Shown here: positions 1-64,000 of the stretch, in pieces
Position numbering within the stretch: the first letter of the stretch is position 1
Layout: the number at the start of each line of letters is the position of its first letter
Assembly (NCBI GenBank): GCA_000398025.1
Contig: ASKX01000003.1
Span: 6,143-70,142, forward strand
Source of the DNA: Candidatus Paceibacter normanii SCGC AAA255-P19
Lineage (GTDB): Bacteria > Patescibacteriota > Minisyncoccia > Minisyncoccales > Paceibacteraceae
Length of the DNA stretch: 64,000 bases
Direction of reading: 5' to 3'
The notes under the pieces: generated by a model
The model's database searches: none
Told to the model about the DNA's origin: nothing
Seen by the model: only the letters and a program-made list of their open reading frames with translations
Program-made: the position numbers and the translations under genes

Positions 1-1
1 G

Positions 2-1417
2 GAAAGTGCTAACCAGTGGCAATTTGGCCAGGAATTTTTATATTATTCTGGAAATAACCTTGATAAAATATTGTTCCGGGCAAGACTCTCCATAGTTTTT
101 CTTTCAATCTTTTTAGGTTGGTTTCTTTTTCATTGGGCCAGAAAATTAGGAGGCAACAAAACAGCCCTTTTGGTTTTAACTCTTTTTTCTTTCTCGCCTA
201 CTTTTCTGGCTCACGGCCGTTTGGTAACCACTGACCTGGCTGCCACTTTAGGAGTAGTTTTAGCTGTTTATTTTTGGCTGAAGTTCTTAGAAAATCCTTC
301 AAGGAAGAATATAATTTTCGCCGGTCTAATTTTAGGCTTAGCCTTACTTTTTAAGTTTTCTTTGCTAATTTTAGTTCCCTTTTTGGGGTTAATTACTTTA
401 ATTTATGTTTTGTTGAAAACAAAAAAAATTAACCAAATTTTAAAATACGTTAGCCAAGCAATTTTGGCTGGAATAATTTCAATGTTAGTAATCTGGTTGA
501 TTTATCAATTCCAGATAACTTCTTATTTCTCCGGGGCTTTAATGGCAATAAAAAGAGCCACCTTGCCTTCCTGGTGGCCCACTTATCTTTTAGGCCAGAT
601 CTCTTCTTTCGGTTTCTGGTATTATTTTCCCGTCACCTATTTTTTGAAAATCCCTTTAGCTTTTCATATTTTAACTTTAATCGCTCTGTTTGGAGCGTTC
701 TGGAAGACAAAGAAACGATCTTTTTCAAAGCTAGGAGAAAAAATTCAAGGTTGGATTGCAGAACATTTTACAGAATTCACAATGATTGCTTTTTTAATAG
801 TTTACTGGTTAGTTGCCGTAAATAGTCGACTTAACATTGGAGTAAGGCATCTCCTTCCCACTTTCCCTTTTATTTATATTTTAGTCTCGCTGGGAATTAA
901 AAATTGGCTAAAGAATGTTAGGCTGCCCTTTAAAAAAATAGCCGTCTGTTCGATTTCAGTTCTTTTAGTTTGGTATGCCCTTTCTTCTTTGATAGCCTAC
1001 CCTTATTATTTGTCTTATTTTAATGAAATTGCTGGTGGTTCTGAAAATGGCTACAAATATGTTGTTGATTCTAATTGCGATTGGGGTCAAGACTTAAAGA
1101 GACTAGCTAGATGGGTAGATGAACAAGGAATTGAGAAAATTTACGTCGATTATTTTGGCGGAGGAAACGTAGAATATTATTTAGGGGAGAAAGCTGTTCT
1201 TTGGTATGGTTCCTCTTGGTGGAGCTGGTCTGGCTGGCAAACTTTGGAAAAGTTTCCTCGAGGAAATTATTTTGCTGTTTCAGCTACTTTTCTCCAAGGC
1301 GGTCGAGGAGAACCAGCTCCGGGTTTTAATTGGTCAGCTGGCGAATACAGCTGGCTTAATAGCTACCAGCCTCTTGTTCAGATTGGCAACTCCATCTTTG
1401 TTTACTACGTTTATTGA
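2..1417 (+). CDS. Polytopic membrane glycosyltransferase, GT39/ArnT-PMT-like (5' end outside window)
   Basis: Frame is open from nt 2 (ESANQWQFGQEFLYYSGNN) into ORF 71..1417. Many hydrophobic segments followed by a soluble C-terminal domain. Family call rests on general resemblance only. Confidence 0.55.
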   Translation, partial: ESANQWQFGQEFLYYSGNNLDKILFRARLSIVFLSIFLGWFLFHWARKLGGNKTALLVLTLFSFSPTFLAHGRLVTTDLAATLGVVLAVYFWLKFLENPSRKNIIFAGLILGLALLFKFSLLILVPFLGLITLIYVLLKTKKINQILKYVSQAILAGIISMLVIWLIYQFQITSYFSGALMAIKRATLPSWWPTYLLGQISSFGFWYYFPVTYFLKIPLAFHILTLIALFGAFWKTKKRSFSKLGEKIQGWIAEHFTEFTMIAFLIVYWLVAVNSRLNIGVRHLLPTFPFIYILVSLGIKNWLKNVRLPFKKIAVCSISVLLVWYALSSLIAYPYYLSYFNEIAGGSENGYKYVVDSNCDWGQDLKRLARWVDEQGIEKIYVDYFGGGNVEYYLGEKAVLWYGSSWWSWSGWQTLEKFPRGNYFAVSATFLQGGRGEPAPGFNWSAGEYSWLNSYQPLVQIGNSIFVYYVY

Positions 1418-1483
1418 ATAAAGTAAAATGAAATAATCATTATAATTAAAAGGTCGTTTTTGAACTTTTTATTTTCTAAAAAA

Positions 1484-1921
1484 ATGAACCAAAAAACCAT
1501 TTATATCATTCTAGGAATAGTGATAATTTTGGTGGTCGCTTTAGTTTTCATTATTGGAAAAGGAGAAAAAGCAGTCAAAGCCCCAGGAGCTACTTCCGGA
1601 GAGCTTTCTGGCCAAGAGAGCGAGGAAGTGGAAGAGATTGTTAACGAAGCAGTTAAAAAACAAGATACTTTTATTTGTCAGCAGCTGATAAAGGAAGAAG
1701 ACAAGAAAACTTGCCAGGAAAAGGTGATTAAAACCAAAGCTCTTAGCCAAAAAGATTTTAGTATCTGTGAGCAAATTGAAACTGAACAAGGGAGGGCTCA
1801 CTGTCGAGACAGCATCATTATGACTCAAGTTGTTGAAACCCAAGATGCTAGTCTTTGCGACCAGATGAGTAATTCCCATACGGTCAAACAGTGCCAAGAT
1901 TACATAGTTTCACTTAAATAA
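1484..1921 (+). CDS. Hypothetical N-terminally anchored protein with paired-Cys repeats
   Basis: ATG at 1484 gives MNQKTIYIILGIVIILVVAL as a TM anchor. Repeated Cys pairs: ICQQL..TCQEK, ICEQI..HCRDS, LCDQM..QCQDY. TTG 1460 is an alternative start. Confidence 0.5.
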   Translation: MNQKTIYIILGIVIILVVALVFIIGKGEKAVKAPGATSGELSGQESEEVEEIVNEAVKKQDTFICQQLIKEEDKKTCQEKVIKTKALSQKDFSICEQIETEQGRAHCRDSIIMTQVVETQDASLCDQMSNSHTVKQCQDYIVSLK

Positions 1922-2013
1922 AAACACTTTTTAAAAAATAATTAATAAATTAAATTAGGGGCTGGAGCTTAATTCAATTTTAAGCTCTACTTGCTAATTT
2001 AATTATAAAAAAA

Positions 2014-3723
2014 ATGGCTCAAAAAATTTTAAAATTTTCTTTATCAGTTTTTTTGATTTTAGGGATGACTTTGAACAGTCAGATAGTTCTAGCTTGGACC
2101 GGTCCCCCCGGTCCCCCGCCCAGTCCTTGTCCGGCTGACTGGCCCGGCTGTTCTCCTCCTCTTAATGTTAGCTCGGCTGACCAAACCAAAGAAGGAGCTT
2201 TAACCGTTAAATCCTTTATTTACGGTGATGATATTCGGTTAGGATATTGGTCAGAGTCGGGCGAGGTAACGGTAGCTGGTGATATTGAAATTCATGACGA
2301 CTCAGAAAACCAAACTTTTCTCTTAGATGGTGATACTGGTAGATTGACCATTGGCGAATCAATCATCCTTACCCCTCGTTCTTCGCCTCCGATTGCTACC
2401 TGTTCAGCTAGCATTAAGGGTATGGTTTATTTTGATAGCGATGATGACCAACCCTATTATTGTAACGGTTCCGACTGGGTAAACTCCAAAGGTCCCACCG
2501 GTCCCACCGGCCCGACTGGTCCTGCCGGTCCAACCGGAGAGGGTAGCGTGGTCCCAGGTCCCACTGGCCCGACTGGTGCTCCCGGTCCTCCCGGAGGATT
2601 AGGTCCTACTGGGTTAACCGGCGCCACTGGCTCCACTGGCCCGACCGGCCTCACTGGCCCGACCGGTCCTACTGGCCCAACTGGCGCTGACAGTACAGTG
2701 CCAGGCCCAACTGGTCCTACCGGTCCTACTGGCTCAACTGGCCCGACTGGCCCAAAAGGGGCTACTGGGAATACAGGAGCTATTGGGGCTACAGGAGTAA
2801 CCGGACCTACCGGCCCAACTGGTGCTGACAGCGTAGTGCCTGGTCCCACTGGCCCAACTGGATCTACCGGCCCTACTGGGCCAACTGGCGCAGACAGTAC
2901 TGCCCCTGGACCTACCGGGTCAACTGGTCCAACTGGGCCAACTGGCCCTACCGGCGCTGATAGTATAGTACCAGGGCCTACCGGACCGACTGGTCCAACT
3001 GGTCCCACTGGCTCTTCTGGTCCTACTGGCTCTACCGGCCCAACTGGACCAGTTAATCCCGACGATTACGGTCGCTATAACGTGTCCGCTACTCTTTATG
3101 AAGGCACTTCTACTCTTTCTTCCATATATCAAGAAGACATAGGTTCAGACTGCGAAAGCGATAATTATGTTTACGGTGTTTTTAATTCTGGTACTTTGAA
3201 GTGCCGGGCTGATCAAGGTATTACTTCTGAATCAGATCCCCAAGTAGGCACTCTTACTAGTGGAAAATGGTGTACCACCAATGGCAGTACAGTTAATTGC
3301 ACCAGTGATGCCCCCAGCGGTGGAGGATATGATAGCTGTTCAGATATTGAGACAGATTGTAATTATGTTAATGAAAGTGGAGACGATATGAGTGGAGATC
3401 TCAAATTTACCCACTCTGATGCTGATATAAAAGCCCCTTCTTCTACTCTTTGGCTTCAGTATGGCACCGGGCAAAAAACTCACATTGATGGCGGGCTGGA
3501 AGTTGATGAATATCTTGAGATCCCTACTATGTCCTCTCGATCAGGCGTAGATGAGTCTGCCTATGTTCACGGTGATCACGGTACTTATAATTTAGGCGTT
3601 ACTTGTAGCTCTAGCAATCGGGGGAGGATTGGACTTAGCTACAATAATGATAAAAGCACTCACTCTCTCTGTTTTTGCGGAAAATACGAAGGTAGTTACG
3701 AATGGATGTGTTTGGTTTGGTAA
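2014..3723 (+). CDS. Secreted collagen-like (Gly-X-Y) repeat protein with Cys-containing C-terminal globular domain
   Basis: Signal-like N-terminus [20 protein letters not shown]. Long run of [13 protein letters not shown]-type triplets, broken by one GEGSVVPG and four GADSxxPG motifs. Non-repetitive C-terminal domain of about 230 aa. Confidence 0.8.
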
Positions 3724-3764
3724 ATTTAAAGGTTGATTAAATTAAAATAAATTGAAGAAAAAAC

Positions 3765-4316
3765 ATGATTGAAGAAAAAAGTCAAAAATTCCTCAGAATC
3801 CAAAATTTAGTATTAATTATTGGGATAGCTATTTTTATTGGCGGGATTTTAGTAATATTTAACGGTTTAGATGAAAGAATAAAGAGTTTAGAAGAGACGG
3901 TGAATCAGTTTACCTTAGAAGAAGGAAAGATCGTTCCCATAGAAGGAATTTCCGGCACAGGAGAAGAAATTAAGAAAGAAGAAGAGGAAGAGACCCTCAA
4001 GACCTGGAACGAAGTAGCAACATTTAACGGGGTAGAGAGTCAAAAAACAGATTCTTTTTCCGTCCCTACTGAAGAATGGAAAATGAAATGGGAGTTAGAA
4101 AGATATCCTCAGAAAATTGGCCAATTTGCAGTAAAAATTCTCCAAGAAAAGGACAACGCTCTACTTGACTCACTTTCCCGAAGTATTTTGCCAGGAGAAG
4201 GTATTTATTCTGAATCGTTTTTCTATTATCAGGGAGAGGAAAAATTCTATTTTGACGTGACAGCAAATGATTTAAATAACTGGAAGATAAAAGTATACGA
4301 ATTAGAGGAAAAATAA
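3765..4316 (+). CDS. Hypothetical membrane-anchored protein
   Basis: Single N-terminal TM (LVLIIGIAIFIGGILVIF), an acidic linker (KKEEEEE), then a soluble domain. No family recognised. Confidence 0.5.
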   Translation: MIEEKSQKFLRIQNLVLIIGIAIFIGGILVIFNGLDERIKSLEETVNQFTLEEGKIVPIEGISGTGEEIKKEEEEETLKTWNEVATFNGVESQKTDSFSVPTEEWKMKWELERYPQKIGQFAVKILQEKDNALLDSLSRSILPGEGIYSESFFYYQGEEKFYFDVTANDLNNWKIKVYELEEK

Positions 4317-4317
4317 A

Positions 4318-4339
4318 ATACTCTGCTCTGGCAGAGTAT
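4318..4339. terminator. Bidirectional hairpin between convergent genes
   Basis: ATACTCTGC-tctg-GCAGAGTAT is a perfect 9-bp stem. It is flanked by an A-run upstream and a T-rich stretch downstream. Confidence 0.55.
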
Positions 4340-5088
4340 CATTTGAAGGTCAGTTGAATGTCTTGCAGTTCCCATTCTACTGATATCGAATTAATATCGA
4401 GTGCTCTTTCAAAACCATTGGCCGCATCGACTCTCAGAGTGAACTCAACTTTACTTTCTTCCTCTCCCTCGGACTTTTTAAGCTCTCTACTAGGATTAGA
4501 CAGGTATTGTTCTGCCTCAGGCAAAACCCATTTCTTAATCACTTGGCCATCTTTTTTCAATGTAATCAATGGAGTATAGGTAAAGCGAAGAGGTTGCTCA
4601 GTAAGGTTTTCTATAAAGCCAGGGATGGTCAGCACTCCTCGAATTTCTGGTTCACCAGGTCCGCCAGCTGAAACAACTCTGACGCCAAAGAGATACTTAG
4701 CCCGGATTTTCCCTTCAAACTCAGTTGGAACTTTGGCCAGATGGTAGTAATCTTGGTAACATTCGGGACCGGGGATCTCTCCTTTATACATTACTTCCTT
4801 CACCTGGGTTCTTGGGTCAGCTGGCATTTCATTGGGAAACAATATGTGTTCCGCTAAATCCTCTTTGGTGTAAAGAGAAACTGGCCTTTCCTGATCCAGG
4901 CCAAGAAGTTGTTCCACTCTGGTCACTCGCCACTCCAGTTGGGTTACTCTGTCAGTCAGAAGAGTTATTGCTTCCCAAGGATCGCTTATGGCAGCTGCCG
5001 CTCCGGTGGGAAAAGTAAATATAGCCACCAGAAAATAAACAACAAAGACAGTCACAGCGGTTATGCCGATATTCTTTATAGCTTTCAC
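4339..5088 (-). CDS. Hypothetical membrane-anchored protein
   Basis: N-terminal TM (ITAVTVFVVYFLVAIFTF), a coiled segment (LTDRVTQLEWRVTRVEQLL), then a soluble domain. No family recognised. Confidence 0.5.
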   Translation of the reverse strand: MKAIKNIGITAVTVFVVYFLVAIFTFPTGAAAAISDPWEAITLLTDRVTQLEWRVTRVEQLLGLDQERPVSLYTKEDLAEHILFPNEMPADPRTQVKEVMYKGEIPGPECYQDYYHLAKVPTEFEGKIRAKYLFGVRVVSAGGPGEPEIRGVLTIPGFIENLTEQPLRFTYTPLITLKKDGQVIKKWVLPEAEQYLSNPSRELKKSEGEEESKVEFTLRVDAANGFERALDINSISVEWELQDIQLTFK

Positions 5089-5164
5089 GGCTCACCCCCT
5101 ATTTAGTTGTTTGGTGCTTGAATACTGTTCCAATTATCAAATAAAATATAATTTTTGTCAAGTG

Positions 5165-6550
5165 ATGAAAAAATATTTAATTTTAACCCTTTTTGTCTTA
5201 ATATTTTTAACTATTTCTCCTGAAACCGTTCAGGGAGTTTGGATTTCTGGCGGGTGCTATAGCGCAGAAACTAATTGTGAGAGCAATTGCTATACTAACT
5301 GCACCACTCAAGGTTATGCGGCCGGTTATTGTTACGAGGGCTATCCTCAATGCGGCCCAGTTACGGAAAAAAGAACTTGCTGGTGCTGGAAAGAAACGGT
5401 AGCTGATTGCGCTACTGCCTGTTCTGGATACGATAGTTATTATTGTTACCCCTCTTCCAATTGGTGTGGTCAGTTCCCAACTTGTAGTGATTCTACCTTA
5501 TGGTCAGGCTGTGCTTACCAAGGAAGTAAAACTGAATGCCCGGGCGCTTCCCCTTATTGCTATTGTCTTAATTATGCTTACTCAATGACCTGTGCCGCCG
5601 CAGGAGAAACCGTTACCATTAATATTCTAGAAGATGCTGAAGTTCGAGCCGCTTCACCAAACAGTGTTTACAATCGAACCTACCTTTTAGCTTACGGTAA
5701 CGCTACTAACGTCTGGCGGCACTTTATAAAGTATGACCTTTCTTCTATTCCGGCCGGAGCAACTATTACTTCAGCAGTTCATTATGCCCACGTCGGCAGT
5801 GTTTACAGCGCAGTAGATGGAGAGTCAAATACTGATTATCATAAAATAGCCGATGATTCTTGGTCAGAAACAACTCTTACCTGGAGCAATCAACCTGCCT
5901 ACGGAGTTCTTATAGATTCAGCCCTTCCTACGGCATCCGGAGAATGGGCGAGCTGGGATATAACTGGTTATGCCCAAGAAGAATTTGGAGGCGATAAGGT
6001 TCTGAGTGTGTTGGGCAAAGCCAGATCTGAAGCTTGTTCAGGGGCTTGTGGCTATTGGTATCGCTCTTCTGAAAGCTCACCTCCACCCTATCTTGAAGTT
6101 ACCTATACTTCTGGTGCTGCTCCTTCTCCTTGCGGTGGCACAGCTAGCTATGTGACGCCCTTGAGCGCTACGGCAAGTTCAGAATATAGTTCATCATTCT
6201 CTGCCTCAAAAGCCATCGATGGCAATACTGGTTCAGGTTGGTATTCTCAATACAATGCTCCACCCCGCTGGATATACTTTGACTTAGGTAGCGAAAAGTG
6301 TATTAGTGGAATAAAGGGAATATTTTATACCTACGGTTATCCAATAATTATGGATATCCAAATTTCAAATGACACTATCTCTTGGACAACAGTGGTTTCG
6401 AGTTGGAGCGTGACAGATACTTCATACCAATGGAAAGAAGAACTCTTTACCGAAGCCCACGCTCGTTACCTTAGATTAAATGAAACGGCCTTTCAATATT
6501 ACGGAAATTGTTGTGAAATGCAAATTAAAACCCGAAATTACACTCCATAG
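5165..6550 (+). CDS. Secreted multidomain protein: Cys-rich N-domain, DNRLRE/CBM-like domain, F5/8 type C (discoidin)-like domain
   Basis: Start moved to ATG 5165, giving signal peptide MKKYLILTLFVLIFLTISPETVQG. About 140 aa densely packed with Cys. SWSETTLTWSNQP motif. C-terminal AIDGNTGSGWYS discoidin-like signature. Confidence 0.65.
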   Translation: MKKYLILTLFVLIFLTISPETVQGVWISGGCYSAETNCESNCYTNCTTQGYAAGYCYEGYPQCGPVTEKRTCWCWKETVADCATACSGYDSYYCYPSSNWCGQFPTCSDSTLWSGCAYQGSKTECPGASPYCYCLNYAYSMTCAAAGETVTINILEDAEVRAASPNSVYNRTYLLAYGNATNVWRHFIKYDLSSIPAGATITSAVHYAHVGSVYSAVDGESNTDYHKIADDSWSETTLTWSNQPAYGVLIDSALPTASGEWASWDITGYAQEEFGGDKVLSVLGKARSEACSGACGYWYRSSESSPPPYLEVTYTSGAAPSPCGGTASYVTPLSATASSEYSSSFSASKAIDGNTGSGWYSQYNAPPRWIYFDLGSEKCISGIKGIFYTYGYPIIMDIQISNDTISWTTVVSSWSVTDTSYQWKEELFTEAHARYLRLNETAFQYYGNCCEMQIKTRNYTP

Positions 6551-6554
6551 TTAA

Positions 6555-7769
6555 ATGAAAAATTTTTACGCCCCCATTATTTTAATAGCTAGTTTACTTA
6601 TTGTTACTTTTTTGGGCATTTCCGGCTTTTTAGAAATCAAAGAAGCCCAAACCGGAGCTAGCGATAACGCTCAAGGTTGGGCCTGGTCAGACAATATTGG
6701 CTGGATTTCCTTTAACAACCTGACTGACGGCTCGAGCTACAATTACGGAGTAAACATTTCGGATACAGGAATTTTTTCTGGTTATGCCTGGTCAGATAAT
6801 ATTGGCTGGATTAGCTTTAATCGGGTAGATACTGGAGCGCCGCCTGAAGCCCCAGATTATGGTACTCATTTAGCTGAGACAAGTTTAGATACCGGTCAGG
6901 TTTCCGGCTGGGCCAGAGCTTTAAGTTGTGGTGATGGCTGGGATGGCTGGATAAAGCTAAGAGATGCCGGTGATGGTTACGGAGTTTATATTGATAACGA
7001 CCCAGCCAGTGCCACTTATCAACAATTCTTTGACTGGGCTTGGGGCTCAAATGTGGTGGGTTGGATTAACTTTGATCAAGTAACTACTTCTTTTGAATTC
7101 ATTGCTGTTCCCAGCCTGACCAATCTTGATAGCTCCTTTGTTGAACCTTGCGCCCAATCTAGAGTCCCCATTCTTTCTTGGGATACTGACGCTGAGATAC
7201 CATACGATTATCAGCTTCAAATAGATAACAATAGCGACTTTAGTTCGCCCATTATCAGCGACCAAGAACTTTCTACTGATAGCACTTTCTGGGGGCCTGA
7301 GGGTTGTTATTATTGCTGCCAAGTGTCACCTTACGATAATATAGCTTGGGGCGGCAGCACTTACTATTGGCAGGTAAAAGCCAGGAATGCTGACGGCAAT
7401 TGGTCTGGTTGGGCAACCTCTAGTTTTGAAACTAAAGAGCATTGCTATCCTTATCCTGAATTCCTTTGCAATGACTTGGATTGTTCCACCGTCAAGCCCA
7501 CGGAAGAGGAAGCGATTACTTTAAGTGATGACTCTACCGTCTATGGGGGAGCAACTATTACCAATTGCGCTTGGGTCTTACCCTCTGGTTCCACACCAAT
7601 AAGCGGAGACCCAGCCCACGATTGCCAAATTACAGTTAAATTCGCTCAGGGAGCAAACCAGGAAATAATTTTAACCGTTACTGACTCCAGTGGTTATTCT
7701 TGTTCTGGCAGCCAAGAAATTGACGTTCGCCTGCCTCTGCCAGAATGGGAAGAAGTAACTCCCTTTTGA
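6555..7769 (+). CDS. Secreted repeat protein with three WSDNIGWISFN-type motifs
   Basis: N-terminal TM/signal sequence. Motifs GWAWSDNIGWISFNN, GYAWSDNIGWISFNR and DWAWGSNVVGWINFDQ. Cys-containing Ig/FN3-like C-terminal modules. Confidence 0.6.
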   Translation: MKNFYAPIILIASLLIVTFLGISGFLEIKEAQTGASDNAQGWAWSDNIGWISFNNLTDGSSYNYGVNISDTGIFSGYAWSDNIGWISFNRVDTGAPPEAPDYGTHLAETSLDTGQVSGWARALSCGDGWDGWIKLRDAGDGYGVYIDNDPASATYQQFFDWAWGSNVVGWINFDQVTTSFEFIAVPSLTNLDSSFVEPCAQSRVPILSWDTDAEIPYDYQLQIDNNSDFSSPIISDQELSTDSTFWGPEGCYYCCQVSPYDNIAWGGSTYYWQVKARNADGNWSGWATSSFETKEHCYPYPEFLCNDLDCSTVKPTEEEAITLSDDSTVYGGATITNCAWVLPSGSTPISGDPAHDCQITVKFAQGANQEIILTVTDSSGYSCSGSQEIDVRLPLPEWEEVTPF

Positions 7770-7884
7770 CAATTTTTGGAAAATTTGTTAGAATTCAACC
7801 ATAGGAAATTAACTTTGAATTTTTGGAAACCTCAAGCATTATTCAAAAAACCAATGCAAGATAGCCAATCATTCAACTTGAAAA

Positions 7885-9414
7885 ATGAACCAAATTATCC
7901 TTTTAGCACTGGGCGTTTTTGCCTTAGCTATTGGCTCTGTTTTAGGTTATTACGCCCGCCAATCAATTGCCAAAAGAAACTGGAAGACCATCGAAGCCAA
8001 GCTTCAAAAAAGAATAACTCGAGCCAAAGATGACTCAGAGCAAATTCTAATTGAAGCCAAGGAAAAAGCCAACAATTTAGTTGATGAGGCCAAACAAAAA
8101 GAAGACCAAAGAAGAACTGCTCTCTTAAAGACTGAACAACTTTTACTGAAAAGAGAAAATGTTTTAGACCAGAGAGCATCTGGCTTCGAACAAAAACAAA
8201 AAGAATTTCAAGACAAGGTAGAAAAACTGAAAGCAGTTAAAGAAAGCTTAGAAAGCTTAAAGGCCGAAGCCCTTGAGAATTTAGAAAGGGTTTCTGGGCT
8301 TCCTCGCGACAGGGCCAGAGCTGAACTTTTAGAAAATTTGGAGAAAGAATACCAAAAAGAGATTTTGGAAAAACTAAGAAAATTAGAAATGGAAGGGCAA
8401 GAAAAGTTTGAAAGGAAGGCCAAAGAAATTCTTTCTACAGTTGTTCAAAAGTTTGCCTTGTCTCAAGTTCAAGAAATTACTACCACCACTGTTTCTTTAC
8501 CCAACGAAGACATTAAAGGAAGAATTATCGGAAAAGAAGGAAGAAACATTAGGGCCTTAGAAAGCTTAACTGGAGTAGAGTTAGTAGTAGATGATACTCC
8601 GGAGGCAGTAGTTATTTCGGGATTTGACCCTATTCGAAGACAAGTAGCCAAGTCCGCCCTGGAAAAATTAATCCAAGATGGTAGAATTCAACCCGCCCGA
8701 ATTGAAGAAAAAGTTGAAGAAGCTCAAAGAGAAATAGTTGCTCAAATCAAAGAAGCCGGTGAGGCAGCAGTTTATGATGTAGGCCTGGTGACTCTAGACC
8801 CCAAATTAATCCAATTGCTGGGCCGGTTAAGATTTAGGACCAGCTACGGCCAGAACGTTTTGCTTCACTCAATTGAAGTTGCTCACTTAGCTTCAGCTTT
8901 AGCTAATGAAATCGGAGCCAACTCTTTTGTTTGTAAAAAAGCTGGGCTTTTGCACGATATTGGTAAAGCAGTAGACCAGCAGGTAGAGGGTTCTCACACC
9001 GATATTGGAATTCGCATTTTAGAAAAATTTGGAGCTGAGCCCGAAGTGATTACGGCTATGAAGTCCCATCACGAAGAGTATCCTTACGAAACCTTGGAAT
9101 CGGTATTAGTTCAAGCAGCTGACCAAATTTCTGGTGCCCGACCAGGAGCTAGAAAAGATACTTTAGAGAATTATCTAAAGAGGTTGGGAGACTTAGAGGG
9201 ACTTGCCCTTAGCTTTTCAGGAGTAGAAAAGGCCTGGGCCCTGCAAGCTGGCAGAGAGATAAGAGTTTTTGTTAAGCCAGAAGAGATTGATGATCTGCAG
9301 GCCAGAAAACTAGCCAAGGAAGTAGCTAACAGAATTCAAGAAGAGTTGAAATATCCTGGCGAAATAAAAGTTAATGTCATTAGAGAAAGCCGAGTGATTG
9401 AATATGCCAAATAA
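7885..9414 (+). CDS. rny: Ribonuclease Y
   Basis: N-terminal TM and a long coiled coil. KH motif (GRIIGKEGRNIRALE). HD domain (LLHDIGKA, HH at SHHEEY). Confidence 0.9.
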   Translation: MNQIILLALGVFALAIGSVLGYYARQSIAKRNWKTIEAKLQKRITRAKDDSEQILIEAKEKANNLVDEAKQKEDQRRTALLKTEQLLLKRENVLDQRASGFEQKQKEFQDKVEKLKAVKESLESLKAEALENLERVSGLPRDRARAELLENLEKEYQKEILEKLRKLEMEGQEKFERKAKEILSTVVQKFALSQVQEITTTTVSLPNEDIKGRIIGKEGRNIRALESLTGVELVVDDTPEAVVISGFDPIRRQVAKSALEKLIQDGRIQPARIEEKVEEAQREIVAQIKEAGEAAVYDVGLVTLDPKLIQLLGRLRFRTSYGQNVLLHSIEVAHLASALANEIGANSFVCKKAGLLHDIGKAVDQQVEGSHTDIGIRILEKFGAEPEVITAMKSHHEEYPYETLESVLVQAADQISGARPGARKDTLENYLKRLGDLEGLALSFSGVEKAWALQAGREIRVFVKPEEIDDLQARKLAKEVANRIQEELKYPGEIKVNVIRESRVIEYAK

Positions 9415-10163
9415 TGGAAATTAAAACAGTAAAAACTAGGCCGTTTATCCCTCCACGGGACGATCTGCTCTCCTTAATTAAGGAGAGCTTTTCGGATTTG
9501 AAATTGAAAGAAAAATCAATTTTTGTGATTGCCTCCAAAATAGTTTCTATTGGACAAGGAAGATGTATTAGAGCAGATAGAATAAAAGACAAAGACGAGC
9601 TTATCAGAAGAGAAGCTGATTTTTATCTAGAAAGAGAAAAAGTGCCTCACGGCTATGTCATGCTGACTATCAAAGAAAATCTTCTAATTCCTACTGCCGG
9701 GATAGATGAAAGTAATGCTAATGGTTATTTTATTCTCTGGCCAGAAAAACCGAACCTAGCAGCCAAAGAAATCCGCCAGTTTTTAAGAGAAAATTATCAT
9801 TTGAAAAAACTAGGGGTGATTATTGCTGATAGCCACTGCACGCCTTTAAGATGGGGCACCACTGGCATTGCCATTGCCTATTACGGCTTTTACCCTCTTA
9901 AAGATTACCGTGGAGCCAAAGATATTTTTGGTAGGATAATGAAAATCACTCAGTCCAATAAGGTAGATGGCTTGGCAGCCGCTGCCGTCAGCTGCATGGG
10001 AGAAGGAGATGAAATGACCCCCCTGGCCATTATTGAAGATATTGATTTCGTTGATTTTAAGGAATTCGATTCAACCAAATCTGATCCTTTGAAGATAGAC
10101 AGGCACGAAGACATTTATTCTCCTTTGATAGATAGCATTAAATGGAAAAAAGGGAGCGGATAA
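9414..10163 (+). CDS. CofE-like gamma-glutamyl ligase family protein (F420-0/folate-type)
   Basis: Motifs VIASKIVSIGQGR, PTAGIDESNA and ADSHCTPLRWGTTGIAI resemble CofE. The start overlaps the rny stop (TAATG). Confidence 0.6.
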   Translation: MEIKTVKTRPFIPPRDDLLSLIKESFSDLKLKEKSIFVIASKIVSIGQGRCIRADRIKDKDELIRREADFYLEREKVPHGYVMLTIKENLLIPTAGIDESNANGYFILWPEKPNLAAKEIRQFLRENYHLKKLGVIIADSHCTPLRWGTTGIAIAYYGFYPLKDYRGAKDIFGRIMKITQSNKVDGLAAAAVSCMGEGDEMTPLAIIEDIDFVDFKEFDSTKSDPLKIDRHEDIYSPLIDSIKWKKGSG

Positions 10164-10225
10164 CGGGATTTGAACCCGTGCTTAAACCTTGGAAGGGTTT
10201 CGTGCTGCCACTACACCATATCCGC
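10155..10225 (-). tRNA. tRNA-Gly(UCC)
   Basis: Minus-strand cloverleaf. Acceptor GCGGATA/TATCCGC, anticodon loop CTTCCAA, T-loop TTCAAAT. No encoded CCA. Confidence 0.9.
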
Positions 10226-10229
10226 AAAG

Positions 10230-10301
10230 TCGGGGTACCCAGATTCGAACTGGGACTAAATCCTCCCAAAGGACTCGTGCTAACCGTTACACTATACCCC
10301 G
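10230..10301 (-). tRNA. tRNA-Pro(UGG)
   Basis: Minus-strand cloverleaf. Acceptor CGGGGTA/TACCCCG, anticodon loop TTTGGGA, T-loop TTCGAAT. Confidence 0.9.
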
Positions 10302-10309
10302 TGAGCCTT

Positions 10310-10338
10310 ATTTTAGTAAAATTTCCTCTTCTGGTCAA
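10310..10338 (-). promoter_or_regulatory. Sigma70-like promoter of the tRNA-Pro/tRNA-Gly pair
   Basis: Minus strand reads TTGACC, 17 nt, TAAAAT. The -10 hexamer ends 9 nt before the tRNA-Pro 5' end. Confidence 0.55.
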
Positions 10339-10363
10339 CTTTTCAATGTGGTATACTTAGTTA

Positions 10364-11347
10364 ATGAAACTTAGAGAAATTCTGTCTCAGTTCAACATTT
10401 TTGCTCAGTGTAAAAAATACGGGCTTTCTCTTTGGCAGTGTCCCCAATTCCTCTTTTTCGTTATGGGGATAATAATTGTCGCCTCAACTCTCGCCGCTTA
10501 CCTTATTGGTAGCCGTTATGTTGAAGATCCCCAAATAGTTGCTTTAATGGTAATTGTCGTCACAGCCATTCTATTTATTATTGCCGTAATTATTACCCGT
10601 AGCTTTGAAAGATTAGCTGAGGCCAATCGCCTAAAATCAGAATTTGTCAGTGTGGTTTCTCATCAACTTCGCTCCCCCCTTTCTAATTTAAGGTGGGCGC
10701 TGGAGCTAATAATGTCAGGGAGATTAGGAAAAATCGAAGAAAAACAATTAGAATACTTTAAAATCCTCAAAGAAAACAGCAACCGAATGAGAGAGCTGGT
10801 TTCTGATTTATTAACCGTTTCCCGAATTGAAACCGCTAAGCTCCCCCTTGAAAAAGAAGAGTGTCAGCTGGAGGAAATAACCCAAAACATAATCAAGGAG
10901 TTTGAGCCTTTCGCTGAGGCTTCTAATGTTGAAATAATATTAAAACCTCAAAAAAAATTACCAAAAGTTTCAATTGATACCTCCCAGATTAAATTGGTAA
11001 TTGAAAACCTTTTGGATAACGCCATCCGTTATATTAAAGAAACCGGAAGAGTTGAAATAAAATTAGAAAAACAAGACAGAAGCTTATATTTTGAAATTAA
11101 AGACAGCGGCGTGGGAATTCCTAGGGGGGATCAAAGATATATATTTCAAAAATTCTTTCGTTCAGAAAACATTATGAGATATCAAACTCAAGGTTCGGGC
11201 CTCGGTCTCTACATTACCCGGGCCATTATCGAAAAATTAGGAGGTAAAATAGGCTTTAAGAGCCAAGAAGGCATTGGGTCGACCTTCTGGTTTACTCTAC
11301 CCATTAAAAAGCAAGATGAATTGAAAATTCATCGCAGCTCGAAATGA
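10364..11347 (+). CDS. Sensor histidine kinase (HisKA + HATPase_c)
   Basis: Two N-terminal TM segments. H-box VSHQLRSPLSNL. N/G boxes LLDNAIRY, DSGVGIP, GSGLGLYI. Confidence 0.85.
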   Translation: MKLREILSQFNIFAQCKKYGLSLWQCPQFLFFVMGIIIVASTLAAYLIGSRYVEDPQIVALMVIVVTAILFIIAVIITRSFERLAEANRLKSEFVSVVSHQLRSPLSNLRWALELIMSGRLGKIEEKQLEYFKILKENSNRMRELVSDLLTVSRIETAKLPLEKEECQLEEITQNIIKEFEPFAEASNVEIILKPQKKLPKVSIDTSQIKLVIENLLDNAIRYIKETGRVEIKLEKQDRSLYFEIKDSGVGIPRGDQRYIFQKFFRSENIMRYQTQGSGLGLYITRAIIEKLGGKIGFKSQEGIGSTFWFTLPIKKQDELKIHRSSK

Positions 11348-11365
11348 ATCTTTGATTCATTGAGC
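11337..11365. repeat. ATGAATC hairpin (GCTCGAAATGAATC-ttt-GATTCATTGAGC) spanning the kinase stop codon
   Basis: 12-bp stem with one mismatch. Near-identical stems recur at 37450..37477 and 22835..22864. It resembles hairpin 2 of the R1 repeats. Confidence 0.6.
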
Positions 11366-11374
11366 TTTAAACAC

Positions 11375-11746
11375 ATGAACAAAAAAATCTTATTTATAGA
11401 GGATGAGTCAGCCCTGCAAAAAACTTTTGGTGAGGTTTTAAGCCAAGAAGGTTACGAAATGATTTCAGCTTTGGATGGAGAGATTGGGTTAAGGTTGGCT
11501 AAAGAAAAGAAGCCGGATTTGATTTTACTCGATTTGATTTTGCCGAAAGTTAATGGCTTCGATGTTTTAAAGCAATTAAAAGAGGATAAAGAAACAAAAA
11601 GCATTCCAGTGGTTGTTTTAACTAATTTAGAGGGAATGAGAGATATAAATAAAGTAATTGAGCTGGGGGCCACTACTTATTTGGTTAAAGCTAATTATTC
11701 GCTGGGAGAAGTGGTAGAAAAAATCAAAAAAACCTTAGGCCAATAA
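11375..11746 (+). CDS. Single-domain response regulator (CheY-like receiver)
   Basis: MNKKILFIEDE, phospho-acceptor context DLILLDLILPKVNG, and conserved K in YLVKA. TTG 11360 is an alternative start. Confidence 0.85.
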   Translation: MNKKILFIEDESALQKTFGEVLSQEGYEMISALDGEIGLRLAKEKKPDLILLDLILPKVNGFDVLKQLKEDKETKSIPVVVLTNLEGMRDINKVIELGATTYLVKANYSLGEVVEKIKKTLGQ

Positions 11747-11747
11747 A

Positions 11748-13508
11748 ATGCGAGTTGAGCCGCAACAATTAAAAGCCTTTTTATTGGATGCCGGGCTGAT
11801 AACTAAAAAGCAGTTTGATTCAGCCCTGAAGAAGGCTGAAAAGACCGGCCAGAAAGTCGGTGATATTTTGGTTTCTGAAGGCTTAATCTCTGAAGAGGAG
11901 TTGATTAAGTTAGAGGCCTATATTTTAGGCATCCCCTTTGTTAATTTAGAAAAAGAGAAAATTGACTCGGAAGTTTTAAAAATAGTTCCAGAGCCCATTG
12001 CTCGTTCCCATAACATCGTCGCTTTTAGGAAAAAAGGAAATGAGTTAGAGGTAGCTATGCTTGACCCCGAAGATCTAAGAACGATTGAATTTATTAAAAA
12101 AACTGCCAACTTGAAAATTCTACCTCGTTTAACCACCCCCAGCAGTATAAAATATGTTTTGAGACAATATCAAAAAACTTTAGAGACTGAATTTGGAGAG
12201 ATTATCAAAAAAGAATCCAAAGGCATTAAAATTATTAAAGAAAAAAAAGAAGGGGGAAGGACTGACAAAGAAAGAGAAGATTTGAGAAAGGCGGCTAGCG
12301 AGCTACCGGTAATCAGAATTGTTGATACTCTCTTAAAACACGCCATTTTGCAAAGATCTTCTGATATTCACATTGAACCCACCGAAAAAGAAGTGGTTGT
12401 CAGATATCGTATCGATGGAATTCTGCGAGATGCCATGACCCTTCCCAAGCAAGCTGCCTCGGGAATAGTGGCCAGGATAAAAGTCCTTTCTGATCTAAAA
12501 CTAGATGAGCATCGTTTACCCCAAGACGGCCGATTCAAGGTGGAAACCGAAGACTATCGCTACTCGGTTCGAGTTTCTATTCTGCCAGTTTTTTATGGAG
12601 AAAAAATTGTTATGCGGCTTTTATCGGAAAAAACCAAAGCTTACACTTTAGAAGGCTTGGGACTGAGAGAAGAGTCCTTGGAAGCTGTCCAAGAAAACTT
12701 AAGAAAGCCAGTAGGTATGCTTTTAGTAACTGGTCCGACTGGCTGCGGTAAAACTACCACTCTTTATTCTATGATGGAGATCTTAAATACCCCGGCCGTC
12801 AATATTTCTACTGTTGAAGATCCCGTTGAATATCAAATGCCCAGAATTAACCAAACTCAAGTTAACTCTAAGATTGGTTTAACTTTTGCTTCCGGGCTCC
12901 GCTCTCTGGTCCGGCAAGACCCCGATATTATTATGGTGGGAGAAATCAGGGACACAGAAACTGCCAGTTTAGCCATTAACGCTGCCCTGACCGGTCACTT
13001 GGTTTTATCTACTTTGCACACTACCAACGCGGCCGGGGCCATCCCTCGCTTAATCGATATGAAAGCTGAGCCATTTTTAATTTCTTCCACCTTAAATCTT
13101 ATTTTAGCCCAGAGACTAGTTAGACGGCTTTGTCAGAATAAGGAAAAATATAACTTAACCGACTCAGAAATAAAAAATTTAAAAAAGTATTGCGATATCG
13201 AGCGGATTCTAGAAATTCTAAAAGAAGAAAAATTAGCTAAAGCAAGCCAAGGTTTTAAAAATATCACTTTTTACCGTCCCAAGCCCACCAAAGAGTGTCC
13301 CGAGGGCTATAAGGGAAGGATTGGTATTTACGAAGTATTACCGGTTACCGAAACCATTAAAGAATTAATTGTTAAAAAATCCACCGCTGACCAAATTCAG
13401 CAGCAATCGCAAAAAGAAGGCATGCGGACAATGATTGAAGACGGTTTTATCAAAGCCGCTCAAGGGGTAACCAGCATTGAAGAAGTCCTCCGGGTTATCA
13501 TAGAATAG
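11748..13508 (+). CDS. pilB: Type IV pilus assembly ATPase PilB/GspE family
   Basis: N-terminal GSPII_E-N-like domain. Walker A GPTGCGKTTT. VRQDPDIIMVGEIRD box. Cys cluster (CQN..C..CPEGY). Confidence 0.9.
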   Translation: MRVEPQQLKAFLLDAGLITKKQFDSALKKAEKTGQKVGDILVSEGLISEEELIKLEAYILGIPFVNLEKEKIDSEVLKIVPEPIARSHNIVAFRKKGNELEVAMLDPEDLRTIEFIKKTANLKILPRLTTPSSIKYVLRQYQKTLETEFGEIIKKESKGIKIIKEKKEGGRTDKEREDLRKAASELPVIRIVDTLLKHAILQRSSDIHIEPTEKEVVVRYRIDGILRDAMTLPKQAASGIVARIKVLSDLKLDEHRLPQDGRFKVETEDYRYSVRVSILPVFYGEKIVMRLLSEKTKAYTLEGLGLREESLEAVQENLRKPVGMLLVTGPTGCGKTTTLYSMMEILNTPAVNISTVEDPVEYQMPRINQTQVNSKIGLTFASGLRSLVRQDPDIIMVGEIRDTETASLAINAALTGHLVLSTLHTTNAAGAIPRLIDMKAEPFLISSTLNLILAQRLVRRLCQNKEKYNLTDSEIKNLKKYCDIERILEILKEEKLAKASQGFKNITFYRPKPTKECPEGYKGRIGIYEVLPVTETIKELIVKKSTADQIQQQSQKEGMRTMIEDGFIKAAQGVTSIEEVLRVIIE

Positions 13509-14729
13509 ATGCCTACTTATTCTTATATTGCTAAAACCCTAAAAGGAGAAGAAAAGACCGGAACTTTGGAAGCCGAAGATAAGTATCAGTTAGCCAGAAC
13601 CCTAAAACAACAGGGTTTAATTTTAATTAAGGCAGAAACAGAAGAGGAGGGGCCAAAAAGGAGAAAATTAGCTATTGCTATTCCTTTTTTTGGCGGAGTT
13701 TCTTTGACAGAAAAAATGTTCTTTACCAGGAATCTTCAGGTAATGGTAGCTGCGGGGCTTCCCTTGCCCAAGGCCTTGGAAACCTTATCTTCCCAAGTAA
13801 AAAGTAAAAAGCTTAAGGAAGCTTTGCTAGATATTAGAGAAAGAATTATTAAAGGTCATAATTTTTCAGAATCTTTAACCAAGTGGCCAGGTATCTTTTC
13901 TGAACTTTTCCAAAATATGATTAAGGTAGGCGAAGAAGCAGGAACTTTAGAAGAGTCCTTAAGGGTTTTATCTCAGCAAATAGAAAGAGAGCATAGTTTA
14001 AAGTCGCAGATAAAGGGAGCAATGATTTATCCGGCTGTAATTATTTGCGCCATGATTGGTATTGGTATTTTGATGCTGATTATGGTCGTGCCTCAATTAG
14101 CTGAAACCTTTGAAGAGTTGAGCATCGAACTTCCCATAACCACCAAAATTGTCATCGGTTTCGCCACTTTTTTAGTTGAGAAATGGTATTTGTTAATTCT
14201 AATTTTGGCCTTTCTCATTTTTCTTTTATGGCAAGCAATGAAAATTGAAAAGGGAAAGAAAATAACGGACAAGCTATTATTAAAAATTCCAATCATTTCT
14301 TCTATTATTAAAAAAACTAATTTAGCTTACACTGCCAGAACCCTCAGTTCTTTAATTTCCGCTGGCGTGCCAATCGTTAAATCGTTGGAAATTACTTCGG
14401 GAACTTTAGGAAATATTTATTATAAAGCAGCTATTACCGAGGCGGCTGAGAGAGTCAGGAAAGGAGAAAAGTTGTCCGAGATTTTAAAGCCTTACCGTGA
14501 CATTTATTCTCCAACTTTTATCCAAATGGTGGCGGTTGGTGAAGAAACTGGAGAAACTTCAACTATTCTAGCTAAGTTGGCTGATTTCTTTGAAGAAGAA
14601 GTAGGCCGGACCACCAAAAACCTAGCTTCGGTTATTGAGCCGGTTTTAATGATTATTATTGGAGCAGCCATTGGATTTTTTGCCGTTTCAATGATTCAGC
14701 CGATGTACTCTATGCTGGGAGCCATATGA
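13509..14729 (+). CDS. pilC: Type IV pilus platform protein PilC/GspF family
   Basis: 406 aa with two GspF repeats and three TM segments. Ends QPMYSMLGAI, as is typical of PilC. Confidence 0.9.
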   Translation: MPTYSYIAKTLKGEEKTGTLEAEDKYQLARTLKQQGLILIKAETEEEGPKRRKLAIAIPFFGGVSLTEKMFFTRNLQVMVAAGLPLPKALETLSSQVKSKKLKEALLDIRERIIKGHNFSESLTKWPGIFSELFQNMIKVGEEAGTLEESLRVLSQQIEREHSLKSQIKGAMIYPAVIICAMIGIGILMLIMVVPQLAETFEELSIELPITTKIVIGFATFLVEKWYLLILILAFLIFLLWQAMKIEKGKKITDKLLLKIPIISSIIKKTNLAYTARTLSSLISAGVPIVKSLEITSGTLGNIYYKAAITEAAERVRKGEKLSEILKPYRDIYSPTFIQMVAVGEETGETSTILAKLADFFEEEVGRTTKNLASVIEPVLMIIIGAAIGFFAVSMIQPMYSMLGAI

Positions 14730-16846
14730 GGAAATCAAACGGTTTTACTTTTATTGATGCAATGGTAGGCACATCACTTGTGCTTATTGTTTTTTTAGGT
14801 ATTTTCGGTGTTTATCAATTAGGTTTAAAAGTAGTGAGTCAGTCCAAGGCCAGAATAACTGCTACCGCTCTAGCTAATCAAAAAATAGAACTGGCTCATA
14901 ATTTACCTTATGATGACGTGGGAACAGTTGGCGGCATTCCCTCAGGCACCATCCTAGAAACTGAAGATGTCACCAGAAACAATATTGATTACACTGTTAA
15001 AACCACTGTTGTTTATATTGATGATCCTTTTGATGGCGTAGTACCCAACGATACCCTGCCGGCTGACTATAAAAGAATAAAAGTTAAAACCTCTTGGTCT
15101 GGTAGGTTTGAAGGAGAAGTCAACTTGGTAACTGATATTGTTCCCAAAGGAATAGAATCTGAGGCTGGCGGAGGGACTCTTTTGGTTTCAGTTTTTAATG
15201 CTGAAGGTCTGGGCGTCCCTCAAGCAGATCTTCACCTAGTTAATGAAGAAGTGACCCCTCCTATTGATGCTTGGTATCAAACCGATAATTTTGGCGATCT
15301 AGTTTTGCCGGGTGCTCCGGTTTCTGTTGAGGGCTATCAAATTACGGCCAGCAGAACCAGTTATAGCACTGCCCGAACTTATGGGTCCGAAGAAGTGGTT
15401 AATCCTTCAAAGCCCCATGCCTCAGTCTATGAAGGCGACTTGACGGAAATTAGTTTTTCCATAGATAAAGTAAGCAATTTATCAATTGATACTGTTTCGC
15501 CGGTGGGAGTGGCTAGCTTTTTTGATTCTTTTTTGGACGAAACAAAAATTGCTGAAAAATCCCATATAGTGGTAGCTTCAGGTCAGGTAGAGTTAGAACC
15601 AAGTCATTATTCCAACATAATTCTGCCGGTAGCGGGAAGAGTAAAAGTAGAATTTGTCAGCGAGGATGCTAGTCAGGATAATTCTTTCGGTCTTTACTTA
15701 CCCCATGAAGAAGAGATTTTTCCTTATGCTGATTCTGAGCATTTAAATCCCGGTGATTCTTATGATTTGGGTCTTTTTACTGAAGGGACAGAAATAGGTT
15801 TTTTTCTAGCCACTCAACCTGAATATCAAGGACCAAGGTGGTACACTGATTCCAGTTTGAATTCCGATGGTTACGATCACGTTAGAATAACCCAACCTGG
15901 TTCTTCTTCTTGGAAGCTGGAATGGGAAGATACTGAAGGGGGTGGCGATGAAGATTTTGATGATCTGATAGCACTGATGACTCTAACGGCTGAAGGTTAT
16001 TTTAGTTCTGGCTATTTAATTTCTACTACGGTTATTCCTGAAGAATTAACTGGTTGGGAAAAACTTTATTTTACTGATGAGGAGCCAGCTGCTACCCAAA
16101 TAAGTTATCAAATTTTATATTTTGATGGAGGAGGTTGGATTTCTATTCCCAACAGCGACTTGCCAGGCAACGAGGTTGGTTTTGGGCTAAGCCCGGTTGA
16201 TTTATCAGGCCTTTCCGTAATTACTTATCCTGAAATCAAATTAAAAGGAAACCTTTCTACTGTTGACCTCACTGTTTCCCCAATTCTTTACGATTGGCAG
16301 GTCAGTTGGAAAACCGCCAGTCCGGTTCCCGTAGCTAATACCCCCTTCAAGTTAGAAGGGGCAAAAACCATTGGCACCGACGGTGAAGGAGGGCCGGTTT
16401 TAAAATATTCTCAAAACTATATTACTAATGGCTTCGGTCACCTGGAAATTATTAATTTAGAGTGGGATTCTTATAGTTTTTATGTTGACAAAGCCGCCAC
16501 TGGCTTAGATTTGATTGAAACTCAACCCACCGAACCACTCGATCTTTTACCCGACACTACCCAACCTGTCACCTTAATCTTGGAAGCTGAAAACACTCTT
16601 TTGATTACTGTTCAGGATGCTTCTACTCTAGAACCAATTTTTGCTGCTTCCTGCCGAGTCTACAATTTCTCCTTATCTTATGATAAACAGCAGCCAACCG
16701 ACGAAGATGGACAATCTTTCTTTATTCCCTTGGAAGCGGCCACTTACGACTTAGAAATTGGAGCTTCCGGTTACCAAATTTATAATGGCCAAGTTTGGGT
16801 TTCTGGCGACGTCACCCTAACCGTTAACTTAACTAAATTACCATGA
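14726..16846 (+). CDS. Giant prepilin-type N-terminal domain protein (706 aa) with DUF4114-like and carboxypeptidase-regulatory-like modules
   Basis: MRKSNGFTFIDAMVGTSLVLIVFLGIF is a class III signal. GFFLATQ...DGYDHVRI...GGGDEDFDDLIALM resembles DUF4114. ATGA overlap with pilC. Confidence 0.7.
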   Translation: MRKSNGFTFIDAMVGTSLVLIVFLGIFGVYQLGLKVVSQSKARITATALANQKIELAHNLPYDDVGTVGGIPSGTILETEDVTRNNIDYTVKTTVVYIDDPFDGVVPNDTLPADYKRIKVKTSWSGRFEGEVNLVTDIVPKGIESEAGGGTLLVSVFNAEGLGVPQADLHLVNEEVTPPIDAWYQTDNFGDLVLPGAPVSVEGYQITASRTSYSTARTYGSEEVVNPSKPHASVYEGDLTEISFSIDKVSNLSIDTVSPVGVASFFDSFLDETKIAEKSHIVVASGQVELEPSHYSNIILPVAGRVKVEFVSEDASQDNSFGLYLPHEEEIFPYADSEHLNPGDSYDLGLFTEGTEIGFFLATQPEYQGPRWYTDSSLNSDGYDHVRITQPGSSSWKLEWEDTEGGGDEDFDDLIALMTLTAEGYFSSGYLISTTVIPEELTGWEKLYFTDEEPAATQISYQILYFDGGGWISIPNSDLPGNEVGFGLSPVDLSGLSVITYPEIKLKGNLSTVDLTVSPILYDWQVSWKTASPVPVANTPFKLEGAKTIGTDGEGGPVLKYSQNYITNGFGHLEIINLEWDSYSFYVDKAATGLDLIETQPTEPLDLLPDTTQPVTLILEAENTLLITVQDASTLEPIFAASCRVYNFSLSYDKQQPTDEDGQSFFIPLEAATYDLEIGASGYQIYNGQVWVSGDVTLTVNLTKLP

Positions 16847-17496
16847 GGCGAGGGTTTACCCCTCACCAATTTTCAATGAGGATAACAAGAATTTTAAAAA
16901 CTGCCACAAAAATTGGTGCGGGGTTTACCCTAATTGAGGTTATCGTTACCATTGTTATTTTTAGTTTGGCTTTGGGAGCTATTTCTAGCTTTGTGGTTTT
17001 GGGCTACAAAACCCAAAGCTATACCTTCCAGCAGTCAGTAGCTATTGGCGAGGCCAGAAAAGGAATAGAAACAATGGTTAAAGAAATAAGAGAAGCCAGA
17101 TTAGGAGACGACGGCTCTTATATTATTGAGATGGCTCAAGATTTTGAATTTATTTTTTACTCAGACATTGATAAAGACGAAGACACCGAAAGAATTAGAT
17201 ATTTTGTTGATGGAGAAAATTTTCAAAAAGGAGTAGTAGAGCCTACTGGCTGGCCAATTGAATACCCTTCAGCTAATGAAAAAATTTATACTCTGTCCCA
17301 ACATGTTAAAAACCTACCTCCCATTTTTCATTATTATGATGGCTCGGGTAACGAATTAACTGAGTTACCAGCTAGATTGAAAGACACTAAACTAATGAAA
17401 GTTTATTTGGTGATTAACGTTAATCCTAATCGGCCGCCTCAGGATTTTATTTTAGAATCAAGCGTCCAAATCAGAAACCTAAAAACCAACTTATGA
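16843..17496 (+). CDS. Prepilin-type pseudopilin with interrupted N-terminus
   Basis: The canonical GFTLIEVIVTIVIFSLALGAI follows a 23-codon in-frame insert after a first MRRGFT. Alternative start at ATG 16876 (MRITRILK). Confidence 0.75.
   Translation: MRRGFTPHQFSMRITRILKTATKIGAGFTLIEVIVTIVIFSLALGAISSFVVLGYKTQSYTFQQSVAIGEARKGIETMVKEIREARLGDDGSYIIEMAQDFEFIFYSDIDKDEDTERIRYFVDGENFQKGVVEPTGWPIEYPSANEKIYTLSQHVKNLPPIFHYYDGSGNELTELPARLKDTKLMKVYLVINVNPNRPPQDFILESSVQIRNLKTNL
16862..16920. mobile_element. 59-nt MITE-like insert inside the pseudopilin gene
   Basis: 10-bp inverted termini CACCAATTTT (16864..16873) and AAAATTGGTG (16909..16918). They are bracketed by the exact 10-bp direct repeat GGGTTTACCC (16852..16861 and 16921..16930). 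Confidence 0.5.
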
Positions 17497-17500
17497 GCTT

Positions 17501-18919
17501 ATGAGGGAAAAAGGAACTATTATTACTTTGGTTTTAGTCTTTGGGTCAATCTTTTCGCTTTTGCTAGCTGGCTTGATTGGTTTTGTCTTGCTTCAGCATC
17601 GTCAATCTCTTCAAAAAGTAGCCTGGACAGAATCTCTTCAAATAGCTGAGGCCGGAATAAACTATGCCAGGTGGCACTTGGCTCACGCTCCCTCAGATTT
17701 TAATTTTTCTGGAATTTACGATTATAGAGACCCCCAGGAAGCAGTTATCGGTCAATATCAATTAGAGATTACTGCTCCTTCTGGCTGTCATCCGCCAGTA
17801 ACCATAGAGTCTACCGGCTGGACTTCAAAATATCCTGAAGTAGAAAGAAAAATTCAGGTAAAGTATGCCAAGCCCGCTCTAGCTAAATACGCTTTTTTGA
17901 CCCACAGCAATGTTTGGTTTGGGCCCGATGAAGAGTTAAAAGGCCCATTCCACTCTAATGGTGGAATCAGAATGGATGGGATTCAAAACTCTCTTTCCGC
18001 TTCGGCCAAAGAAACCTACATTTGTGGGGCAGAGCATGGTTGTTCTTTTTGGGATTGTCCTTTTCCCTGTTCTTGGACTAGTTCTCATTGCGAGTGCCCG
18101 GGAATTTGGGGAGCGGGTGAAGGTCAAGCTCAAGGGCTTTGGGAATTCCCGGTGCCAGCAATTGATTTTGACAGTATAGTTCAGGATTTAGCTGTTTTAA
18201 AAAGCGAAGCTGAAGCAGCTGGTACTTTTTTTGGGCCCTCCGGCGCTTATGGCTGGCGAATTCAATTTGTTAATGACAGCACCTTCAATCTTTATAAAGT
18301 AACTGGTTTAAGGTCTAAGGTTTGGGGCTATGATGGAGAAGGGTGGGTTTATGAATCCAATGATATAAATACTGATGCTTTTCAGGTAAACTATTCTTTG
18401 CCGACTGGTTGCGCCCCAATTTTCGTTGAAGATACCCTTTGGGTAGATGGTGATGTTAAGGGGAGGGTAACGGCGGTAGCCGCCAAACTTCCAGAAACCC
18501 CAGCTTCAATGAAAAAAATCATTATAAATGGTAATATAGATTATGTAGATCAAGATTCAGTTTTGGGATTAATCGCTCAGAAAGACATTTTAATACCTCT
18601 TTATTCTCCCGATAATTTAGCAATTAAAGCTAGCTTACTAGCTAAAAATGGGCACGTCTTTCGCTACTACTACCCTCCTTGGTGGTGGGAGCCCTATAAA
18701 ACTTACGCCAAAAGAGATTATATTGAAACCTATGGTTCAATCATTACCAACGCCATCTGGACTTTTACTTGGGTGAAAAAAGAAGGCTGGATAGAGATTT
18801 TTGAGTCAGGCTATGAAAACACCAATATGATGTACGATTCCACTTTAACCTATAATCCTCCTCCCTATTTCCCCACCACTGGAAAATACGAATTTGTTTC
18901 TTGGGAGGAACTTCAATAA
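17501..18919 (+). CDS. PilX-N-like pilus-associated protein
   Basis: N-terminal anchor (IITLVLVFGSIFSLLLAGLIGFVLL) followed by an AEAGINYARWHL helix as in the PilX N-domain. Cys-rich patch. Lies within the pilus operon. Confidence 0.6.
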   Translation: MREKGTIITLVLVFGSIFSLLLAGLIGFVLLQHRQSLQKVAWTESLQIAEAGINYARWHLAHAPSDFNFSGIYDYRDPQEAVIGQYQLEITAPSGCHPPVTIESTGWTSKYPEVERKIQVKYAKPALAKYAFLTHSNVWFGPDEELKGPFHSNGGIRMDGIQNSLSASAKETYICGAEHGCSFWDCPFPCSWTSSHCECPGIWGAGEGQAQGLWEFPVPAIDFDSIVQDLAVLKSEAEAAGTFFGPSGAYGWRIQFVNDSTFNLYKVTGLRSKVWGYDGEGWVYESNDINTDAFQVNYSLPTGCAPIFVEDTLWVDGDVKGRVTAVAAKLPETPASMKKIIINGNIDYVDQDSVLGLIAQKDILIPLYSPDNLAIKASLLAKNGHVFRYYYPPWWWEPYKTYAKRDYIETYGSIITNAIWTFTWVKKEGWIEIFESGYENTNMMYDSTLTYNPPPYFPTTGKYEFVSWEELQ

Positions 18920-18936
18920 ATTTTTAATTTATTTTA

Positions 18937-20067
18937 ATGCTCACTTTGCTTAATTTAAAACCCGAAGCCTTTGGCCTAGATATTTCCGACCTATCTTTAA
19001 AGATTGTTAAACTCGGAAAAAAAGGAAAGTTTTTTAATCTGACTTCTTTCGGCGAAGAAAAAATAAAACCGGGAATAATCAAAGGAGGAGAAATAAAAGA
19101 CGAGAAGGCCTTAGCTAAAATTATTCAGCAAGCCTTAGTCAAAATTAAAGGAAAAGGGATGGGAACAAAATATGTAATGGTTTCTTTGCCAGAAGAGAAG
19201 GCCTTCTTGCAAGTAATCCAAATGCCCAGAATGTCAGAAGAAGAACTGAGGGCAGCGGTAATTTATGAAGCTGAGAATTATATTCCTCTGCCGATTGAAA
19301 AGATGTATTTGGATTCCCAGCTTATTCCTCCTGTCTACAATCACTTGGATCACGCCGACGTTTTAATCGCCGCTCTGCCCAAAAAGACAGTCGATCCTTA
19401 CGTTTCAATTTTGAAATTAGCAGGATTAAAACCCCTTGCTTTAGAGATAGAATCTCTGGCTATTGCCCGATCTTTAATTAAAAATGAGGTTACTACTTCT
19501 CCGGTTCTTTTGATTGATTTGGGAGCCACCAGGACCAGCTTTATTGTTTTTGCTGGTCACTCTTTGCGTTTTACTTCTTCTATTCCCGTATCTTCGCAGG
19601 GATTTACAGAAATTATTTCTAAAACTTTAAAGGTAAGCTTGGCCGAGGCTGAGAAACTAAAAATAAAACATGGCCTGGAGGAAAAAATTAAATTAGAAAT
19701 CAAAGATCAAAAATCAGAAAAAAGAGTAGAAAGGGGGAGAATTTTTGAGGCCTTAGTTCCTCCTTTAGTTGATTTAATTCAACAAATTAAAAGACATTTG
19801 GAATATTATCGAACTCACGCCTCTCATGAACATCTACCGCCCAACGGCAAGGAAGTAGAAAAAATTTATCTTTGCGGCGGCGGCGCCAACCTCAAAGGGC
19901 TTCCCGAGCTCCTTACCTTAGAGTTGAAAGTACCAGTTGAGCTGGGCAATCCTTGGATTAATATTCTACCTGAGTCTTTGAATGAAGCTTCCGGTTTACC
20001 TTTTGAAGAATCCTTAAGATATACTACTGCCTTAGGTTTGGCTCTCCGAGGAGGAAGAGAAGAATAA
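18937..20067 (+). CDS. pilM: Type IV pilus assembly protein PilM (actin-like ATPase)
   Basis: FGLDISDLSLKIVKL and DLGATRTSFIVF phosphate motifs, plus LCGGGANLKGL. Confidence 0.85.
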   Translation: MLTLLNLKPEAFGLDISDLSLKIVKLGKKGKFFNLTSFGEEKIKPGIIKGGEIKDEKALAKIIQQALVKIKGKGMGTKYVMVSLPEEKAFLQVIQMPRMSEEELRAAVIYEAENYIPLPIEKMYLDSQLIPPVYNHLDHADVLIAALPKKTVDPYVSILKLAGLKPLALEIESLAIARSLIKNEVTTSPVLLIDLGATRTSFIVFAGHSLRFTSSIPVSSQGFTEIISKTLKVSLAEAEKLKIKHGLEEKIKLEIKDQKSEKRVERGRIFEALVPPLVDLIQQIKRHLEYYRTHASHEHLPPNGKEVEKIYLCGGGANLKGLPELLTLELKVPVELGNPWINILPESLNEASGLPFEESLRYTTALGLALRGGREE

Positions 20068-20079
20068 ACCCAGATTATT

Positions 20080-20625
20080 ATGATAAACCTACTCCCCCAA
20101 CAACAAAAAGAAGAATTACGAAAGGAAGAAAGTTTTAAGTTGGTTTTGATTTTGGGAATAACTGTTTTAGCTTTTCTGGTTTGTTTGTCTTTGATTTTGT
20201 TTTCAATAAAAATTTTAATTGAGACCCAATTAGATGTTCAAAAAGTTTTTCTCAGCCAAAAAGAAGCTAAAACTTCTCAAACTAAAGATTTAGAAAAAAG
20301 GATTAAAGATTTAAACTTAACCCTTTCTCAATTAGATTATTTTTATCAGCATAAGCCAGATTGGCTGGAGATTTTAGAAACAATTCCTCAAACTCTTCCT
20401 TTGGGTACTTATTTAACCGCTATCAATCTGCGTCAGCCTTCTAGCGAAAAAGAAGAACATTTGGGAGAAATTTTTTTAGCTGGTTACTGTCCCTCCCGAG
20501 AGCTTTTAACTGATTTTAAGAAAAACTTAGAAGCAGAGGGAAGATTCCAAGAAGTCTTTTTCCCTTCCTCAAATTGGGTAGAACCTACGGATATCAATTT
20601 CACTGTCAACTTTAAGATTCAATGA
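20080..20625 (+). CDS. pilN: PilN-like pilus assembly protein
   Basis: MINLLPQQQKEE N-terminus, single TM, positioned after pilM. Confidence 0.75.
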   Translation: MINLLPQQQKEELRKEESFKLVLILGITVLAFLVCLSLILFSIKILIETQLDVQKVFLSQKEAKTSQTKDLEKRIKDLNLTLSQLDYFYQHKPDWLEILETIPQTLPLGTYLTAINLRQPSSEKEEHLGEIFLAGYCPSRELLTDFKKNLEAEGRFQEVFFPSSNWVEPTDINFTVNFKIQ

Positions 20626-21182
20626 GTATTTCAAATCAAATTAAAATATCGGCGGTTGTTTTTGTGATTTTGGGTGCCTGCTTTATTATGTTTTTAATCT
20701 ATCCTCTCTTTGAAGGGATTACGAAAAATTCAGAAGAGGTGCTAACTCAAAAGGCTGCCTTATTGGTTTTTGAAGCTAAAACCGAGAACGTCAAAGAATT
20801 TAAAAGTTATTCTCGGGAGATTGCGCCAAATTTAGAAAAAATCGAATCAATTTTTGTCGATCCCGAAGTGCCAGTAGAATTCATTAAATTTCTAGAAAAA
20901 ATCGCTAGAGACTGCCAAGTTTCCCTTAAAGTTTCTTCTATTTCCAGCCAGCCAGACAGAAAAGCTATTTGGCCAGCTTTAACCCTGCAGGCGACTTCCT
21001 TCAGTCCTTTGCCCGATTTGCTGAGGTTTTTGGATAAGGTTAATTCAAGCATTTACTTAATTGAAATTCAAAACATAAACATTAGCCGGTTAACTGAAGC
21101 TGAAGTAAAAACCCCAAAATTGGAAAACTTTTCCGTGGGTGACGCTCGAGCCAGTTTTTCTCTAAAAGTTTTTGCTAAATAG
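20622..21182 (+). CDS. pilO: PilO-like pilus assembly protein
   Basis: Single TM, coiled segment, ferredoxin-like C-terminal half. Overlaps the pilN stop. Confidence 0.65.
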   Translation: MSISNQIKISAVVFVILGACFIMFLIYPLFEGITKNSEEVLTQKAALLVFEAKTENVKEFKSYSREIAPNLEKIESIFVDPEVPVEFIKFLEKIARDCQVSLKVSSISSQPDRKAIWPALTLQATSFSPLPDLLRFLDKVNSSIYLIEIQNINISRLTEAEVKTPKLENFSVGDARASFSLKVFAK

Positions 21183-21197
21183 CCTACAAATAAAGAC

Positions 21198-21497
21198 ATG
21201 TTTAAGTTAAAACGACTAAAATTTAAAAAAATTAAAGATTTTTTGAAAGAATTACCCAAAGCTTTGGGGGAGCGCGCCTTTTTTACTTTTTTAGGTTTCT
21301 TAATTATTGCTCTGATTATCGGCGGTTTAATCTTTTATAATTTCTATATTTTAATAGAGAAAAAAGAGCCTCAGATTTCTGAAAGGCCTCTTCAATTTAA
21401 AGAGAAAACTTACCAGGGGGTTTTAAAAGCTTGGCAGGAAAAAGAAAAAAGATTTGAAGCGGCTGATGCCAAAGAATATCCCGATCCCTTCAGATAA
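21198..21497 (+). CDS. Small membrane protein, fourth member of the pilMNO operon
   Basis: Single TM (FFTFLGFLIIALIIGGLIFY). C-terminus is YPDPFR. An analogous protein sits at 52351..52632. Confidence 0.55.
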   Translation: MFKLKRLKFKKIKDFLKELPKALGERAFFTFLGFLIIALIIGGLIFYNFYILIEKKEPQISERPLQFKEKTYQGVLKAWQEKEKRFEAADAKEYPDPFR

Positions 21498-21512
21498 GGT
21501 TAACTTCGCTCG

Positions 21513-21541
21513 TTGACTAGCGAAGAAATTTTCTGTATAAT
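21513..21541 (+). promoter_or_regulatory. Sigma70-like promoter of tRNA-Arg/tRNA-His
   Basis: TTGACT, 17 nt, TATAAT, ending 13 nt before the tRNA. The -35 hexamer sits in the loop of hairpin CTTCGCT/AGCGAAG (21504..21525). Confidence 0.65.
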
Positions 21542-21554
21542 ATTTAAGTTAATT

Positions 21555-21628
21555 GCCCCTGTAGCTCAATTGGATAGAGCGAAGGGTTTCTAACCCTTAG
21601 GTTGTACGTTCGAGTCGTGCCAGGGGCA
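21555..21628 (+). tRNA. tRNA-Arg(UCU)
   Basis: Acceptor GCCCCTG/CAGGGGC, anticodon loop TTTCTAA, T-loop TTCGAGT. Confidence 0.9.
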
Positions 21629-21631
21629 CAT

Positions 21632-21703
21632 GGTGGTCGTAGCTTAATGGCAAAGCTCCTGACTGTGGCTCAGGTGATGGGAGTTCGATTCTCCTCGACC
21701 ACC
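21632..21703 (+). tRNA. tRNA-His(GUG) with encoded G-1
   Basis: G-1 plus acceptor GTGGTCG/CGACCAC and C73. Anticodon loop CTGTGGC. T-loop TTCGATT. Confidence 0.9.
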
Positions 21704-21753
21704 CAAGCTGTAAGCGAAGGGGAAAGAAGAGGTTTATCTCTTCGACCACCCAA
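21703..21753 (+). repeat. R1-like fragment plus a duplicated tRNA-His 3' end
   Basis: CCAAGCTgtaAGCGAAGGGGAAA, then hairpin GAAGAG-gtttat-CTCTTC, then CGACCACCCAA. The last segment repeats tRNA positions 21696..21706. Confidence 0.6.
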
Positions 21754-21778
21754 ACAAAAAACAGCCTTTTAAGCTGTT
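21751..21778 (-). terminator. Rho-independent terminator of the htrA-like gene
   Basis: Minus strand reads AACAGC-ttaaaag-GCTGTT followed by TTTTGTTTG. Confidence 0.6.
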
Positions 21779-21784
21779 CTTGCT

Positions 21785-22810
21785 TTACTTTTTTTCTCCG
21801 AGTTTCATTTTGATTATTATTTTCTTGCCGTTTCGTAAAACCTTTAAAAAAATTTCCTCGCCAATTTTGAATTTTTGCAATATATTAGCTAGAGGATTTT
21901 TATCAGTAATCTTTTCTTTCTGACACTCCAAAATAATATCAAACTCTTTCAGGCCAGCTTTGTCGGCTGCCGACCCTTTAACCACCGCCGACTCGCCCAA
22001 GGTCTGCCTCAAAATCAAAGCTCCGTAATCTACCGGCAGCTTATTTTTTTCAGCAACCTGTTTATTGATAAGAATATATCTTACTCCCAAAAACGGCCTT
22101 TTGATCTTTCCGTATTTCTTAATTTCTTCCAAATCTTTCTTGGCCGGATTAATGGGGATAGCGAACCCAATATTTTGAGCTCCCATAACCATAGCCGTAT
22201 TAATTCCAATAGCCTTACCTTCAATGTTTACTAAAGGGCCGCCTGAATTGCCAGGGTTAATGGCCGCGTCCGTCTGAATTAGCCCTCTTAAATGGGCAGC
22301 TTGGGTTGCCAAGCCAGAAAAAGCAGTAATCATCCTGCTCATTCCCGAAACCACGCCAGTACTGACCGTGTCGTGGAATTCTCCCAAGGCATTGCCTACC
22401 GCTACTACGGTTTGACCCAGCTCAATTTTTTCCGAATCGCCTAATTCTAAACAAGGGAATTTTTTTCCTTTGATTTTAAGAATGGCAATATCATTAATCG
22501 GGTCGCGAGATATTACCTTAGCCGGATATTTTTTCTCTGGCTCAAAAAGCACAGTATAGTCTGCTTCCGGGTCGCTGACCACATGAGAGCTGGTTAAAAT
22601 ATAGCCGTCAGAAGAAACAATAAAGCCAGACCCTCCCCCAATTTTTGTTCTCTCCCTTTTTTTGTTAAACTTTGGGACAACAAATTTCTGTCTGCCGAAA
22701 GGGAAAAGATAAAAACCCTCTATTTTGGGTAAATCTTTAGAAATAACCACAGTAATAACTGCCGGGCAGACCTTTTTAGCAATTTCAATAATGGGGGATT
22801 TTTCTGGCAT
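21785..22810 (-). CDS. HtrA/DegP-family serine protease with PDZ domain
   Basis: Catalytic contexts TSSHVV, DIAILKI and GNSGGPLVN. C-terminal PDZ-like region. Confidence 0.85.
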   Translation of the reverse strand: MPEKSPIIEIAKKVCPAVITVVISKDLPKIEGFYLFPFGRQKFVVPKFNKKRERTKIGGGSGFIVSSDGYILTSSHVVSDPEADYTVLFEPEKKYPAKVISRDPINDIAILKIKGKKFPCLELGDSEKIELGQTVVAVGNALGEFHDTVSTGVVSGMSRMITAFSGLATQAAHLRGLIQTDAAINPGNSGGPLVNIEGKAIGINTAMVMGAQNIGFAIPINPAKKDLEEIKKYGKIKRPFLGVRYILINKQVAEKNKLPVDYGALILRQTLGESAVVKGSAADKAGLKEFDIILECQKEKITDKNPLANILQKFKIGEEIFLKVLRNGKKIIIKMKLGEKK

Positions 22811-22834
22811 TTTAATAAATGAAAAATTTATTAA

Positions 22835-22864
22835 AAGGTGAAATGAATCGAAGATTCATTGACC
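22835..22864 (+). repeat. R1 half copy (linker plus hairpin 2)
   Basis: AAGGTGAA-ATGAATC-gaa-GATTCAT-TGACC. Confidence 0.5.
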
Positions 22865-22887
22865 ATACAATTAATTTTATCATAGAC

Positions 22888-22938
22888 GCAAGCCGCGTCA
22901 ATCGCGGTGAAGCGTGAAGATGAACAAAGTTCATCGCC
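22888..22938 (+). repeat. R1 double-hairpin repeat
   Basis: GCAAG-CCGCG-tcaat-CGCGG-TGAAGCGTGAA-GATGAAC-aaa-GTTCATC-GCC. Confidence 0.65.
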
Positions 22939-22989
22939 ATTTAACTTGTCAACAAGTGGAAAAATTGCTAAAATATTTCTATAATACTT

Positions 22990-23064
22990 GCCCCTATAGT
23001 TCAACGGATAGAACAAGAGACTCCTAAGCTCTAAATCTAGGTTCAATTCCTAGTGGGGGCACCA
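22990..23064 (+). tRNA. tRNA-Arg(CCU), CCA encoded
   Basis: Acceptor GCCCCTA/TGGGGGC, anticodon loop CTCCTAA, T-loop TTCAATT, 3' ACCA. Confidence 0.9.
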
Positions 23065-23066
23065 AG

Positions 23067-23140
23067 GGGCCCGTAGCTCAATTGGTAGTAGCGCCTCAAT
23101 GGCATTGAGGAGGTTAGGGGTTCGAGCCCCCTCGGGTCCA
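23067..23140 (+). tRNA. tRNA-Ala(GGC)
   Basis: Acceptor GGGCCCG/CGGGTCC with the G3:U70 pair. Anticodon loop ATGGCAT. T-loop TTCGAGC. Confidence 0.85.
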
Positions 23141-23141
23141 C

Positions 23142-24140
23142 ATGAAAATCGCAGTTTTGGAACCTGGCGCCTGGGGTACTGCCCTGGGAATTATTTTAAG
23201 CAAAGAAGTCGATGAACTAAGTTTTTGGTATGGAGATAGTAGATTAGTCAAGAAACTTTCTCAATTTAGAGAAAATGAAAGACTGCCCGGAATTAAAATC
23301 CCTCCAGAAATTTTCATTTCTCCAGACTTAAAAAAAACAATTGAAAAAGCTGATTTAATTATCATTGCTTCTCCTTCCTTCAATTTCCGTCAAACATTAG
23401 TAAATCTTAAAAAAATTAAAAATTTACCGCCTTTATTGGGTATTGCCAAAGGAATAGAAAAAAGAACCTTAAAAGTTCCTTCCCAAATTGTCAACGAGCT
23501 TTTAGCTAAAGTTCCCTACGCTCATTTATCAGGACCGGGCTTTGCTAAAGAAATTATTAGAGGAAAAACAGCCAAAGAAGTGATAGCTTCAGAAAGCCGA
23601 GATTTATTGAGGGAACTTAAAAAGATTTTTAAGACAAAACCCTTAAAAGTTTCTTTTACTACCGACCTAATGGGAGTTCAGTTGGCCGGCGCCTTAAAAA
23701 ATGCCATATCCATTGGTATTAGTTTGGTGGAGGCAAGCGTTGCCAATCCTGGGAAGAAAAAAATTGCTAAAAACTTAATTCGAGTTGGCTTAAGAGAAAT
23801 GATAGAGATTGGAGAAGCAATGGGGGGGAAGCGAAAAACTTTTTTAGGACCGGCTGGCTTCGGGGATTTAATCTTAACCTCAACTAATCCTTTGTCCCGG
23901 AACTTCCAATTTGGCAAAGCTCTCATTTTTGATGCTGACAAAATGAGAAAAGACATTGCTAAAAAGAAACTAACCGTGGAGGGATTTGACAATGTTTTCG
24001 CCCTTTATAAGTTAGGGAAAATTCATAATTTAGATCTGCCAATGATTGAAGAAACCTATAAAGCAATTTACAAAAAAACTTCTCCCCAAAGAACTGTTAA
24101 TAATTTAATTAATTTAACGGAGGCGTGCGAGAGTGGTTGA
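23142..24140 (+). CDS. gpsA: NAD(P)H-dependent glycerol-3-phosphate dehydrogenase
   Basis: MKIAVLEPGAWGTALG Rossmann motif and GVQLAGALKN. The last 22 nt run into tRNA-Ser. Confidence 0.85.
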   Translation: MKIAVLEPGAWGTALGIILSKEVDELSFWYGDSRLVKKLSQFRENERLPGIKIPPEIFISPDLKKTIEKADLIIIASPSFNFRQTLVNLKKIKNLPPLLGIAKGIEKRTLKVPSQIVNELLAKVPYAHLSGPGFAKEIIRGKTAKEVIASESRDLLRELKKIFKTKPLKVSFTTDLMGVQLAGALKNAISIGISLVEASVANPGKKKIAKNLIRVGLREMIEIGEAMGGKRKTFLGPAGFGDLILTSTNPLSRNFQFGKALIFDADKMRKDIAKKKLTVEGFDNVFALYKLGKIHNLDLPMIEETYKAIYKKTSPQRTVNNLINLTEACESG

Positions 24141-24208
24141 ATCGGGCAGTTTCGAAAACTGCTATAGCCAAAAGGCTATCGAAGGTTCGAATCCTTCCGC
24201 CTCCGCCA
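24119..24208 (+). tRNA. tRNA-Ser(CGA), CCA encoded
   Basis: Acceptor GGAGGCG/CGCCTCC, anticodon loop TTCGAAA, long variable arm TATAGCCAAAAGGCTATC, 3' GCCA. Confidence 0.9.
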
Positions 24209-24214
24209 AAATAT

Positions 24215-24575
24215 ATGGAATTCTTTAAAAAAGAAAAAAAAAGAACCCAAGGATTTAAAAGAAGTTTTGGCTCAATTTAAGGGTTTGGAGAAAAATTTGG
24301 AAAAGCTTTCCCAGGACCTAGAAACTCTAAAAAAAGAAAGCCAGTTTTCGGTTCAAAAAATGGGGGTGGTCAGATTTAATCCTTTTTCAGAAATTGGCGG
24401 CGACCAAAGCTTTTCTGCGGCTTTCCTAGATGGAAACGATAACGGATTGGTGATTACCAGCCTTTATACTCGGGAAGGAAATAGGGTTTACGGAAAACCA
24501 ATTAAAAAAGGAGCTTCTGAGCATTCTTTATCCCAAGAAGAAAAAGAAGCAATATCAAGAGCCAAGGGCTCGTAA
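24215..24575 (+). CDS. DUF4446-like protein with an apparent frameshift in an A9 run
   Basis: ATG 24215 gives MEFFKKEKK. Removing one A from 24234..24242 joins it to EPKDLKEVLAQFKG...VVRFNPFSEIGGDQSF...SLYTREGNRVY (ORF 24267..24575). Confidence 0.6.
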
Positions 24576-24690
24576 TTTCCAATTTCCAATTTCCAATTTT
24601 CAATAAATGTCACAATTTCCAAACCGTTTAATTGATAATTGATTCATTGAAAATTCATTGTAAATTGATAATTGTAAATTGATAATTTCA
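24574..24690. repeat. CAATTTY heptamer arrays in opposed orientation (R2)
   Basis: AATTTCC x3 plus AATTTTC at 24574..24601. Reverse-orientation units (ATAATTG, AAAATTC, TAAATTG) at 24631..24690. Contains the 14-mer TTGAAAATTCATTG. Confidence 0.7.
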
Positions 24691-24700
24691 GAGATGTTTT

Positions 24701-26215
24701 ATGGCTAGAAAGTCTGAACAACAAAATAAGGACAATTTACAGCCTCGCCCTCCTGTGGTTGTTATCTTGGGCCATGTTGATTCGGGCAAAACCTCAATTT
24801 TGGACTACATTCGGAAAACCCATGTGGCGGAAAAAGAGGCAGGCGGGATTACCCAACATATCGGTGCTTACCAAATTGAGAAAGATAACAAAAAAATTAC
24901 CTTCATTGATACCCCGGGGCATGAAGCTTTTTCAGCGATGAGGTCGCGGGGAGCCAAAGTGGCTGACATTGCTGTTTTAGTAGTAGATACTACTCAAGGC
25001 GTTCAACCTCAAACCAAAGAAGCAATTTCTCAGGCTAAGTTAGCTGGCCTGCCTATTATTGTTGCTTTAAACAAAATTGATAGGCCAGAGGCCGGTTTAG
25101 AAAAAGCCAAAGGAGAACTATCCAAAGAGGAGGTAGTGGTAGAAAGCTTAGGGGGCAAGGTTCCTTCAATTGAAACCTCAGCTCAAAACGGTCAAGGGAT
25201 CGAGGGGCTTTTAGAATTGATATTATTGGTAGCTGAGATGGAAGGACTGAAAGCAGATTTCTCTCAGCCTAGCCAGGGCGTAGTGATTGAATCTTATTTG
25301 GACCACCAAAAAGGCCCTTCCGCCACCCTGCTTTTAAATAAGGGATTTCTGAAATCGGGTGATATTATTGCTACTCCTTCCACGCTAGGAAAGATTAGAA
25401 GTTTAGAAGATTTTCAAGGAAAAATTATTTCTGAGGCTTTGCCTGCCCAGCCCGTAAAGGTAATTGGTTTTGAAGAAGCTCCTCGGGTAGGAGAAGATTT
25501 TCAAGTTTTCTCTAGCGCTGAGGAAGCTAAAAGTTATCTTAAGGCTCCGGAGAAAAAAGCCGTGAGTCCGCCAGCTGGCGGATTAAAAATAGAGGAGGGG
25601 CAGAAGGTTTTAAATTTAATTTTAAAAACCGACGTTCTAGGAACAGCCGAAGCCATTGAGGGAGTTTTGAAAAAGCTTCCTCAAGAGAAAATAGTTTTAA
25701 GAGTTCTAAAATCAGAAGCTGGTCAAATTTCTGAGTCAGATATCGAATTGGCTAAAGGAGGGCGGGCAGTTATTTTAGGTTTTCGGGTAAAACTTAACCT
25801 GGTGGCTCAAAGATTAGCCGAAAGAGAGAAAGTAAAAATAATGATTTTTGATGTTATTTACGAGTTGGCGGAAGGAGTCCGCAAGTTTATGGAGAGAATT
25901 TTAGAACCAGAAACAGTTAGAATAGAGTTAGGCAAGGTAAAAGCTTTAGCCATTTTCCTGTCTGAGAAAAATCGTCAAATTGTCGGAGGAAGGGTTATTG
26001 AGGGAGAAGTTCTCAAAGGAGCCTCAATCGAAGTTTTTAGGGCAGAAGAGTTAGTGGGTAAGGGGAAAATGGTTAATCTTCAAAGAAACAAAAAAGATGC
26101 GGACAAAGTAAACAAGGGCGAAGAATGCGGAATACTTTACGAGGGAGATACAAAAATTTCCGAGAATGACGTACTAGCCATTTATACTGAAGAAAAAAAG
26201 AAAGGCGAATTATGA
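24701..26215 (+). CDS. infB: Translation initiation factor IF-2 (short form)
   Basis: G domain begins at residue about 20 (GHVDSGKTS, DTPGHEAF, NKID). 504 aa, so the long N-terminal region of classical IF-2 is absent. Confidence 0.9.
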   Translation: MARKSEQQNKDNLQPRPPVVVILGHVDSGKTSILDYIRKTHVAEKEAGGITQHIGAYQIEKDNKKITFIDTPGHEAFSAMRSRGAKVADIAVLVVDTTQGVQPQTKEAISQAKLAGLPIIVALNKIDRPEAGLEKAKGELSKEEVVVESLGGKVPSIETSAQNGQGIEGLLELILLVAEMEGLKADFSQPSQGVVIESYLDHQKGPSATLLLNKGFLKSGDIIATPSTLGKIRSLEDFQGKIISEALPAQPVKVIGFEEAPRVGEDFQVFSSAEEAKSYLKAPEKKAVSPPAGGLKIEEGQKVLNLILKTDVLGTAEAIEGVLKKLPQEKIVLRVLKSEAGQISESDIELAKGGRAVILGFRVKLNLVAQRLAEREKVKIMIFDVIYELAEGVRKFMERILEPETVRIELGKVKALAIFLSEKNRQIVGGRVIEGEVLKGASIEVFRAEELVGKGKMVNLQRNKKDADKVNKGEECGILYEGDTKISENDVLAIYTEEKKKGEL

Positions 26216-26559
26216 CAACTAAACGCATTCAGCGTGTTAATCAGCTAATAAAAAAAGAACTAAGCCAGATCCTTTTAAGAGAAATTGAGTTTCCCAGAGA
26301 CGTTTTGGTAACCGTAACCAGAGTGGAAACTTCAGCGGATTTGAACCAGACTAAAGTCTTTATTAGCGCCTTGCCAGAAAACCAAAGTGAGAAAGTTTTA
26401 TCGTTACTTAATCGACAAATTTATGAAATTCAGCAAGAACTAAATAAACGGTTGAAGATGAAATTTATTCCCAAAATAGAATTTTGGGAAGAAAAGAGGA
26501 CTAAAGAGGCAGGCGAAATAGAAGAGATTTTAGAAGAAATTAAAAACCGAACGAAATGA
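26212..26559 (+). CDS. rbfA: Ribosome-binding factor A
   Basis: 115 aa. RVNQLIKKELSQIL... Follows infB with an ATGA overlap. Confidence 0.85.
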   Translation: MTTKRIQRVNQLIKKELSQILLREIEFPRDVLVTVTRVETSADLNQTKVFISALPENQSEKVLSLLNRQIYEIQQELNKRLKMKFIPKIEFWEEKRTKEAGEIEEILEEIKNRTK

Positions 26560-26597
26560 TTGAAAAAAGCTAAAAAAGTGTTAAAATGATGGCGCGC

Positions 26598-26670
26598 GGC
26601 CAGGTAGCCAAGTAGCTAAGGCGTCGGTCTGCAAAACCGATATACACGGGTGCAAATCCCGTCCTGGCCT
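26598..26670 (+). tRNA. tRNA-Cys(GCA) with atypical D/T loops
   Basis: Acceptor GGCCAGG/CCTGGCC, U73, A13:A22 mismatch, anticodon loop CTGCAAA. T-loop reads TGCAAAT and the D-loop AGTAGCTA lacks GG. Confidence 0.8.
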
Positions 26671-26676
26671 CAAAAA

Positions 26677-26727
26677 CCGAGCCCGCTTTGACGGGCGAAG
26701 GTGAAGAAGAAGAGAATCTTCTTCGAC
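26677..26727 (+). repeat. R1 double-hairpin repeat filling the tRNA-Cys/tRNA-Leu spacer
   Basis: CCGA-GCCCG-ctttga-CGGGC-GAAGGTGAA-GAAGAAG-agaat-CTTCTTC-GAC. Confidence 0.75.
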
Positions 26728-26728
26728 T

Positions 26729-26811
26729 GCCCGGGTGGTGGAATGGTAGACACGCAAGACTTAAAATCTTGTAAGCGTAAGCTTGTGCGGGTTCGACTCC
26801 CGCCCCGGGCA
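26729..26811 (+). tRNA. tRNA-Leu(UAA)
   Basis: Acceptor GCCCGGG/CCCGGGC, anticodon loop CTTAAAA, variable arm TAAGCGTAAGCTTGT, T-loop TTCGACT. Confidence 0.9.
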
Positions 26812-26813
26812 TC

Positions 26814-26843
26814 AAAAAACACCCTTTTGGGTGTATTTTTGTT
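26814..26843. terminator. Bidirectional rho-independent terminator
   Basis: A-run, then ACACCC-tttt-GGGTGT, then ATTTTTGTT. Lies between the plus-strand tRNAs and the minus-strand 3D-domain gene. Confidence 0.7.
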
Positions 26844-26878
26844 GAGGATTTTTTGTTGAAGATTATCTTCGGCAAATC

Positions 26879-27397
26879 TTAGTTTTCTAGGATTTCAATA
26901 TAAGTTCTTTTAGCTCCAAAGCTTTTAGCTTCTCCATAGGAAGCAAACCAAATATCAAAATGATAATTACCTTTTGTCCAGTGCATTCTGTCTTCGACGA
27001 CAAAGACTTTATCGCCATAAATTTCTGGCAATTTAATTTTGGTTCCAAAGGGAAGATAATTATTGGCGATGATGCCATCTCTTACCCAGGTACCAGCAGC
27101 TGTGATAAAGGGATCTTCATCGGTCTCCCAGGGAGAGCTAGAGTAGGCAGTAACAATTACCCTTAGCTTTCTAACTGGCTGTGAGGAAGGATTAAGAGGA
27201 TTGGAGGTAGCGACTAAGCTATTGCCTTCAATTATTGTTAGACCGTTTGAATCTTCGGAAGCTAAAAAATCAGCCAGAACAGCGCCTTGGCTTTTTGACT
27301 CAAATACCGGTATCAATCCCAATAAAAGACCAGAAACAACTAAGCCAATTAAGAATTTTTGCCCTGCCAGAACAGGGAAACTTAAATGATAATCCAT
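26879..27397 (-). CDS. 3D (Asp-Asp-Asp) domain protein, MltA/RlpA-like barrel
   Basis: N-terminal TM. VTAYSSSPWETDEDPFITAAG...GTKIKLPE...VEDRM...FDIWF is typical of 3D domains. Confidence 0.75.
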   Translation of the reverse strand: MDYHLSFPVLAGQKFLIGLVVSGLLLGLIPVFESKSQGAVLADFLASEDSNGLTIIEGNSLVATSNPLNPSSQPVRKLRVIVTAYSSSPWETDEDPFITAAGTWVRDGIIANNYLPFGTKIKLPEIYGDKVFVVEDRMHWTKGNYHFDIWFASYGEAKSFGAKRTYIEILEN

Positions 27398-27426
27398 CTC
27401 GAAACCCCGTTTTAAGGGGTTCTACT

Positions 27427-27455
27427 ATAATAACTTATTCAAAAGTCGATGTCAA
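27427..27455 (-). promoter_or_regulatory. Sigma70-like promoter of the 3D-domain gene
   Basis: Minus strand reads TTGACA, 17 nt, TATTAT. The leader contains hairpin GAACCCC-ttaaaac-GGGGTTT just upstream of the ATG. Confidence 0.55.
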
Positions 27456-27461
27456 GGGCAG

Positions 27462-27493
27462 AAATGAGCGGGCGAAGAGATAAAATGAGCGGG
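27462..27493. repeat. 11-nt direct duplication of the tRNA-Gly(GCC) 3' end
   Basis: AAATGAGCGGG occurs at 27462..27472 and 27483..27493. The 10 nt between are cgaagagata, whose complement is TATCTCTTCG. Confidence 0.7.
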
Positions 27494-27559
27494 AGACGGG
27501 GGTTGAACCCGCGATCTTCTCGTTGGCAACGAGACGTTCTACCACTGAACTACTCCCGC
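27488..27559 (-). tRNA. tRNA-Gly(GCC)
   Basis: Acceptor GCGGGAG/CTCCCGC, anticodon loop TTGCCAA, T-loop TTCAACC. Confidence 0.9.
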
Positions 27560-27570
27560 CAGCAATTTTG

Positions 27571-27642
27571 TGCCGCGGGCCGGGATCGAACCGGCGACCC
27601 CATCTTTTTCAGAGATGTGCTCTACCACTGAGCTACCGCGGC
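27571..27642 (-). tRNA. tRNA-Phe(GAA)
   Basis: Acceptor GCCGCGG/CCGCGGC, anticodon loop CTGAAAA, T-loop TTCGATC. Confidence 0.9.
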
Positions 27643-27647
27643 CTAAC

Positions 27648-27723
27648 TGGTGGGCACTGCAGGATTTGAACCTGCGACCTTCGCGATGTAAGCGCGACGC
27701 GCTAACCACTGCGCCAAGTGCCC
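27648..27723 (-). tRNA. tRNA-Val(UAC), CCA encoded
   Basis: Acceptor GGGCACT/AGTGCCC, anticodon loop CTTACAT, T-loop TTCAAAT, 3' ACCA. Confidence 0.9.
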
Positions 27724-27743
27724 CTATAAATTTCCCTCTTTTG

Positions 27744-27826
27744 TGCCCAGGGAGGGACTCGAACCCTCACGCTCTTACGAGCATGGCACCTCAAGCCATT
27801 GTGTATACCTATTCCACCACCTGGGC
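27744..27826 (-). tRNA. tRNA-Leu(GAG)
   Basis: Acceptor GCCCAGG/CCTGGGC, anticodon loop TTGAGGT, variable arm GCTCGTAAGAGCGT, T-loop TTCGAGT. Confidence 0.9.
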
Positions 27827-28186
27827 AGGCGCCTCAGATTCCCCTTTTTGTTTTAATTTGGCTTTTCTGCCTTTAGCTCCTCTCAAATAATAAAGTTTAG
27901 CTCTTCTGACTTTCCCCTTTTTTATTACCTCTATCTTTTCAATGGTTGGGGAATGGATAGGGAAAATTCTTTCCACGCCAATTCCCGAAACCACTTTTCT
28001 TACGGTGACAGTGGTAGTTATTCCTTTGCCGTGTTTTCTGGCAAGAACTATCCCTTCAAAAACCTGAACCCTTTCTTTCCCTTTTTCCGTAATTTTCTGA
28101 TGAACCCGAACCGTATCTCCCGGTCGAATGTCGGGTAAGTCAGTTTTTAATTGAGTTTTATTAAAAGTTTCTATTTTGGTAGGCAT
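27809..28186 (-). CDS. rplS: 50S ribosomal protein L19
   Basis: [35 protein letters not shown]...[18 protein letters not shown]. The last 18 nt overlap the tRNA-Leu(GAG) 5' end. Confidence 0.9.
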
Positions 28187-28776
28187 AACTTTAATTCTTC
28201 AGGTAATTCTGATTTAAATTCTTTAATTTTGCCACTGGGCAACTTTATCTTGAGCCAGCTGGCGTGGAGAAATTGCCTATTTAATCCCTTAGGGCAGGGC
28301 TGATTTTTGAAACCGTAAAGTTTATCACCCAAAATTGGGTGACCCAAATAGACAAAATGGGCTCTAATTTGATGTTTTCTGCCAGTTTTGGGCTCAATCT
28401 CAATCAAATCATAATCCTTGAATCTTTGCAATGTTCTATATTTGGTCACGGCTTCCCTTTTTCCTTCAGCTTGGGGGTCTTGAGCCAAATATACTTTCTG
28501 TTTCCTTCTGTCTTTAGGGGAGCGACCGAGCAAGGTTTTAATTTCTCCCTCTTTATTTTTCAAATTACCAACCACCAGGGCCAAATATTTCTTTTCAACT
28601 TTTCTTTCTTGGAATTGTTTTTGGAAAAATTCTAAACTTTCGTCGTTTTTAGCTACCAAGAGTATTCCTGAGGTGTCTTTATCTAATCTATGGACTCTTC
28701 TGGGAATTTCATCAGCATTTACTCCAGCCGGTTTATCAAAAACCCGTACATTCTCATCTTCATAAATAATTTTCAT
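28171..28776 (-). CDS. RluA-family pseudouridine synthase (short, catalytic domain only)
   Basis: Catalytic motif [16 protein letters not shown], plus KKYLALV and HQIRAHF. Confidence 0.8.
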
Positions 28777-28777
28777 G

Positions 28778-28851
28778 TGGGCGGTAGAGGACTTGAACCT
28801 CTGACCTCCTCAATGTCAGTGAGACGCTCTAACCAACTGAGCTAACCGCCC
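28778..28851 (-). tRNA. tRNA-Val(GAC)
   Basis: Acceptor GGGCGGT/ACCGCCC, anticodon loop CTGACAT, T-loop TTCAAGT. Confidence 0.9.
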
Positions 28852-28927
28852 CTTGGGCGATGAAGTTTACCTCTTCGGGTTTGCCTTCATCTAGGACCCG
28901 GCGTCCCGCAAGTGCGGGACTTGGGTG
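28852..28927 (-). repeat. R1-related double hairpin filling the tRNA-Ile/tRNA-Val spacer
   Basis: Minus strand reads CACCCAAG-TCCCGC-actt-GCGGGA-CGCCGGGTCCTA-GATGAAGG-(18 nt)-CTTCATC-GCCCAAG. Confidence 0.6.
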
Positions 28928-28999
28928 TGCGCGTGGAAGGGATCGAACCTTCTACTTCCTCTTTATAAGAGAGGCGTTCTACCAATGAACTACACGCGC
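28928..28999 (-). tRNA. tRNA-Ile(UAU)
   Basis: Acceptor GCGCGTG/CACGCGC, anticodon stem CCTCT/AGAGG, loop CTTATAA (anticodon TAT), T-loop TTCGATC. Confidence 0.8.
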
Positions 29000-29002
29000 T
29001 CG

Positions 29003-30892
29003 TTAAACACTTTTTACTTTTACTTTTACTGATCCTTTAGTCTTTGGCAAGGGCTTTTCTTTTGTTGTTTTCTTACCTCCTTTGATCAACTCCTCAAACT
29101 CTTCCCTTTCGATTGTCTCTTTTTCAATTAATCTTTTGGCAATTTTTTCCAGCAAAACCTTTCTTTTCATTAAAATTTTCTTTGCTTTAGTTTCAGCATC
29201 TTTAATAAATTTAGCCACTTCTTTATCAATTTGAGTAGCTATCTTTTCAGAATAGTTTCTCTGTTCAGAAATCTCTTTTCCCAAAAAGATCATTTCTTCT
29301 TTTTCGCCAAAAGAAACTGGACCCAGGGATGACATGCCATATTCTTTAACTAATTTTCTGGCTAATTCTGAAGCTCTTTTAAGGTCGTTGGCTGCTCCCG
29401 TAGTAATTTCGCCAAACTTCAGCTTTTCTGCGCAATAACCGCCCAATAAAGTAGCCATTTCAGCCAAGAATTCTGATTTGGTTCTGATTTTTCTTTCTTC
29501 TTTGGGAAGTTTCAAAGTATAGCCGGCAGCTACCCCTCTAGCCATAATAGAAATTTTCCTTACTGGTTCTGTCTCCATTAAAGAGGTGGAAACCAAAGCA
29601 TGGCCAGCTTCATGGAAAGCCGCAATTTCTTTTTCTTTTTTAGATAAAACATGACTTTTTCTTTCTGGTCCCAATAAAACTTTTTCGATTGATTCCAATA
29701 ATTCTTCTTGGAAAATTTGCTTTTTATTTCTTCTGGCTGCCAAAATAGCAGCTTCATTTACTACGTTAGCTAAGTCCGCCCCGGAAAACCCTGGAGTTCT
29801 CTCGGCCACCTCTCTTAAATTAATATTGAGAGCCAAAGGTTTTCCTCGGCAGTGAATTTTTAAGATCTCTTGCCGGTCATTAATATCTGGTAAATCCAAG
29901 ACTACTCTTCTATCAAACCTGCCCGGCCTTAATAAAGCTGGGTCTAAAACATCGGGCCGATTGGTAGCTGATATCACTATCCGGGTGTCATCTCTCTCAA
30001 AACCATCCATTTCCACTAAAATTTGATTCAAAGTTTGCTCTCTTTCATCGTGTCCCCCGCCAATTCCTGCCCCTCTCAATCGACCGACAGCATCTAGTTC
30101 GTCAATAAAAATTACCGCCCTCCCTGCCTTTTTAGCGGTAGAAAAAAGGTCCCGGACTCTGCTGGCTCCCACCCCGACGAACATCTCGACGAATTCTGAA
30201 CCAGAAATAGAGAAAAAAGGTACCCCGGCCTCAGAGGCGACAGCGCGGGATAAAAGGGTCTTGCCAGTTCCGGGTGGTCCGACTAGCAAGACGCCGCGGG
30301 GAATTCTGGCTCCCATTTGAAGATATTTTTTAGGGTTTCTTAGGAAATCAACTACTTCTTCCAGTTCCTCTTTAGCTTCTTTGAGGCCAGCTACGTCTTT
30401 GAAAGTAATTTTTTCTTTGGGATGGCCTTCGGCCCCAAAAAGGCGAGCTTTAGCCCTGGTAAAGTCAAAGGCCTGAGTGGCTCCGGTTTTGGCTTGGCGG
30501 AAAATCATCCAGAAGAAAAAACCAAAAAATAAAAGCGGCAACAAGATTAACAGAACTGGACCCAGCCAAACCATTGCCCCTCCTTCTTTTTTTGTTTTAA
30601 TTTCTACTTCCTTTAGCTTTTCTTTATCTACTCCGTAATTTATCAAAGACTGGGAGAGAGCCAGCTCCGTTTCTTTGCGAGAGCGGGCTTTAGAATCATC
30701 TTGATAGATAATTTGGAGTTCGTCGCCGGTGACGGTAATCTTTTTAATCTTTCCTTGGTTAACTTCTTCTGCCAACTGAGTAATTGATAATTCCTTCCCT
30801 TTTTCAAAGGGCTGGGAAAATAAGGTAAAAAGCCCGGAGATGACCAGAAAAATCAACAAAATAAAAACAAAATTTTTAACTAAATTCTTCAT
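29003..30892 (-). CDS. ftsH: ATP-dependent zinc metalloprotease FtsH
   Basis: Two TM segments. Walker [11 protein letters not shown], Walker [31 protein letters not shown], zinc site HEAGHAL. Confidence 0.95.
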
Positions 30893-30917
30893 CTACCAAG
30901 ATTTTAATTTATTAAAA

Positions 30918-30951
30918 TCGCAGGTGGAAATGAAACTTTAGTTTCATTAAC
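30918..30951 (+). repeat. Decayed R1 half copy
   Basis: TCGCAGGTGGAAATGAAAC-ttta-GTTTCATTAAC. Compare GGTGGAGATGAAGCTTTAGCTTCATCGAC at 35229..35256. The differences are transitions that keep the stem. Confidence 0.55.
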
Positions 30952-30989
30952 TATTCTTAATTTTAACTAAAAATTTTCTAAAAATCAAG

Positions 30990-31040
30990 GCAAAAAAGTG
31001 AAAACCCCGGGGAGAGATGCTTTTGTGAGCAGATCTCTCC
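30990..31040 (-). terminator. Hairpin terminator of the 297-aa gene
   Basis: Minus strand reads GGAGAGAT-(14 nt)-ATCTCTCC followed by CGGGGTTTTCACTTTTTTG. Confidence 0.5.
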
Positions 31041-31074
31041 GCCAGGGTTCTCTGAGTAGTTGAGCGATTGCGGG

Positions 31075-31968
31075 CTACTTGGCAGCGTTGGGCGCGTTGG
31101 AGCGTTGGTGTTCTCGCAGGATCCGTTGGACCTCTGGGCAATTCGATTCCATCTTTGCCCAGGCCTTGAAAAGGTGGGGTACCGGGTCAAGACTGCTCTG
31201 AGTCAGCCGACCCAGAGAAACCATTTGCCCTTCCCTTACCCCGAATTTATTTTCGGGGTCGAGCACCTTTTCGTAGATAGCCGTCTTCTCCTTTGGTTTG
31301 ATAAGGATGGTGATGCCGAATGATGCTTGGACGGTTTGTCCATTTGTCATCTTGTGGCGCAGGCTCAGGAAATACATCCTGATCCTGATTTCCTCCTCAA
31401 TGACGCCAAGGAGTACCTTTGTCGCGATGCCATCGTTCCAGGGGGTTATATCACCCTCCAAAGCATCAACAACCACTTGCCGATGGGCCCACCGCTTTTG
31501 GAACCAATCAGGGGTCTTGGAGAGTAAAAGCCAATCGTCTGGCAAATTCCCTTTCACCTTGTATCCACTATCAAAGTGGATTTTAGGTTCCCCTTTTGGT
31601 TCCTGGGATGGTATGACCTCTACCCGTATGATTTCACCAGGGACGAAATCCCCAATAATGTCTACGAGTCCGCCTTTTTCCAGTACTTCCGGGAAAGGCG
31701 TATGAGCCATAGTGCTGAAAAATTCGGCGGCGCCCTTCCAGTCGTCTGCTTGAGCGAAGATCAGCCTTTGGGTCGATGCCGACCCTGGTTGTGGTCTCTG
31801 GACTATTGGTCTCCGGACTGTTGGTTTCTGGACTGTTGTCCTCGGCGTGGTGACTGCCGGTTCTTTCACGCCAGTCTCTTCGGCTAGTGCCTGCTGAGCC
31901 AGCTTGTGTCCTTGCTCCTTTGCTTCCCTCGCTGTCTTTCTACCCCTTTTGTTATTGTTGTCGCTCAT
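31075..31968 (-). CDS. Hypothetical protein with basic Lys/Arg/Pro/Thr-rich N-terminal tail; no family recognised
   Basis: 297-aa ORF with visibly higher G+C than its neighbours. Strong SD GAAAGGAGGTAAC lies 9 nt before the ATG. It has its own promoter and terminator. Confidence 0.7.
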   Translation of the reverse strand: MSDNNNKRGRKTAREAKEQGHKLAQQALAEETGVKEPAVTTPRTTVQKPTVRRPIVQRPQPGSASTQRLIFAQADDWKGAAEFFSTMAHTPFPEVLEKGGLVDIIGDFVPGEIIRVEVIPSQEPKGEPKIHFDSGYKVKGNLPDDWLLLSKTPDWFQKRWAHRQVVVDALEGDITPWNDGIATKVLLGVIEEEIRIRMYFLSLRHKMTNGQTVQASFGITILIKPKEKTAIYEKVLDPENKFGVREGQMVSLGRLTQSSLDPVPHLFKAWAKMESNCPEVQRILREHQRSNAPNAAK

Positions 31969-31996
31969 TATAAGTTACCTCCTTTCATACTTACCA

Positions 31997-32069
31997 AACC
32001 CTTTGGGTTCGATAGCTAGCTGGCGGGGGACTATAAAATCCCTAACCAATTAGCTATCCCCAAAGGGTT
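31997..32069. promoter_or_regulatory. 73-nt extended hairpin in the leader of the 297-aa gene
   Basis: AACCCTTTGGG pairs with CCCAAAGGGTT (11 bp). GATAGCTAGCTGG pairs with CCAATTAGCTATC (11 of 13). Apical stem is GGGGA-ctataaaa-TCCCT. Confidence 0.5.
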
Positions 32070-32117
32070 ATCAATCATTTTAGAAACTTCGATTTTTAAA
32101 GGGCCTTCAATGGTTTT

Positions 32118-32146
32118 ATTATATACAATTATTTCGATTTTGTCAA
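32118..32146 (-). promoter_or_regulatory. Perfect consensus sigma70 promoter (minus strand)
   Basis: Complement of 32141..32146 is TTGACA. A 17-nt spacer follows. Complement of 32118..32123 is TATAAT. Confidence 0.7.
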
Positions 32147-32168
32147 TAGCTCTTGACAAAACCGAAAT
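32131..32168. promoter_or_regulatory. Palindromic operator-like element spanning both -35 boxes
   Basis: ATTTCGATTTTGTCAA-tagctc-TTGACAAAACCGAAAT, with arms complementary at 15 of 16 positions. The 9-mer TTCGATTTT recurs at 32088..32096. Confidence 0.6.
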
Positions 32169-32181
32169 AAATAATTATAAT
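32153..32181 (+). promoter_or_regulatory. Perfect consensus sigma70 promoter (plus strand)
   Basis: TTGACA at 32153..32158, 17-nt spacer, TATAAT at 32176..32181. Lies about 40 nt upstream of ATG 32220. Confidence 0.7.
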
Positions 32182-32219
32182 TTAGATACGTAATTTGTTA
32201 ATTGAATAAGGAGGTAAAG

Positions 32220-33737
32220 ATGGAAAAGGCTAGATTGCCGTTTTTCTTAGGCGACCCTCGGAAAAGATTTGACTTAATTTCTTCTTATAATCGCAGAGTC
32301 GTTGGTCTCTGTGATGGGCAGTTTTGTTTCTCCTGTAATCCTGATGAGAGGGGAAAATTAGTGGGCTTTGATGGAGGACCGTTAGAGGTAATGCTTCAGC
32401 TTCAGTCAAGGACAAACCCTTTTGGACCTCCAAGAGAATATTACCTTGCCCATTTAGTGTTTGTTCCGGAGCAGGAGAAGGAAGAAATAATTACAGGAGC
32501 AGCGTCCGATGAAGCAATTGAGTTCGACGCTTCCTACAATGCCGTTCTCTATATCTGCGGAGGGACAAGGGTTTTGGTAGATCCAGGATCGATGGCTCTT
32601 ACCAATGGAAGTGTAGAAGGGTTGGCTAAATTAATTGAGGTCTACCGTCCAACTGTGGTAATAATTACTCACGGCCACCAGGACCACTGGCGAAACTTAG
32701 ATCTGTTGGAAAAGTTGGGAATACCAGTTTACCTTACCCCTTTGCCCAATAGATTGATTTCCCACACCGCCAGGATAGAGAAGAATTACGCTTTGCAGAA
32801 GATATTAAGAAAGGGAAGAGCTCAGCTGATCGACCCAGGAGACACAATAGACCTGGGAGAGATGAAAATTTTCACCTTCCCAGTTCCTCATACTATCCCT
32901 GAAGCAATGGGTCTATTGCTAGCAGGGGAAAGGAGAGCCGTGCATCTTGGCGATTTCAGGTTAGGTGAAGGAGTGGAAAAGGCTGAAATAATAACCACTC
33001 TGCGAGCCATTGCCAAGAGAAAGGTTGACTTCGTTGCCGTTAACGTAGTCAACTGCCACCTGGAAGGTTACGCTGAGCCTGAGTCGATGGTCGTTAACTC
33101 TATCACCAATGTTATGGTAGAGGCGAAAGGGAGAGTGGTTGTAACTTGCTTTTCCACTAACGTGGAAAGGATAGGAAGTATAGCGGAAGTGGCCCAGGCC
33201 CAGGGAAGAAATGTGTATTTCTTGGGTACCGGCATGCGACGCGCTCACCTGGAGTTAGCCCGAGAAGGATTGGAGTACGGAGGTGATGAAAACGATATCT
33301 CCCAGCCCAACTCCCTAATTTTTGTCAGCGGCTGTCAAGCCGAGGAAAATTCTATCCTGGAAAGGACATTGGAAGAGAGACCGCCTTACCAACCACAGGA
33401 ATCGGATACGCTCGTTTTTTCGAGCAGAGACGTTCCAGGGAACGAAGTCCCCATCAGAGCACTGATCCAGAAACTTACTCCAAAAGTGAGCACAGTGTTC
33501 ATCTATAAAGGGGAGAGAATCAGGATCGGCTTGGAAGAGAACCAAAAGATTAAGGAAATTGATTGTCATGCCACCGGGCATGGAAAGGAAAAGGATACTG
33601 AGTTAGTGATTCTAGATACTCTTCAACCAAAAGAAGTTCTTCCTATTCCTCAAGAAGGGGAAGGATTTGAGGCCTTCAAGGAGATGGCTGAAGGAGTAGG
33701 GATTAAAATAATCAGTGAACGAGTTGTTGAAATTTAA
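32220..33737 (+). CDS. RNase J-like MBL/beta-CASP nuclease with ~110-aa N-terminal extension
   Basis: SD AAGGAGG lies 5 nt before ATG 32220. MBL motif THGHQDH, DPGD, beta-CASP-like middle, and C-terminal CHATGHG motif. N-terminal GLCDGQFCFSC patch. Confidence 0.75.
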   Translation: MEKARLPFFLGDPRKRFDLISSYNRRVVGLCDGQFCFSCNPDERGKLVGFDGGPLEVMLQLQSRTNPFGPPREYYLAHLVFVPEQEKEEIITGAASDEAIEFDASYNAVLYICGGTRVLVDPGSMALTNGSVEGLAKLIEVYRPTVVIITHGHQDHWRNLDLLEKLGIPVYLTPLPNRLISHTARIEKNYALQKILRKGRAQLIDPGDTIDLGEMKIFTFPVPHTIPEAMGLLLAGERRAVHLGDFRLGEGVEKAEIITTLRAIAKRKVDFVAVNVVNCHLEGYAEPESMVVNSITNVMVEAKGRVVVTCFSTNVERIGSIAEVAQAQGRNVYFLGTGMRRAHLELAREGLEYGGDENDISQPNSLIFVSGCQAEENSILERTLEERPPYQPQESDTLVFSSRDVPGNEVPIRALIQKLTPKVSTVFIYKGERIRIGLEENQKIKEIDCHATGHGKEKDTELVILDTLQPKEVLPIPQEGEGFEAFKEMAEGVGIKIISERVVEI

Positions 33738-33743
33738 TGTTTT

Positions 33744-33775
33744 GGGCGTCCAAGAAATTGGGCGCCCTTCTACGT
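33744..33775 (+). terminator. G+C-rich GNRA-loop hairpin after the RNase J-like gene
   Basis: GGGCGTCCAA-gaaa-TTGGGCGCCC is a 10-bp stem with one G.T pair. It is followed by TTCTACGTTT. Confidence 0.5.
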
Positions 33776-35200
33776 TTAATATATCCGCCACAGATAACGC
33801 CAAGAGGGCGAAGAAACGACATCAGAAAACTTATTTAAAATTTCTTCCAGAGAGGGTTGATTTAAATTGGCTTTGGTATCAATGGGGAGGTTAGAGAATT
33901 TCTTTGGAAAACTTCCCGAGACTAAATTAAATAAATGGGAGAGGAAAGAAGTCGCATAACAACCTTTGGCCAAATTGAAATTTAGAATTACGCCTTGAGG
34001 GAAAACCTTAAAATTCAAAATTTCTACTTTTTCTATGGTTTTAATTCCCCGCTGCCGGTGTTTTAACAAATCCAAATCCTCTAAGTTCTTAAGAGCAAAA
34101 GAAACAGAAAAAATTCCACATTTTTTGAGGAGTTCTTCATAAAACAACCAATTTTTTCTTTCTATCCCCAATATTAAAGGTAACATCTCTGGCGGTTTTT
34201 CATTTTTGGCTAAATAAGAGGAAAGTTTTTTGTTGTAAAGAAAAGAGGCTACGGATTCAACTTGAAGCTCAAGCTGCTTTGAAATTCTTTTTAAAGCCCC
34301 AATGTAATCTTTAGGATTTTCTTTTAAATAAGAAACGATTTTTATCTCATTCTGGAAAGTCAAAGGAAAACACTCTAAAAGTGCTTCAATCTCTTCCCAT
34401 CTTCCCCAGAGTTGTTCCATTTCTTTTCTTAAGTTTTGGAAATAAAATAGCTCTCGCTGTCCCGGTTTAAAAAGATAGGTGAATAACGCTTTTTCATAAT
34501 CTCCCTGCAAAAGATAGAAGCCACAGTAATGGGTTATTAATCTTGGCACGCCAAATCTCTGCAAATAGATAAAATTATAGAAGCCATTTTTTTTGATTTC
34601 TTTCAGTTGTTCCAAGAATTTTTTCTGGTCAAAGTTCGGGCCGATTCTAATTAAAATCGTAAATTGATTCCCCCTCAGGGCGCCACGATAGGTTTCTTTC
34701 TCTCCGGAAAAAACATTTTTCACAAAAAAATTTGGCGAAGAAACCAAATTTAGTTTCTCAACGTCAGTTCCTTTAATAGAAACTCGCTGAGAAGTAATAG
34801 CATGCTTATCTTTAATCCCGGCATACTTGATGCTTTTTGGCTCCAAATTTAGCCTCTTGGTTAGCTCTTCTGCTACCTCAATGGTGGAGAGGCCGCATTT
34901 GACTAAAGTGGCGTAAATAACCGGGTCTTCTCGATTGAAATCTTTTTTGGTGCTCAAAAATTTTTCTGGAAAAACATTTTCTACCTCTCCTCCAAGACTA
35001 ATTTCTTCAACAATAAAGTCCTGAGGCCAAAGCTTTAAATAACCTAAGGGCAGCCCTTTCTTTTTAGGAATCGAAATGCCATATTTCTCTAAGGTTTTTT
35101 GGTCATCGATAAAAGTTTGGCTCTCAAAAAAACGAGGCCATCTTTTAATCGCCTCTCTAAAATTTTCACTTTCAATTTTTTTTGCTTCTAAAATATTCAT
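33776..35200 (-). CDS. truD: tRNA pseudouridine(13) synthase TruD
   Basis: LKLWPQDFIVEE N-terminal motif and catalytic AGIKDKHAITSQ. Confidence 0.8.
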   Translation of the reverse strand: MNILEAKKIESENFREAIKRWPRFFESQTFIDDQKTLEKYGISIPKKKGLPLGYLKLWPQDFIVEEISLGGEVENVFPEKFLSTKKDFNREDPVIYATLVKCGLSTIEVAEELTKRLNLEPKSIKYAGIKDKHAITSQRVSIKGTDVEKLNLVSSPNFFVKNVFSGEKETYRGALRGNQFTILIRIGPNFDQKKFLEQLKEIKKNGFYNFIYLQRFGVPRLITHYCGFYLLQGDYEKALFTYLFKPGQRELFYFQNLRKEMEQLWGRWEEIEALLECFPLTFQNEIKIVSYLKENPKDYIGALKRISKQLELQVESVASFLYNKKLSSYLAKNEKPPEMLPLILGIERKNWLFYEELLKKCGIFSVSFALKNLEDLDLLKHRQRGIKTIEKVEILNFKVFPQGVILNFNLAKGCYATSFLSHLFNLVSGSFPKKFSNLPIDTKANLNQPSLEEILNKFSDVVSSPSWRYLWRIY

Positions 35201-35202
35201 AG

Positions 35203-35256
35203 ACCGAGCCCGCCCAAGGCGGGCGAAGGTGGAGATGAAGCTTTAGCTTCATCGAC
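35203..35256 (+). repeat. R1 double-hairpin repeat (full copy) filling the truD-rpsA gap
   Basis: ACCGA-GCCCGC-ccaag-GCGGGC-GAAGGTGGA-GATGAAGC-ttta-GCTTCATC-GAC. Confidence 0.8.
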
Positions 35257-36333
35257 TTATTGTACTAGTTCGAGACTCATTCGGTGTTCTTTGGGTTCAA
35301 TGGAGAGAATTCGAAATTTATATTCTTTGCCAATCGCCAAGGCCTCTTCCATTTTCGATTTTGTCCCGAATTCAGAAATATGACAAAGCCCTTGGATTTT
35401 AGAACTAATTTTGATGAAAGCACCAAAAGGATTAAATTTGGTAGCTTTTCCTTTGACCTTGTCTCCTTTTTTGTATTCTTTTTCAATGTCTGACCAAGGA
35501 TCTTTTTTCAGGGCTTTCAAAGAAAGAGAAACTTTATCGCCAGAAATTTCAATAATTTTCGTTTGCACTTTATCTCCCATTTTGACAATTTCAGCCGGGT
35601 CCTCTACCAATTGCCAATCTAATTCTGAGATATGAATTAGTCCTTCTAGCCATTCTACTTCTTCTCCCAAAGAATTTTTTAAAGGGAAGCGGACAAAGGC
35701 GCCAAAATCAGTAACTCCGGTGATTTCTCCTTCAACCACATCTCCTACTTTGCACCCTTCTAAAAGTTTTTTTATTTTCTCGGTAGCTTTGGCTTTTTCT
35801 GATAAAATAAGCTTTTCTTCCTTAGGAGACAAATCAAAAATTTTAACATCTAACTCCTCGCCAATAAATTTTTGAAGCTCTTTTAAAATTTTAGCTTGAT
35901 CCCCTTTTTCCACTCGGGGATAGTGGGAACTTTCCAATTGGGAAACTGGCAAGAAGGCCGGAATGTCAAGAACTTCAGCCAGCAGCCCGCCCTTGTTGGC
36001 GCCGGAAATTTTTACTGTTATGGTTTCTCCACTTTCTTTCTTTTGGGCTAGCTTAGCCCAGGTTATTTCTTTGGAAGCTCCTTTAACTGACAGCTCGACA
36101 TAACCTTCTTCGTTCTCCAGGTCTACTACTTTGGCAAAAATAGTATCGCCGGCTTTAACGTTTTTCAGTTGGGTTTTGGCTTCAGCAAATTCTCTTCCGT
36201 AAATTATGCCCGCCCCCACCTGACCTAAATCCAAAAAAATGGAGGACTTACCCTTACCAATAACTTTTCCTTCAATAATTTCTCCCACCTTCAAAGGCTT
36301 TAACAAATTGTTTTTATCTAGCAATTCTTTCAT
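35257..36333 (-). CDS. rpsA: 30S ribosomal protein S1 (four S1 domains)
   Basis: Repeated G.V..V...G.F..L motifs: GEIIEGKVIG, GDTIFAKVV, GDVVEGEITGVTDFGAFV, GDKVKGKATKFNPFGAFI. Confidence 0.85.
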   Translation of the reverse strand: MKELLDKNNLLKPLKVGEIIEGKVIGKGKSSIFLDLGQVGAGIIYGREFAEAKTQLKNVKAGDTIFAKVVDLENEEGYVELSVKGASKEITWAKLAQKKESGETITVKISGANKGGLLAEVLDIPAFLPVSQLESSHYPRVEKGDQAKILKELQKFIGEELDVKIFDLSPKEEKLILSEKAKATEKIKKLLEGCKVGDVVEGEITGVTDFGAFVRFPLKNSLGEEVEWLEGLIHISELDWQLVEDPAEIVKMGDKVQTKIIEISGDKVSLSLKALKKDPWSDIEKEYKKGDKVKGKATKFNPFGAFIKISSKIQGLCHISEFGTKSKMEEALAIGKEYKFRILSIEPKEHRMSLELVQ

Positions 36334-36336
36334 ATA

Positions 36337-36389
36337 TCGAGCCCGCCTTAGCGGGCGAAGATGAAGATGAGAACGAAGTTCTCATCGCC
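36337..36389 (+). repeat. R1 double-hairpin repeat (full copy) upstream of rpsA
   Basis: TCGA-GCCCGC-ctta-GCGGGC-GAAGATGAA-GATGAGAAC-gaa-GTTCTCATC-GCC. Confidence 0.8.
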
Positions 36390-36412
36390 TCCCTTGCAGT
36401 TTATAATAATCC

Positions 36413-36441
36413 TTGAATTTTTGCAATACTAATGATAAAAT
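36413..36441 (+). promoter_or_regulatory. Sigma70-like promoter of the MBL-hydrolase gene
   Basis: TTGAAT, 17 nt, TAAAAT, ending 9 nt before ATG 36451. The leader would be very short or absent. Confidence 0.45.
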
Positions 36442-36450
36442 TTTAGTAAT

Positions 36451-37152
36451 ATGCAGATTGTTTGGCATGGCCAATCCTATTTTCAAATCGAAGCTCGCCA
36501 TAATAAAAGCGAGCATACTTTAATTGTCATTGATCCTTTTTCTGAGGAAATTGGTCTGCGAGTCCCTAAACTTCAGGCCGATGTTTTATTAATTACCCAT
36601 CAGCATTATGACCATAACAATGTAAAAACGGTTTCAGGCACCCCCTTTTTAATTGATGGTCCCGGTGAGTACGAAATCAAAAAAGTTTTCATTCAAGGTA
36701 TTCCCGCCTGGCACGATCAAAAGCAGGGCAAAGAGCGAGGCTCCAACACCATTTATACCATTGAGGCCGAGGAGATGAAAATTTGTCACTTGGGAGATTT
36801 AGGCCAAAAAGAACTAACCGGAGAACAATTAGAGAAAATCGGCGATGTAGATATTTTAATGATTCCAGTCGGGGGCGTCTATACCATTTCAGCTAAAGAA
36901 GCCTTAGAAATAATGTCTCAACTTGAACCCAGAATAACCATCCCCATGCACTACCAACTTCCCAAATTGAAGATAAAATTAGACACCCGAGCGATAGCGA
37001 AGGGTGGAAAAGAAGATTTATCTTCTTTGAACGGCGTAGATAAATTTTTAAAGAGTTTAGGCATTAAATCAATGGAGCCCCTAAGCAAGCTTTCAATAAA
37101 AAGCAAAGATATTTCTCCAGAAGAGGCTAAAATAATTCTTTTAAGACCGTAA
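36451..37152 (+). CDS. MBL-fold metal-dependent hydrolase (UPF0173-like) carrying an in-frame R1 insert
   Basis: LITHQHYDHN motif, ICHLGDLG, and IPMHY. Confidence 0.75.
   Translation: MQIVWHGQSYFQIEARHNKSEHTLIVIDPFSEEIGLRVPKLQADVLLITHQHYDHNNVKTVSGTPFLIDGPGEYEIKKVFIQGIPAWHDQKQGKERGSNTIYTIEAEEMKICHLGDLGQKELTGEQLEKIGDVDILMIPVGGVYTISAKEALEIMSQLEPRITIPMHYQLPKLKIKLDTRAIAKGGKEDLSSLNGVDKFLKSLGIKSMEPLSKLSIKSKDISPEEAKIILLRP
36985..37029 (+). repeat. R1 45-nt unit in frame inside the hydrolase gene
   Basis: ACCCGAGCGATAGCGAAGGGTGGAAAAGAAGATTTATCTTCTTTG translates as TRAIAKGGKEDLSSL. Confidence 0.75.
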
Positions 37153-37157
37153 TCCCC

Positions 37158-37445
37158 ATGTCTAAAATCCAAGATTTGCCAGAATCTACCCGGAAAATAA
37201 TTTTTTGGATAGCTATAATTATTGTTGGTTTAGGATTGCTCTCTTGGTGGGCTCAAACCGCTCAGGAAAGAATGAGAAGCGTTCGAGGAGAAGAGATGAA
37301 GGAGGGCTTAGGAATTCCTTTTTTAGAAGAGCAGCTAAAAGAGATGCCCAAAATTGAAATGCCAGAGATTGATGAGGAAACCTTAAAAAAAATTGAACAA
37401 TTATTTAAAGAAGCAGAGCAGCAGGCAGAGAAACCAACCGAGTAA
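37158..37445 (+). CDS. Small membrane-anchored hypothetical protein
   Basis: Single TM (IIFWIAIIIVGLGLLSWW) and an acidic C-terminal tail. Confidence 0.5.
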   Translation: MSKIQDLPESTRKIIFWIAIIIVGLGLLSWWAQTAQERMRSVRGEEMKEGLGIPFLEEQLKEMPKIEMPEIDEETLKKIEQLFKEAEQQAEKPTE

Positions 37446-37449
37446 ATAT

Positions 37450-37500
37450 GCTCAATGAATCTTTGATTCATTTCGATCTTCAATAAATTTTCAATTTATC
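37450..37500. repeat. ATGAATC hairpin plus CAATTTY units upstream of gyrA
   Basis: GCTCAATGAATC-ttt-GATTCATTTCGA followed by CTTCAATAAATTTTCAATTTATC. Confidence 0.6.
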
Positions 37501-37503
37501 TCG

Positions 37504-39978
37504 ATGCCTAAAGAAAATCAAAAAATAAATAGAGAAACTGAAATAGGCTATATTAAACCCCGAGCCATTACCGAGGAAATGAAGGACTCGTACATTGACT
37601 ACGCTATGTCAGTGATTGTTTCTCGAGCTCTGCCTGATGTCAGAGATGGTTTAAAACCAGTCCATCGCCGGATTTTATACACGATGGGCGAGATGGGATT
37701 GGGGCACACAGCGAAATTTAGAAAGTCAGCAACAGTGGTGGGCGAAACAATGGGGAAACTGCATCCACATGGTGATGCAGCAATTTACGATGCCTTGGCT
37801 CGAATGGCTCAAGATTTCTCTTTAAGATATCCTTTAATTCAGGGTCAAGGCAATTTCGGTAGCATCGACGGAGATCCCCCGAGTGCGATGAGGTATAGCG
37901 AGGCGAAGCTTTCAGAAATCGGTGAGGAAACGCTCAAAGACATTGAGAAAAACACGGTTGATTTCGCTGACAATTACGACGGAACCCGTAAAGAGCCCAC
38001 TGTTTTACCTTCACCCCTTCCTCAATTGTTGCTTAATGGTTCTTTAGGAATTGCCGTAGGTATGGCTACCAATATTCCCACCCATAACCTTTCAGAAGTT
38101 TGCGAAGCCACCGACTATTTAATTGACCATCCCAAAGCCGATACTGAAGATCTCTTTCAGTTTGTCAAAGGACCCGATTTTCCTACTGGCGGCCAAATTT
38201 TTAATCAAAAAGAAATTATCGCTGCTTATTCTCAGGGTAAAGGACCAATTTTAACTCGAGGGAAAACGGAAGTTATAGAAAGGGAAAAGAGCGGCCGACT
38301 TCAGATTGTTATTACTGAAATTCCTTTCCAAGTTCAAAAGTCTTCTTTAGTTGAGCAATTTGCTCATTTAGTTCAAGAAAAAAAGATAGAAGGGATTAAA
38401 GATATTAGAGACGAATCTGACAAAGAAGGACTGAGAATTGTCATCGAGCTACAAAAAGATGCTTTTCCTCAGAAGATTTTAAACCGTCTTTATAAGTTTA
38501 CCGACCTCCAAAAAAGTTTTCATTTGAATATGTTAGCTTTGGTGGAAGGGATTCAGCCTCGAGTTTTAAACTTAGCCGATTTATTGAACTACTTTATTGT
38601 TCACCGTAAAGAAGTAGTTACCCGGAGAACAGAATATGAATTAGAAAAAGCCAAAGGAAGAGCTCATATTTTAGAAGGTCTACATAAATGCCTAGCTGAT
38701 ATAGATGCTGTAATAAAAACCATCAAAAACTCAGCCAATCGAGAGGAAGCCCAAAAGAATTTGATGAAGCGCTTTCGCTTAACTCAAATTCAAGCTAACG
38801 CCATTTTAGAAACCAAACTTTCAGCCCTGGCTAAGCTGGAAAGAAAGAAGATTGAAGACGAATTAAAAGAGCAGCGTTCCAGAATCAAAGAATTAACAGC
38901 CATTTTGAAGAGCCCTCAAAAAATCAAACAAGTTATTAAAAAAGAATTAAAAGAGCTAAAAGAAAGATTTGGTGACGAAAGAAGAACTAAAGTAGTTGTT
39001 CAAAAAGTTGGTGAGATAGCCGAAGAAGACCTAATTCCCTCCGAGGAAACAATCATTACTCTTACTCAAGGAGGTTACATTAAAAGAATTAACCCTTCTA
39101 TTTATCGTCTCCAAAAAAGAGGAGGCAAAGGAATTGCCGGCATGAAAACAGTGGGCGACGATGTGGTTGAGCATTTCTTGACCGCCAACACTCACGACAA
39201 CCTTTTATTCTTTACTGATTCAGGGAAAGTTTTTCGCACCCTAGTCTATGAAATTCCCGAAGGCGTCAGGGTGGCTAAAGGCCGGGGGTTGTTGAACTTT
39301 TTAGAAATTTCTCCTGAGGATAAAGTTCTGTGTATTTTGGCTTTGGGTAAGGAAGATGAAGTCTTGGGCACAAAATATTTAGTCATGGTCACCAAAAATG
39401 GTATAACCAAGAAAACTAGCTTGGAAGAGTTCGAGAATGTTCGCCGTTCAGGTTTAATAGCCATTAATCTAAGAAAAGGCGATGCCTTAAGAAAAGTAAG
39501 AAAGAGCGCTGACGAGGACGATATAATTTTAGCAACCAAGAAGGGCCAATCCATCCGCTTTAAAGAAAAAGAAATAAGGCCAATGGGTAGGCCAGCAGCT
39601 GGAATTAAAGGAATTAGATTAAAGAAAGGGGATGAGGTGATTGGCATGGATCCAATTCAAGCTAAAGACAAAAAGGAAAAACAGTATTTATTGGTCGTTA
39701 CAGAAAATGGCTATGGCAAAAGGACGGATTTGACAGAGTATCGACCCCAAGGAAAGGGAGGCTCAGGAATAAAAACAGCCCAGGTAACTCCCAAAACCGG
39801 CAACCTAATTACCTCTCGAGTTTTAACTGACGAGGAAGATTTAATTGTTATTTCTCAAAGAGGCCAAGTGATTAGAACAAAAATTTCTTCCATTCCCAAG
39901 TTGAGCCGGGCCACCCAAGGAGTAAGAATAATGGTCTTGGGAGAAGGAGATAAAGTGGCTTCCACTACCTGCCTATAA
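37504..39978 (+). CDS. gyrA: DNA gyrase subunit A
   Basis: [12 protein letters not shown], active-site region AMRYSEAKL, and C-terminal beta-pinwheel repeats. Confidence 0.95.
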
Positions 39979-39982
39979 TAGC

Positions 39983-40504
39983 ATGTCTGGATTTGTTAAC
40001 CCTCAAGAAGTTCTGGATCAGCTGAAATTAAAAGAAAGCCTAGTGGCGGCTGACTTTGGTTCAGGTTCGGGCGGCTGGGTAATACCTTTAGCTAAAAAGC
40101 TGGCAGAAGGAAAAATTTACGCCATAGATATTTTAGAAGAACCCCTGTCGGCCTTAAAAAGCCGGGCTAAATTAGAAAATATTTTTAATGTTGAAACTAT
40201 TCAGTCTAATGTTGAAGAAATTCGCGGCTCCAAACTAACCGACTCTTCTTGCGATTTGGTTTTAATGACCAATCTTTTATTTGAGTGCGACGATAAAAAA
40301 ATAGTTTTAGAAGAAGGTAAAAGAGTTTTAAAGCCCGGCGGTAAAATGTTGATTGTTGACTGGAAGAAAGATAATCCTTTGACTCCAGAAATAGAAAGAG
40401 TGCCGATAGAAGATATCAAGAAAATAGCCCAAGAACTTGATTTAGAGATTGAGAGAGAATTTGACGCTGGTATTTACCACTGGGGATTAATTTTGGTAGA
40501 ATAA
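39983..40504 (+). CDS. Class I SAM-dependent methyltransferase
   Basis: Motif I VAADFGSGSGGW. Motif post-II/III LVLMTNLL...LKPGGKMLIVDW. Confidence 0.75.
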   Translation: MSGFVNPQEVLDQLKLKESLVAADFGSGSGGWVIPLAKKLAEGKIYAIDILEEPLSALKSRAKLENIFNVETIQSNVEEIRGSKLTDSSCDLVLMTNLLFECDDKKIVLEEGKRVLKPGGKMLIVDWKKDNPLTPEIERVPIEDIKKIAQELDLEIEREFDAGIYHWGLILVE

Positions 40505-40510
40505 CCTAAT

Positions 40511-40963
40511 ATGAAAAATATATCAATAACATTTTTAATCTTATTTGTTTTATTCGGTGGGATAGGCTTTATCCAGGGTGCTCCTTGTGATTCCTGTGAT
40601 AGTTCGGTTGAATGTGGTAGCGGTGAGAATTGTGTCGGGGGGGATCCCAGTACTCTTGATGTCAAAGAAGGCGTTTGCCAAGATCCTGACAATGTGGTCT
40701 TTTGCTCTCCTATTACTCATACCACTTTTGGCAGTTTGATTGATGCTATTATTAATTTTATCTTTAATATTGCTATTGTAGTTGTGCCTTTGATGGTTAT
40801 TATTGGCGCTTTCAATCTTTTGACAGCGGCTGGCGATCCAAAGAAGATTACCACCGGCAAAAACATTATTACCTACACCCTAATTGGCTTTGCTATTATC
40901 TTGCTTGCCAAAGGTGTTATTGCTATGATAGAAGAAGTGATAGGCATAAGAGTAGGAGGATAA
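40511..40963 (+). CDS. TrbC/VirB2-like small pilin-type membrane protein, Cys-rich ectodomain
   Basis: Signal peptide and a Cys-rich segment of about 40 aa. Then two TM segments around LLTAAGDPKKITTGKN, as in VirB2/TrbC-type pilins. Confidence 0.55.
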   Translation: MKNISITFLILFVLFGGIGFIQGAPCDSCDSSVECGSGENCVGGDPSTLDVKEGVCQDPDNVVFCSPITHTTFGSLIDAIINFIFNIAIVVVPLMVIIGAFNLLTAAGDPKKITTGKNIITYTLIGFAIILLAKGVIAMIEEVIGIRVGG

Positions 40964-40995
40964 AAAGGCCGATAAAATAATCAACAATTCAATTG

Positions 40996-41559
40996 ATGAT
41001 GAAAAAAACCTTTTTAACTTCGTTAATAATCAGCATCTTGGCTATGCTTTTGGCTTCAGCTGCTTTAGCTGGGCCAGTCAAGTGTTGTAAATTGGGAGCT
41101 GACATCAAAGGTTGGACAGGAGGCTACGTATATAGTGGCACGCTAACGAACACAGCTACCGGCGGCAGTGTAGCCTGTACGGCTACTACTCCTTGTAAAT
41201 GTAGTGACCCATCCTCTTTTGCCCAAGGCTGCACTCTTATCAAAGCAAACACCGCTGGGCCCAATGAGGCCGGAGTAACTTGCGAGGATGGGAATGCCCC
41301 TTATTACAAGACTAATTCCTGGGGAATGGTTTGCCTGCTTAATGGAATTGAAGTGGCGACTAACTGGACTTTTATTTTCCTGATGGTTTTGGTGGCTCTT
41401 TTCATTCTTTGGGGTGCCTTTAACATCGTCACCGCTGGCGGTTCTCCAGAAAAAGTAGGCACCGGTAGAAGTTACATTATCTACGCCCTGGTTGGTTTAG
41501 CTGTTGCCCTTTTGGCCAAAGCCCTTCCTTCGATTGTCCAAGCTTTACTGGGCGTCTAG
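40996..41559 (+). CDS. TrbC/VirB2-like small pilin-type membrane protein, paralogue with larger Cys-rich ectodomain
   Basis: Signal peptide and a Cys-containing domain of about 100 aa. Then IVTAGGSPEKVGTGRS between two TM segments. Same C-terminal architecture as 40511..40963. Confidence 0.55.
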   Translation: MMKKTFLTSLIISILAMLLASAALAGPVKCCKLGADIKGWTGGYVYSGTLTNTATGGSVACTATTPCKCSDPSSFAQGCTLIKANTAGPNEAGVTCEDGNAPYYKTNSWGMVCLLNGIEVATNWTFIFLMVLVALFILWGAFNIVTAGGSPEKVGTGRSYIIYALVGLAVALLAKALPSIVQALLGV

Positions 41560-41592
41560 GGTAACGGGAAATAAATAAAAATTAAAAATAAA

Positions 41593-41625
41593 ATCAACCC
41601 TCCAGGTTGGGGGTTGATTTTTGTG
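41593..41625 (+). terminator. Rho-independent terminator
   Basis: ATCAACCC-(10 nt)-GGGTTGAT followed by TTTTTGTG. Confidence 0.7.
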
Positions 41626-41648
41626 TTAAGAAAGCTAAAATAATAGAG

Positions 41649-41730
41649 AGCCCTCGTGGTGGAACCGGTATACACGCATGGTTTAGGACCATGTCCCGAA
41701 AGGGTTGTGAGTTCGAATCTCACCGAGGGC
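41649..41730 (+). tRNA. tRNA-Leu(UAG)
   Basis: Acceptor GCCCTCG/CGAGGGC, anticodon loop TTTAGGA, variable arm TCCCGAAAGGGTT, T-loop TTCGAAT. Confidence 0.9.
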
Positions 41731-41735
41731 ACTTT

Positions 41736-42425
41736 TTATATTTTTACCTTAATTCTTCGCCTCTTTTCTCTTAAAATCTTGGGTATTCTAATGGTTAGAA
41801 TGCCTTCTTTCATCGTGGCTTCAGCTCGGTCGGGATCCACTTCTACTGGCAAGATTATTTCTCGAGAAAAGGAACCCCAATAACATTCTTGAGCAAAATA
41901 GTCACCTTCTTCTTCATAGGGTCTTTCTCGGCTGCCTTTGATAGTGATGATATCTTTTTCCAAAGCAATATCTAAATCTTCTGGCTTGACTCCGGCAATG
42001 GCTGATTGAACAACCAAATCAGTATCAGTTTGATAAACATCAATAGCTAATTCTCCTTCTGTCTCAAACCATTTTTCTTTAGTTTCCGCAGCTTTAGTAA
42101 AAGAGGGCTCCTCTTTAATTTCTTCTTTCGGCTCAGGTTCAAGTTCCGGTTCTGGCTCTGTTAAGTCTTCTTTTTGGGTAATTATTACCTTCTCCTCTTT
42201 TGGTTTTGTCAAAGAGGATAAATCCTCTTTTCCACCCTTCGCTGACACTCGGGTAAGCGATGAACTTCGTTCATCTTCACCCTTCACTGACGCTCGGGTA
42301 ACCGAAGTCTTCTGGCGAGAGATAGTTCCCCGCCTTCTTTTTGGTTTTTCTTCTCTTGCTTCTTCTACTTCTCCTTCTTCAATCCCCATTCCCTTTTTTA
42401 ATTTTTCAAAAAAAGAATCAGCCAT
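41736..42425 (-). CDS. Hsp20/alpha-crystallin family protein with extended N-terminal region containing two R1 units
   Basis: C-terminal ACD: LAIDVYQTDTDLVVQSAIAGVKPEDLDI...GILTIRIPK. The N-terminal ~130 aa are low-complexity. Confidence 0.8.
   Translation of the reverse strand: MADSFFEKLKKGMGIEEGEVEEAREEKPKRRRGTISRQKTSVTRASVKGEDERSSSLTRVSAKGGKEDLSSLTKPKEEKVIITQKEDLTEPEPELEPEPKEEIKEEPSFTKAAETKEKWFETEGELAIDVYQTDTDLVVQSAIAGVKPEDLDIALEKDIITIKGSRERPYEEEGDYFAQECYWGSFSREIILPVEVDPDRAEATMKEGILTIRIPKILREKRRRIKVKI
42210..42299 (-). repeat. Two tandem 45-nt R1 units in frame inside hsp20
   Basis: On the minus strand, unit 1 (42299..42255) translates as TRASVKGEDERSSSL. Unit 2 (42254..42210) translates as TRVSAKGGKEDLSSL. 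Confidence 0.8.
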
Positions 42426-42429
42426 ATTT

Positions 42430-43137
42430 TTATATTTTACACACCCCTTTAATTTTTTTTAACCTTTTAAATCCTAAAGAAACAAAAATAGCTAAGCCGA
42501 TTAAGATAATTGCCGGAATAAGCGCTTTTAAAAAACCCTCCATTTCCATTATAGAAAAATTGTAGAGGCCGTGCAAGAAAATACTTATCCCCAGACCCAA
42601 GCTGAGCAGTCGTAATCTTTTTTTTGTTTCAAAAAAAGATAAAGCCAGAAAATAACCTACTGTTGCTGAACACAAAACATGTAAAAAAGTCGCCCCTAAA
42701 AACCGGAAAGCGCTGATTGAGAGAACTCGACCAGCTAAAAAAGTTGGGCCCAAAGGAAGTAAAATTAGAATATTTTCCAAAGCAGCAAAACCCAGGGCAG
42801 CAATTATCATATAGAGCATGGCGTCTAATGGTTCATCAAACTCCGGACTCTTCAAGACTTTTTCTCTGACCACCAGATATTTCAAAAATTCCTCAACTAA
42901 AGCTACCCCAACAAAGGTGTTCAAGATAACAATCAAGGCAGGAGCAAGAGTTAGTTTCTCAATTTCTTGGAAAATTCCTACCTCTATAAAAACCGTTGGA
43001 ATGGCTATTAATAAACCGCAAAAGAATATTTTTAAAATCATTTGATTCGATTCTGGATGAGCATCCTTTCTTAAGTAAAACAAAAGCCAGATTATACTGG
43101 GAGCCAAACCAAAAAATATATAGAGAGGATACGTCAT
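42430..43137 (-). CDS. PrsW-family intramembrane protease
   Basis: Polytopic membrane protein with ALVEEFLKY (EE motif), GFAALEN and a HGLYN motif. Confidence 0.75.
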   Translation of the reverse strand: MTYPLYIFFGLAPSIIWLLFYLRKDAHPESNQMILKIFFCGLLIAIPTVFIEVGIFQEIEKLTLAPALIVILNTFVGVALVEEFLKYLVVREKVLKSPEFDEPLDAMLYMIIAALGFAALENILILLPLGPTFLAGRVLSISAFRFLGATFLHVLCSATVGYFLALSFFETKKRLRLLSLGLGISIFLHGLYNFSIMEMEGFLKALIPAIILIGLAIFVSLGFKRLKKIKGVCKI

Positions 43138-43156
43138 TAACCAAGTTTTTATTTAT

Positions 43157-43183
43157 GAGTTCGATGAGATAAATCTCATCGAC
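43157..43183 (+). repeat. R1 half copy spanning the valS stop codon
   Basis: GAGTTC-GATGAGAT-aa-ATCTCATC-GAC. Confidence 0.5.
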
Positions 43184-45254
43184 TACCGGGCCACTCTTCT
43201 ATTATTAAATATCTTTTATCTTTTATTGGAAGTTTTTGGTATATCTCTTCAGTGATGAAGGGGATAAACGGGTGTAGAAGTTTTAGAGAGGTTAGTAATA
43301 CATATAATAATACTTTTTGACTTTCAACTTTTGAACTTTGAACTTTGAACTTTTCTATGTAGATATCACAAAAATCATGCCAGAAAAAACTATAAAGCTG
43401 CCTAGCTGCCGCCCCAAACCTAAAACTCCCCAAATCCTTATTCACCGACTTAATTATTTTGTCTAACGCCTTCAGTATTTTTTTATCCGCCAAAGTTAAA
43501 TTTTTAGATTTGGAAATTGCCTGCCCCGTAGGAAGCCGAAGGCTTTCCTTCGGGGGAAATTGCATTAGCACAAACCGGCTGGCATTCCATACTTTATTAC
43601 AGAACTTCCTTCCCATCACAATGTTATCTTCCACAAATCGGATATCTTGCCCTCCCATTATTTGCCAGGCGATACCAAAACGAGTGGCATCAGCTCCATA
43701 TTTTTCACAAAGCACTAAAGGATCTATACCGGTTCCCAAAGATTTAGACATTCTTTTTCCTTCTCGGGTTAAAACTGTGGCGTGAATATAGACATCTTGA
43801 AAAGGAGCTTTTTTCATAAATTCTATTCCTGAAAATATCATTCTAGCCACCCATAAGTTTATAATTCCCCGGTCAGTAGAAAGCACATTGGTCGGATAAA
43901 ACGTTTTTAAATCTTTAGTTTTTTTAGGCCAGCCCAAAGTGGCAAAGGGCCAGAGAGCAGAAGAAAACCAAGTATCCAAAACATCATCTGCCCCTTTTAT
44001 TGGGATTTTATGGCCCCACCAGATTTGCCGGGAAATACACCAATCTCTAACGTTCTTTAACCAATTAAAATAAACTTTCTCCCAACGTTTAGGATGAAAC
44101 TTCACCTTTCCTGATTTTACTGCTTCAATCGCCGTTTTAGCTAATTGGTCCATTTTTAAGAACCGCTGTTCAGAAGGAATTAACTCCAAAGTGGTGCCAC
44201 AACGATAACATTTGGGCACTTGATGCGAATAGTCTTTGACTTTTTCTAAAAGTCCAAGTTTTTTTAAATCTTCAACTACTTTTTGCCGAGCTTCCAGCGC
44301 TTTCATTCCCTGATAAGGAAGAGGGGCAGCTTTGGTAATTTTCCCTTGCTCGTCGATCACCTGAACCTGCGGCAAATTATGCCTTTGAGAGATTTCATAA
44401 TCTGTTAAATCGTGAGCCGGAGTGATTTTTACTGCTCCCGTTCCAAATTCTGGATCAACTAATCTATCAGCAATAATAGGAATAACTCTATTAGCTAGAG
44501 GCAAAGTTACCTTTTCCCCAACCAATTTTTTATATCTTTTATCTTTAGGATTAACTGCTACAGCCGTATCTCCCAACATTGTTTCTGGCCTAGTCGTTGC
44601 GACGATAATAAAATTATCGTCGTCTTTTTTTATGGGATATTTTAGATACCAAAGTTTCCCTTTTTCTTCTTTATATTCTATCTCAAGGTCAGATAGTGAT
44701 GTTTGGCATCTTGGGCACCAATTAACCACCCTTTTTCCTTTATATATCCAGCCTTTTTTCTGATAATGCTGGAAGCAGGTTTGGACTGCTCTAACATATT
44801 CTTTATCCATAGTGAACCTGGTTCGCGACCAGTCACAAGAGCAACCCAACTTTTTGAATTGTTCTAAGATAATGTTGCCGTATTTCTCTTTCCATTGCCA
44901 AACTCTTTCAATAAATTGATCTTGGCCCAAATCAAACCTATTCTTCCCCTCCTTTTTTAATTCCCTTTCCACTACGTTTTGAGTGGCGATACCAGCATGG
45001 TCAGTGCCTGGCAACCATAAAGCCTTATATCCTTGAGTTCTCTTCCAGCGAATTAAAATATCTTGGCAGACAACATTTAAAGCGTGGCCCATGTGCAGGG
45101 AGCCAGTAATATTGGGCGGAGGAATCAAAATTGTGTAGGGCTTTTTCCTTTTGCCAGGTAGTTTATCTGGATTAAAAAAACTACCCTTTTCCCAAAGATT
45201 ATAAATTTTCCCCTCAACCTTTTTGGGCTCATAGATTTTTGGCAGTTTCGCCAT
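43176..45254 (-). CDS. valS: Valine--tRNA ligase (short, 692 aa)
   Basis: PPPNITGSLHMGHAL (HIGH), KMSKSLG (KMSKS), and an editing-domain TTRPETMLGD motif. Confidence 0.9.
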   Translation of the reverse strand: MAKLPKIYEPKKVEGKIYNLWEKGSFFNPDKLPGKRKKPYTILIPPPNITGSLHMGHALNVVCQDILIRWKRTQGYKALWLPGTDHAGIATQNVVERELKKEGKNRFDLGQDQFIERVWQWKEKYGNIILEQFKKLGCSCDWSRTRFTMDKEYVRAVQTCFQHYQKKGWIYKGKRVVNWCPRCQTSLSDLEIEYKEEKGKLWYLKYPIKKDDDNFIIVATTRPETMLGDTAVAVNPKDKRYKKLVGEKVTLPLANRVIPIIADRLVDPEFGTGAVKITPAHDLTDYEISQRHNLPQVQVIDEQGKITKAAPLPYQGMKALEARQKVVEDLKKLGLLEKVKDYSHQVPKCYRCGTTLELIPSEQRFLKMDQLAKTAIEAVKSGKVKFHPKRWEKVYFNWLKNVRDWCISRQIWWGHKIPIKGADDVLDTWFSSALWPFATLGWPKKTKDLKTFYPTNVLSTDRGIINLWVARMIFSGIEFMKKAPFQDVYIHATVLTREGKRMSKSLGTGIDPLVLCEKYGADATRFGIAWQIMGGQDIRFVEDNIVMGRKFCNKVWNASRFVLMQFPPKESLRLPTGQAISKSKNLTLADKKILKALDKIIKSVNKDLGSFRFGAAARQLYSFFWHDFCDIYIEKFKVQSSKVESQKVLLYVLLTSLKLLHPFIPFITEEIYQKLPIKDKRYLIIEEWPGSR
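43318..43355. repeat. ACTTTGA heptamer run inside valS
   Basis: TTGACTTTCA-ACTTTTGA-ACTTTGA-ACTTTGA-ACTTTTC, encoding KFKVQSSKVESQKV near the C-terminus. Confidence 0.6.
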
Positions 45255-45366
45255 ATATTAAATAATTTTATCCTTTTTCTTGATGGTTCGTCTATACTCA
45301 CCATCAATCCTGAGTATAACCGAAGGATTGATTTTTTTCAATTTTTTGTTAGAATAATCTTGATTT

Positions 45367-45438
45367 GGCCCCATCGTCTATCGGCCAGGACATTAGGTTT
45401 TCATCCTAAAAAGCGGGGTTCGACTCCCCGTGGGGCCG
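45367..45438 (+). tRNA. tRNA-Glu(UUC)
   Basis: Acceptor GGCCCCA/TGGGGCC, anticodon loop TTTTCAT, T-loop TTCGACT. Confidence 0.9.
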
Positions 45439-45439
45439 C

Positions 45440-46981
45440 ATGTCAAAAGATTACATTAATCTCAGCCGGGCCCAGGACCTTAAAAATCCCAAAGAGAGAA
45501 TTATTTACCGCTTTTTTGAAGCTCTTCCCGTCACTCTTTCTTTAGGAACCCTGGGCTTTGTTTTTCTTCTCTCTTGGCTAGCACCAGCAGTGATAGCCAT
45601 TTTTATTATTGCCTTTGATCTTTATTGGTTGTTAAGAATTAGTTATTTAGCTTGCCATCAAATAGTTAGCTACAAGCAAATGGAAAAAAACCTTATCACC
45701 GATTGGACAGCTAAACTCAACCAACTGCCAGCCAGAAAATGGCAAGACATCTATCATCTGATAATCCTCCCTATGTACAAAGAAGGCATTGAGATAGTTA
45801 AACCTACCGCCCAGTCTTTAGTCGAAGCTGATTATCCTAAAGATAAAATGATAGTGGTTTTAGCCACCGAAGAAAGAGCCGGTGAGGTGGCTCAAAAAGT
45901 AGCTAAAGAAATTAAAAAAGAGTTTGCCTCAAAATTTCCCCACTTTTTAGTAACCACTCATCCCCAAGACATTATTGGAGAGGTGGCCGGCAAAGGTTCT
46001 AACGAAGCTTGGGCAGTGAAAAAAACCAAAGAGGAGATTATTGACAAGCTAACTATACCCTACGAGAATATTATTGTTTCCGGATTTGATATTGATACCC
46101 GGCCCGAACCCCAATATTTTAGCTGTTTAACCTGGCATTATTTAACCGCTGAAAATCCTTTAAGGTCCAGTTATCAGCCTGTCCCTGTTTACAATAACAA
46201 TATTTGGGATGCCCCGGCTTTTTCTCGAGTCATCTCCAGCTCGGGTACTTTCTGGCAAATGATGCAGCAAGAAAGACAAGAACAACTGGTAACCTATTCA
46301 GCTCACTCCATGCCTTATAAAATTTTTGAAGAATTGGATTATCCTCGAAACATTGTGGCTGATGATTCCCATATCTTCTGGAAGGCCTACTTCCGCTACG
46401 ACGGAGATTATCGGGTCGTTCCTCTACATTATCCGGTTTCCATGGATGCGGTTATGGCTAAAAATTTATTTAGAACTGCTCTTAATCAATACCGCCAACA
46501 AAGGCGCTGGGCTTGGGGCTGCGTAGAAATACCTTATCTTCTTTATGGTTTTTTAAAAAATAAAAAAATCCCCCTTTGGAACAAGATTCGCCACTCTTTA
46601 ATTGTTATCGAGGGTTTTTGGTCTTGGGCGACGGCGGCTTTACTGATTTTCTTTTTGGGCTGGTTACCTCTAATGCTGGGAGGAGAAAGTTTCAACATCA
46701 CTTTACTCTCTTATAATTTGCCCAAAATTACCAGTTATATTATGACCGTAGCCATGATTGGCATGGTAATTTCGGCCATTGTCAGTATGTTGCTTTTGCC
46801 TCCTCGGCCTCCAGATTACTCTCGCTGGAAAAATTTATCTATGGTTTTACAGTGGCTCTTGCTGCCTGTTACCTTAATTATTTTTGGCACTTTTCCGGCC
46901 TTGGACGCTCAAATCAGGTTGTTAGCGGGAAAACATTTAGGTTTCTGGGTTACAGAAAAAGTCCGCAAAAAATCATTCTAG
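45440..46981 (+). CDS. Membrane-bound family 2 glycosyltransferase (processive, cellulose/chitin-synthase-like)
   Basis: Two N-terminal TM segments, a GT-A core (ILPMYKE, GFDIDT), QRRRWAWG-like QQRRWAWG motif, and C-terminal TM segments. Confidence 0.75.
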   Translation: MSKDYINLSRAQDLKNPKERIIYRFFEALPVTLSLGTLGFVFLLSWLAPAVIAIFIIAFDLYWLLRISYLACHQIVSYKQMEKNLITDWTAKLNQLPARKWQDIYHLIILPMYKEGIEIVKPTAQSLVEADYPKDKMIVVLATEERAGEVAQKVAKEIKKEFASKFPHFLVTTHPQDIIGEVAGKGSNEAWAVKKTKEEIIDKLTIPYENIIVSGFDIDTRPEPQYFSCLTWHYLTAENPLRSSYQPVPVYNNNIWDAPAFSRVISSSGTFWQMMQQERQEQLVTYSAHSMPYKIFEELDYPRNIVADDSHIFWKAYFRYDGDYRVVPLHYPVSMDAVMAKNLFRTALNQYRQQRRWAWGCVEIPYLLYGFLKNKKIPLWNKIRHSLIVIEGFWSWATAALLIFFLGWLPLMLGGESFNITLLSYNLPKITSYIMTVAMIGMVISAIVSMLLLPPRPPDYSRWKNLSMVLQWLLLPVTLIIFGTFPALDAQIRLLAGKHLGFWVTEKVRKKSF

Positions 46982-49060
46982 ATGTGTTCTCGTTTGAAGC
47001 TCTTCTAACTCCCTCTTTAGCGAGGGATATTTTTTTAATTCTGGATCCTCTTTCAGAATTTCTTTCGCCGCCGCTCGTGTTTTTTCAACTAGTTCAATAT
47101 CTCTTAGGGAAGCCATAACAAAATCAGGGATTCCCCACTGTCTTTGGCCGGTTAAATCCCCTGGCCCTCTCAATTTTAAATCTTTTTCTGCTAATTCAAA
47201 TCCGTCTTGAGACGACACCATTGCTTTCAGTCGAGGATTGCTTTGAAATTCACTGAAAAGAAAGCAGAATGACTGATGCTTTCCTCTTCCTACCCTTCCT
47301 CTAAATTGGTGCAGTTGAGCCAATCCAAATTTTTCTGCTCCCTCTATCATCATTAGTGTGGCATTAGGAAAATCGATACCTACTTCTATTACCGAAGTGG
47401 AAACTAAAACGCCTATTTTTTTATTTCTAAAACTTTTTAAGACATCTTCTTTTTCGTCAACTTTCATTTTTCCGTGAAGCATTCCGACGTTTAGGTCGGG
47501 AAAAATCTCTTTTGACAATTTTTCATATTCCTTTTTAACCGCTTTTACTTCTGCCCAACTCTCTTTTTCGGTGTCGGCCTCAATCCTGGGACAAATCACA
47601 AAGACCTGTCTTCCCGATTTGACCTCCTGTCTTATAAAATCATAGGACTCTCTTCTTTTTTCCGGCGGAACAATTCTGGTAATTATTTTTTTTCTACCTT
47701 TGGGGACTTCTTTGATTAAAGATAAATCTAGGTCGCCGTAAATGGTTAAGGCGAGCGTCCGGGGGATAGGGGTAGCTGACATTGAAAGAAGGTGGGGCAG
47801 AAAACTCTGTTTCCGGCAAAGTTTTGCCCTTTGTTCTATTCCGAAGCGGTGCTGTTCGTCAATTATTGCCAGCCCTAAGTTTTTAAATTCCACTTTTTCT
47901 CGGACTAAAGCATGAGTGCCTATTAAAATATCAATTTTCCCGCTCTTTGTTTTTTCTAAAAGATCGATTCTCTTAATTTTTTTTCCATTGAATAAATTTT
48001 CTTTCCCGGTAATTAAACCGATATTTAATTTAAAACCTTTCAGTAAGTCCTTTACTGTTTTTGAGTGCTGTTTGGTTAAAATCTCGGTTGGAGCCATAAA
48101 GGCAACTTGAAACCCGGCCCTAACCGTGTTTAAAGCCGCCATTACTGCCACCACCGTTTTGCCAGAGCCAACGTCTCCGTCCAAAAGGCGGTTCATTGGT
48201 TTTGGCTTCTCCAAATCTTTTAAAATTTGCCAGGCCGATTTTTTTTGATCGACAGTCAGTTTAAAAGGAAGCTTGGCAGTAAACTTTTTAATTAATTCAA
48301 GGTCTATGGGGATAGCTGTTGCTTTTTCTCTGGCTAATTTTAGTTTCTCTCTTAAGATTATAAGCGCTAATTCAAAAAGTTCTTCAAAGACAAATCTTTT
48401 TTTCGCCAAATCAGCTTTCTCTAAAACGTCGGGAAAGTGTATCTGCCAAACGGCCTCTTTTACTGGCATAAGATTATACTTTATTTTTATTTCTTCCGGC
48501 AGAAATTCGGGGATTTCATTTTTTAATTTGACTAAAAGCGGTTTTATTATAAATCTCAACCACCTTGAAGACATTCCTTCGGTTTCGGGATAAACCGGGA
48601 TTATTCTTCCTGTGTGAACAGAATCATATTTGGCTCCGTTTCCAATAAACCGAGGAGGAATTTTTTCATAAGCCGGGCTCGATAAATATTTTTTTCCGTT
48701 TTTTGAAGTTGTCTTTCCGGCCAGAAAAACAAAATCACCTTTTTTAAAGGTGTTTATTAAATAGGGCTGGTTAAACCAAGTGACTCTTGTGACTCCCGAC
48801 TCATCGGCAACCCGCGCCTCGGTTATGGTCATTCTTCTTTTAAAAATCCTGATATTCTTAATATCCGCAATTTCTCCCTGGACGCAGGCAGTTTTCCCGA
48901 CTTCCAAAACAGAAATAGGAGTTATATCTGAGAAATCTTCGTAGCGAAAAGGAAAATGAAAAAACAGTTCGCCGACTGTCTTAATTCCAAGCCGTTTTAA
49001 CCTTGCTTGGTATTGGGGACCAACCCGAGGAATTTCTTCAACTGGCGTAGTTAAATCCAT
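46973..49060 (-). CDS. recG: ATP-dependent DNA helicase RecG
   Basis: Wedge/OB N-domain. Walker A GDVGSGKT, DEQHRFG box, and the TPIPRTLA RecG signature. Confidence 0.9.
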   Translation of the reverse strand: MDLTTPVEEIPRVGPQYQARLKRLGIKTVGELFFHFPFRYEDFSDITPISVLEVGKTACVQGEIADIKNIRIFKRRMTITEARVADESGVTRVTWFNQPYLINTFKKGDFVFLAGKTTSKNGKKYLSSPAYEKIPPRFIGNGAKYDSVHTGRIIPVYPETEGMSSRWLRFIIKPLLVKLKNEIPEFLPEEIKIKYNLMPVKEAVWQIHFPDVLEKADLAKKRFVFEELFELALIILREKLKLAREKATAIPIDLELIKKFTAKLPFKLTVDQKKSAWQILKDLEKPKPMNRLLDGDVGSGKTVVAVMAALNTVRAGFQVAFMAPTEILTKQHSKTVKDLLKGFKLNIGLITGKENLFNGKKIKRIDLLEKTKSGKIDILIGTHALVREKVEFKNLGLAIIDEQHRFGIEQRAKLCRKQSFLPHLLSMSATPIPRTLALTIYGDLDLSLIKEVPKGRKKIITRIVPPEKRRESYDFIRQEVKSGRQVFVICPRIEADTEKESWAEVKAVKKEYEKLSKEIFPDLNVGMLHGKMKVDEKEDVLKSFRNKKIGVLVSTSVIEVGIDFPNATLMMIEGAEKFGLAQLHQFRGRVGRGKHQSFCFLFSEFQSNPRLKAMVSSQDGFELAEKDLKLRGPGDLTGQRQWGIPDFVMASLRDIELVEKTRAAAKEILKEDPELKKYPSLKRELEELQTRTHLE

Positions 49061-49061
49061 G

Positions 49062-49133
49062 TGCCCTCGAAGGGAATCGAACCCCTACCTGGAACTCCGC
49101 AAGTTCCCGTTCTGTCCATTAAACTACGAGGGC
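49062..49133 (-). tRNA. tRNA-Arg(GCG)
   Basis: Acceptor GCCCTCG/CGAGGGC, anticodon stem GGAAC/GTTCC, loop TTGCGGA, T-loop TTCGATT. Confidence 0.85.
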
Positions 49134-49139
49134 AAAAAG

Positions 49140-49226
49140 CGGTGGGAGAGGGATTCGAACCCCCGGTACTCTTCCGAGTACTCCGGTTTTCAAAACCGGT
49201 GCAATCGTCCACTCTGCCATCCCACC
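49140..49226 (-). tRNA. tRNA-Ser(UGA)
   Basis: Acceptor GGTGGGA/TCCCACC, anticodon loop TTTGAAA, long variable arm AGTACTCGGAAGAGTACC. Confidence 0.9.
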
Positions 49227-49238
49227 CCGAAGGACGGG

Positions 49239-49329
49239 CGGAGAGGGTGGGATTTGAACCCACGATACGAGTATTACCCCGCATAACGGGTTAGCAACCC
49301 GCCGCTTTCAACCGCTCAGCCACCTCTCC
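49239..49329 (-). tRNA. tRNA-Ser(GCU)
   Basis: Acceptor GGAGAGG/CCTCTCC, anticodon loop TTGCTAA, long variable arm, T-loop TTCAAAT. Confidence 0.9.
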
Positions 49330-49375
49330 AACTACTCCCTATTTTAGCTTCAAAATTGACTAAAGTCAACTTAAT

Positions 49376-50101
49376 TTATCCGCGAGCTACTGCTAAACCA
49401 ATAATTTCTTTGGAGCCGGCTTTTTTAAGGACTCGGGCGCACTCGGTCATGGTAGCGCCGCTGGTATAAACGTCGTTAATTAAAAGAATCTTTTTTCCTC
49501 TTACTGTCTCCGGGTTTTGGCAGAGAAACGCCCCTTTAATGTTCTCTTCCCTTTCCTTATCTGAAAGCTCTACCTGAGGTAGAGTATTTTTTATTTTTAC
49601 CAAAACATTATTCAACAGGGGGATTCCCCAAAATTGGGCTAAATTGTCACCAATCTCTTCTGCCTGGTTAAACCCTCGCCACCTTAATCTCTTTTTTCCC
49701 AGAGGCACAGGAACTAAAAAGAAATCAGTAAAGCTTGGCGGCTTCTCGATCAATTGAAAGTGTTCTATTATTAAAGAAGCTAAAGGTTCAGCTAGTTCCT
49801 TAATAAAGGGTTCGTATTTAAACTTTTGGATGAGTTTTCTAGTTAAAGGCTTTTGATAGTCGGCAGCAAAATATAAATCAGCCAGTTCAGCCGTGGAATA
49901 TGGTCGAAGAGGATAAATCCTCTTCTCCTCCCTTCGCTGTCGCTCGGGATTTTGATGAAAACCGGAAATCTCCAAGCATCCTTGGCAATCGTCGCAAAGA
50001 TAGCTACCTTCTTTTTGACAGCCAAGGCATTGTTTCGGAAAAAAGAGATCAAAAAGATAATTTTTAATTCCTTTCCCCATCGAAATAAATTGAAAATTCA
50101 T
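49376..50101 (-). CDS. comF: ComF-family phosphoribosyltransferase-like competence protein with in-frame R1 insert
   Basis: N-terminal zinc ribbon CLGC...CDDC. C-terminal PRT motif ILLINDVYTSGATM. Alternative start at M8 (50080). Confidence 0.8.
   Translation of the reverse strand: MNFQFISMGKGIKNYLFDLFFPKQCLGCQKEGSYLCDDCQGCLEISGFHQNPERQRREEKRIYPLRPYSTAELADLYFAADYQKPLTRKLIQKFKYEPFIKELAEPLASLIIEHFQLIEKPPSFTDFFLVPVPLGKKRLRWRGFNQAEEIGDNLAQFWGIPLLNNVLVKIKNTLPQVELSDKEREENIKGAFLCQNPETVRGKKILLINDVYTSGATMTECARVLKKAGSKEIIGLAVARG
49903..49950 (-). repeat. R1 unit inside comF, read in a different frame
   Basis: Minus strand reads ATCCCGAGCGACAGCGAAGGGAGGAGAAGAGGATTTATCCTCTTCGACC. It translates as PERQRREEKRIYPLRP. 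Confidence 0.75.
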
Positions 50102-50135
50102 TGAAGATTGAAATGAATTGAAAATTCATTGAATA
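50083..50135. repeat. R2-type AT-rich repeat/hairpin cluster in the comF/pilM2 divergent region
   Basis: The 14-mer TTGAAAATTCATTG occurs twice here and once at 24647..24660. Overlapping palindromes AATTCATT/AATGAATT. Confidence 0.65.
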
Positions 50136-50156
50136 TAGTATTTTTAATTGTATAAT
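50129..50156 (+). promoter_or_regulatory. Sigma70-like promoter of T4P locus 2
   Basis: TTGAAT, 16 nt, TATAAT. The SD AAAGGAG and ATG 50175 follow. Confidence 0.55.
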
Positions 50157-50174
50157 GATACAATAAAAGGAGCT

Positions 50175-51287
50175 ATGCTTTGGACGCCCTTAAAATTAAT
50201 TCCCAAAACATCTTTGGGAATAGACATTGGCACTTCTTCCATCAAGATAGTGGAATTGAGCAAATCTAGAGAAAGAGAGAGGTTAAAAAATTACGGAGAG
50301 ATAGAGGCCTCGGTCCTTTATCAGAAACCCTTTAGAACATTTGAAAAAAACACCCTTTTATTCTCTTCCCGAGATGTTGCCAAAGCCATAAAAGCAATAA
50401 TCGAAGAAGCAGGGATGAAGACCCGTCAGGCGGTTTTTTCCATCCCCGATTTTTCCAGTTTTTTTACCACTTTTGATCTGCCGTCCATGGCCAAAGAAGA
50501 ATTGTCTCAGGCCGTCACTTACGAAGCCAGGCGACACATTCCTTTACCTTTGGGAGAAGTAACCATTGACTGGGAAGTAATTGAAGGCCAGCTTTCCGAC
50601 CAGAAAAAGTCCTCTCTGAAGGTTCTTTTAGTTGCTGTTCCTAATGAGGTTATTAATCAATATCGAGAGATTGCCAAATTTTCTGAGCTTGAACTCTTTG
50701 CCCTAGAAGCCGAAGTGTTTGGTTTGGTAAGGTCGCTGGTTTCTGAAGATGAAAAAAGAGTAATCTTTTTGGTAGATATTGGCGCCCAAAGCACTACTTG
50801 TAGCATTATTGAAAAAAAGGTTCTTAAGAAGTCGCACAGCTTTAATGCTTCTGGAAACGAACTGACTGAACAGGTAGCTAAGAGTTTATCGGTTGGTTAC
50901 AAAACAGCCAAGGATCTCAAAGAGAAATATGGATTGGAGAATATTCCTCTTCCCCGAGCCCATCTCCCCGTTTCCTCTGAAAGTAAAAGCATTAGAGAAA
51001 TTCTTCTGCCCCTAATTGATATAATCTTAAGAGAAATTGAAAATGTAGCCAGTAATCTTTATCAGATAGAAGGAAAAGAGGTTCAAAAATTCATCATTGC
51101 CGGCGGCACAGCTCTTATCCCGGGATTGCCAGAATATTTCCAGGACTATCTCAAAAAGGAAGTAGAGGTGGCCGACCCTTTTGCTAAAATTTTTTACCCA
51201 CCAATTCTAGAAAAAACAATAAAAAAAATGGGGCCAGCTTATGCTATTGCCGTGGGTATGGCTCAGCGTGGGTTAGAACAAAAATAA
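50175..51287 (+). CDS. pilM: Type IV pilus assembly protein PilM (second copy)
   Basis: SLGIDIGTSSIKIVEL, VDIGAQSTTCSII and IAGGTALIPGL. Start set at the ATG that follows the SD. Confidence 0.85.
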   Translation: MLWTPLKLIPKTSLGIDIGTSSIKIVELSKSRERERLKNYGEIEASVLYQKPFRTFEKNTLLFSSRDVAKAIKAIIEEAGMKTRQAVFSIPDFSSFFTTFDLPSMAKEELSQAVTYEARRHIPLPLGEVTIDWEVIEGQLSDQKKSSLKVLLVAVPNEVINQYREIAKFSELELFALEAEVFGLVRSLVSEDEKRVIFLVDIGAQSTTCSIIEKKVLKKSHSFNASGNELTEQVAKSLSVGYKTAKDLKEKYGLENIPLPRAHLPVSSESKSIREILLPLIDIILREIENVASNLYQIEGKEVQKFIIAGGTALIPGLPEYFQDYLKKEVEVADPFAKIFYPPILEKTIKKMGPAYAIAVGMAQRGLEQK

Positions 51288-51289
51288 TC

Positions 51290-51820
51290 ATGGAAATTAT
51301 TCCCAAAGTAGCTCCCAAATTACCTCCTTGGCAAAATATTCTTTTTTATATTTCGCTAATCACCCTCTTGGTCGTCTTTTTGGGCTATTTTGTTTTGGAT
51401 TATTTTTTAAACAATGCTTCAAAAGCCCTGGAAGGCCTAGAGGAAACCTTGACTCAAGAGAAAACTTCTTCTGAAGTGGTTTTGGAAGAGAAAGTGTTTG
51501 GTTACCAGAAAAAAATTACTGATTTTTCCAAACTAATTGACGAACATCTTTTTACCTCCAATTTCCTTACTTTTCTAGAAGAAACTTGTCATCCTAAGGT
51601 TAAGTTTTCTCAACTTAGTTTAGACGCGGCAGAAAATAAAGCCGTTCTTTTGGGTGAAGCGGAAAATTTTTCCGCCTTGGGCCAACAGATTACAATTTTC
51701 AAGAAAGAGCCAGTTGTTGAAAATGTGAGTCTGTCAAATATCTTGATTGGCAAAATGGGAAAAGTTGATTTTGATTTAAAACTCTTCCTTCAACCCCAAC
51801 TATTTAGTTCAAATGAATAA
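51290..51820 (+). CDS. PilN-position single-pass membrane protein
   Basis: One TM (ILFYISLITLLVVFLGYFVL). Sits between pilM and the pilO-like gene. No INLLP motif. Confidence 0.55.
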   Translation: MEIIPKVAPKLPPWQNILFYISLITLLVVFLGYFVLDYFLNNASKALEGLEETLTQEKTSSEVVLEEKVFGYQKKITDFSKLIDEHLFTSNFLTFLEETCHPKVKFSQLSLDAAENKAVLLGEAENFSALGQQITIFKKEPVVENVSLSNILIGKMGKVDFDLKLFLQPQLFSSNE

Positions 51821-52337
51821 AATTATTACCATTTCCGTTTTATTTTTTCTCGCTTTAGCCTGGGGAATATTTTTTGTTGGCCCTAAGAATGAAGAATTTA
51901 GTTCAATAAAAAAAGAAATTGAGGCAAAGAAAACCGAGCTGCGGTATAAAGAAGAATATTTTACCAATTTAGAACAAGTTTCCCGAGAACTGGAAAATTA
52001 TGAAACCCAGCTCGCTAAAATTGATTCCACTCTTCCTGAAAGTCCGGAATTGCCCGCTCTCTTTGATTTTCTTCAAAAATCAGCTGCCCGTTCAGGACTG
52101 GTTCTAACAGGACTGAACGTGGTTTCGGCTATTTCTCTTCCGTCTGCCAAAGAAAAAACAGGGTTTAAAGAGACCCGTCTTGATTTAATTTTAACTGGTT
52201 CCTATTCAACGCTTAAAAGTTTTCTTTCTGAATTAGAAAAATCAGCTAGGCTGATTGAGGTGGAATTGCTTACTCTTGCTTCTGGCAAAGAGGGGATAAT
52301 TAGCTCTAAAATAAGAATAAAGGTCAACTCGTATTAA
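51813..52337 (+). CDS. pilO: PilO-like pilus assembly protein (second copy)
   Basis: One TM, a coiled coil (KKEIEAKKTELRYKEEYFTNLEQ), and LPALFDFLQKSA as in PilO. Confidence 0.65.
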   Translation: MNKIITISVLFFLALAWGIFFVGPKNEEFSSIKKEIEAKKTELRYKEEYFTNLEQVSRELENYETQLAKIDSTLPESPELPALFDFLQKSAARSGLVLTGLNVVSAISLPSAKEKTGFKETRLDLILTGSYSTLKSFLSELEKSARLIEVELLTLASGKEGIISSKIRIKVNSY

Positions 52338-52350
52338 AATTTAAATTATT

Positions 52351-52632
52351 GTGGCTGTCACTTTTCTCGAAAAAAGAAAAAGATTAAGATTTTTAATGCC
52401 GGTTTTGGCTGGAATAGTTTTAATTACAGCCGTTATTATTTGGCGAGGTTTTTTTGTCAAAGAAGAGCCCTTTCCTACTGAAGAACCTTCACGGCTAACC
52501 CACGAGGTAGAAATAAATTTCCAGGTCTTAGAAAGCACTAAACTGGAGAATTTACAAGTTTTTGAAAAAACCCCTCCCTTGGAAGAGGAAGCCGGTCGAG
52601 AAAACCCCTTCTTACCCTCTCAAAAAAAATGA
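52351..52632 (+). CDS. Small membrane protein, fourth member of the pilMNO operon (second copy)
   Basis: GTG start, one TM, C-terminal GRENPFLP. Compare YPDPFR in 21198..21497. Confidence 0.5.
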   Translation: MAVTFLEKRKRLRFLMPVLAGIVLITAVIIWRGFFVKEEPFPTEEPSRLTHEVEINFQVLESTKLENLQVFEKTPPLEEEAGRENPFLPSQKK

Positions 52633-54350
52633 GCTTAATTCAACAACTAGTCAAAAAAGGAGTTTTAGAAAAAGAGAAAGCCACCTCTTTAGAATTTGAG
52701 ATCAAAGAGAGTGGCAAGAAAGAAGAAGAAGTGATTTTGGAAAAGGGAATTACCAGCGAAGAGTCTTTGTTTAATCTAAAAAGTGAAAACTTAAAAATAC
52801 CCCTGAAAGAGGTAGCCGCTCAAGACATTTCTTTAGAAACTTTAGAGTTGATCCCTGAAGAAACCGCCAAGCATTATCAAATGATCCCCCTAAAGAAAAA
52901 AGAAAATCTTTTAGAGGTAGGAATGATTTATCCTGAAGATCTCAAAACCCAGGAAGCTCTGAAATTCTTAGCTCGCCGCGAGAGGTTTAGTTTCCGAGTT
53001 TTTCTAATTACCCCTACCACTTTTAACAACCTCTTAAAACAATACCGTACCTTAAGAAGAGAAGTTGGCCAGGCCTTAGAAGAGCTGGAGACCGAATTGA
53101 AGACTGAAAAGATTCGGCTTCCCAGAACAGCCGCTGAGTTTGAAAGGCTGGCTGAAGAAGCTCCGATCACCAAAATTGTGGCTGTAGTTTTAAGGCACGC
53201 CGTTGAAAGTAAGGCCTCGGATATCCATATTGAGCCCACTCGGAAGAAGTTAAGAGTACGTTTTAGATTATTAGGATTTCTTCATTCTTCCATCCTTTTG
53301 CCTTTAAGGATTCACCCCGCCGTAGTGGCTAGAGTTAAAATCCTTTCCAATTTAAAGATTGACGAAACTAGAATTCCCCAAGACGGGAGGTTTTCTACTA
53401 AAATAGATAATAAAGACATTGATTTTCGAGTCTCTACTTTCCCTACTACCTTAGGAGAGAAGGCAGCAATTAGAGTTTTAGATCCTTCGATGGGAATGAA
53501 AGAATTTGGAGAATTGGGGTTGGAAGGTAGAAATTATGAGACAACCAACCGAGCCACTAAAAAACCTTACGGCCTTATCTTGACCTGCGGGCCAACTGGC
53601 TGTGGCAAAACCACCACTCTTTATGCTTTCTTGACTCGCTTAAACAAAGAAGAAAAAAACATTGTTACCTTAGAAGATCCGGTGGAGTATTTTATTGAGG
53701 GAGTAAATCAATCCCAAATTAGGCCGGAAATCGGCTACGACTTCCCGATTGGCTTGCGGCACGTTCTTCGTCAAGACCCCGACATTATTATGGTGGGTGA
53801 AATCCGAGACGAAGAAACGGCTTCCTTAGTTATCCATGCAGCCTTAACCGGCCACTTAGTTTTGTCCACCCTTCATACCTCCAATGCTTTAGGAGCTATT
53901 CCCCGACTGATTGATTTGGGAATTCAACCTTATTTGATTTCTCCCACTTTGAATTGTATTGTTTCCCAAAGGTTGGTTAGAAGACTGTGTGATGATTGTA
54001 AAAAGAAGGTTAGGCCTAAAAAAGAGATTAAGGATTTAATCCTTAAAGAGGTAGAAAATCTTCCTCCCCAAGTTAAAAAAACAGTTAAAGTCCCCAAACC
54101 TTTAATGATTTGGGAGGCCCAGGGCTGTAAAAAATGTAACAATGAAGGTTTCAGCGGTCGGGTTGCTCTTTTCGAAGTTTTAGAAATGTCTGATAACTTA
54201 GAAGATATAATTTTAGAAATGCCTACTGTAGAAAAAATCGCTGGAGAGGCGAAGCTGCAAGGTATGGTTAATATGAAACAGGACGGCATCCTCAAGGTTT
54301 TAAGCGGAACAACGACTATTGAGGAAATTTTAAGAACAACCGAAGAATGA
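52629..54350 (+). CDS. pilB: Type IV pilus assembly ATPase PilB/GspE family (second copy)
   Basis: Walker A GPTGCGKTTT, LRQDPDIIMVGEIRD, and tetracysteine CDDC...CKKC. Confidence 0.9.
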   Translation: MSLIQQLVKKGVLEKEKATSLEFEIKESGKKEEEVILEKGITSEESLFNLKSENLKIPLKEVAAQDISLETLELIPEETAKHYQMIPLKKKENLLEVGMIYPEDLKTQEALKFLARRERFSFRVFLITPTTFNNLLKQYRTLRREVGQALEELETELKTEKIRLPRTAAEFERLAEEAPITKIVAVVLRHAVESKASDIHIEPTRKKLRVRFRLLGFLHSSILLPLRIHPAVVARVKILSNLKIDETRIPQDGRFSTKIDNKDIDFRVSTFPTTLGEKAAIRVLDPSMGMKEFGELGLEGRNYETTNRATKKPYGLILTCGPTGCGKTTTLYAFLTRLNKEEKNIVTLEDPVEYFIEGVNQSQIRPEIGYDFPIGLRHVLRQDPDIIMVGEIRDEETASLVIHAALTGHLVLSTLHTSNALGAIPRLIDLGIQPYLISPTLNCIVSQRLVRRLCDDCKKKVRPKKEIKDLILKEVENLPPQVKKTVKVPKPLMIWEAQGCKKCNNEGFSGRVALFEVLEMSDNLEDIILEMPTVEKIAGEAKLQGMVNMKQDGILKVLSGTTTIEEILRTTEE

Positions 54351-54402
54351 TGAGAACCTTGTCCTCATCATTACCTTCGCTTTTATAAATAAAAGCTCGG
54401 TG
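54340..54402 (-). repeat. R1 repeat (AT-rich hairpin 1 variant) between pilB2 and the receiver gene
   Basis: Minus strand reads CACCGAGCT-tttatttataaa-AGCGAAGGTAAT-GATGAG-gacaaggtt-CTCATC-ATTCTTCGG. Confidence 0.65.
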
Positions 54403-54423
54403 AATAATAAAAATATGGTGAAG

Positions 54424-54793
54424 ATGATGAAGAAAATTTTGCTAGTTGAAGACGACCCATTTTTAATAGATATTTACACCACTAAATTGAAAGAAGTGGG
54501 ATTTTCGGTAGAAGTGGCTACTGATGGGGAAGAAGGAGTGAAAAAAGCTAAAGAGCTTTCCCTCGATTTAATAGTTTTAGATATTGTCCTTCCTCAAATT
54601 GATGGTTGGGAGATTTTAAAAAAGATTAAAGCCCATGCTCCCCTAAAAAATACCCCGGTGGTTATCTTGTCTAATCTTGGCCAAAAAAAATGAAGTCGAA
54701 AAAGGAATTAAATTGGGAGCGGCTAAATATCTAATCAAAGCTCACTATACCCCGAGCGAAGTAATTGCGGAAATTAAAAAAGTTTTACATTAA
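54424..54793 (+). CDS. Single-domain response regulator, reading frame broken in an A8 run
   Basis: MMKKILLVEDD...DLIVLDIVLPQIDG. The ORF stops at 54693. Removing one A (54683..54690) restores NEVEKGIKLGAAKYLIKAHYTPSEVIAEIKKVLH and a stop at 54793. Confidence 0.7.
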
Positions 54794-54796
54794 TTT

Positions 54797-55867
54797 ATGA
54801 ACAATTATCAGAAACAACTAAAAGAATTGCTGTCGATTACTGTCCAAGAGCAATCCTCGGATTTACATTTTTCAATCGGTCACCCGCCGGTTTTACGTTT
54901 ATCAGGCAGATTGATTCCTTTAATGAAAAGAAAAAACCTCTCGCCAGAAGACCTAAAAGGTTTAGCTGCAGCTTTAATGGCAGATGACCAAAAAGCCAGA
55001 TTTGCCGCCCAAAAAGAAGTAGATTTTTCCTATAATTTCACTGAAAAAGGAGCTCGCTTCCGGGTAAATATTTTTCTTCAAAGCGGAGAAGTTTCTTGTG
55101 CTCTTCGTTTAATTCCAGCCAAAATCCGAACTGTTGAAGAGTTAAATCTTCCGCCGGTTTTGCATGAGTTCACCAGATCCTCTCAAGGGTTTGTTTTAAT
55201 TACCGGGCCTTCCTCTCAAGGAAAATCTACTACTTTAGCCGCCCTTGTCGACGAAGTCAATCATACTCGGACCGACCACATTATCACTATTGAAGATCCT
55301 ATTGAATATGTTTTTACTGACGACCGGGCCATCATTGACCAGAGAGAGGTTTATCAAGATACTCTTTCTTTCTCTCGGGCTCTGCGTTCTACTTTCCGCC
55401 AAGACCCCGACGTAATTATGGTGGGTGAAATGCGCGACCCTGAAACCATCGCCACCGCTATTACAGCTGCTGAAACCGGTCATTTAGTTTTTGCTACTCT
55501 TCATACTAATTCCGCTGCCCAAACCATTCACCGAGTAGTTGATAGTTTTCCTTCTTCCCAGCAAGACCAAATCCGAGCTCAATTGTCGGGTTCTCTTTTG
55601 GGAGTGGTTTCCCAACGACTCATCCCTAGAATTAAAGGCGGCTTGATTCCAGCCTGCGAGGTAATGATTTCCAGCCCCGCTGTAGCTAATCTAATCCGAG
55701 AGAACAAAATTCATGAGCTTCCCTTAGTAATTGAAACTTCAGCTGAAAGAGGAATGATCTCTTTGAACCGAGCTCTGGCTAATTTAGTAAAAAGAAAAGA
55801 AATTTCCCTAGAAAACGCCCTAACTTATTCCTTGAATCCAGCCGAGCTAAAGATGCTCATCCGCTAA
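54797..55867 (+). CDS. pilT: Twitching-motility retraction ATPase PilT
   Basis: 356 aa. Walker A GPSSQGKSTT, FRQDPDVIMVGEMRD, and GHLVFATLHT. Confidence 0.9.
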   Translation: MNNYQKQLKELLSITVQEQSSDLHFSIGHPPVLRLSGRLIPLMKRKNLSPEDLKGLAAALMADDQKARFAAQKEVDFSYNFTEKGARFRVNIFLQSGEVSCALRLIPAKIRTVEELNLPPVLHEFTRSSQGFVLITGPSSQGKSTTLAALVDEVNHTRTDHIITIEDPIEYVFTDDRAIIDQREVYQDTLSFSRALRSTFRQDPDVIMVGEMRDPETIATAITAAETGHLVFATLHTNSAAQTIHRVVDSFPSSQQDQIRAQLSGSLLGVVSQRLIPRIKGGLIPACEVMISSPAVANLIRENKIHELPLVIETSAERGMISLNRALANLVKRKEISLENALTYSLNPAELKMLIR

Positions 55868-57072
55868 TGAAGTTTAACTATCAGGCCAGAAACAAAAAAG
55901 GGGAAGTTCAATCAGGTACTGTTGAGGCCTCTTCCAGAGAAGCAGCCATTGTTCTTTTACAAAAACATGGATTATATGTCACCGTTTTAGAAAAAGCCGA
56001 AGCTCCTCCGGTTTATGCCAAAAGAATAAAAATTTTTGAAAAAGTTTCGGCTAAAGAACTAGTTTTATTTTCTCGGCAGCTCTCCATTCTTTTTAAATCA
56101 AAGGTTTCCTTAGTCGAATCCTTGCAGGTGCTAGCTATTCAAACCAAGAATGCTAGTTTTAAAGAAAAAATTTTTAGGTTAGCTGAAGATGTTGAAGGCG
56201 GCACTTCTCTTTCTGGTGCTCTTTCCCGTCATCCTAAAGTCTTCACCTCTTTTTATGTTGCTATGGTTAAAGCCGGGGAAACCTCGGGAAAATTATCTGA
56301 AGCTTTAAGCTATTTAGCTGAGCACTTAGAAAGAGAATATCACTTGGCTTCCCGAATAAAAGGAGCGATGCTTTATCCGGCGGTGATTGTTTTGGTAGCT
56401 GTGGTGGTGCTGGCTTTAATGATGTTTTTTGTTGTTCCCCAGCTTACCAAAGTTCTTACTGAGACCGGGGGAGAGCTGCCGGCCGTTACTAGAATGATTA
56501 TTGGCCTTTCTGACTTTTTAAAACACTGGGGTTGGACATTAATTTTGATAATTATTGGTATGACCATAGCCATCTTCAGGTATCATCGTACCAAAAAAGG
56601 CAAAGAATTTTTTGATAAGTTTTTTCTCCGGCTTCCTCTAATTAGCCCTCTGATAAAAATGGTTCATTTATCTCGTTTTGCTGAAAACCTTTCTACTCTA
56701 ATTTCCGGCGGCTTGCCCATCGCTCAGGCCTTAGAAACTACCGGTAATATTGTCGGCAATGCTGTTTATAAAGAAATTATTTTTAAAGCCAGAGACGAGG
56801 TAAGAAAAGGGGAGCCCATTTCTTCGGTGCTGGCTCGTTTTCCCGGCGCTTTCCCGCCAGTCTTTACTCAGATGGCTTTGGTCGGAGAAAGGACGGGTAC
56901 CTTAGATAAAACTTTGATGAATTTGGTTGATTTTTATCAAGAAGAAGTTGACAGAACAATTAATAATCTTTTGGGAATTTTAGAGCCGCTTTTGATCGTC
57001 TTTTTAGGATTGGTTGTGGCTGGTTTGATGGCGGCCATTTTGATGCCTCTTTACCGCATGGCCGGCATCTAG
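55867..57072 (+). CDS. pilC: Type IV pilus platform protein PilC/GspF (second copy)
   Basis: 401 aa, two GspF repeats, three TM segments. Ends MPLYRMAGI. Confidence 0.9.
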   Translation: MKFNYQARNKKGEVQSGTVEASSREAAIVLLQKHGLYVTVLEKAEAPPVYAKRIKIFEKVSAKELVLFSRQLSILFKSKVSLVESLQVLAIQTKNASFKEKIFRLAEDVEGGTSLSGALSRHPKVFTSFYVAMVKAGETSGKLSEALSYLAEHLEREYHLASRIKGAMLYPAVIVLVAVVVLALMMFFVVPQLTKVLTETGGELPAVTRMIIGLSDFLKHWGWTLILIIIGMTIAIFRYHRTKKGKEFFDKFFLRLPLISPLIKMVHLSRFAENLSTLISGGLPIAQALETTGNIVGNAVYKEIIFKARDEVRKGEPISSVLARFPGAFPPVFTQMALVGERTGTLDKTLMNLVDFYQEEVDRTINNLLGILEPLLIVFLGLVVAGLMAAILMPLYRMAGI

Positions 57073-57082
57073 TTTTCCACTT

Positions 57083-57165
57083 GCCCCGTTAGAGTGGAGC
57101 ATTATACAATAAAGTAACTTGATTATTTTTAGAGGGCCCGAGAATAAGGGTTACTCTAACGGGGC
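57083..57165 (+). promoter_or_regulatory. 13-bp long-range stem enclosing 57 nt, followed by a U-tract, upstream of the first pilin gene
   Basis: GCCCCGTTAGAGT (57083..57095) pairs perfectly with ACTCTAACGGGGC (57153..57165). CTTGCTTTTTTATTTT follows. Confidence 0.5.
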
Positions 57166-57200
57166 TTGCTTTTTTATTTTGATATATTAGAATAAATTAA

Positions 57201-57692
57201 ATGAAAAGAGGTTTCACTTTAGTTGAGCACGAACGCTTGAAAAGCGGAGGGCGAAACGAGGGGTTTACCCTCGTTGAGCTACTGGTAGTGATTACCATTA
57301 TTGGAATCTTATCCACTATGGTTTTGGTTTCTCTGGGCGGAGCCAGAGCTAAGGCCAGAGATGCTAAAAGAGAGTCAGATATTAGGCAGATTGTTTTAGC
57401 TATGGAATTAGATTACTCAGACGATGAGAAGTATTCTCAATATACTCCTGACGAATGGGGAACAGTCAGAAAAATTTCCAAAGCTACCGGAAACTATTTA
57501 AATCCTGTTCCTATAGACCCAAAAGGCGCAGCTTACAGCTGGATAGATAATATTTCTGGTACTACCGGTTGCGATAATCAGAGCTACTGTCTTTTTGCCG
57601 AATTGGAAGCTGAAGTTGGCTATTTTTTTGGCGGCTCCAAAAAAGGAACCAGAAAATTAGAGGAGGCGCCAACAGGTTGTCCTTGTTGGTAA
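57201..57692 (+). CDS. Type IV pilin with duplicated GFTLVE leader segment
   Basis: MKRGFTLVE-HERLKSGGRNE-GFTLVELLVVITIIGILSTMVLV. C-terminal Cys pairs. In-frame TTG 57237 is an alternative start. Confidence 0.8.
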   Translation: MKRGFTLVEHERLKSGGRNEGFTLVELLVVITIIGILSTMVLVSLGGARAKARDAKRESDIRQIVLAMELDYSDDEKYSQYTPDEWGTVRKISKATGNYLNPVPIDPKGAAYSWIDNISGTTGCDNQSYCLFAELEAEVGYFFGGSKKGTRKLEEAPTGCPCW

Positions 57693-57739
57693 AAACTTTT
57701 ATAAAGAAGGTCGAGAAATAATAATCAACTATTACTAAT

Positions 57740-58183
57740 ATGAAAAAGAAAAAGGGATTTACCTTAATTGAATTATTGGTGGTCATTGCTGTCATTGGTA
57801 TGCTGGCCTCCATTGTTTTGGTTCAGTTGGGGCCGGTCAGAGCCAAAGCCAGAGATGCTAAACGTCGTCAGGATTTCGCTCAGATAGCTCAAGCTATGGC
57901 TTTGTGCTATATAGATAAGGATTGCGGAGCCGGAGAAGACAAACACATTAAGCAGGCCGACATGCCAAGCTCAATTGATACCGATAACACTCCAGTCTTG
58001 TTAGGTTCAGTCCCCACTAAAACCGGTGACACAACTTATGCTTGGTGGACTAACGTTGGTGATGACCAAACCTATTGCATCTCTGTTGATTTGGAAACGG
58101 ATGGTTATCTTTGTGCCTCCCGAGCCGGAGTGGTGGAAGGCAGCACTGTGCCTACGGCAATAAAAACCGGTTGTTGCAAATAA
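57740..58183 (+). CDS. Type IV pilin
   Basis: [28 protein letters not shown] is a class III signal. C-terminal Cys residues. Confidence 0.85.
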   Translation: MKKKKGFTLIELLVVIAVIGMLASIVLVQLGPVRAKARDAKRRQDFAQIAQAMALCYIDKDCGAGEDKHIKQADMPSSIDTDNTPVLLGSVPTKTGDTTYAWWTNVGDDQTYCISVDLETDGYLCASRAGVVEGSTVPTAIKTGCCK

Positions 58184-58248
58184 GTTTTTCAAAAATAACA
58201 AAGGTCGAACCTAACTTGTTAATGATTATTAATCGGTAATTTGTTATC

Positions 58249-58764
58249 ATGATTCAACTATTCACTAGAAAACACCGCGGTTTTACTTTAATTGAATTAT
58301 TGGTAGTTATCGCTATTATTGGAATTTTAGCCGGGATTGTTTTGGTATCTTTGGGCGGCGCCAGAAGTAAAGCTAGAGATGCCGCCAGGCAATCTGATAT
58401 GCGCCAGGTGGTAACTGCCCAAGAAATGGTTTACGGCGACGATGAAGCTTATGAAACAGTAGCTGGCAGCACAACTGGAATTCCAGCCATTGCCAATAGC
58501 ACTGGTACAGAATACTTCCCAGCTACCAACGATCCCAAGTCAGGGTCTAATTATATCTGGCTGGATAATACCGTAGATTACGATGATACCGGTACCGCTT
58601 GCGTGATAGGGGAATATTTCTGTGGTTATGCTACCCTGGAAAATAAACCTGCCGAATGTACTGGTACTGCTTATTACTACGCCACCTCAGAGCAAGGAAG
58701 TAGGGTGGTTTGTGATACTGCCCCGGCCTACGATGCAGTTGCTAATGATTGCGCTTGCTACTAA
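58249..58764 (+). CDS. Type IV pilin
   Basis: [27 protein letters not shown] is a class III signal. C-terminal Cys residues. Confidence 0.85.
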
Positions 58765-58780
58765 GAGAGTTTAGGGAGTC

Positions 58781-58808
58781 AAAAAACCGGCGGAAGCCGG
58801 TTTTTTCT
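58781..58808 (+). terminator. Rho-independent terminator after the pilin genes
   Basis: AAAAA-ACCGGC-ggaa-GCCGGT-TTTTTC. Confidence 0.75.
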
Positions 58809-58841
58809 TTGAATTAAAAATGTTAAAATCTAAGAATAATC

Positions 58842-59610
58842 ATGATTATATTAATTCATCTTTTTTATTTTCCTTCTTGGCTTGGCAGCGGGATCCTTTT
58901 TAAACTGTATTATTTACCGCTTACAAACTGGTGAAGGGTTTTTAAAAGGCAGGTCTTTTTGCCCTTATTGTAAACACGAATTATCCTGGCCAGATTTAAT
59001 CCCCGTCTTTAGCTTTCTATTATTGAAAGGCAAATGCCGCTATTGCCAAAAACCCATCTCTATCCAATACCCCTTAGTAGAGCTCGCCACTGCCCTAATT
59101 TTTTTATTAATTTTCGTATTCAATATTCAATATTCTATATTCTACATTCTTATTTCCTGCTTTTTGATAATTATTTTTGTTTATGACTTAAAACACTACA
59201 TTATTCCCGACAAAATCGTCTATCCAGCCATCATTCTTACCTTAATTTTCAATTTCCAATTTACAATTTTCAATCAATTTTCAATTTTTCAATTTTCAAT
59301 TTTGAGCGCAGTTGGAGCAGCGGCCTTCTTTGGAGCATTGGTCTTAGTTTCCCGGGGAGAATGGATGGGTGTTGGCGATATAAAACTGGCCTTTTTGATG
59401 GGATTGGTTCTGGGTTGGCCGAACATTCTGGTGGCTTTGTTTTTGGCTTTTTTTATCGGCGCTATAATAGGATTAGGGTTAATCATTTTGGGAAAGAAAA
59501 CCTTAAAATCAGAAGTGCCCTTCGGCCCCTTTCTGGTTGCGGGCACATTCATTGCTCTATTTTGGGGAGAAAAGATTATTAATTGGTATATTGATTTATT
59601 TAGTCGATGA
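58842..59610 (+). CDS. pilD: Prepilin peptidase (A24 family) PilD, N-terminus out of frame at a T6 run
   Basis: ORF 58882.. begins LAAGSFLNCIIYRL, with zinc motif CPYC...CRYC and GVGDIKL. ATG 58842 (MIILIHLF) joins it if one T of 58861..58866 is removed. Confidence 0.8.
59116..59157. repeat. ATATTCN heptamer run inside pilD
   Basis: GTATTCA-ATATTCA-ATATTCT-ATATTCT-ACATTCT-TATTTCC, encoding VFNIQYSIFYILIS. Confidence 0.6.
59244..59304. repeat. CAATTTY heptamer array (R2) inside pilD
   Basis: AATTTTC, AATTTCC, AATTTAC, AATTTTC, AATC, AATTTTC, AATTTTTC, AATTTTC, AATTTTG. It encodes [18 protein letters not shown]. Confidence 0.75.
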
Positions 59611-60116
59611 ATAAAAAAGGATTTACTTTAGTAGAGTTATTAGTGGTGGTGGGAATTATTGTTATTTTATCATCCATTATTTTGTCAGACTATCAGACGG
59701 GCAGAAAGCAGCTTTCCCTTCAGCGCTCGGTTCATATGCTATCCCAAGATTTAAGAAGAGCAGAAGAGATGAGCATGTCAGCCACGGCTTATAATTGTCC
59801 AACCGGCTACAAAATGAAGGGTTACGGGATAAACCTAACTGCCGGGCAAGATTTTTATTGGTTAAAAGCTAGGTGCGAAAACACAACTACGCCCGGAGAT
59901 TATGACGACCAAACTGTTGGCGGTAAAATAGATCTAGAGGAGGGAGTACAGATATTATCAGCCACTTCTTCTTATGTCTTTTTTTATCCGCCAGACCCCG
60001 AAGTAGTTTTTGAAGATAGCGACCCAATGGAGGTAACCCTTTGTTTGAAAGCCGACGCGACTCAGGCAGGAACCGTTCAAATAAATAAAGCTGGTTTAAT
60101 CAATATCAATGAATAA
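59607..60116 (+). CDS. Prepilin-type minor pilin/pseudopilin
   Basis: MNKKGFTLVELLVVVGIIVILSSIIL. ATGA overlap with pilD. Confidence 0.8.
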   Translation: MNKKGFTLVELLVVVGIIVILSSIILSDYQTGRKQLSLQRSVHMLSQDLRRAEEMSMSATAYNCPTGYKMKGYGINLTAGQDFYWLKARCENTTTPGDYDDQTVGGKIDLEEGVQILSATSSYVFFYPPDPEVVFEDSDPMEVTLCLKADATQAGTVQINKAGLININE

Positions 60117-60591
60117 AGGTTTCACTTTAATAGAGGTTTTAACCGCTTCTTTTGTTATTACCCTGGGAGTAGTTGGGGTTTTAGCTATGGTTAATCAAAC
60201 TGTCGCCTACACCCAAGTACAATCCTCTCGCCTGACGGCTGCTTACCTTGCCCAAGAAGGAATTGAAATTGTCAAAAATATCAGAGATACCAATTTTCTT
60301 CAAATCCACAAAGGAATAGAAGGGGTTAGTTGGGATACTGGTTTAACCGATTGCGCTGAGGGCTGCGAAGCTGATTATAATGATTTAGATTTAGCCTCTA
60401 CCGATCGTTATCTTAAACTTAATGGCGGGTTTTACAATTACGATTCTAGCACCGATACCAAATTTAAAAGAAAAATTACCATTACTCCAGATACCGACAA
60501 ATTAGAAGTGGTAGTGGAAGTTTCTTGGCAGGAAAGAGGCAGAGAACACAAAGTTGCTGCTCAAGAAAATATCTATCGATGGTGGGAATAA
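60109..60591 (+). CDS. Prepilin-type minor pilin (PilV-like)
   Basis: MNKGFTLIEVLTASFVITLGVVGVLAM. Overlaps the upstream gene. Confidence 0.75.
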   Translation: MNKGFTLIEVLTASFVITLGVVGVLAMVNQTVAYTQVQSSRLTAAYLAQEGIEIVKNIRDTNFLQIHKGIEGVSWDTGLTDCAEGCEADYNDLDLASTDRYLKLNGGFYNYDSSTDTKFKRKITITPDTDKLEVVVEVSWQERGREHKVAAQENIYRWWE

Positions 60592-61118
60592 AATCAAAAA
60601 GAACAAAAGGATTTACCTTGGTTGAACTATTAGTGGCTATAGTGATTTTTTCTATTATTGGAGGAATTGCCGCCGGAGTTTTGCTGTCTGGTTTGCGAGC
60701 TCAAAGGCAATCTCTGGCTTATCAGGAACTTTTAGGCCAAACCAGTTATCTAATGGAATATATGAGCCGGGCTTTAAGGATGGCCAAAAAAGATTTAGAC
60801 GGCAGCTGTACCGGTGTCCTTAACTTAAATTATCGAGTGAGCGATAGCGAGGTTGAATTTGTAAATCACAGCGGCGATTGCCAAAAGTTTTATCTCTCTG
60901 AAAATCGGCTCAAAGAAGACAAAAACAAGGGATCGCAGATTTCTAATTTAACTTCAGCTAATCTGCGAGTTTCTCGGTTTGATATTGATCCTTTGGGCGG
61001 GCTTCAAACCGATGATTTTCAACCCAGAATAGCCATTTTTTTTGGCAATTGAAGGAAAAGAGAAGTCCAAAATTAACATTCAAACCACGGTTTCTCAAAG
61101 AAACCCTGACGTACCTAA

Positions 61119-61122
<4 letters not shown>
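60579..61122 (+). CDS. Prepilin-type minor pilin (PilW-like), frame broken in a T8 run
   Basis: MVGIKSKRTKGFTLVELLVAIVIFSIIGG. The ORF stops at 61052. Removing one T (61036..61043) extends it to ...IFLAIEGKEKSKINIQTTVSQRNPDVPK, with TGA 61120..61122 overlapping the next ATG. Confidence 0.7.
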
Positions 61123-63458
<2,336 letters not shown>

Positions 63459-63459
<1 letters not shown>

Positions 63460-64000
63460 TGTGGCAGCATTTTAAACAATTAGATTGGCTTTTAATTACC
63501 GTTGCTTTACTGTTGGTTGGCATCGGGCTTTCATCAATCTATAGTTCCTCCCTTGGCCAGGGGGATTTTTTGAATTTTAAGAAACAGATTATTTTTTTTG
63601 GCATCGCTATTCTTTTAATGCTTCTCTTGAGTTTCTTTGATTGGCGGGCTTTGAGAGAAGATCCTTATTTAATTTTAATTCTCTATTTTCTTTGCTTGGC
63701 GGGTTTAGCTGGACTTTTCTTTTTCGCTCCAGAAATCAGAGGAGTAAAAGGATGGTATAAAGTGGGGCCGATTTACGTGGACCCTATAGAATTTACCAAA
63801 ATTATTTTGATTGTTTTATTGGCTAAATACTTCTCTATGCGCCACATCGAAATGTATCGAGTGAGGCACATTTTACTTTCTGGTTTTTATGTTTTAATAC
63901 CAGCTTCCTTGATTTTTCTTCAGCCAGATTTGGGTTCAGTTTTAATTTTAGCTGCCCTCTGGGTAGGAGTGTTGATTATTTCTGGAATAAAACTTCGTCA
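63459..64000 (+). CDS. FtsW/RodA/SpoVE-family peptidoglycan polymerase (3' end outside window)
   Basis: ATG overlaps the ligA stop (TGATG). The frame is open to the window end. MWQHFKQLDWLLITVALLLVGIGLSSIYSS...LQPDLGS. Confidence 0.75.

Follow-up and report, generated by a model that had tools for sequence, protein, structure and literature searches.

The minor pilin gene of Candidatus Paceibacter normanii SCGC AAA255-P19 very probably carries in its leader a 65-nt mobile hairpin, inserted with a TTTA target-site duplication and belonging to a family linked to GIY-YIG nuclease genes, in which the short hairpins would be derivatives by internal deletion and the insertion studied here would be near-neutral. 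The hairpin was analyzed in a stretch of 64,000 nt (GCA_000398025.1, contig ASKX01000003.1, positions 6,143–70,142 of the forward strand), called the window below, within which all positions are given. A preliminary description made from the letters of the window had recognized at this place a miniature mobile element with inverted termini and a duplicated target site, and that view has held up, as other copies of the element and an empty site were both found.

The gene lies in a pilus operon with the order PilB, PilC, a 706-aa pilin-like gene, the minor pilin, a 472-aa gene, PilM and PilN, and this order is conserved at orthologous loci. Its start codon and the upstream stop codon overlap in an ATGA, its translation starts with MRRGFTPHQFSMRITRILKTATKIGAGFTLIEV, and most of its orthologues are 192–194 aa long, which corresponds to its own 217 aa minus 23. 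That the product is a type IV pilin or pseudopilin is indicated by a class III signal (G|F-T-L-I-E), a hydrophobic helix, and PilB, PilC, PilM and PilN as neighbors. The protein has two G-F-T sequences. The first is non-functional and is followed by the polar PHQFSMRITR, not by a hydrophobic helix, while the Pfam N_methyl motif covers residues 26–47, i.e., it lies at the second. The earlier reading of an insertion in frame at the G-F-T codons, with a decoy first and the real site 23 residues on, agrees with the Pfam match, the 23 added codons and the open reading frame. The features of the region are as follows.

14726–16846, + strand: upstream pilin-like gene, 706 aa, of the same pilus operon (ORF, Pfam)
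16843–17496, + strand: type IV minor pilin (pseudopilin) gene, 217 aa (ORF, Pfam, orthologues)
16852–16861, + strand: first copy of the 10-nt direct repeat GGGTTTACCC, made up of host GGG, TTTA and element tip CCC (sequence, repeat finder)
16855–16858, + strand: left copy of the 4-nt target-site duplication, TTTA (flanking repeats in the family; single TTTA in L141)
16859–16923, + strand: whole inserted element, a 65-nt non-autonomous hairpin, CCCCTCACCAATTTT, 35-nt loop, AAAATTGGTGCGGGG (family comparison, empty site, fold)
16859–16873, + strand: left arm (terminal inverted repeat), CCCCTCACCAATTTT (fits the family pattern CCCCNCACCNNTTTT)
16874–16908, + strand: loop, with an in-frame ATG at 16876–16878 (aligned to GIY-YIG 3' coding tails)
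16909–16923, + strand: right arm, AAAATTGGTGCGGGG (14 of 15 positions pair with the left arm)
16921–16930, + strand: second copy of the 10-nt direct repeat GGGTTTACCC (sequence, repeat finder)
16921–16938, + strand: true class III signal, G|FTLIE (Pfam N_methyl at residues 26–47; orthologues align from here on)
16924–16927, + strand: right copy of the 4-nt target-site duplication, TTTA (flanking repeats in the family; single TTTA in L141)

The boundaries of the element were fixed by comparing 118 family members, which have runs of C and of G at their tips. Reading of the sequence and a repeat finder returned the repeats where they had been placed before: the two copies of GGGTTTACCC are exact and 69 nt apart, and CACCAATTTT at 16864–16873 has its exact reverse complement, AAAATTGGTG, at 16909–16918. 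The preliminary description had taken from these a 59-nt element with 10-bp arms and a 10-bp duplication; the family comparison gives instead 65 nt, 15-nt arms with one mismatch and a target-site duplication of TTTA. The apparent 10-bp duplication consists of TTTA plus host GGG/CCC, because the host letters happen to equal the element tips, and the first GGG of the true class III signal is at the same time the right tip of the element. As GGGTTTACCC is itself nearly palindromic, the inverted repeat grows to 23-nt arms when host flanks are included (16851–16873 and 16909–16931, 87% complementary). The element is short, lacks a transposase gene, ends in inverted repeats and has a duplicated target site that is empty in a relative, all of which agree with a MITE. 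The only reading frame through its 65 nt is that of the host pilin.

The element stretch folds as RNA into a stable stem-loop of −33.7 kcal/mol (z = −3.7) that begins 8 nt past the ATG of the minor pilin, and as DNA at −17.1 kcal/mol (z = −4.0); none of 200 shuffles folded as well. No Rfam family matched it at the gathering score, the only matches being generic sub-threshold hairpins (E 0.15–0.4), and hairpins in eight loci were likewise covered by no Rfam family. The left terminus had also been tied to heptamer arrays of the motif CAATTTTCAAT (the R2 repeats). This motif is enriched in the window, with 31 matches against 5.6 expected, and forms tandem arrays at 24574–24687, 50089–50127, 59243–59303 and 61956–61990. 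The likeness is probably coincidence, as the arrays are separate tandem repeats and the CACCAATTTT arms are present in the unrelated genomes L014, L050 and L133.

An empty site in orthologues, which had been proposed as a check, was observed. The filled site in the window reads accATGAGGCGAGGGTTTA, 65 nt, TTTACCCTAATTGAG, whereas the orthologue in L141 reads accATGAGGCAAGGGTTTACTTTAATCGAA and has a single, unoccupied GGGTTTAC, with the sequence ATGAGGCAAGGGTTTACTTTAATCGAA and a single TTTA. The uninserted form of the window site would be GGGTTTA joined directly to CCCTAATTGAG. The exact 10-nt direct repeats, 69 nt apart, and the presence of one copy only in the window might also be expected from a local duplication, replication slippage or an assembly artefact around GGGTTTACCC. 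We find this hardly credible, as the intervening sequence is not copied from neighboring DNA and matches a family in independent assemblies from many projects. A second copy in the 64 kb was looked for with blastn-short, with regular expressions for whole and half sites and with a window-wide inverted-repeat scan, and none was found.

Leaders shorter than 12 residues, mostly of 3–4, were found in 100 of 116 minor pilin orthologues. Each long-leader protein has short-leader proteins as its nearest relatives, which implies at least 10 independent insertions. The open frames in the orthologues are in part an ascertainment effect, the orthologues having been found by protein searches. Other insertions in pilin leaders were observed in L001, L002, L029 (two), L054 and L056. 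Those in L075, L084 and L098 are full GIY-YIG elements at GG(A/G)TTTA, and the leaders in L142–L144 contain a sister family (CCCCGTTAGA..), likewise flanked by TTTA/TAAA duplications. Certain pilin genes have the nuclease ORF fused in frame to the prepilin, from which prepilin peptidase might release it. The pilin sequence GGGTTTACC is a candidate target sequence for the GIY-YIG protein.

In the window, the element landed in codons for Phe/Thr within the prepilin-peptidase motif. The gene has thereby gained 69 nt, or 23 codons without a stop, and its leader has grown from four residues (ancestral MRRG) to 27. The real G|FTLIE cleavage site and the whole mature pilin sequence are unaltered, so that the insertion is probably tolerated, and since the leader is cut off by prepilin peptidase it is probably near-neutral. 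The latter is an assumption, as a stem near the ATG could depress translation; translation may still start at 16843 through coupling to the upstream stop codon. The site is in effect a natural experiment on the length and polarity that a prepilin leader can tolerate, in which a minor pilin that needs exact N-terminal processing has gained 23 codons with its cleavage site kept.

A strong stem directly after a start codon could instead be a regulatory structure proper to the pilus operon, such as a translational attenuator or thermosensor of the minor pilin, that arose with no insertion. Several orthologues (L001, L002) do have a hairpin at the gene start, with arms that co-vary between them. 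We consider this explanation very unlikely: about 86% of orthologues, the closest ones included, have no hairpin, the same arms recur dozens of times in unrelated genes, in RNAs and between genes, and an insertion is indicated by the TTTA duplication at the flanks together with the empty site. Secondary co-option of an inserted hairpin for regulation is conceivable.

By its sequence, the element is one of a large family in which the tips and arms are conserved (CCCCNCACC..TTTT / AAAA..GGTGNGGGG) and the loops are free to vary. The search for other copies that had been suggested earlier was made in one genome per species, and returned 57 stretches with the same arm pattern and a loop of 25–50 nt, mostly in Patescibacteria, the ultra-small CPR bacteria to which the window genome also belongs. 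The chance expectation is about 0.1 by our own estimate (596 Gb × 26 spacings / 4^24), and thus the arrangement of the arms is not a product of chance. Short members are 55–80 nt long, with tips CCCC.../...GGGG. A visible flanking duplication is most often exactly 4 nt (33 of 118 members), mostly TTTA or TAAA, with TATA, TTGA, CAAG and others also seen. No flanking repeat was found in 62 of the 118, and a few, notably at tRNA 5' ends, have one of 5–9 nt; a fixed 4-nt staggered cut is therefore not enough to account for every case. Other genomes have several copies each, with 3–5 on different contigs, part of them with larger shared flanks. The UBA2105 genome (contigs DCYR01...) has two copies (L022 and L023) with loops that are 88% identical and flanks that differ, which supports amplification within a genome. 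Identical copies in Omnitrophota and 83%-similar copies in Psychracetigena were rejected as cases of amplification, as they share flanks and thus belong to a larger repeat; certain copies outside CPR likewise form part of a more extensive repeat.

The sites occupied by the family are diverse. In-frame, stop-free copies were observed inside UvrA, GluRS, DnaE, LigA, trigger factor and other proteins, where Pfam domains flank the copy on either side, and further copies lie inside RNase P RNA and 23S rRNA. Others adjoin tRNA 5' ends, where the G-tip supplies the 5' GGG(G) of the tRNA at four tRNA-Ala genes and one tRNA-Ile gene. The preliminary description had not extended to this larger picture, a GIY-YIG-linked family found also in housekeeping genes and structural RNAs.

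These locations suggest a further explanation, that the arms matter mainly as RNA. As with rRNA intervening sequences, RNase III would excise the stem, or the RNA would tolerate it as an extended helix, and the pilin copy would be incidental, with a stem that may throttle translation. Removal or tolerance of the stem in RNA would account for survival of the element in rRNA, in RNase P RNA and beside tRNAs, and the window stem is stable as RNA. Published work points in the same direction: CPR rRNA genes have many short unclassified inserts, with GIY-YIG ORFs in inserts that are not introns (PMC11270868), and CPR RNase P RNA has large helix extensions (PMC8172020). RNA processing would leave unexplained both the spread of copies and the 4-nt target duplications, and cleavage of the stem in the pilin mRNA would part the start codon from the gene. 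The in-frame, stop-free copies in proteins also indicate that the insert is translated, not removed. Overall, we regard it as improbable that action as RNA is the main explanation, although it is largely complementary to a mobile hairpin rather than exclusive of it.

The link to a candidate enzyme comes from longer elements with the same ends as the window element. These full-length members are about 280–380 nt long, with some of about 290 nt, and have one small gene between the same arms, encoding an ~85-aa GIY-YIG nuclease of the UPF0213/Slx1-like type, which is a candidate for the transposase role; the right arm of the window element is identical to the arm of one such element, in L133. Assignment to the GIY-YIG superfamily rests on three lines of evidence. 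The 84-aa ORF in L054 matches Pfam PF01541 (E = 4e-18). Residues Y5, Y16, G18, R26, H30 and E62, which we take to be the GIY, YIG, Arg and Glu catalytic positions, are invariant in 8/8 aligned proteins. The closest solved structures are UPF0213 (1zg2, 1ywl) and SLX1, with I-TevI also among the PDB matches. No GIY-YIG gene was found in the window when all six-frame ORFs were compared using phmmer. The loop of the window element is probably a remnant of such a gene, retaining its start codon and 3' coding tail, as its best match is the 3' coding tail of the GIY-YIG gene in L074 (20/24 nt, a score reached by 2 of 300 shuffles). It had been suggested that the internal ATG at 16876 could restore a leader of normal length, but it would give 16 residues, not 3–4, and it resembles a start codon left over from the nuclease gene.

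Whether the nuclease moves the hairpins or merely travels with them is a separate matter. The hairpins may be mobile with the GIY-YIG gene as a passenger, i.e., a free-standing, homing-endonuclease-like gene that invades the loops, while another transposase (DDE or HUH/Y1) recognizes the arms in trans. GIY-YIG enzymes are generally known as nucleases, not transposases, and several families of DDE insertion sequences typically make a 4-nt target duplication. The GIY-YIG gene in L028 lies between two complete hairpins, not inside one, and armless genes occur in L037 (second copy) and L049 (5023–5292). Our metagenome scan, which used a three-sequence alignment, also found 16 of 80 GIY-YIG genes to be without arms. 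The other 64 lie precisely between matched inverted repeats of 12–26 nt with the family tips, compared to 1 of 80 in a shifted control. Recent transposition would be proved by ORF-bearing elements that are nearly identical but lie at unrelated sites; these 64 contained none, and their near-identical pairs represent the same locus. In full-length elements the ATG directly follows the left arm, the start typically being 0–30 nt from it or within it, which is the layout of a single unit, and no gene other than a GIY-YIG gene was seen between arms of this type in the loci examined. The passenger explanation is in our judgment rather unlikely.

We hypothesize that the GIY-YIG nuclease mobilizes the elements, and that short hairpins are full-length elements after internal deletion. 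The nuclease would perhaps cut the base of the hairpin or cruciform, and cleave T(A/T)(A/T)A-like targets with a 4-nt stagger. A GGG-TTTA-CC site may be favored because it mimics the element's own abutted tips. GIY-YIG nucleases are not known to perform strand transfer, and thus additional functions of the host or the element may be needed.

A broader reading is that the hairpin is the miniature form of an unrecognized class of prokaryotic mobile element, in which an ~85-residue GIY-YIG gene sits within 12–26-nt CCCC/GGGG-tipped inverted repeats and its product recognizes its own folded ends together with T(A/T)(A/T)A-type targets, including the tip-mimicking GGG-TTT-ACC of prepilin signals. 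This class would be a major source of peptide insertions, of rRNA and RNase P RNA helix extensions and of tRNA-adjacent inserts in CPR bacteria. We put this forward tentatively, with the chances somewhat short of even. If the tiny GIY-YIG protein does move the elements, it would represent a new minimal transposition system, a ready explanation for the unexplained inserts reported in CPR RNAs, and a compact nuclease, specific for structure or sequence, that might find practical application. The hairpin family in CPR bacteria is apparently undescribed: the searchable literature, outside which most subscription journals lay, had no account of GIY-YIG elements flanked by hairpins or inverted repeats, nor, for CPR, of palindromic elements lying in frame.

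Several known systems resemble the family in part. Bacterial MITEs derived from insertion sequences (Correia, Nezha and IS630/IS5-type) are likewise small and lack a transposase gene, and they too have terminal inverted repeats and duplicate their target site. As with this family in other genomes, a single genome can contain several copies, and longer relatives have the same ends. The longer relatives of the window family differ in that they encode nothing but the ~85-aa GIY-YIG nuclease and no DDE, serine or tyrosine transposase, and many copies are without a detectable duplication. REP/BIME-RAYT and IS200/IS605-derived palindromes are also hairpin repeats, thought to be recognized as folded DNA by the small enzyme of a related single-gene element. 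The hallmark of REPs is a GTAG or CGTC tetranucleotide beside the palindrome together with a Y1 HUH transposase; membership was rejected, as the tips are CCCC/GGGG and the gene between the arms is GIY-YIG. IS200/IS605 membership, which implies a fixed tetra- or pentanucleotide, no duplication and subterminal hairpins, was rejected as well, the family having varied 4-nt duplications and terminal arms.

The intervening sequences (IVSs) of 23S rRNA, long ago proposed to be mobile, are similar in being stem-forming inserts in structural RNA helices that occur in versions with and without an ORF. Their ORFs encode proteins of the S23 ribosomal-protein-like IVP family rather than GIY-YIG proteins, and in-frame sites inside protein-coding genes are unreported for them. 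I-TevI, the Seg proteins and SLX1/UPF0213 have the catalytic fold and conserved motif positions in common with the family's proteins. Homing endonucleases differ in having a long DNA-binding domain, homology-directed repair into one cognate site and no terminal inverted repeats, whereas the proteins of this family are a bare ~85-aa domain situated between inverted repeats at many different sites. A classical homing endonuclease gene was accordingly rejected, given the many unrelated insertion sites, the length of only ~85 aa and the terminal inverted repeats in 64/80.

The closest parallel is with the Rickettsia palindromic elements (RPEs), short palindromic repeats of a reduced genome that lie in frame inside protein genes, essential ones included, as well as in RNA genes and intergenic DNA. 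The window family is also palindromic, in frame and stop-free in protein genes (pilin, UvrA, GluRS, DnaE, LigA, trigger factor), and present in RNA genes, with the added peptide tolerated at permissive positions. It differs in being shorter (55–80 nt), in its CCCC/GGGG tips, in its frequent 4-nt duplication and in its candidate autonomous GIY-YIG partner. The parallel, drawn from descriptions of the two, is one of analogy only, as arms, size and host phylum differ. Within these terms, the family seems to play in CPR bacteria the part that RPEs play in Rickettsia, having colonized essential genes (UvrA, GluRS, DnaE, LigA), RNase P RNA, 23S rRNA and the borders of tRNA genes in genomes with almost no spare DNA. 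We know of no mobilizing enzyme established for RPEs; unlike them, the CPR hairpin family has a candidate.

The leader part of a minor pilin gene in the window carries a direct and an inverted repeat, both at the positions where the preliminary description had placed them.

16843..17496 (+): minor pilin ORF, product starting MRRGFTPHQFSMRITRILKTATKIGAGFTLIEV...
16852-16861 and 16921-16930: direct repeat GGGTTTACCC (sequence read, repeat finder)
16864-16873: inverted terminus CACCAATTTT, reverse complement at 16909-16918 (sequence read, repeat finder)
Type IV pilus operon, in order: PilB, PilC, pilin-like gene, element-bearing minor pilin, 472-aa gene, PilM, PilN

Upstream, a 706-aa pilin-like gene ends in a stop codon that overlaps the pilin ATG (ATGA). 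Among relatives of the pilin, those with a name come from Nealsonbacteria, Pacebacteria and Wildermuthbacteria, which places the source in the Patescibacteria (CPR). The G+C content of the window is 40%. Because GGGTTTACCC is close to palindromic in its own right, the inverted repeat extends to arms of 23 nt (16851-73 / 16909-31, 87% complementary by the repeat finder), and folding predicted one long stem-loop (RNA -33.7 kcal/mol, z = -3.7; DNA -17.1 kcal/mol, z = -4.0), a stem that may lower pilin expression. When the tips were set as the C-run and G-run seen across the family described below, the element spans 16859-16923 (65 nt) with a target-site duplication of TTTA (16855-58 and 16924-27). 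The 10-nt repeat is this TTTA plus host GGG and CCC that by chance equal the element's tips. The MITE-like in-frame insertion described earlier therefore stands in substance, but not with its bounds of 59 nt and a 10-bp duplication.

That the reading frame was kept open by an insertion at the prepilin motif was borne out. Removal of 69 nt yields MRRGFTLIEV, a canonical short prepilin leader, and the Pfam N-methylation motif covers residues 26-47, i.e., the second GFT. Most of the best 120 homologues are 192-194 aa long (217 minus 23) and start M(K/R)xGFTLIE. In the stretch holding a 75%-identical orthologue, L141, the DNA reads accATGAGGCAAGGGTTTACTTTAATCGAA, a single unoccupied site, and the window reads accATGAGGCGAGGGTTTA[65 nt]TTTACCCTAATTGAG; the two are a textbook empty/filled pair. 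Polar sequence follows the first GFT of the window protein, and F-T-L-I-E and the hydrophobic helix are kept at the second, in agreement with the earlier idea of a decoy GFT with the real site downstream; the first GFT should not be cleaved. Starts at 16843 and 16876 are both in frame. The former, coupled to the upstream stop codon, would give a 27-residue leader, and the latter, in the loop, a 16-residue leader. The internal ATG is thus available in frame, but a leader of 16 residues is not the normal length that it had been supposed to restore (3-4 in orthologues).

Leaders of at least 12 residues were found in 16 of 116 orthologues. The closest relatives of nearly every one of these have leaders of 3-4 residues, which implies at least about ten independent insertions into the leader of this gene. 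In those orthologues whose DNA we examined (L001, L002, L142-L144), the additional residues come from hairpins that are translated: the sequence in L001 is ATGA-CCCCCCACCGCTTTT...AAAAGCGGTGGGGGG-TTTACC and L002 reads ATGACCCCGCACCTTTTCT...AGAAAAGGTGCGGG-ATTCACC. The other three hold a sister family, with arms CCCCGTTAGA(G/A)AT in L143 and L144, decayed arms without the CCCC tip in L142, and a flanking duplication of TTTA (L142, L143) or TAAA (L144). Altogether, pilin leaders are targets in the window, L001, L002, L029 (twice), L054 (twice), L056, L075, L084, L098 and L142-L144. In L056, a GTG start was remade at its original position by the element's tip G and the duplicated TGAA, and the ORF of the homologue P0002 starts within an element, which shows that internal starts are in use as well. 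Since the orthologues were found as proteins, their open frames are in part an ascertainment effect.

A second pilin gene in the window (57201..57692), whose product begins MKR-GFTLVE-HERLKSGGRNE-GFTLVE-LLVV, contains an imperfect direct repeat of 18 nt (57210-27 and 57261-78, 13/18), between whose copies lies CACGAACGCTT-GA-AAAGCGGAGGGCG, like decayed family arms (compare the L001 arm AAAAGCGGTGGGGGG, translated KSGG). The region 57201-57290 may be what remains of an older insertion whose duplication was longer.

Other copies of the element were found. In a collection with one genome per species, the pattern CCCCNCACCNNTTTT-N(25-50)-AAAANNGGTGNGGGG matched 57 stretches, where by our own estimate ~0.1 would be expected by chance. 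Their hosts are mostly Patescibacteria, Parcubacteria or Saccharibacteria MAGs, with a few Omnitrophota, Planctomycetota and others, and in several genomes 3-5 copies are spread over different contigs. Pairing of the conserved arms is perfect or nearly so, and the loops are free. If the tips are taken as the C-run and G-run, a direct repeat of exactly 4 nt flanks 33 of 118 family members, mostly TTTA (9) or TAAA (8) but also TATA, TTGA, CAAG, CACA, TGAA and others; the repeat is 5-9 nt in 8/118 and absent in 62/118. Near-identical loops with shared flanks, in either orientation, were observed in L008, L019, L035, L039 and L043 (Omnitrophota MAG) and in L057 and L059 (Psychracetigena MAG), so in these non-CPR genomes the hairpins belong to a larger repeated unit.

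Only one family copy lies in the 64-kb window. The "R2" repeats to which its left terminus had been linked are heptamer arrays, (CAATTTY)n, at 24574-24687, 50089-50127, 59243-59303 and 61956-61990, with no apparent relation to the hairpin. The arrays at 24574-24687, just upstream of ORF 24701, and at 61848-61990 are in inverted arrangement. The 11-mer CAATTTTCAAT is also enriched in the window (31 matches, 5.6 expected). A run of 9-nt repeats (GGNCCNACN, Gly-Pro-Thr-like triplets) at 2491-3051, within the 569-aa ORF 2014..3723, suggests a collagen-like repeat protein, and a 64-nt palindrome (32118-32181; 32-nt arms, 81% complementary, no spacer) separates divergent ORFs 31075..31968 (-) and 32202..33737 (+).

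About a quarter of the copies lie in frame and free of stops within reading frames, including the following hosts with Pfam domains on both sides of the element.

UvrA: L006
GluRS catalytic domain: L007 and L058, same site
DnaE, just ahead of the PHP domain: L010, duplication TTTA
Mur ligase: L015
LigA adenylation domain: L017
Trigger factor: L026
FAD oxidoreductase: L051
Radical-SAM protein: L053

The translated arms recur in three forms, TPHHF...KSGGG, PPTTF...KVVGG and PAPFF...KKWCGV. RNA genes are also occupied: one copy is within 23S rRNA (L011), and those of L040 and L045 are within RNase P RNA, with flanks common to L009 and L012. RNase P RNA genes of CPR are recurrent hosts (L040 310-388; L045 877-931; L009/L012/L049; L066, L069, L117; L080, L102, L105, L125). 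The site between GCAAGGCCGNG and AGTGCCGC is occupied, depending on the genome, by a hairpin alone or by a GIY-YIG element, a second site is immediately 5' of the conserved AGGAAAGTCC, and UBA6201 seemingly has three inserts in this gene; no flanking duplication was seen at RNase P RNA sites. Several family and sister-family members (L087, L116, L052, L097, L122) split TTGACA-like boxes at TTGA, which is duplicated so that the right-hand box is still a complete TTGACA; promoter -35 elements may therefore be a further target, whether preferred or tolerated.

Half-site searches revealed members of ~285 nt with the same tips. In L054, CCCCCCACCACTTT-ATG...stop...AAAAGTGGTGGGGGG surrounds an 84-aa ORF (Pfam GIY-YIG, E = 4e-18), and L010 reads TAAA/CCCCGCCTCCATTTTTT..ORF..AAAAAATGGGGGCGGGG/TAAA. 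The 57 loci have 10 or 11 GIY-YIG ORFs, most in or beside a hairpin. When metagenomes were scanned with a GIY-YIG alignment, at least 556 relatives came up; among the best 80 of these, 64 genes lie between inverted repeats 12-26 nt long that have (A/T/G)CCCC(N)CAC tips, compared with 1 of 80 when the right-hand window was moved by 200 nt as a control. The arms in L133 (ACCCCCGCACCAATTTT / AAAATTGGTGCGGGGGT) are the same as that of the window element. Among 64 ORF-bearing elements, no near-identical copies at unrelated sites were found. ORF-bearing members adjoin the 5' ends of four tRNA-Ala (L081, L083, L134, L062) and one tRNA-Ile (L037), where the terminal GGG(G) forms the first bases of the tRNA and the flanking repeats are 7-9 nt (e.g., CCTATAG) rather than the usual 4. 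Y5, Y16, G18, R26, H30 and E62, which we take to be the catalytic motif positions, are invariant in 8/8 aligned proteins, and among solved structures the closest are those of the UPF0213 proteins BH0048 and EF2693, followed by SLX1 structure-specific endonucleases.

No GIY-YIG gene was found within the 64-kb window. The 35-nt loop of its hairpin aligns to the 3' coding tail of these GIY-YIG genes, with 20/24 nt matching in L074 (a score reached by 2/300 shuffles), and the loop ATG (16876) is just 3' of the left arm, in the place of the nuclease start codon in full-length elements. On these grounds the hairpin looks like an internal-deletion derivative of such an element. In three loci (L029 1107-1955; L075 and L088, each from 701), no stop codon ends the GIY-YIG ORF, which reads in frame via the right arm into a downstream pilin (e.g., ..KKRLGLSST..GAG/FTIIELILT), making the nuclease formally the "leader" of a prepilin, from which prepilin peptidase could release it.

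The comparisons above establish the insertion and its duplication, membership in the family, linkage with the nuclease gene and in-frame tolerance. Beyond these, we propose that the GIY-YIG protein is the mobilizing enzyme, and that it would act on the folded ends of the element and cut short A/T-rich targets with a stagger of 4 nt. Its Slx1-type relatives cut branched DNA. The prepilin motif would be a hot spot for two compatible reasons. GG(G/A)-TTT-AC resembles the junction of abutted tips (GGGG-TTTA-CCCC), and GG(G/A) precedes 6 of the 9 duplications of TTTA, 5 of the 9 falling within G-F-T codons. In addition, extra leader residues would be cheap in genomes with almost no intergenic DNA, because prepilin peptidase cuts the leader off.

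No Rfam family matches the hairpins, and the searchable part of the literature yielded no account of this hairpin family, nor of GIY-YIG elements bracketed by inverted repeats. For CPR rRNA genes, non-intron inserts with GIY-YIG ORFs have been reported, as have many short inserts left unclassified (PMC11270868), and for the RNase P RNAs of CPR, large extensions of helices (PMC8172020); each study noticed pieces without the connection. On their defining features, membership in REP/RAYT, IS200/IS605 and classical homing endonucleases was ruled out. What appears to be new is the family and the candidate mobilizing enzyme to which the element points. The element itself is ordinary in kind, resembling MITEs in anatomy and Rickettsia palindromic elements in behavior, that is, in its in-frame colonization of genes and RNAs.

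Follow-up and report, generated by a model that had tools for sequence, protein, structure and literature searches.

The 64-kb stretch of DNA analyzed here (the window) carries two divergent genes between ftsH and truD in its open reading frame (ORF) list, referred to as rnjL and unkA (Table 1). Both flanking genes were confirmed using Pfam, and the divergent two-gene block proposed in an earlier note on this DNA was confirmed as well. rnjL and truD are convergent. A TTG codon at 32202, reported by the ORF lister as the start of rnjL, was set aside, as the ATG given in Table 1 is the conserved start. The ORF list and a repeat search revealed neither an integrase nor flanking repeats nor a tRNA target at the cassette, and no canonical RNase J is encoded within the window. 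RNA- and ribosome-related genes surround the pair, namely truD, rluA, an rpsA-like S1 gene, and rplS (L19), with rbfA and infB close by.

Table 1. Features of the rnjL-unkA cassette and its flanking genes, by position in the window
Feature	Position	Strand	Description
ftsH	29003-30892	minus	Flanking gene, Pfam-confirmed
unkA 3' terminator-like hairpin	31000-31052 (30985..31052 with U-run 30985-30999)	minus	G+C-rich
unkA	31075-31968	minus	297 aa
unkA globular domain	31078-31749	minus	aa 74-297, alpha/beta
unkA N-terminal part	31750-31968	minus	aa 1-73, basic helix and Pro/Thr/Arg-rich disordered linker
Tandem repeats in unkA linker	31792-31836		3 x 15 nt
unkA 5' leader	31969..32112	minus	About 140 nt; holds SD (31977-31984) and long hairpin (32000-32068)
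Bidirectional promoter	32118..32181	both	Mirror-symmetric, ATTATA-N17-TGTCAA-N6-TTGACA-N17-TATAAT; 32+32-nt inverted repeat
rnjL 5' leader	32188..32219	plus	Short; transcription start predicted from -10 box position
rnjL	32220-33737	plus	505 aa, ATG start at 32220
RnjL N-terminal domain	32220..32534	plus	aa 1-105, beta-rich, no family found
RnjL catalytic core	32535..33737	plus	aa 106-505 and stop, metallo-beta-lactamase (MBL) and beta-CASP domains of RNase J type
rnjL 3' terminator-like hairpin	33744-33767	plus	G+C-rich, between rnjL and truD, weak U-tract
truD	33776-35200	minus	Flanking gene, Pfam-confirmed

Base composition and predicted expression signals of the cassette

The 1-kb bin at 31001-32000 displayed a GC content of 0.518, compared to roughly 0.35 to 0.43 in most other bins. 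High GC is also seen elsewhere in the window, as the conserved core of ftsH locally reaches 0.53 and a peak at 2 to 3 kb corresponds to a collagen-repeat gene with high GC2; the real anomaly of the cassette lies at synonymous sites. Against a GC3 of 0.359 ± 0.049 for 62 window genes, unkA reached 0.577 (GC, 0.521; about +4.4 standard deviations) and rnjL 0.459 (GC, 0.460; about +2 standard deviations), and the claim that the cassette is unlike its flanks in composition was thus upheld gene by gene. The GC3 excess was observed in nearly all related loci, where it persists despite saturated synonymous sites and proteins down to 22 to 40% identity. Composition was non-host in all relatives but one, rather than host-like throughout, as the earlier note had considered.

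Two sigma-70 promoters were located back to back between the genes, each matching the consensus at 12 of 12 positions (plus strand, 32153-32181; minus strand, 32146-32118). This mirrored architecture is common to nearly all related loci and is degenerate in one, L014. Both genes carry the Shine-Dalgarno (SD) sequence AAGGAGGT, at 32208-32215 on the plus strand for rnjL and 31977-31984 on the minus strand for unkA. A full AAGGAGG was found upstream of only these 2 of the 63 window genes, as was an SD core of at least 6 nt; across related loci, GGAGG precedes 39/43 cassette genes versus 2/198 host genes. The terminator-like hairpins folded at −35.8 kcal/mol for unkA (z, −5.03; 0 of 200 shuffles folded equally well) and −22 kcal/mol for rnjL (z, −3.94). 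Results thereby confirmed what had been proposed for each gene: its own consensus promoter, a strong SD site of a kind rare among its neighbors, and its own G+C-rich terminator hairpin. Overall, these data support the view that the rnjL-unkA pair is a compositionally distinct module with its own predicted expression signals.

A conserved hairpin in the unkA leader

The hairpin in the unkA leader folded at −50.5 kcal/mol (z, −4.98). In an alignment of related loci, it comprises 19 pairs, 12 of which show compensatory changes, and is 95% paired; none of 500 shuffles reached that level, and controls slid along the alignment were 20 to 51% paired. It occurs as a single copy per locus, scores higher on the unkA-sense strand, and is absent from the cassette alleles of L007, L096, L100, and L102. 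Searches of Rfam 15 with the leader returned no family, the subthreshold matches being chance matches to microRNA hairpins, and only tRNAs reached the gathering score in a scan of the window.

RnjL is an RNase J-like protein with a predicted nuclease core

The catalytic core of RnjL carries HGHQDH at residues 151 to 156 and gave Pfam matches to Lactamase_B and Lactamase_B_2. The beta-CASP family PF22505 matched at 59.7 bits (cutoff, 27), and the alignment to 3bk1 runs through the IPGNE motif. Motif C (H-x-[ST]-G-H), which in RNase J supplies the catalytic His and 5'-phosphate pocket, reads HATGHG in the window and aligns with HASGH of 3bk1. Among 16 family members, catalytic residues were invariant and no degenerate copies were seen; H450, G453, and H454 of motif C did not vary, and the further metal ligands D121, H224, and D245 were invariant or nearly so. 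RnjL scored below curated RNase J cutoffs (TIGR00649, 121.5 bits versus 400; NF047419, 128.2 versus 820), and its family profile matched solved RNase J structures with E values of 1e-54 to 1e-32. The AF2 model (pLDDT, 81) matched RNase J1 (3zq4) in Foldseek with an E value of 4e-25 and a TM score of 0.64, and ranks 1 to 42 were all RNase J entries. The protein ends about 50 aa past motif C; PF17770, the RNase J C-terminal domain present in canonical homologues, was absent from the window protein and from family members P0003 to P0018. The N-terminal domain, in which Cys31, Cys36, Cys39, and His78 are invariant and form a putative zinc site, was not covered by RNase J profile matches, and no known family was found for it. 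Both the RNase J architecture and the Cys-bearing N-terminal extension described earlier were thus recovered, the latter as a Cys3-His domain of 105 aa. Together, the alignments and the structural model support RnjL as an RNase J-like protein that has an intact catalytic core and predicted nuclease activity, has an extra N-terminal Cys domain, and lacks the dimerization domain.

In one relative, L014, RnjL is an additional RNase J paralogue, as a canonical RNase J (571 aa, with RNase_J_C) is encoded at a distance of 5 kb. Retention of rnj has been reported for at least 90% of CPR genomes (PMC12641178). Both results make it less likely that, as the earlier note considered, the cassette provides the only RNase J of its genome.

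UnkA is an orphan protein

No match for UnkA was obtained in Pfam, NCBIfam, PADLOC, PHROG, or PDB, nor to any housekeeping family. Its model is confident over residues 150 to 290 (pLDDT, 85 to 97), and the globular half had no Foldseek match and no detectable fold relative. Both profile and Foldseek searches therefore agree with the initial impression that the 297-aa protein fits no recognized family, and the suggestion that it might prove to be a known housekeeping protein found no match. The family amounts to only 34 clusters among 1.84e9 proteins. The UnkA tail is basic and resembles RNA-binding tails (nucleic acid-binding type).

The cassette occupies one slot across its clade and is exchanged between lineages

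Related loci were retrieved via rnjL or unkA, for which reason empty ftsH-truD sites would not be visible among them. Every locus recovered carries the pair in the slot beside truD, and the order L19-rluA-ftsH-unkA<>rnjL-truD-S1-MBL-x-gyrA was found in about 20 distinct loci. An insertion peculiar to this genome was not supported, as the same pair fills the slot across a clade with housekeeping flank proteins 53 to 93% identical. Because the slot is occupied clade-wide, "acquired" is read here as the replacement of one allele by another at a locus that stays fixed. Only 2 of 185,579 GTDB species representatives have the family, which is thus very rare. More distant rnjL relatives retain the Cys3-His domain and a TTGACAAAA promoter; the gene stands alone in L111 and has an unrelated 400-aa orphan partner in L109, L116, and L118, and these loci are also GC-rich islands. 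In relatives, ftsH and gyrA carry inteins.

Between the window and L100/L102, both FtsH and L19 are 87 to 88% identical, whereas RnjL is only 40 to 41% and UnkA only 25 to 27% identical. Between the window and L002, the cassette proteins are 56% (RnjL) and 41% (UnkA) identical; flank identities between L002 and L110 are 88% for FtsH and 92% for L19. Flank and cassette trees conflict, and the conflicting splits have 100% bootstrap each. For L006 versus L010, dS was 0.38 in rnjL, 1.39 in truD, and 2.13 in S1, and a DNA identity of 0.90 across rnjL decays into truD. In the comparison of the window with L100, DNA identity was 0.75 to 0.85 in the flanks and 0.30 to 0.55 in the cassette, with sharp edges. 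The closest cassette relative of the window, L001, is 86% and 81% identical, at a dS of 0.51. As had been proposed, the cassette therefore has a history apart from that of its housekeeping flanks. Together, the conflicting trees, dS values, and DNA identity tracts demonstrate, at the level of sequence, horizontal exchange of the cassette between lineages, evidently by homologous recombination.

The cassette is under purifying selection, with dN/dS of 0.15 to 0.17. Between L100 and L102, dN was 0.2 to 0.4 in the cassette versus 0.04 to 0.05 in the flanks.

Proposed function and alternatives

From this anatomy, we infer that the cassette is probably an undescribed accessory nuclease system and not a core gene pair, a reading that follows from its swapping among lineages, foreign-looking composition, and own expression signals. 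The best explanation, to which we give an even chance, is a lineage-restricted accessory cassette in a Parcubacteria (Ca. Nealsonbacteria-like) genome, in which RnjL and UnkA, with swapped alleles, form a two-component nuclease in a conflict-type role. RnjL would be the nuclease effector and UnkA a co-evolving, presumably physical partner providing specificity, regulation, or inhibition, and together they would act on RNA or possibly on nucleic acids more generally. The conflict may involve defense against mobile elements or competitors, or the two may form a toxin/antidote-like pair; the unkA leader hairpin could serve feedback control through autoregulation. With deeply divergent alleles that move between lineages through homologous recombination in the flanking housekeeping genes, the locus behaves as a miniature "replacement island."

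The cassette showed no similarity to catalogued defense or toxin systems. PADLOC-DB v2 returned no match for rnjL and unkA of the window, unkA of L014, or rnjL of L110; among the 400-aa partners, those of L109 and L118 had none and that of L116 had one marginal ZorA match (17 bits). PHROGs gave no match for the cassette proteins, and none of the phage, plasmid, and viral contigs searched carries the cassette. Classical toxin-antitoxin modules consist of two small, co-directional, and co-transcribed genes whose product complex autoregulates the promoter. The cassette genes are divergent, encode 297 and 505 aa, and have separate promoters, and assignment to type II toxin-antitoxin modules was rejected. 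Clade-wide presence and the RNA- and ribosome-related neighbors fit a housekeeping role as well.

A possible, though doubtful, alternative is a lineage-specific housekeeping pair for rRNA, tRNA, or mRNA maturation, in which RnjL is RNase J2-like, UnkA is an RNA- or ribosome-binding adaptor, and allelic replacement is incidental. Occupation of the same slot amid RNA and ribosome genes in every relative recovered, purifying selection, and the likeness of the basic UnkA tail to RNA-binding tails are consistent with such a pair, as is the presence in Firmicutes of two cooperating RNase J paralogues (PDB 9a5v, RNJ2-RNJ1 model). However, a discordance of 40% versus 88% identity with immediate neighbors is abnormal for housekeeping genes, as are conflicting trees with 100% bootstrap and a dS 4- to 5-fold below that of the flanks. 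The cassette also evolves much faster than its flanks, belongs to a very rare family whose partner is swapped or lost in relatives, and differs from every other host gene in codon usage, SD use, and promoters.

A more specific form of the conflict reading, which we regard as unlikely, is a CPR-specific conflict or defense system with an RNase J-derived nuclease, interchangeable orphan partners, self-mRNA immunity by base composition, and deeply divergent alleles that are kept by negative-frequency-dependent selection and swapped through recombination. The cassette genes would then be kept G+C-rich and SD-dependent because the system, or AU-directed RNA decay and SD-independent initiation in the host, discriminates RNAs by composition.

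We consider it quite improbable that the cassette is a selfish, free-standing homing-type element whose beta-CASP nuclease cuts ftsH-truD junctions lacking the same allele, with repair copying the cassette and flank. Some beta-CASP enzymes, such as Artemis/SNM1, are DNA nucleases, and the Cys3-His domain could bind DNA. A fixed insertion site, a phylogeny discordant with the flanks, identity that decays gradually into truD as in a co-conversion tract, and the inteins, which indicate that homing elements circulate in these genomes, also point this way. The nearest relatives in sequence and fold are nevertheless RNases, and the RNase J-type H-x-S-G-H is retained; Pfam finds only MBL and beta-CASP, with LAGLIDADG, GIY-YIG, HNH, and PD-(D/E)XK absent. 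Sustained purifying selection on both genes across deep divergence, with no degenerate copies, departs from the course that homing elements usually take, none of the loci (all retrieved via rnjL or unkA) is an empty site, and the second gene and structured leader would be left without an explained role.

A recent, still unameliorated insertion from a G+C-richer donor, which is how "apparently acquired" in the earlier note would read literally, is hardly credible: the cassette departs from its host in GC, GC3, SD sites, and promoters, but the slot is syntenic in about 20 distinct relatives, the GC excess persists at saturated synonymous sites and at 22 to 40% protein identity, neither repeats at the flanks nor an integrase or tRNA target was found, and even L001 lies at a dS of 0.51.

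CPR bacteria (Patescibacteria) are uncultured episymbionts with tiny genomes and few recognized accessory or defense functions. A horizontally exchanged nuclease cassette in a fixed slot would offer a handle on their genetic conflict and recombination. The work also defines a new RNase J subfamily, with a Cys3-His N-domain and no dimerization domain, together with two families of orphan partners (in one of which the globular half is modeled with confidence but has no fold match) and a new structured mRNA leader. In the cassette, two genes have kept codons rich in G+C and SD sites of consensus type within AT-rich, otherwise SD-free genomes; this is a clean natural experiment bearing on the determinants of synonymous composition and of translation-initiation mode.

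Comparison with known systems

Archaeal RNase J enzymes are short, about 450 to 470 aa, and lack the bacterial C-terminal domain. RnjL resembles that of Methanolobus psychrophilus (mpy-RNase J, 5haa/5ws2) in this absence, and archaeal RNase J was matched (profile E, 1e-32; fold E, about 1e-22) with scores below those of bacterial enzymes; the archaeal enzyme is a core gene, unlike RnjL with its Cys3-His N-domain and cassette setting. With RNase J1 of B. subtilis (3zq4) and RNase J of T. thermophilus (3bk1), RnjL has in common the MBL and beta-CASP core and the motifs HxHxDH, HSIPE-, HxGDF-, IPGNE-, and HxSGH-type, and its occurrence beside a canonical enzyme recalls the J1/J2 paralogue pair. 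Unlike bacterial RNase J, to which it is 23 to 29% identical, RnjL is without the linker and PF17770 dimerization domain, has gained the 105-aa Cys3-His domain of no known family, and is encoded by a compositionally atypical, horizontally exchanged gene paired with an orphan.

The ribonuclease genes rne, rnc, and pnp have autoregulatory 5' UTR hairpins. The unkA leader is similar in placing a long conserved hairpin by the ribosome-binding site within a ribonuclease module, but the hairpin lies on the mRNA of the partner and not of the nuclease, and it belongs to no Rfam family.

Cas14, the beta-CASP ribonuclease effector of type VII CRISPR-Cas (9j9e/8yhd; PMC13069675), is an earlier case in which partner proteins have enlisted a beta-CASP nuclease to act as effector in a conflict system. 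Its structural relationship to RnjL is detectable (Foldseek E, 1.3e-14; sequence E, 7e-5) but far more remote than that of RNase J, the cassette partner is a single orphan protein, and no cas genes were recognized among the cassette neighbors.

In replacement flexible genomic islands (Lopez-Perez et al. 2014, PMC4033161), divergent versions are swapped via conserved flanks. The cassette likewise combines one fixed locus in all relatives, divergent versions, conserved flanks, divergence signatures at its boundaries, and evidence of exchange by homologous recombination. Such islands usually span many kilobases and encode exposed surface structures, whereas the cassette is 2.8 kb and encodes a pair of cytoplasmic-looking proteins whose two families do not change from version to version.

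A divergent gene pair of anomalous base composition

The divergent two-gene block that an earlier note had placed between ftsH and truD was recovered as two ORFs, unkA and rnjL, and its higher G+C content was borne out. The ATG chosen as the start of rnjL was preferred to TTG 32202, as homologues begin with MEK. The 1-kb bin at 31001-32000 has a G+C content of 0.518, compared with roughly 0.35 to 0.43 for most other bins, and G+C at third codon positions (GC3) is 0.577 in unkA and 0.459 in rnjL versus 0.359 ± 0.049 in 62 window genes taken from simple gene calls. First and second positions (GC1 and GC2) are elevated too; because GC3 itself is raised, the anomaly reaches synonymous sites and goes beyond amino acid content alone.

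Other local G+C peaks have separate causes, namely the conserved core of ftsH and a gene at 2 to 3.7 kb for a protein with collagen triple-helix repeats (PF01391), whose high GC2 (0.62, with host-like GC3) accounts for the 0.54 peak at 2 to 3 kb. Disregarding a spurious ORF over tRNA genes, the next-highest GC3 of a genuine gene below the pair (0.455) belongs to a gene whose product matches T4SS pilin PF18895 below the cut-off (23.8 versus 26.6 bits). The 64-kb window holds 20 tRNA genes, with dense clusters close upstream of the locus.

Features of the window and of related contigs (L numbers)
Sequence	Feature	Position	Strand	Remark
Window	Collagen-repeat gene	2014-3723	+	569 aa
Window	tRNA clusters	27487-27826 and 28777-28999	-	
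Window	tRNA-Ile	28927-28999		anticodon TAT
Window	ftsH	29003-30892	-	left flank of cassette
Window	unkA	31075-31968	-	297 aa
Window	Tandem 15-nt repeats	31792-31836	-	three, inside unkA
Window	Long hairpin, unkA leader	32000-32068	-	within leader of ~140 nt
Window	Promoter	32146-32118	-	
Window	Promoter	32153-32181	+	
Window	rnjL	start ATG 32220	+	505 aa
Window	truD	33776-35200	-	right flank of cassette
Window	Pilin-like gene	40993-41559	+	188 aa
L001	Intergenic insert	about 1310-1430		
L002	ftsH with intein	1900-5184		
L010	gyrA with intein	314-4357		
L013	Cassette	200-2785		
L013	ftsH with intein	2954-6226		
L014	Left-flank region genes	3447-5162 and 8348-8779	-	more distant genome
L111	Small Cys-containing ORF	9489-9672	+	
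L118	bAvd-like gene	4863-5228	+	

Expression signals of the cassette

Each gene had been credited with its own consensus promoter, a strong Shine-Dalgarno (SD) site rare among its neighbors, and a terminator hairpin, and all of these proved real. Two perfect sigma-70 consensus promoters (12/12 each) stand back to back as a 32+32-nt inverted repeat, and AAGGAGGT precedes both start codons. Transcription is predicted to begin near 32188 (+) and near 32111 (-). An SD core of at least 6 nt is found in only 2 of 63 window genes, unkA and rnjL, while 36 of the 63 have no 4-mer SD core at all (e.g., those starting at 2014, 3765, 18937, and 37504). Across 23 related loci, GGAGG lies upstream of 39 of 43 cassette genes versus 2 of 198 non-cassette genes; unlike the cassette, the host lineage makes essentially no use of SD sites. 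The 3' hairpin of unkA (-35.8 kcal/mol, z -5.0) is followed by a U-run, and that of rnjL reaches -22 kcal/mol (z -3.9).

The intergenic pattern, ATTATA-N17-TGTCAA, a short spacer, and TTGACA-N17-TATAAT, is kept in nearly all loci, even where the cassette proteins are just 22 to 40% identical, and is degenerate in L014. The spacer is a compact 6 bp in the window and contains a 60- to 120-bp insert in a few loci; in L001, L011, and L099, the insert between the two -35 boxes carries a G+C-rich hairpin.

Of the 19 pairs in the long hairpin of the unkA leader, 12 show compensatory changes, and pairing holds in 95% of cells; none of 500 shuffles reached these values, and slid controls gave 20 to 51%. 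The presence of G-U pairs, together with covariance-model scores that are higher for the unkA-sense strand, favors an RNA element over a DNA palindrome. The hairpin is present in a single copy per locus: further genomic copies, as possible targets, were found neither in the window nor in 28 loci, and no Rfam family matched. It is absent from the alleles of L007, L096, L100, and L102, which retain a second small hairpin beside the SD site.

RnjL is a divergent RNase J-like protein and UnkA an orphan

RnjL combines metallo-beta-lactamase domains with the beta-CASP domain of RNase J (PF22505, 59.7 bits) and scores far under the NCBIfam RNase J cut-offs (121 to 128 bits versus 400 and 820). A 16-member family profile matched bacterial RNase J in the PDB at E values of 1e-54 to 1e-38 and archaeal RNase J at 1e-32, aligning the segments HGHxDH, HSIPE, HxGDFK, TGxQ[AG]E, IPGNE, and HxSGH, and the AlphaFold model (pLDDT 81) resembles RNase J1 (3zq4; E 4e-25, TM 0.64), which substantiates the RNase J architecture first read from the plus-strand gene. 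As the catalytic residues are invariant throughout the family, RnjL is predicted to be a catalytically intact RNase J-type nuclease and should be active. Unlike bacterial RNase J, it lacks the C-terminal domain PF17770 and has, at its N terminus, an additional beta-rich domain of 105 aa in which Cys31, Cys36, Cys39, and His78 are invariant; this is the extension in which a Cys patch had been noticed. Searched alone against the PDB and Pfam, this domain gave no match except a sub-threshold CXXC hint. RnjL is a new, rare subfamily of the well-known RNase J family, with a new N-terminal domain.

UnkA lived up to its description as unrecognizable. Family searches in Pfam, NCBIfam, PADLOC, and PHROGs gave no match, the family profile found nothing below E 0.9 among PDB sequences, and Foldseek searches of the PDB and BFVD with the UnkA model stayed empty at E ≤ 1e-3. 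An exhaustive HMM search of 1.84e9 representatives yielded 34 clusters, all of them the UnkA family itself, with a sharp cut-off. UnkA and the RnjL N-terminal domain belong to no known family, and UnkA is also without a detectable fold relative. The family combines an N-terminal helix rich in Lys and Arg with a Pro/Thr linker of low complexity and a globular domain; in its C-terminal half, the model is of high confidence (pLDDT 85 to 97). Conserved motifs are PLGFIPGP, EPSPWN, FRYRPGDPE, and QKLLRTWALMEGNY; no obvious catalytic constellation was found among the conserved residues, so UnkA may serve in binding or regulation. Tandem repeats encode the linker P-(T/I)-V-(Q/R)-R-P, whose length is variable, given the higher copy number in L001, the closest relative.

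The cassette occupies the same slot in relatives

Among contigs encoding cassette family members, about 20 distinct loci share the order L19-rluA-ftsH-unkA<>rnjL-truD-S1-MBL-x-gyrA; the pair is therefore no insertion unique to this genome. Of the earlier note's view that the module was apparently acquired, the non-host composition stood, and it recurs in relatives; a genome-specific insertion did not stand. One locus, L013, comes from an NCBI MAG named Candidatus Nealsonbacteria (GCA_043820465.1), and two come from "Parcubacteria group bacterium" genomes, which alone among 185,579 GTDB species representatives contain the family. GC3 in relatives is 0.46 to 0.78 for unkA and 0.37 to 0.55 for rnjL, versus 0.25 to 0.39 for neighboring genes. 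The sole nearly host-like cassette is that of L013 (0.38 for both genes), which retains the promoter, SD sites, and leader hairpin. Against the G+C-richer background of L014 (neighbors 0.48), unkA is a strong outlier (0.77) and rnjL a slight one (0.55).

In the more distant genome of L014, a holin-like ORF (Phage_holin_4_2) takes the place of ftsH at the left flank of the cassette, with genes for an SBP_bac_5 protein, a nucleotidyl transferase, and a canonical RNase J next in order. Inteins (Pfam Intein_splicing) split ftsH in L002 and L013 and gyrA in L010; ftsH (629 aa) and gyrA (824 aa) of the window are intein-free.

Cassette and flanks have different histories

By its flanks, the window pairs with L100/L102 (FtsH and L19, 87 to 88%; RluA, 81 to 83%; TruD, 70 to 72%; with L100, also S1, 77%, and GyrA, 85%) and L002 with L110 (FtsH, 88%; L19, 92%), and this host grouping is the same for every flanking protein. 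Cassette identities are 56% (rnjL) and 41% (unkA) between the window and L002, 40 to 41% and 25 to 27% between the window and L100/L102, and 38% and 24% between L002 and L110. In bootstrapped NJ trees, the conflicting cassette and flank splits each received 100% support. Long-branch attraction was ruled out for the window-L002 grouping, since the raw identities themselves are higher (56% versus 38 to 43%), not tree placement alone. DNA identity between the window and L100 is 0.75 to 0.85 in the flanks and 0.30 to 0.55 in the cassette, with sharp edges at the ftsH and truD ends.

L006 and L010 present the reverse case, with rnjL 89% identical and TruD, S1, and MBL 73 to 78%; dS is 0.38 for rnjL and 1.39 and 2.13 for flanks. 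Their DNA identity drops from ~0.90 over rnjL to ~0.81 in the neighboring half of truD and to 0.55 to 0.72 farther out, a profile that has the appearance of a recombination tract. Because both genes show the same groupings, unkA and rnjL travel together. Both are under purifying selection (dN/dS 0.15 to 0.17), with the flanks tighter (0.04 to 0.11). No vector was found: the locus has neither notable direct or inverted repeats on its flanks nor an ORF for an integrase or transposase, and the cassette is absent from IMG/VR viral contigs, INPHARED phages, and PLSDB plasmids.

Distant rnjL relatives (31 to 37% identity) retain the Cys3-His domain and a TTGACAAAA-type promoter. In L111 to L115, rnjL stands alone between gatB and a MiaB-like gene, and in L109, L116, and L118, it is convergent with a 400-aa orphan that has no Pfam match, no credible PADLOC match, and no homology to UnkA (hhalign probability 2%). 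The nuclease thus forms a portable module whose partners can be exchanged. In each case, these loci are G+C-richer islands within lower-G+C DNA. Beside rnjL, L118 encodes a 23S rRNA intervening-sequence/bAvd-like protein, and a small ORF (MQIWKCRFCGKEF...) with its own terminator lies just upstream of rnjL in L111.

Persistence of the G+C excess

The G+C and codon shift persists despite AT-rich genomes in all hosts observed and despite saturation of the cassette alleles at synonymous sites. Amino acid composition was ruled out as the cause by the high GC3 itself, and plain translational selection for C-ending NNY codons by an equal rise in G-ending codons. Tract-wide GC-biased gene conversion is doubtful, as neither the intergenic/promoter region (0.24 to 0.39) nor the adjacent truD end is enriched. 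Selection on the cassette mRNAs themselves seems the most economical idea, and we speculate that it may shield these transcripts from AU-directed cleavage or reflect a requirement of structured, G+C-rich messages for SD-led initiation.

Proposed role of the cassette

We put at an even chance that the cassette is an accessory, conflict-type nuclease module. The analysis shows an orphan partner inherited together with the nuclease, expression signals that are autonomous, strong, and symmetric, and a structured leader on the partner mRNA; it also shows alleles exchanged horizontally at a fixed slot and evolution that is fast yet constrained.

A lineage-specific housekeeping pair for RNA processing, which would share the fixed slot and purifying selection, is a less probable account. 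The earlier note had reasoned that rnjL would be housekeeping were it the genome's only RNase J; L014 encodes, 5 kb away from its cassette, a canonical RNase J of 571 aa that matches both PF22505 (153.6 bits) and RNase_J_C. No canonical copy was found in the 64-kb window, so for this genome the extra-copy status of rnjL is something we infer; a published survey covering over 30,000 genomes lists rnj, rnc, and pnp among the genes kept in at least 90% of CPR genomes (PMC12641178). A selfish homing-type element is improbable. A recent foreign insertion, despite the non-host composition, has very little probability, a simple unameliorated foreign origin being ruled out by conserved synteny and saturated dS.

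In a conflict-type module, RnjL and UnkA would act together on an RNA substrate. UnkA could provide specificity, regulation, or inhibition and might replace the lost oligomerization domain; the unkA leader hairpin may be a feedback site, and the selective regime would be that of a conflict system. In the literature searched, we found no description of a fixed slot, allelic swapping, and this composition and SD signature combined. In its allelic exchange by homologous recombination, the cassette behaves like replacement genomic islands, which are exchanged by that route (PMC4033161).

Follow-up and report, generated by a model that had tools for sequence, protein, structure and literature searches.

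Full-consensus sigma-70-type promoters arranged back to back between an RNase J-like gene and its partner gene in Parcubacteria

Divergent promoter regions are said to have been grouped by Beck and Warren in 1988 as back-to-back, overlapping or face-to-face. In Tn10 tetR/tetA and in the operators of autoregulated toxin-antitoxin systems, the operator palindromes are conserved and the DNA-binding regulator is encoded in the cassette. Autoregulatory 5' leaders are found in genes for ribonucleases and RNA-binding proteins, with rne, pnp, rnc and the ribosomal-protein leaders as examples. To our knowledge, natural promoters almost never equal the full sigma-70 consensus.

In vitro, both the formation of open complexes and the rate of opening are maximal with TTGACA and TATAAT, a consensus that nothing in E. 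coli K-12 matches perfectly (PMC3946193). Given both facts, two conserved perfect sites at a single locus are unusual. Promoters that bind polymerase very tightly can become limited at the step of escape, according to work on T5 N25 (PMC12464699), so that ‘maximal strength’ of a perfect consensus is an assumption. Where a bidirectional promoter shares one pseudo-symmetrical -10 element, the commonest distances between the start sites are 18, 10 and 23 bp (Warman et al., 2021; PMC12825309).

The locus described here lies within the window, by which we mean the whole 64-kb stretch of DNA that was analysed. Its two promoters occupy opposite strands, abut at their upstream ends and serve one gene each, as in the classical back-to-back divergent sigma-70 arrangement. 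They differ from that arrangement in being exact 12/12 matches clade-wide while the proteins they serve are at 21-56% identity, and in having no apparent shared regulator site; two members of the family, L007 and L011, belong to the ‘overlapping’ class of the same grouping. As at Tn10 tetR/tetA and the toxin-antitoxin operators, a palindrome lies between or over strong divergent promoters, but here the geometry of the palindrome is not conserved and a DNA-binding domain is not detectable in either product. The likeness to leaders of the rne, pnp and rnc type lies in a structured leader that is conserved and follows a strong promoter beside a ribonuclease gene, whereas here the hairpin lies in the leader of the partner and not of the nuclease, has no match in Rfam and is known from its sequence. 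Hexamers and spacing are the same as in the ideal consensus promoter and in the T5 N25 phage promoters (PMC3946193; PMC12464699), and a conserved initial transcribed sequence could tune escape. Unlike the ideal consensus promoter, the present sites occur naturally, in the chromosome of an uncultivated lineage of Parcubacteria. Finally, as in promoters with a shared -10 element, the symmetry of the elements would give divergent transcription from a compact region; however, the main pair falls outside that class: 52 bp separate its two distinct -10 elements, its predicted starts are about 77 bp from each other, and its axis lies between the -35 elements.

Two perfect promoters between divergent genes

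On the plus strand, TTGACA (32153..32158) and TATAAT (32176..32181) are separated by a 17-nt spacer and serve an RNase J-like gene, with a predicted transcription start near 32188. On the minus strand, TTGACA (32141..32146) and TATAAT (32118..32123), again with a spacer of 17 nt, serve the gene of a 297-aa partner protein, with a start predicted near 32111. The two -35 hexamers are unchanged in orthologous loci and the two -10 hexamers are kept in them, with the exceptions given below. With 6 bp between the outward-pointing -35 hexamers and no overlap of the core promoters, the pair is divergent and back to back. The distance from the -10 hexamer to the start codon is 38 nt on the plus strand (ATG at 32220) and approximately 150 nt on the minus strand (ATG at 31968). 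Both genes carry the Shine-Dalgarno sequence AAGGAGGT, which for the RNase J-like gene lies at 32208..32215 (plus strand) and favours ATG 32220 over TTG 32202, and for the partner gene lies at 31977..31984 (minus strand), 8 nt before the ATG at 31968-31966.

Direct reading, a repeat finder and folding all identified an inverted repeat at 32131..32168, whose 16-nt arms, ATTTCGATTTTGTCAA (32131-32146) and TTGACAAAACCGAAAT (32153-32168), enclose the 6-bp centre TAGCTC and match as complements at all but one of their 16 positions. The repeat is made up of both -35 hexamers together with the first 10 spacer bases of each promoter, and a further copy of the 9-mer TTCGATTTT occurs at 32088-32096. In the repeat finder the symmetry extends to 32-nt arms with 81% complementarity, and the segment 32112-32187, folded as single-stranded DNA, gave z = -4.9 against shuffles. 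The positions that the first-pass annotation had given for both promoters and for the dyad, the 15/16 match of the arms and the recurrence of TTCGATTTT were all confirmed by direct reading.

A consensus scan of the window returned these two as the sole 12/12 sites. The exact search for TTGACA-17-TATAAT on both strands of the 64-kb window found 2 sites against 0.01 expected, a count reached in 0/100 shuffles, and with one mismatch allowed there were 6 promoter matches against 0.30 expected. The promoter pair is well past chance expectation, and the mismatch search agrees with the earlier statement that all other promoters of the window fall short of a full match to both hexamers. Moreover, an 11/12 site ends 14 nt upstream of the tRNA-Arg gene at 21555, indicating that the organism uses the sigma-70 consensus. 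On both strands the hexamers and their spacing, the orientation and distance to a gene bearing a ribosome-binding site, and the conservation in orthologues are those of a sigma-70 promoter. Judged on these features, both sites are almost certainly genuine promoters, one for each divergent gene.

Conservation of the promoters and variation of their spacing

Approximately 24 orthologous loci were reached in Parcubacteria through either protein, 22 of them via the RNase J-like protein and 4-5 more, independently, via the partner protein; two of the loci belong to named genome bins of the Parcubacteria group. The gene order is the same in all loci (L19, pseudouridine synthase, FtsH, partner, RNase J-like, TruD, S1). 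A scan upstream of the RNase J-like gene gave, in nearly all of the 22 loci, a 12/12 promoter on each strand, and the 4-5 loci derived from the partner protein showed the same 12/12 pattern on both strands. The exceptions are L003 and L174, each with one -10 position changed on one side, L011, in which the -10 element on the plus side has decayed to TAGACT (two mismatches), and L006 and L104, which have spacers of 16 nt. When the promoters were aligned on their hexamers, the twelve positions of the hexamers carried close to the maximal information content, and the bases flanking them carried little. The claim of the first-pass annotation that there are two real promoters is borne out by these loci, some 24 in number, in which both sites are 12/12 and the surrounding bases are randomised.

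In 170 loci amounting to about 0.9 Mb, 143 of them unrelated RNase J loci, exact copies of the motif are confined to this intergenic region and to the promoter of a sister clade. In that sister clade the RNase J-like gene stands in another context and lacks the partner gene, yet the 12/12 promoter is present. Identity to the window across loci is 53-91% for the neighbouring genes, 37-56% for the RNase J-like protein and 21-41% for the partner, except in the closest relative, L001, where the RNase J-like protein is 86% and the partner 81% identical. Between the window and L001 the intergenic region is 91% identical, against 75% at synonymous third positions. On this comparative evidence, the promoters themselves are under strong purifying selection.

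In contrast to the constancy of the hexamers, the gap between the two -35 elements varies widely. It is 6 bp in the window, L003 and L010, and 4 bp in nine loci, which is the commonest state; further values are 2 bp (L008), 8 bp (L175), 10 bp (L100 and L107), 24 bp (L012, L094 and L173), 58 bp (L096), 69 bp (L001) and 106 bp (L102 and L103). In L007 and L011 the promoters are interleaved (gap of -19 bp), each -35 element sitting within the spacer of the opposite promoter. Gaps of 4-6 bp are the commonest in the family and suggest some preference for the abutting arrangement. The gap in L001 contains a 63-nt hairpin-forming insertion placed exactly at the dyad centre, and both promoters are still perfect. 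A copy of this insertion was sought in the window and none was found, which led us to reject a repeated mobile element as its origin.

The sequence at the centre of the dyad also varies among loci (TAGCTC, GAGC, TAGT, GCAC, GGTA and TATATCTA), and the 6-mer TAGCTC of the window appears in L001 as its reverse complement, GAGCTA. Within a locus, the plus and minus spacers agree at 12/17 positions in the window, at 10/17 in L001 and at 5-10/17 in the others, these last being no better than the cross-locus background of 7.2, and the extended arm symmetry is confined to the window and L001. The gap and the centre vary and the symmetry outside these two is at background, a pattern that differs from the fixed spacing of half-sites in a shared repressor operator. 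A second copy of the dyad was not found within the 64-kb window, and a regulon motif was rejected on this basis. Likewise, the copy of TTCGATTTT at 32088-32096 was rejected as a third half-site: L001 reads TTCAGTTTT in its place, amid bases that are conserved, and the conserved element around these positions is CYTTTAAAA and not the 9-mer.

Both promoter spacers begin with an A-rich run, TTGACAAAAT, which is kept even in separated promoters. Between loci, the minus spacers are identical at 10.9/17 positions, the plus spacers at 7.7/17, and the cross comparison gives 7.2. In the sub-lineage of the window, the plus spacer resembles the family-wide motif of the minus spacer, AAAYCGAAAT, a likeness that could have come from sequence exchange between the inverted copies. 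The tetranucleotide AGCT just upstream of the minus-strand -35 element is retained even where the promoters stand apart; together with the conserved minus spacer it would leave room for a site-specific factor at the minus-strand promoter. Furthermore, both predicted transcripts are conserved over their first 15-25 bases; the motif CYTTTAAAA is kept in the minus leader (around +15 to +25), and on the plus strand TTAAAATCTAGYTA is kept past the -10 element. These initial transcribed bases may tune promoter escape, or may serve an RNA function.

The gene pair, the partner leader and a third promoter-like site

The product of the plus-strand gene (32220..33737) is an RNase J-like metallo-beta-lactamase of the beta-CASP type, 505 aa long and extended at its N-terminus by a Cys-rich segment. 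Its Pfam matches are PF22505 and PF12706/PF00753, and its closest relatives in the PDB are RNase J proteins (E about 1e-20). It has the HxHxDH motif and the beta-CASP domain of RNase J, the motif (H151, H153, D155 and H156) being invariant within the subfamily, and the N-terminal extension of approximately 100 aa contains three cysteines and one histidine that are likewise invariant. The protein scores 121 bits with TIGR00649, far below the curated RNase J cut-off of 400, and the RNase J C-terminal domain PF17770, present in canonical matches, is absent from it. By these profile and structure matches, the 505-aa protein is a distant RNase J paralogue with a Cys-rich N-terminal extension.

The 297-aa partner protein is encoded on the minus strand (31075..31968) and consists of a basic N-terminal helix, a disordered Pro-rich linker and an alpha/beta C-terminal domain without a known fold. 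Searches of Pfam, NCBIfam, PADLOC and PHROGs gave zero matches for it. The AlphaFold2 model has a mean pLDDT of 66, with a confident C-terminal domain, and had no significant fold match in the PDB or among viral predicted structures. The family is tiny, with 34 clusters among 1.84 billion representative proteins. Past the gene, and ahead of a separate FtsH promoter, the repeat finder and the sequence point to a terminator-like hairpin at 31002..31049 (minus strand).

The G+C content of the pair is 0.52 and 0.46, against 0.35-0.40 in the neighbours, and this excess is present in all lineages. A recent foreign origin deduced from the G+C content was rejected for that reason; an excess found in every lineage is maintained and not the mark of a recent import. 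No DNA-binding family (HTH, RHH or similar) was found by Pfam or NCBIfam in either protein. PADLOC gave 0 matches for the gene pair, and the sole match in PHROGs was that of the RNase J-like protein to a generic family of metal-dependent hydrolases. Flanking repeats, an integrase and a tRNA junction were sought around the pair and none was found. With constant synteny and families that are otherwise unmatched, the locus does not have the features of a mobile, toxin-antitoxin or defence cassette. The constant synteny, taken together with the tiny partner family, argues that the pair is not a selfish or phage-like insertion, and on this genomic evidence it has been inherited vertically and forms a lineage-specific module that evolves fast within a Parcubacteria clade.

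The distance from the minus-strand promoter to the start codon predicts a 5' leader of about 143 nt for the partner mRNA (31969..32111, minus strand), whose RNA fold has z = -3.5. Within it lies a long covarying stem-loop, hairpin A (32000..32073, minus strand), which was found by covariation and with a covariance model and has no Rfam family. In an alignment of 16 loci it comprises 17 pairs, with 97% of cells paired and compensatory double changes at 10 pairs; shuffle and slide controls scored far lower. Many of the pairs are G-U on the minus strand, and the covariance model gave one match per locus, always at the same position, with the minus strand 13-48 bits above the plus strand. Since hairpin A is both covarying and strand-specific, there is good evidence from these alignments for a functional RNA element in the 5' untranslated region of the partner gene, and it would be the most concrete candidate for a point of regulation. 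In Rfam, the region of the window gave chance matches to microRNA models only (E > 0.2), with no family for the dyad or the leaders, and the leaders of 11 orthologous loci matched nothing.

A second covarying stem motif, hairpin B, adjoins the ribosome-binding site in other members of the family and is missing from the window, L001 and L003. RNAalifold with an automatic alignment recovered its inner 5-bp stem only, the covariation of the outer stem having been read by eye. Binding of the leader hairpins by the arginine-rich N-terminus of the partner was also considered, and co-occurrence gives it no support: in L104 and L011 the basic N-terminus is absent and the hairpins are kept, while in the window, L001 and L003 the basic N-terminus is kept and hairpin B is absent.

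A third promoter-like site, P3, with the sequence TTAACA-16-TATAAT (11/12), lies at 32174..32201 on the minus strand and points leftward through the dyad. An equivalent that matches 12/12 occurs at the same place in L001 and L003, and P3 is restricted to the sub-lineage of the window. Its -10 hexamer overlaps that of the plus-strand promoter within AATTATAATT, and the two predicted starts are about 21 bp apart, near the 18 and 23 bp classes of promoters with a shared -10 element, to which this second pair is thus alike. P3 would compete with the promoter of the RNase J-like gene, reading through the dyad toward the partner gene. The palindrome itself has 4 G-C among 18 pairs, is followed by the tail TTGTATATAA and lies between two gene starts, features at odds with an intrinsic terminator.

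Origin and meaning of the promoter pair

We consider it probable that the locus contains two independent, strongly selected full-consensus sigma-70-type promoters serving a lineage-specific gene pair, with regulation most likely exerted after polymerase binding. The leftward promoter would transcribe the 297-aa partner gene and the rightward promoter that of the RNase J-like nuclease. In each promoter, selection would target all twelve bases of the hexamers and the 17 bp between them, which together make up the strongest RNA polymerase recognition, and would not act on the palindrome. The latter would be a by-product of two consensus promoter copies that face away from each other, reinforced in this sub-lineage because the plus spacer came to resemble the minus spacer (AAAYCGAAAT). 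As the family tolerates gaps ranging from interleaved to 106 bp, each promoter appears to work alone. Regulation, if any, would most likely come past polymerase binding, the candidates being the conserved initial transcribed sequences and the hairpin in the partner leader. The covariation of this leader was observed directly, as were the sequence, its conservation and the synteny; from them we infer that the genes are actually transcribed, that output is high, that a repressor is absent and that control is post-transcriptional. Against this reading, highly expressed genes usually evolve slowly, yet both genes here evolve fast; the frequent 4-6 bp gaps and the conserved minus spacer with its upstream AGCT also count against it.

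The first-pass annotation had proposed that one dyad bound by one dimeric regulator governs both genes. On this proposal, a dimeric repressor on the palindrome TTGTCAA-N6-TTGACAA would cover both -35 hexamers and switch both genes, which suits the 15/16 dyad centred between the -35 hexamers of the window and the prevalence of 4-6 bp gaps in the family; very strong promoters, moreover, are often coupled to tight repression, as in Tn10 tet and lambda PR/PL. However, both promoters stay perfect while the gap between them runs from -19 to 106 bp, the centre differs from locus to locus, and in the closest relative (L001) the middle of the dyad is split by 63 inserted nt. Outside the hexamers, the arms are symmetric above background in the window and L001 only. 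The annotation had said that a dyad not kept in homologous cassettes would refute the proposal, and the dyad is not kept in them. The third copy of TTCGATTTT is lost in L001, the dyad is single in the window, and neither product has a detected DNA-binding domain. From these comparisons the palindrome is probably not a shared repressor site, and a common switch of this kind seems to us distinctly improbable. An arrangement in which each strong promoter is held off by a site of its own (AAAYCGAAATTAT in the minus spacer, the upstream AGCT, or the first 25 transcribed bases), through a factor encoded elsewhere, has several observations in its favour: AGCT persists ahead of the minus-strand -35 element when the promoters are separated, the minus spacers are conserved at 10.9/17 (plus spacers 7.7, cross comparison 7.2), and CYTTTAAAA in the minus leader and TTAAAATCTAGYTA past the plus-strand -10 element are conserved as well. 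We nevertheless regard separate operators as unlikely, since these motifs are AT-rich in an AT-rich genome and of modest information content, no candidate regulator is known, and a conserved initial transcribed sequence fits promoter escape or an RNA function equally well.

The palindrome might alternatively act as a nucleic-acid hairpin and not through promoter symmetry, whether as a cruciform, a terminator, a recombination site or a 5'-terminal stem-loop of the P3 transcript, which in this last version would protect the partner mRNA from 5'-to-3' decay. P3 would start at about 32167, at the foot of the hairpin; a terminator scan flags 32170-32129 on the minus strand; the centre TAGCTC of the window is the reverse complement of GAGCTA in L001; and the strongest arm symmetry (window and L001) falls in the sub-lineage that bears P3, although L003 has P3 without such symmetry, with about 9 complementary positions. 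Set against this, the stem is A+T-rich with just 4 G-C pairs and no U run behind it, the palindrome lies between two gene starts where there are no convergent genes in need of a terminator, and most members of the family have neither P3 nor extended arms, so that we judge a hairpin function to be very improbable. We attach even less credence to a horizontally acquired mobile, selfish, toxin-antitoxin-like or defence cassette that is kept silent, an idea close to the selfish, phage-like or toxin-type module of the first-pass annotation. Its G+C content of 0.46-0.52 against 0.35-0.40 in the neighbours, the fast evolution of both proteins and the nuclease nature of one product would suit such a cassette. 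Mobility is nonetheless refuted by synteny, the chromosomal context (FtsH, TruD and S1) being identical at every sampled locus; flanking repeats, an integrase and a tRNA junction are all absent; PADLOC gave zero matches and PHROGs a generic hydrolase alone; and a G+C excess common to all lineages was maintained and not recently acquired. Of the earlier interpretation, the promoters as real promoters were upheld, while evidence was found neither for the shared dyad operator nor for the selfish module.

Returning to the two independent full-consensus promoters, a more far-reaching version is speculative and, in our estimate, rather doubtful. The locus would here be a hard-wired maximal-initiation unit of the Parcubacteria clade under wholly post-transcriptional control, an RNA-centred system in which the RNase J paralogue and the partner with its arginine-rich N-terminus would act with the previously undescribed leader elements, hairpins A and B, as a sensing or autoregulatory target; a part played in host interaction or against phages, from a fixed place in the chromosome, would account for the fast evolution and the G+C excess.

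All functional statements made here are drawn from sequence comparison. Relative to known back-to-back divergent sigma-70 promoters, the notable new features appear to be the clade-wide upkeep of two perfect consensus sites, the nuclease-partner pair and the leader RNA. Two promoters that stay letter-perfect across a clade of uncultivated bacteria with reduced genomes are tied to one fast-evolving gene pair. They provide direct sequence evidence of the Parcubacteria housekeeping promoter, which helps annotation and the future development of genetic tools for this group. The shifts in spacing, from interleaved to 106 bp with neither promoter lost, constitute a natural experiment indicating that a conspicuous palindrome need not be an operator. 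Finally, the locus points to an uncharacterised module of a nuclease and its partner with a new structured leader RNA.

Sequence between and around the divergent promoters

The centre of the dyad between the two -35 hexamers (TAGCTC, 32147-32152) carries a 63-nt insertion in the closest related locus, L001 (1650-1712 in locus coordinates). This element is bounded by 14-bp terminal inverted repeats, CCCCGTTAGAGATT...AATCTCTAACGGGG, and no copy of it was found within the window. The centre 6-mer that is left in L001 reads GAGCTA, the TAGCTC of the window in reverse-complement form, which hints at an inversion between the dyad arms. Inserts were likewise found between the -35 hexamers of L096 (58 bp) and L102/L103 (106 bp), with blocks of sequence in common. 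Furthermore, small hairpins that differ by compensatory changes occur in both inserts (CCTCTG...CAGAGG versus CTTCTA...TAGAAG); these may have an insulating or binding role.

A third promoter-like site, TTAACA-16-TATAAT, was located on the minus strand at 32174-32201, matching the consensus at 11/12 positions. Its -10 hexamer overlaps that of the plus-strand promoter, both lying within AATTATAATT in the window, and at the equivalent position in L001 and L003 the match is 12/12. Competition with the promoter of the RNase J-like gene would be expected from such a site, and transcription from it would cross the dyad in the direction of the partner gene.

Hairpins in the partner-gene leader

The 5' leader of the gene for the 297-aa partner protein (31969-32111, minus strand) contains a long hairpin at 32000-32073, with compensatory changes in 10/17 pairs, showing strong covariation. 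Covariance-model scores for this hairpin were strand-specific, with one copy per orthologous locus, and no Rfam family was matched by it.

A second leader motif lies directly 5' of the ribosome-binding site of the partner gene, as seen in L012 (about 2705-2760, minus strand). It is also present in L007, L093, L096-L100, L102, L104, L174 and L175, and is missing from the window, L001, L003 and L010. An outer stem surrounds a small GGGG-loop-CCCC hairpin, together with a single-stranded UUAAAY that is conserved. The variants of this stem (CUCCUG/CAGGAG, CUCUCG/CGAGAG, CUACUG/CAGUAG and UUUGUUGG/CCAACAAA) covary as read by eye, the outer stem not being recovered by automatic alignment.

Composition and protein features of the gene pair

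The G+C content of the pair was compared with that of its neighbours in the window (31075-33737 for the pair) and, for the same genes, in L003, L006, L011, L012, L097, L100, L102 and L107. In every lineage the pair exceeded its neighbours, with values of 0.48-0.64 for the partner gene, 0.44-0.51 for the RNase J-like gene and 0.32-0.45 for TruD/FtsH. Moreover, the rate of evolution of the pair is far above that of the housekeeping genes on either side. The cassette-adjoining FtsH of L003 (1326-4610) is encoded as 1094 aa, its AAA domain being interrupted by an intein (PF14890); the FtsH of the window is 629 aa in length and has no intein.

Within the partner gene, three tandem 15-nt repeats (31792-31843, minus strand, coding) encode the Pro-rich pentapeptides TVQKP, TVRRP and IVQRP in a disordered linker, the copy number being variable and higher in L001 than in the window. 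The RNase J-like protein, in contrast to canonical RNase J, has an N-terminal extension of the first ~100 residues (32220-32520). The invariance of three cysteines and one histidine within it (C31, C36, C39 and H78) suggests a zinc-binding nucleic-acid-recognition module.

The same promoter consensus elsewhere

A sister clade of the RNase J-like protein (31% identity) is encoded in another gene neighbourhood, flanked by GatB and MiaA, and lacks the partner gene. Exact TTGACA-17-TATAAT promoters were found in two of its loci (L110 and L111, 2265-2293, plus strand; gene 2402-4228), about 110 nt upstream of the RNase J-like start codon, and the same position in L108 shows one mismatch (TATAAC). 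In the window, near-consensus promoters (11/12) are placed at 21513-21541 (plus strand), upstream of a tRNA-Arg gene at 21555, and at 27455-27427 (minus strand), directly upstream of a tRNA gene. Their position directly upstream of tRNA genes supports the use of the canonical sigma-70 consensus in this Parcubacteria genome.
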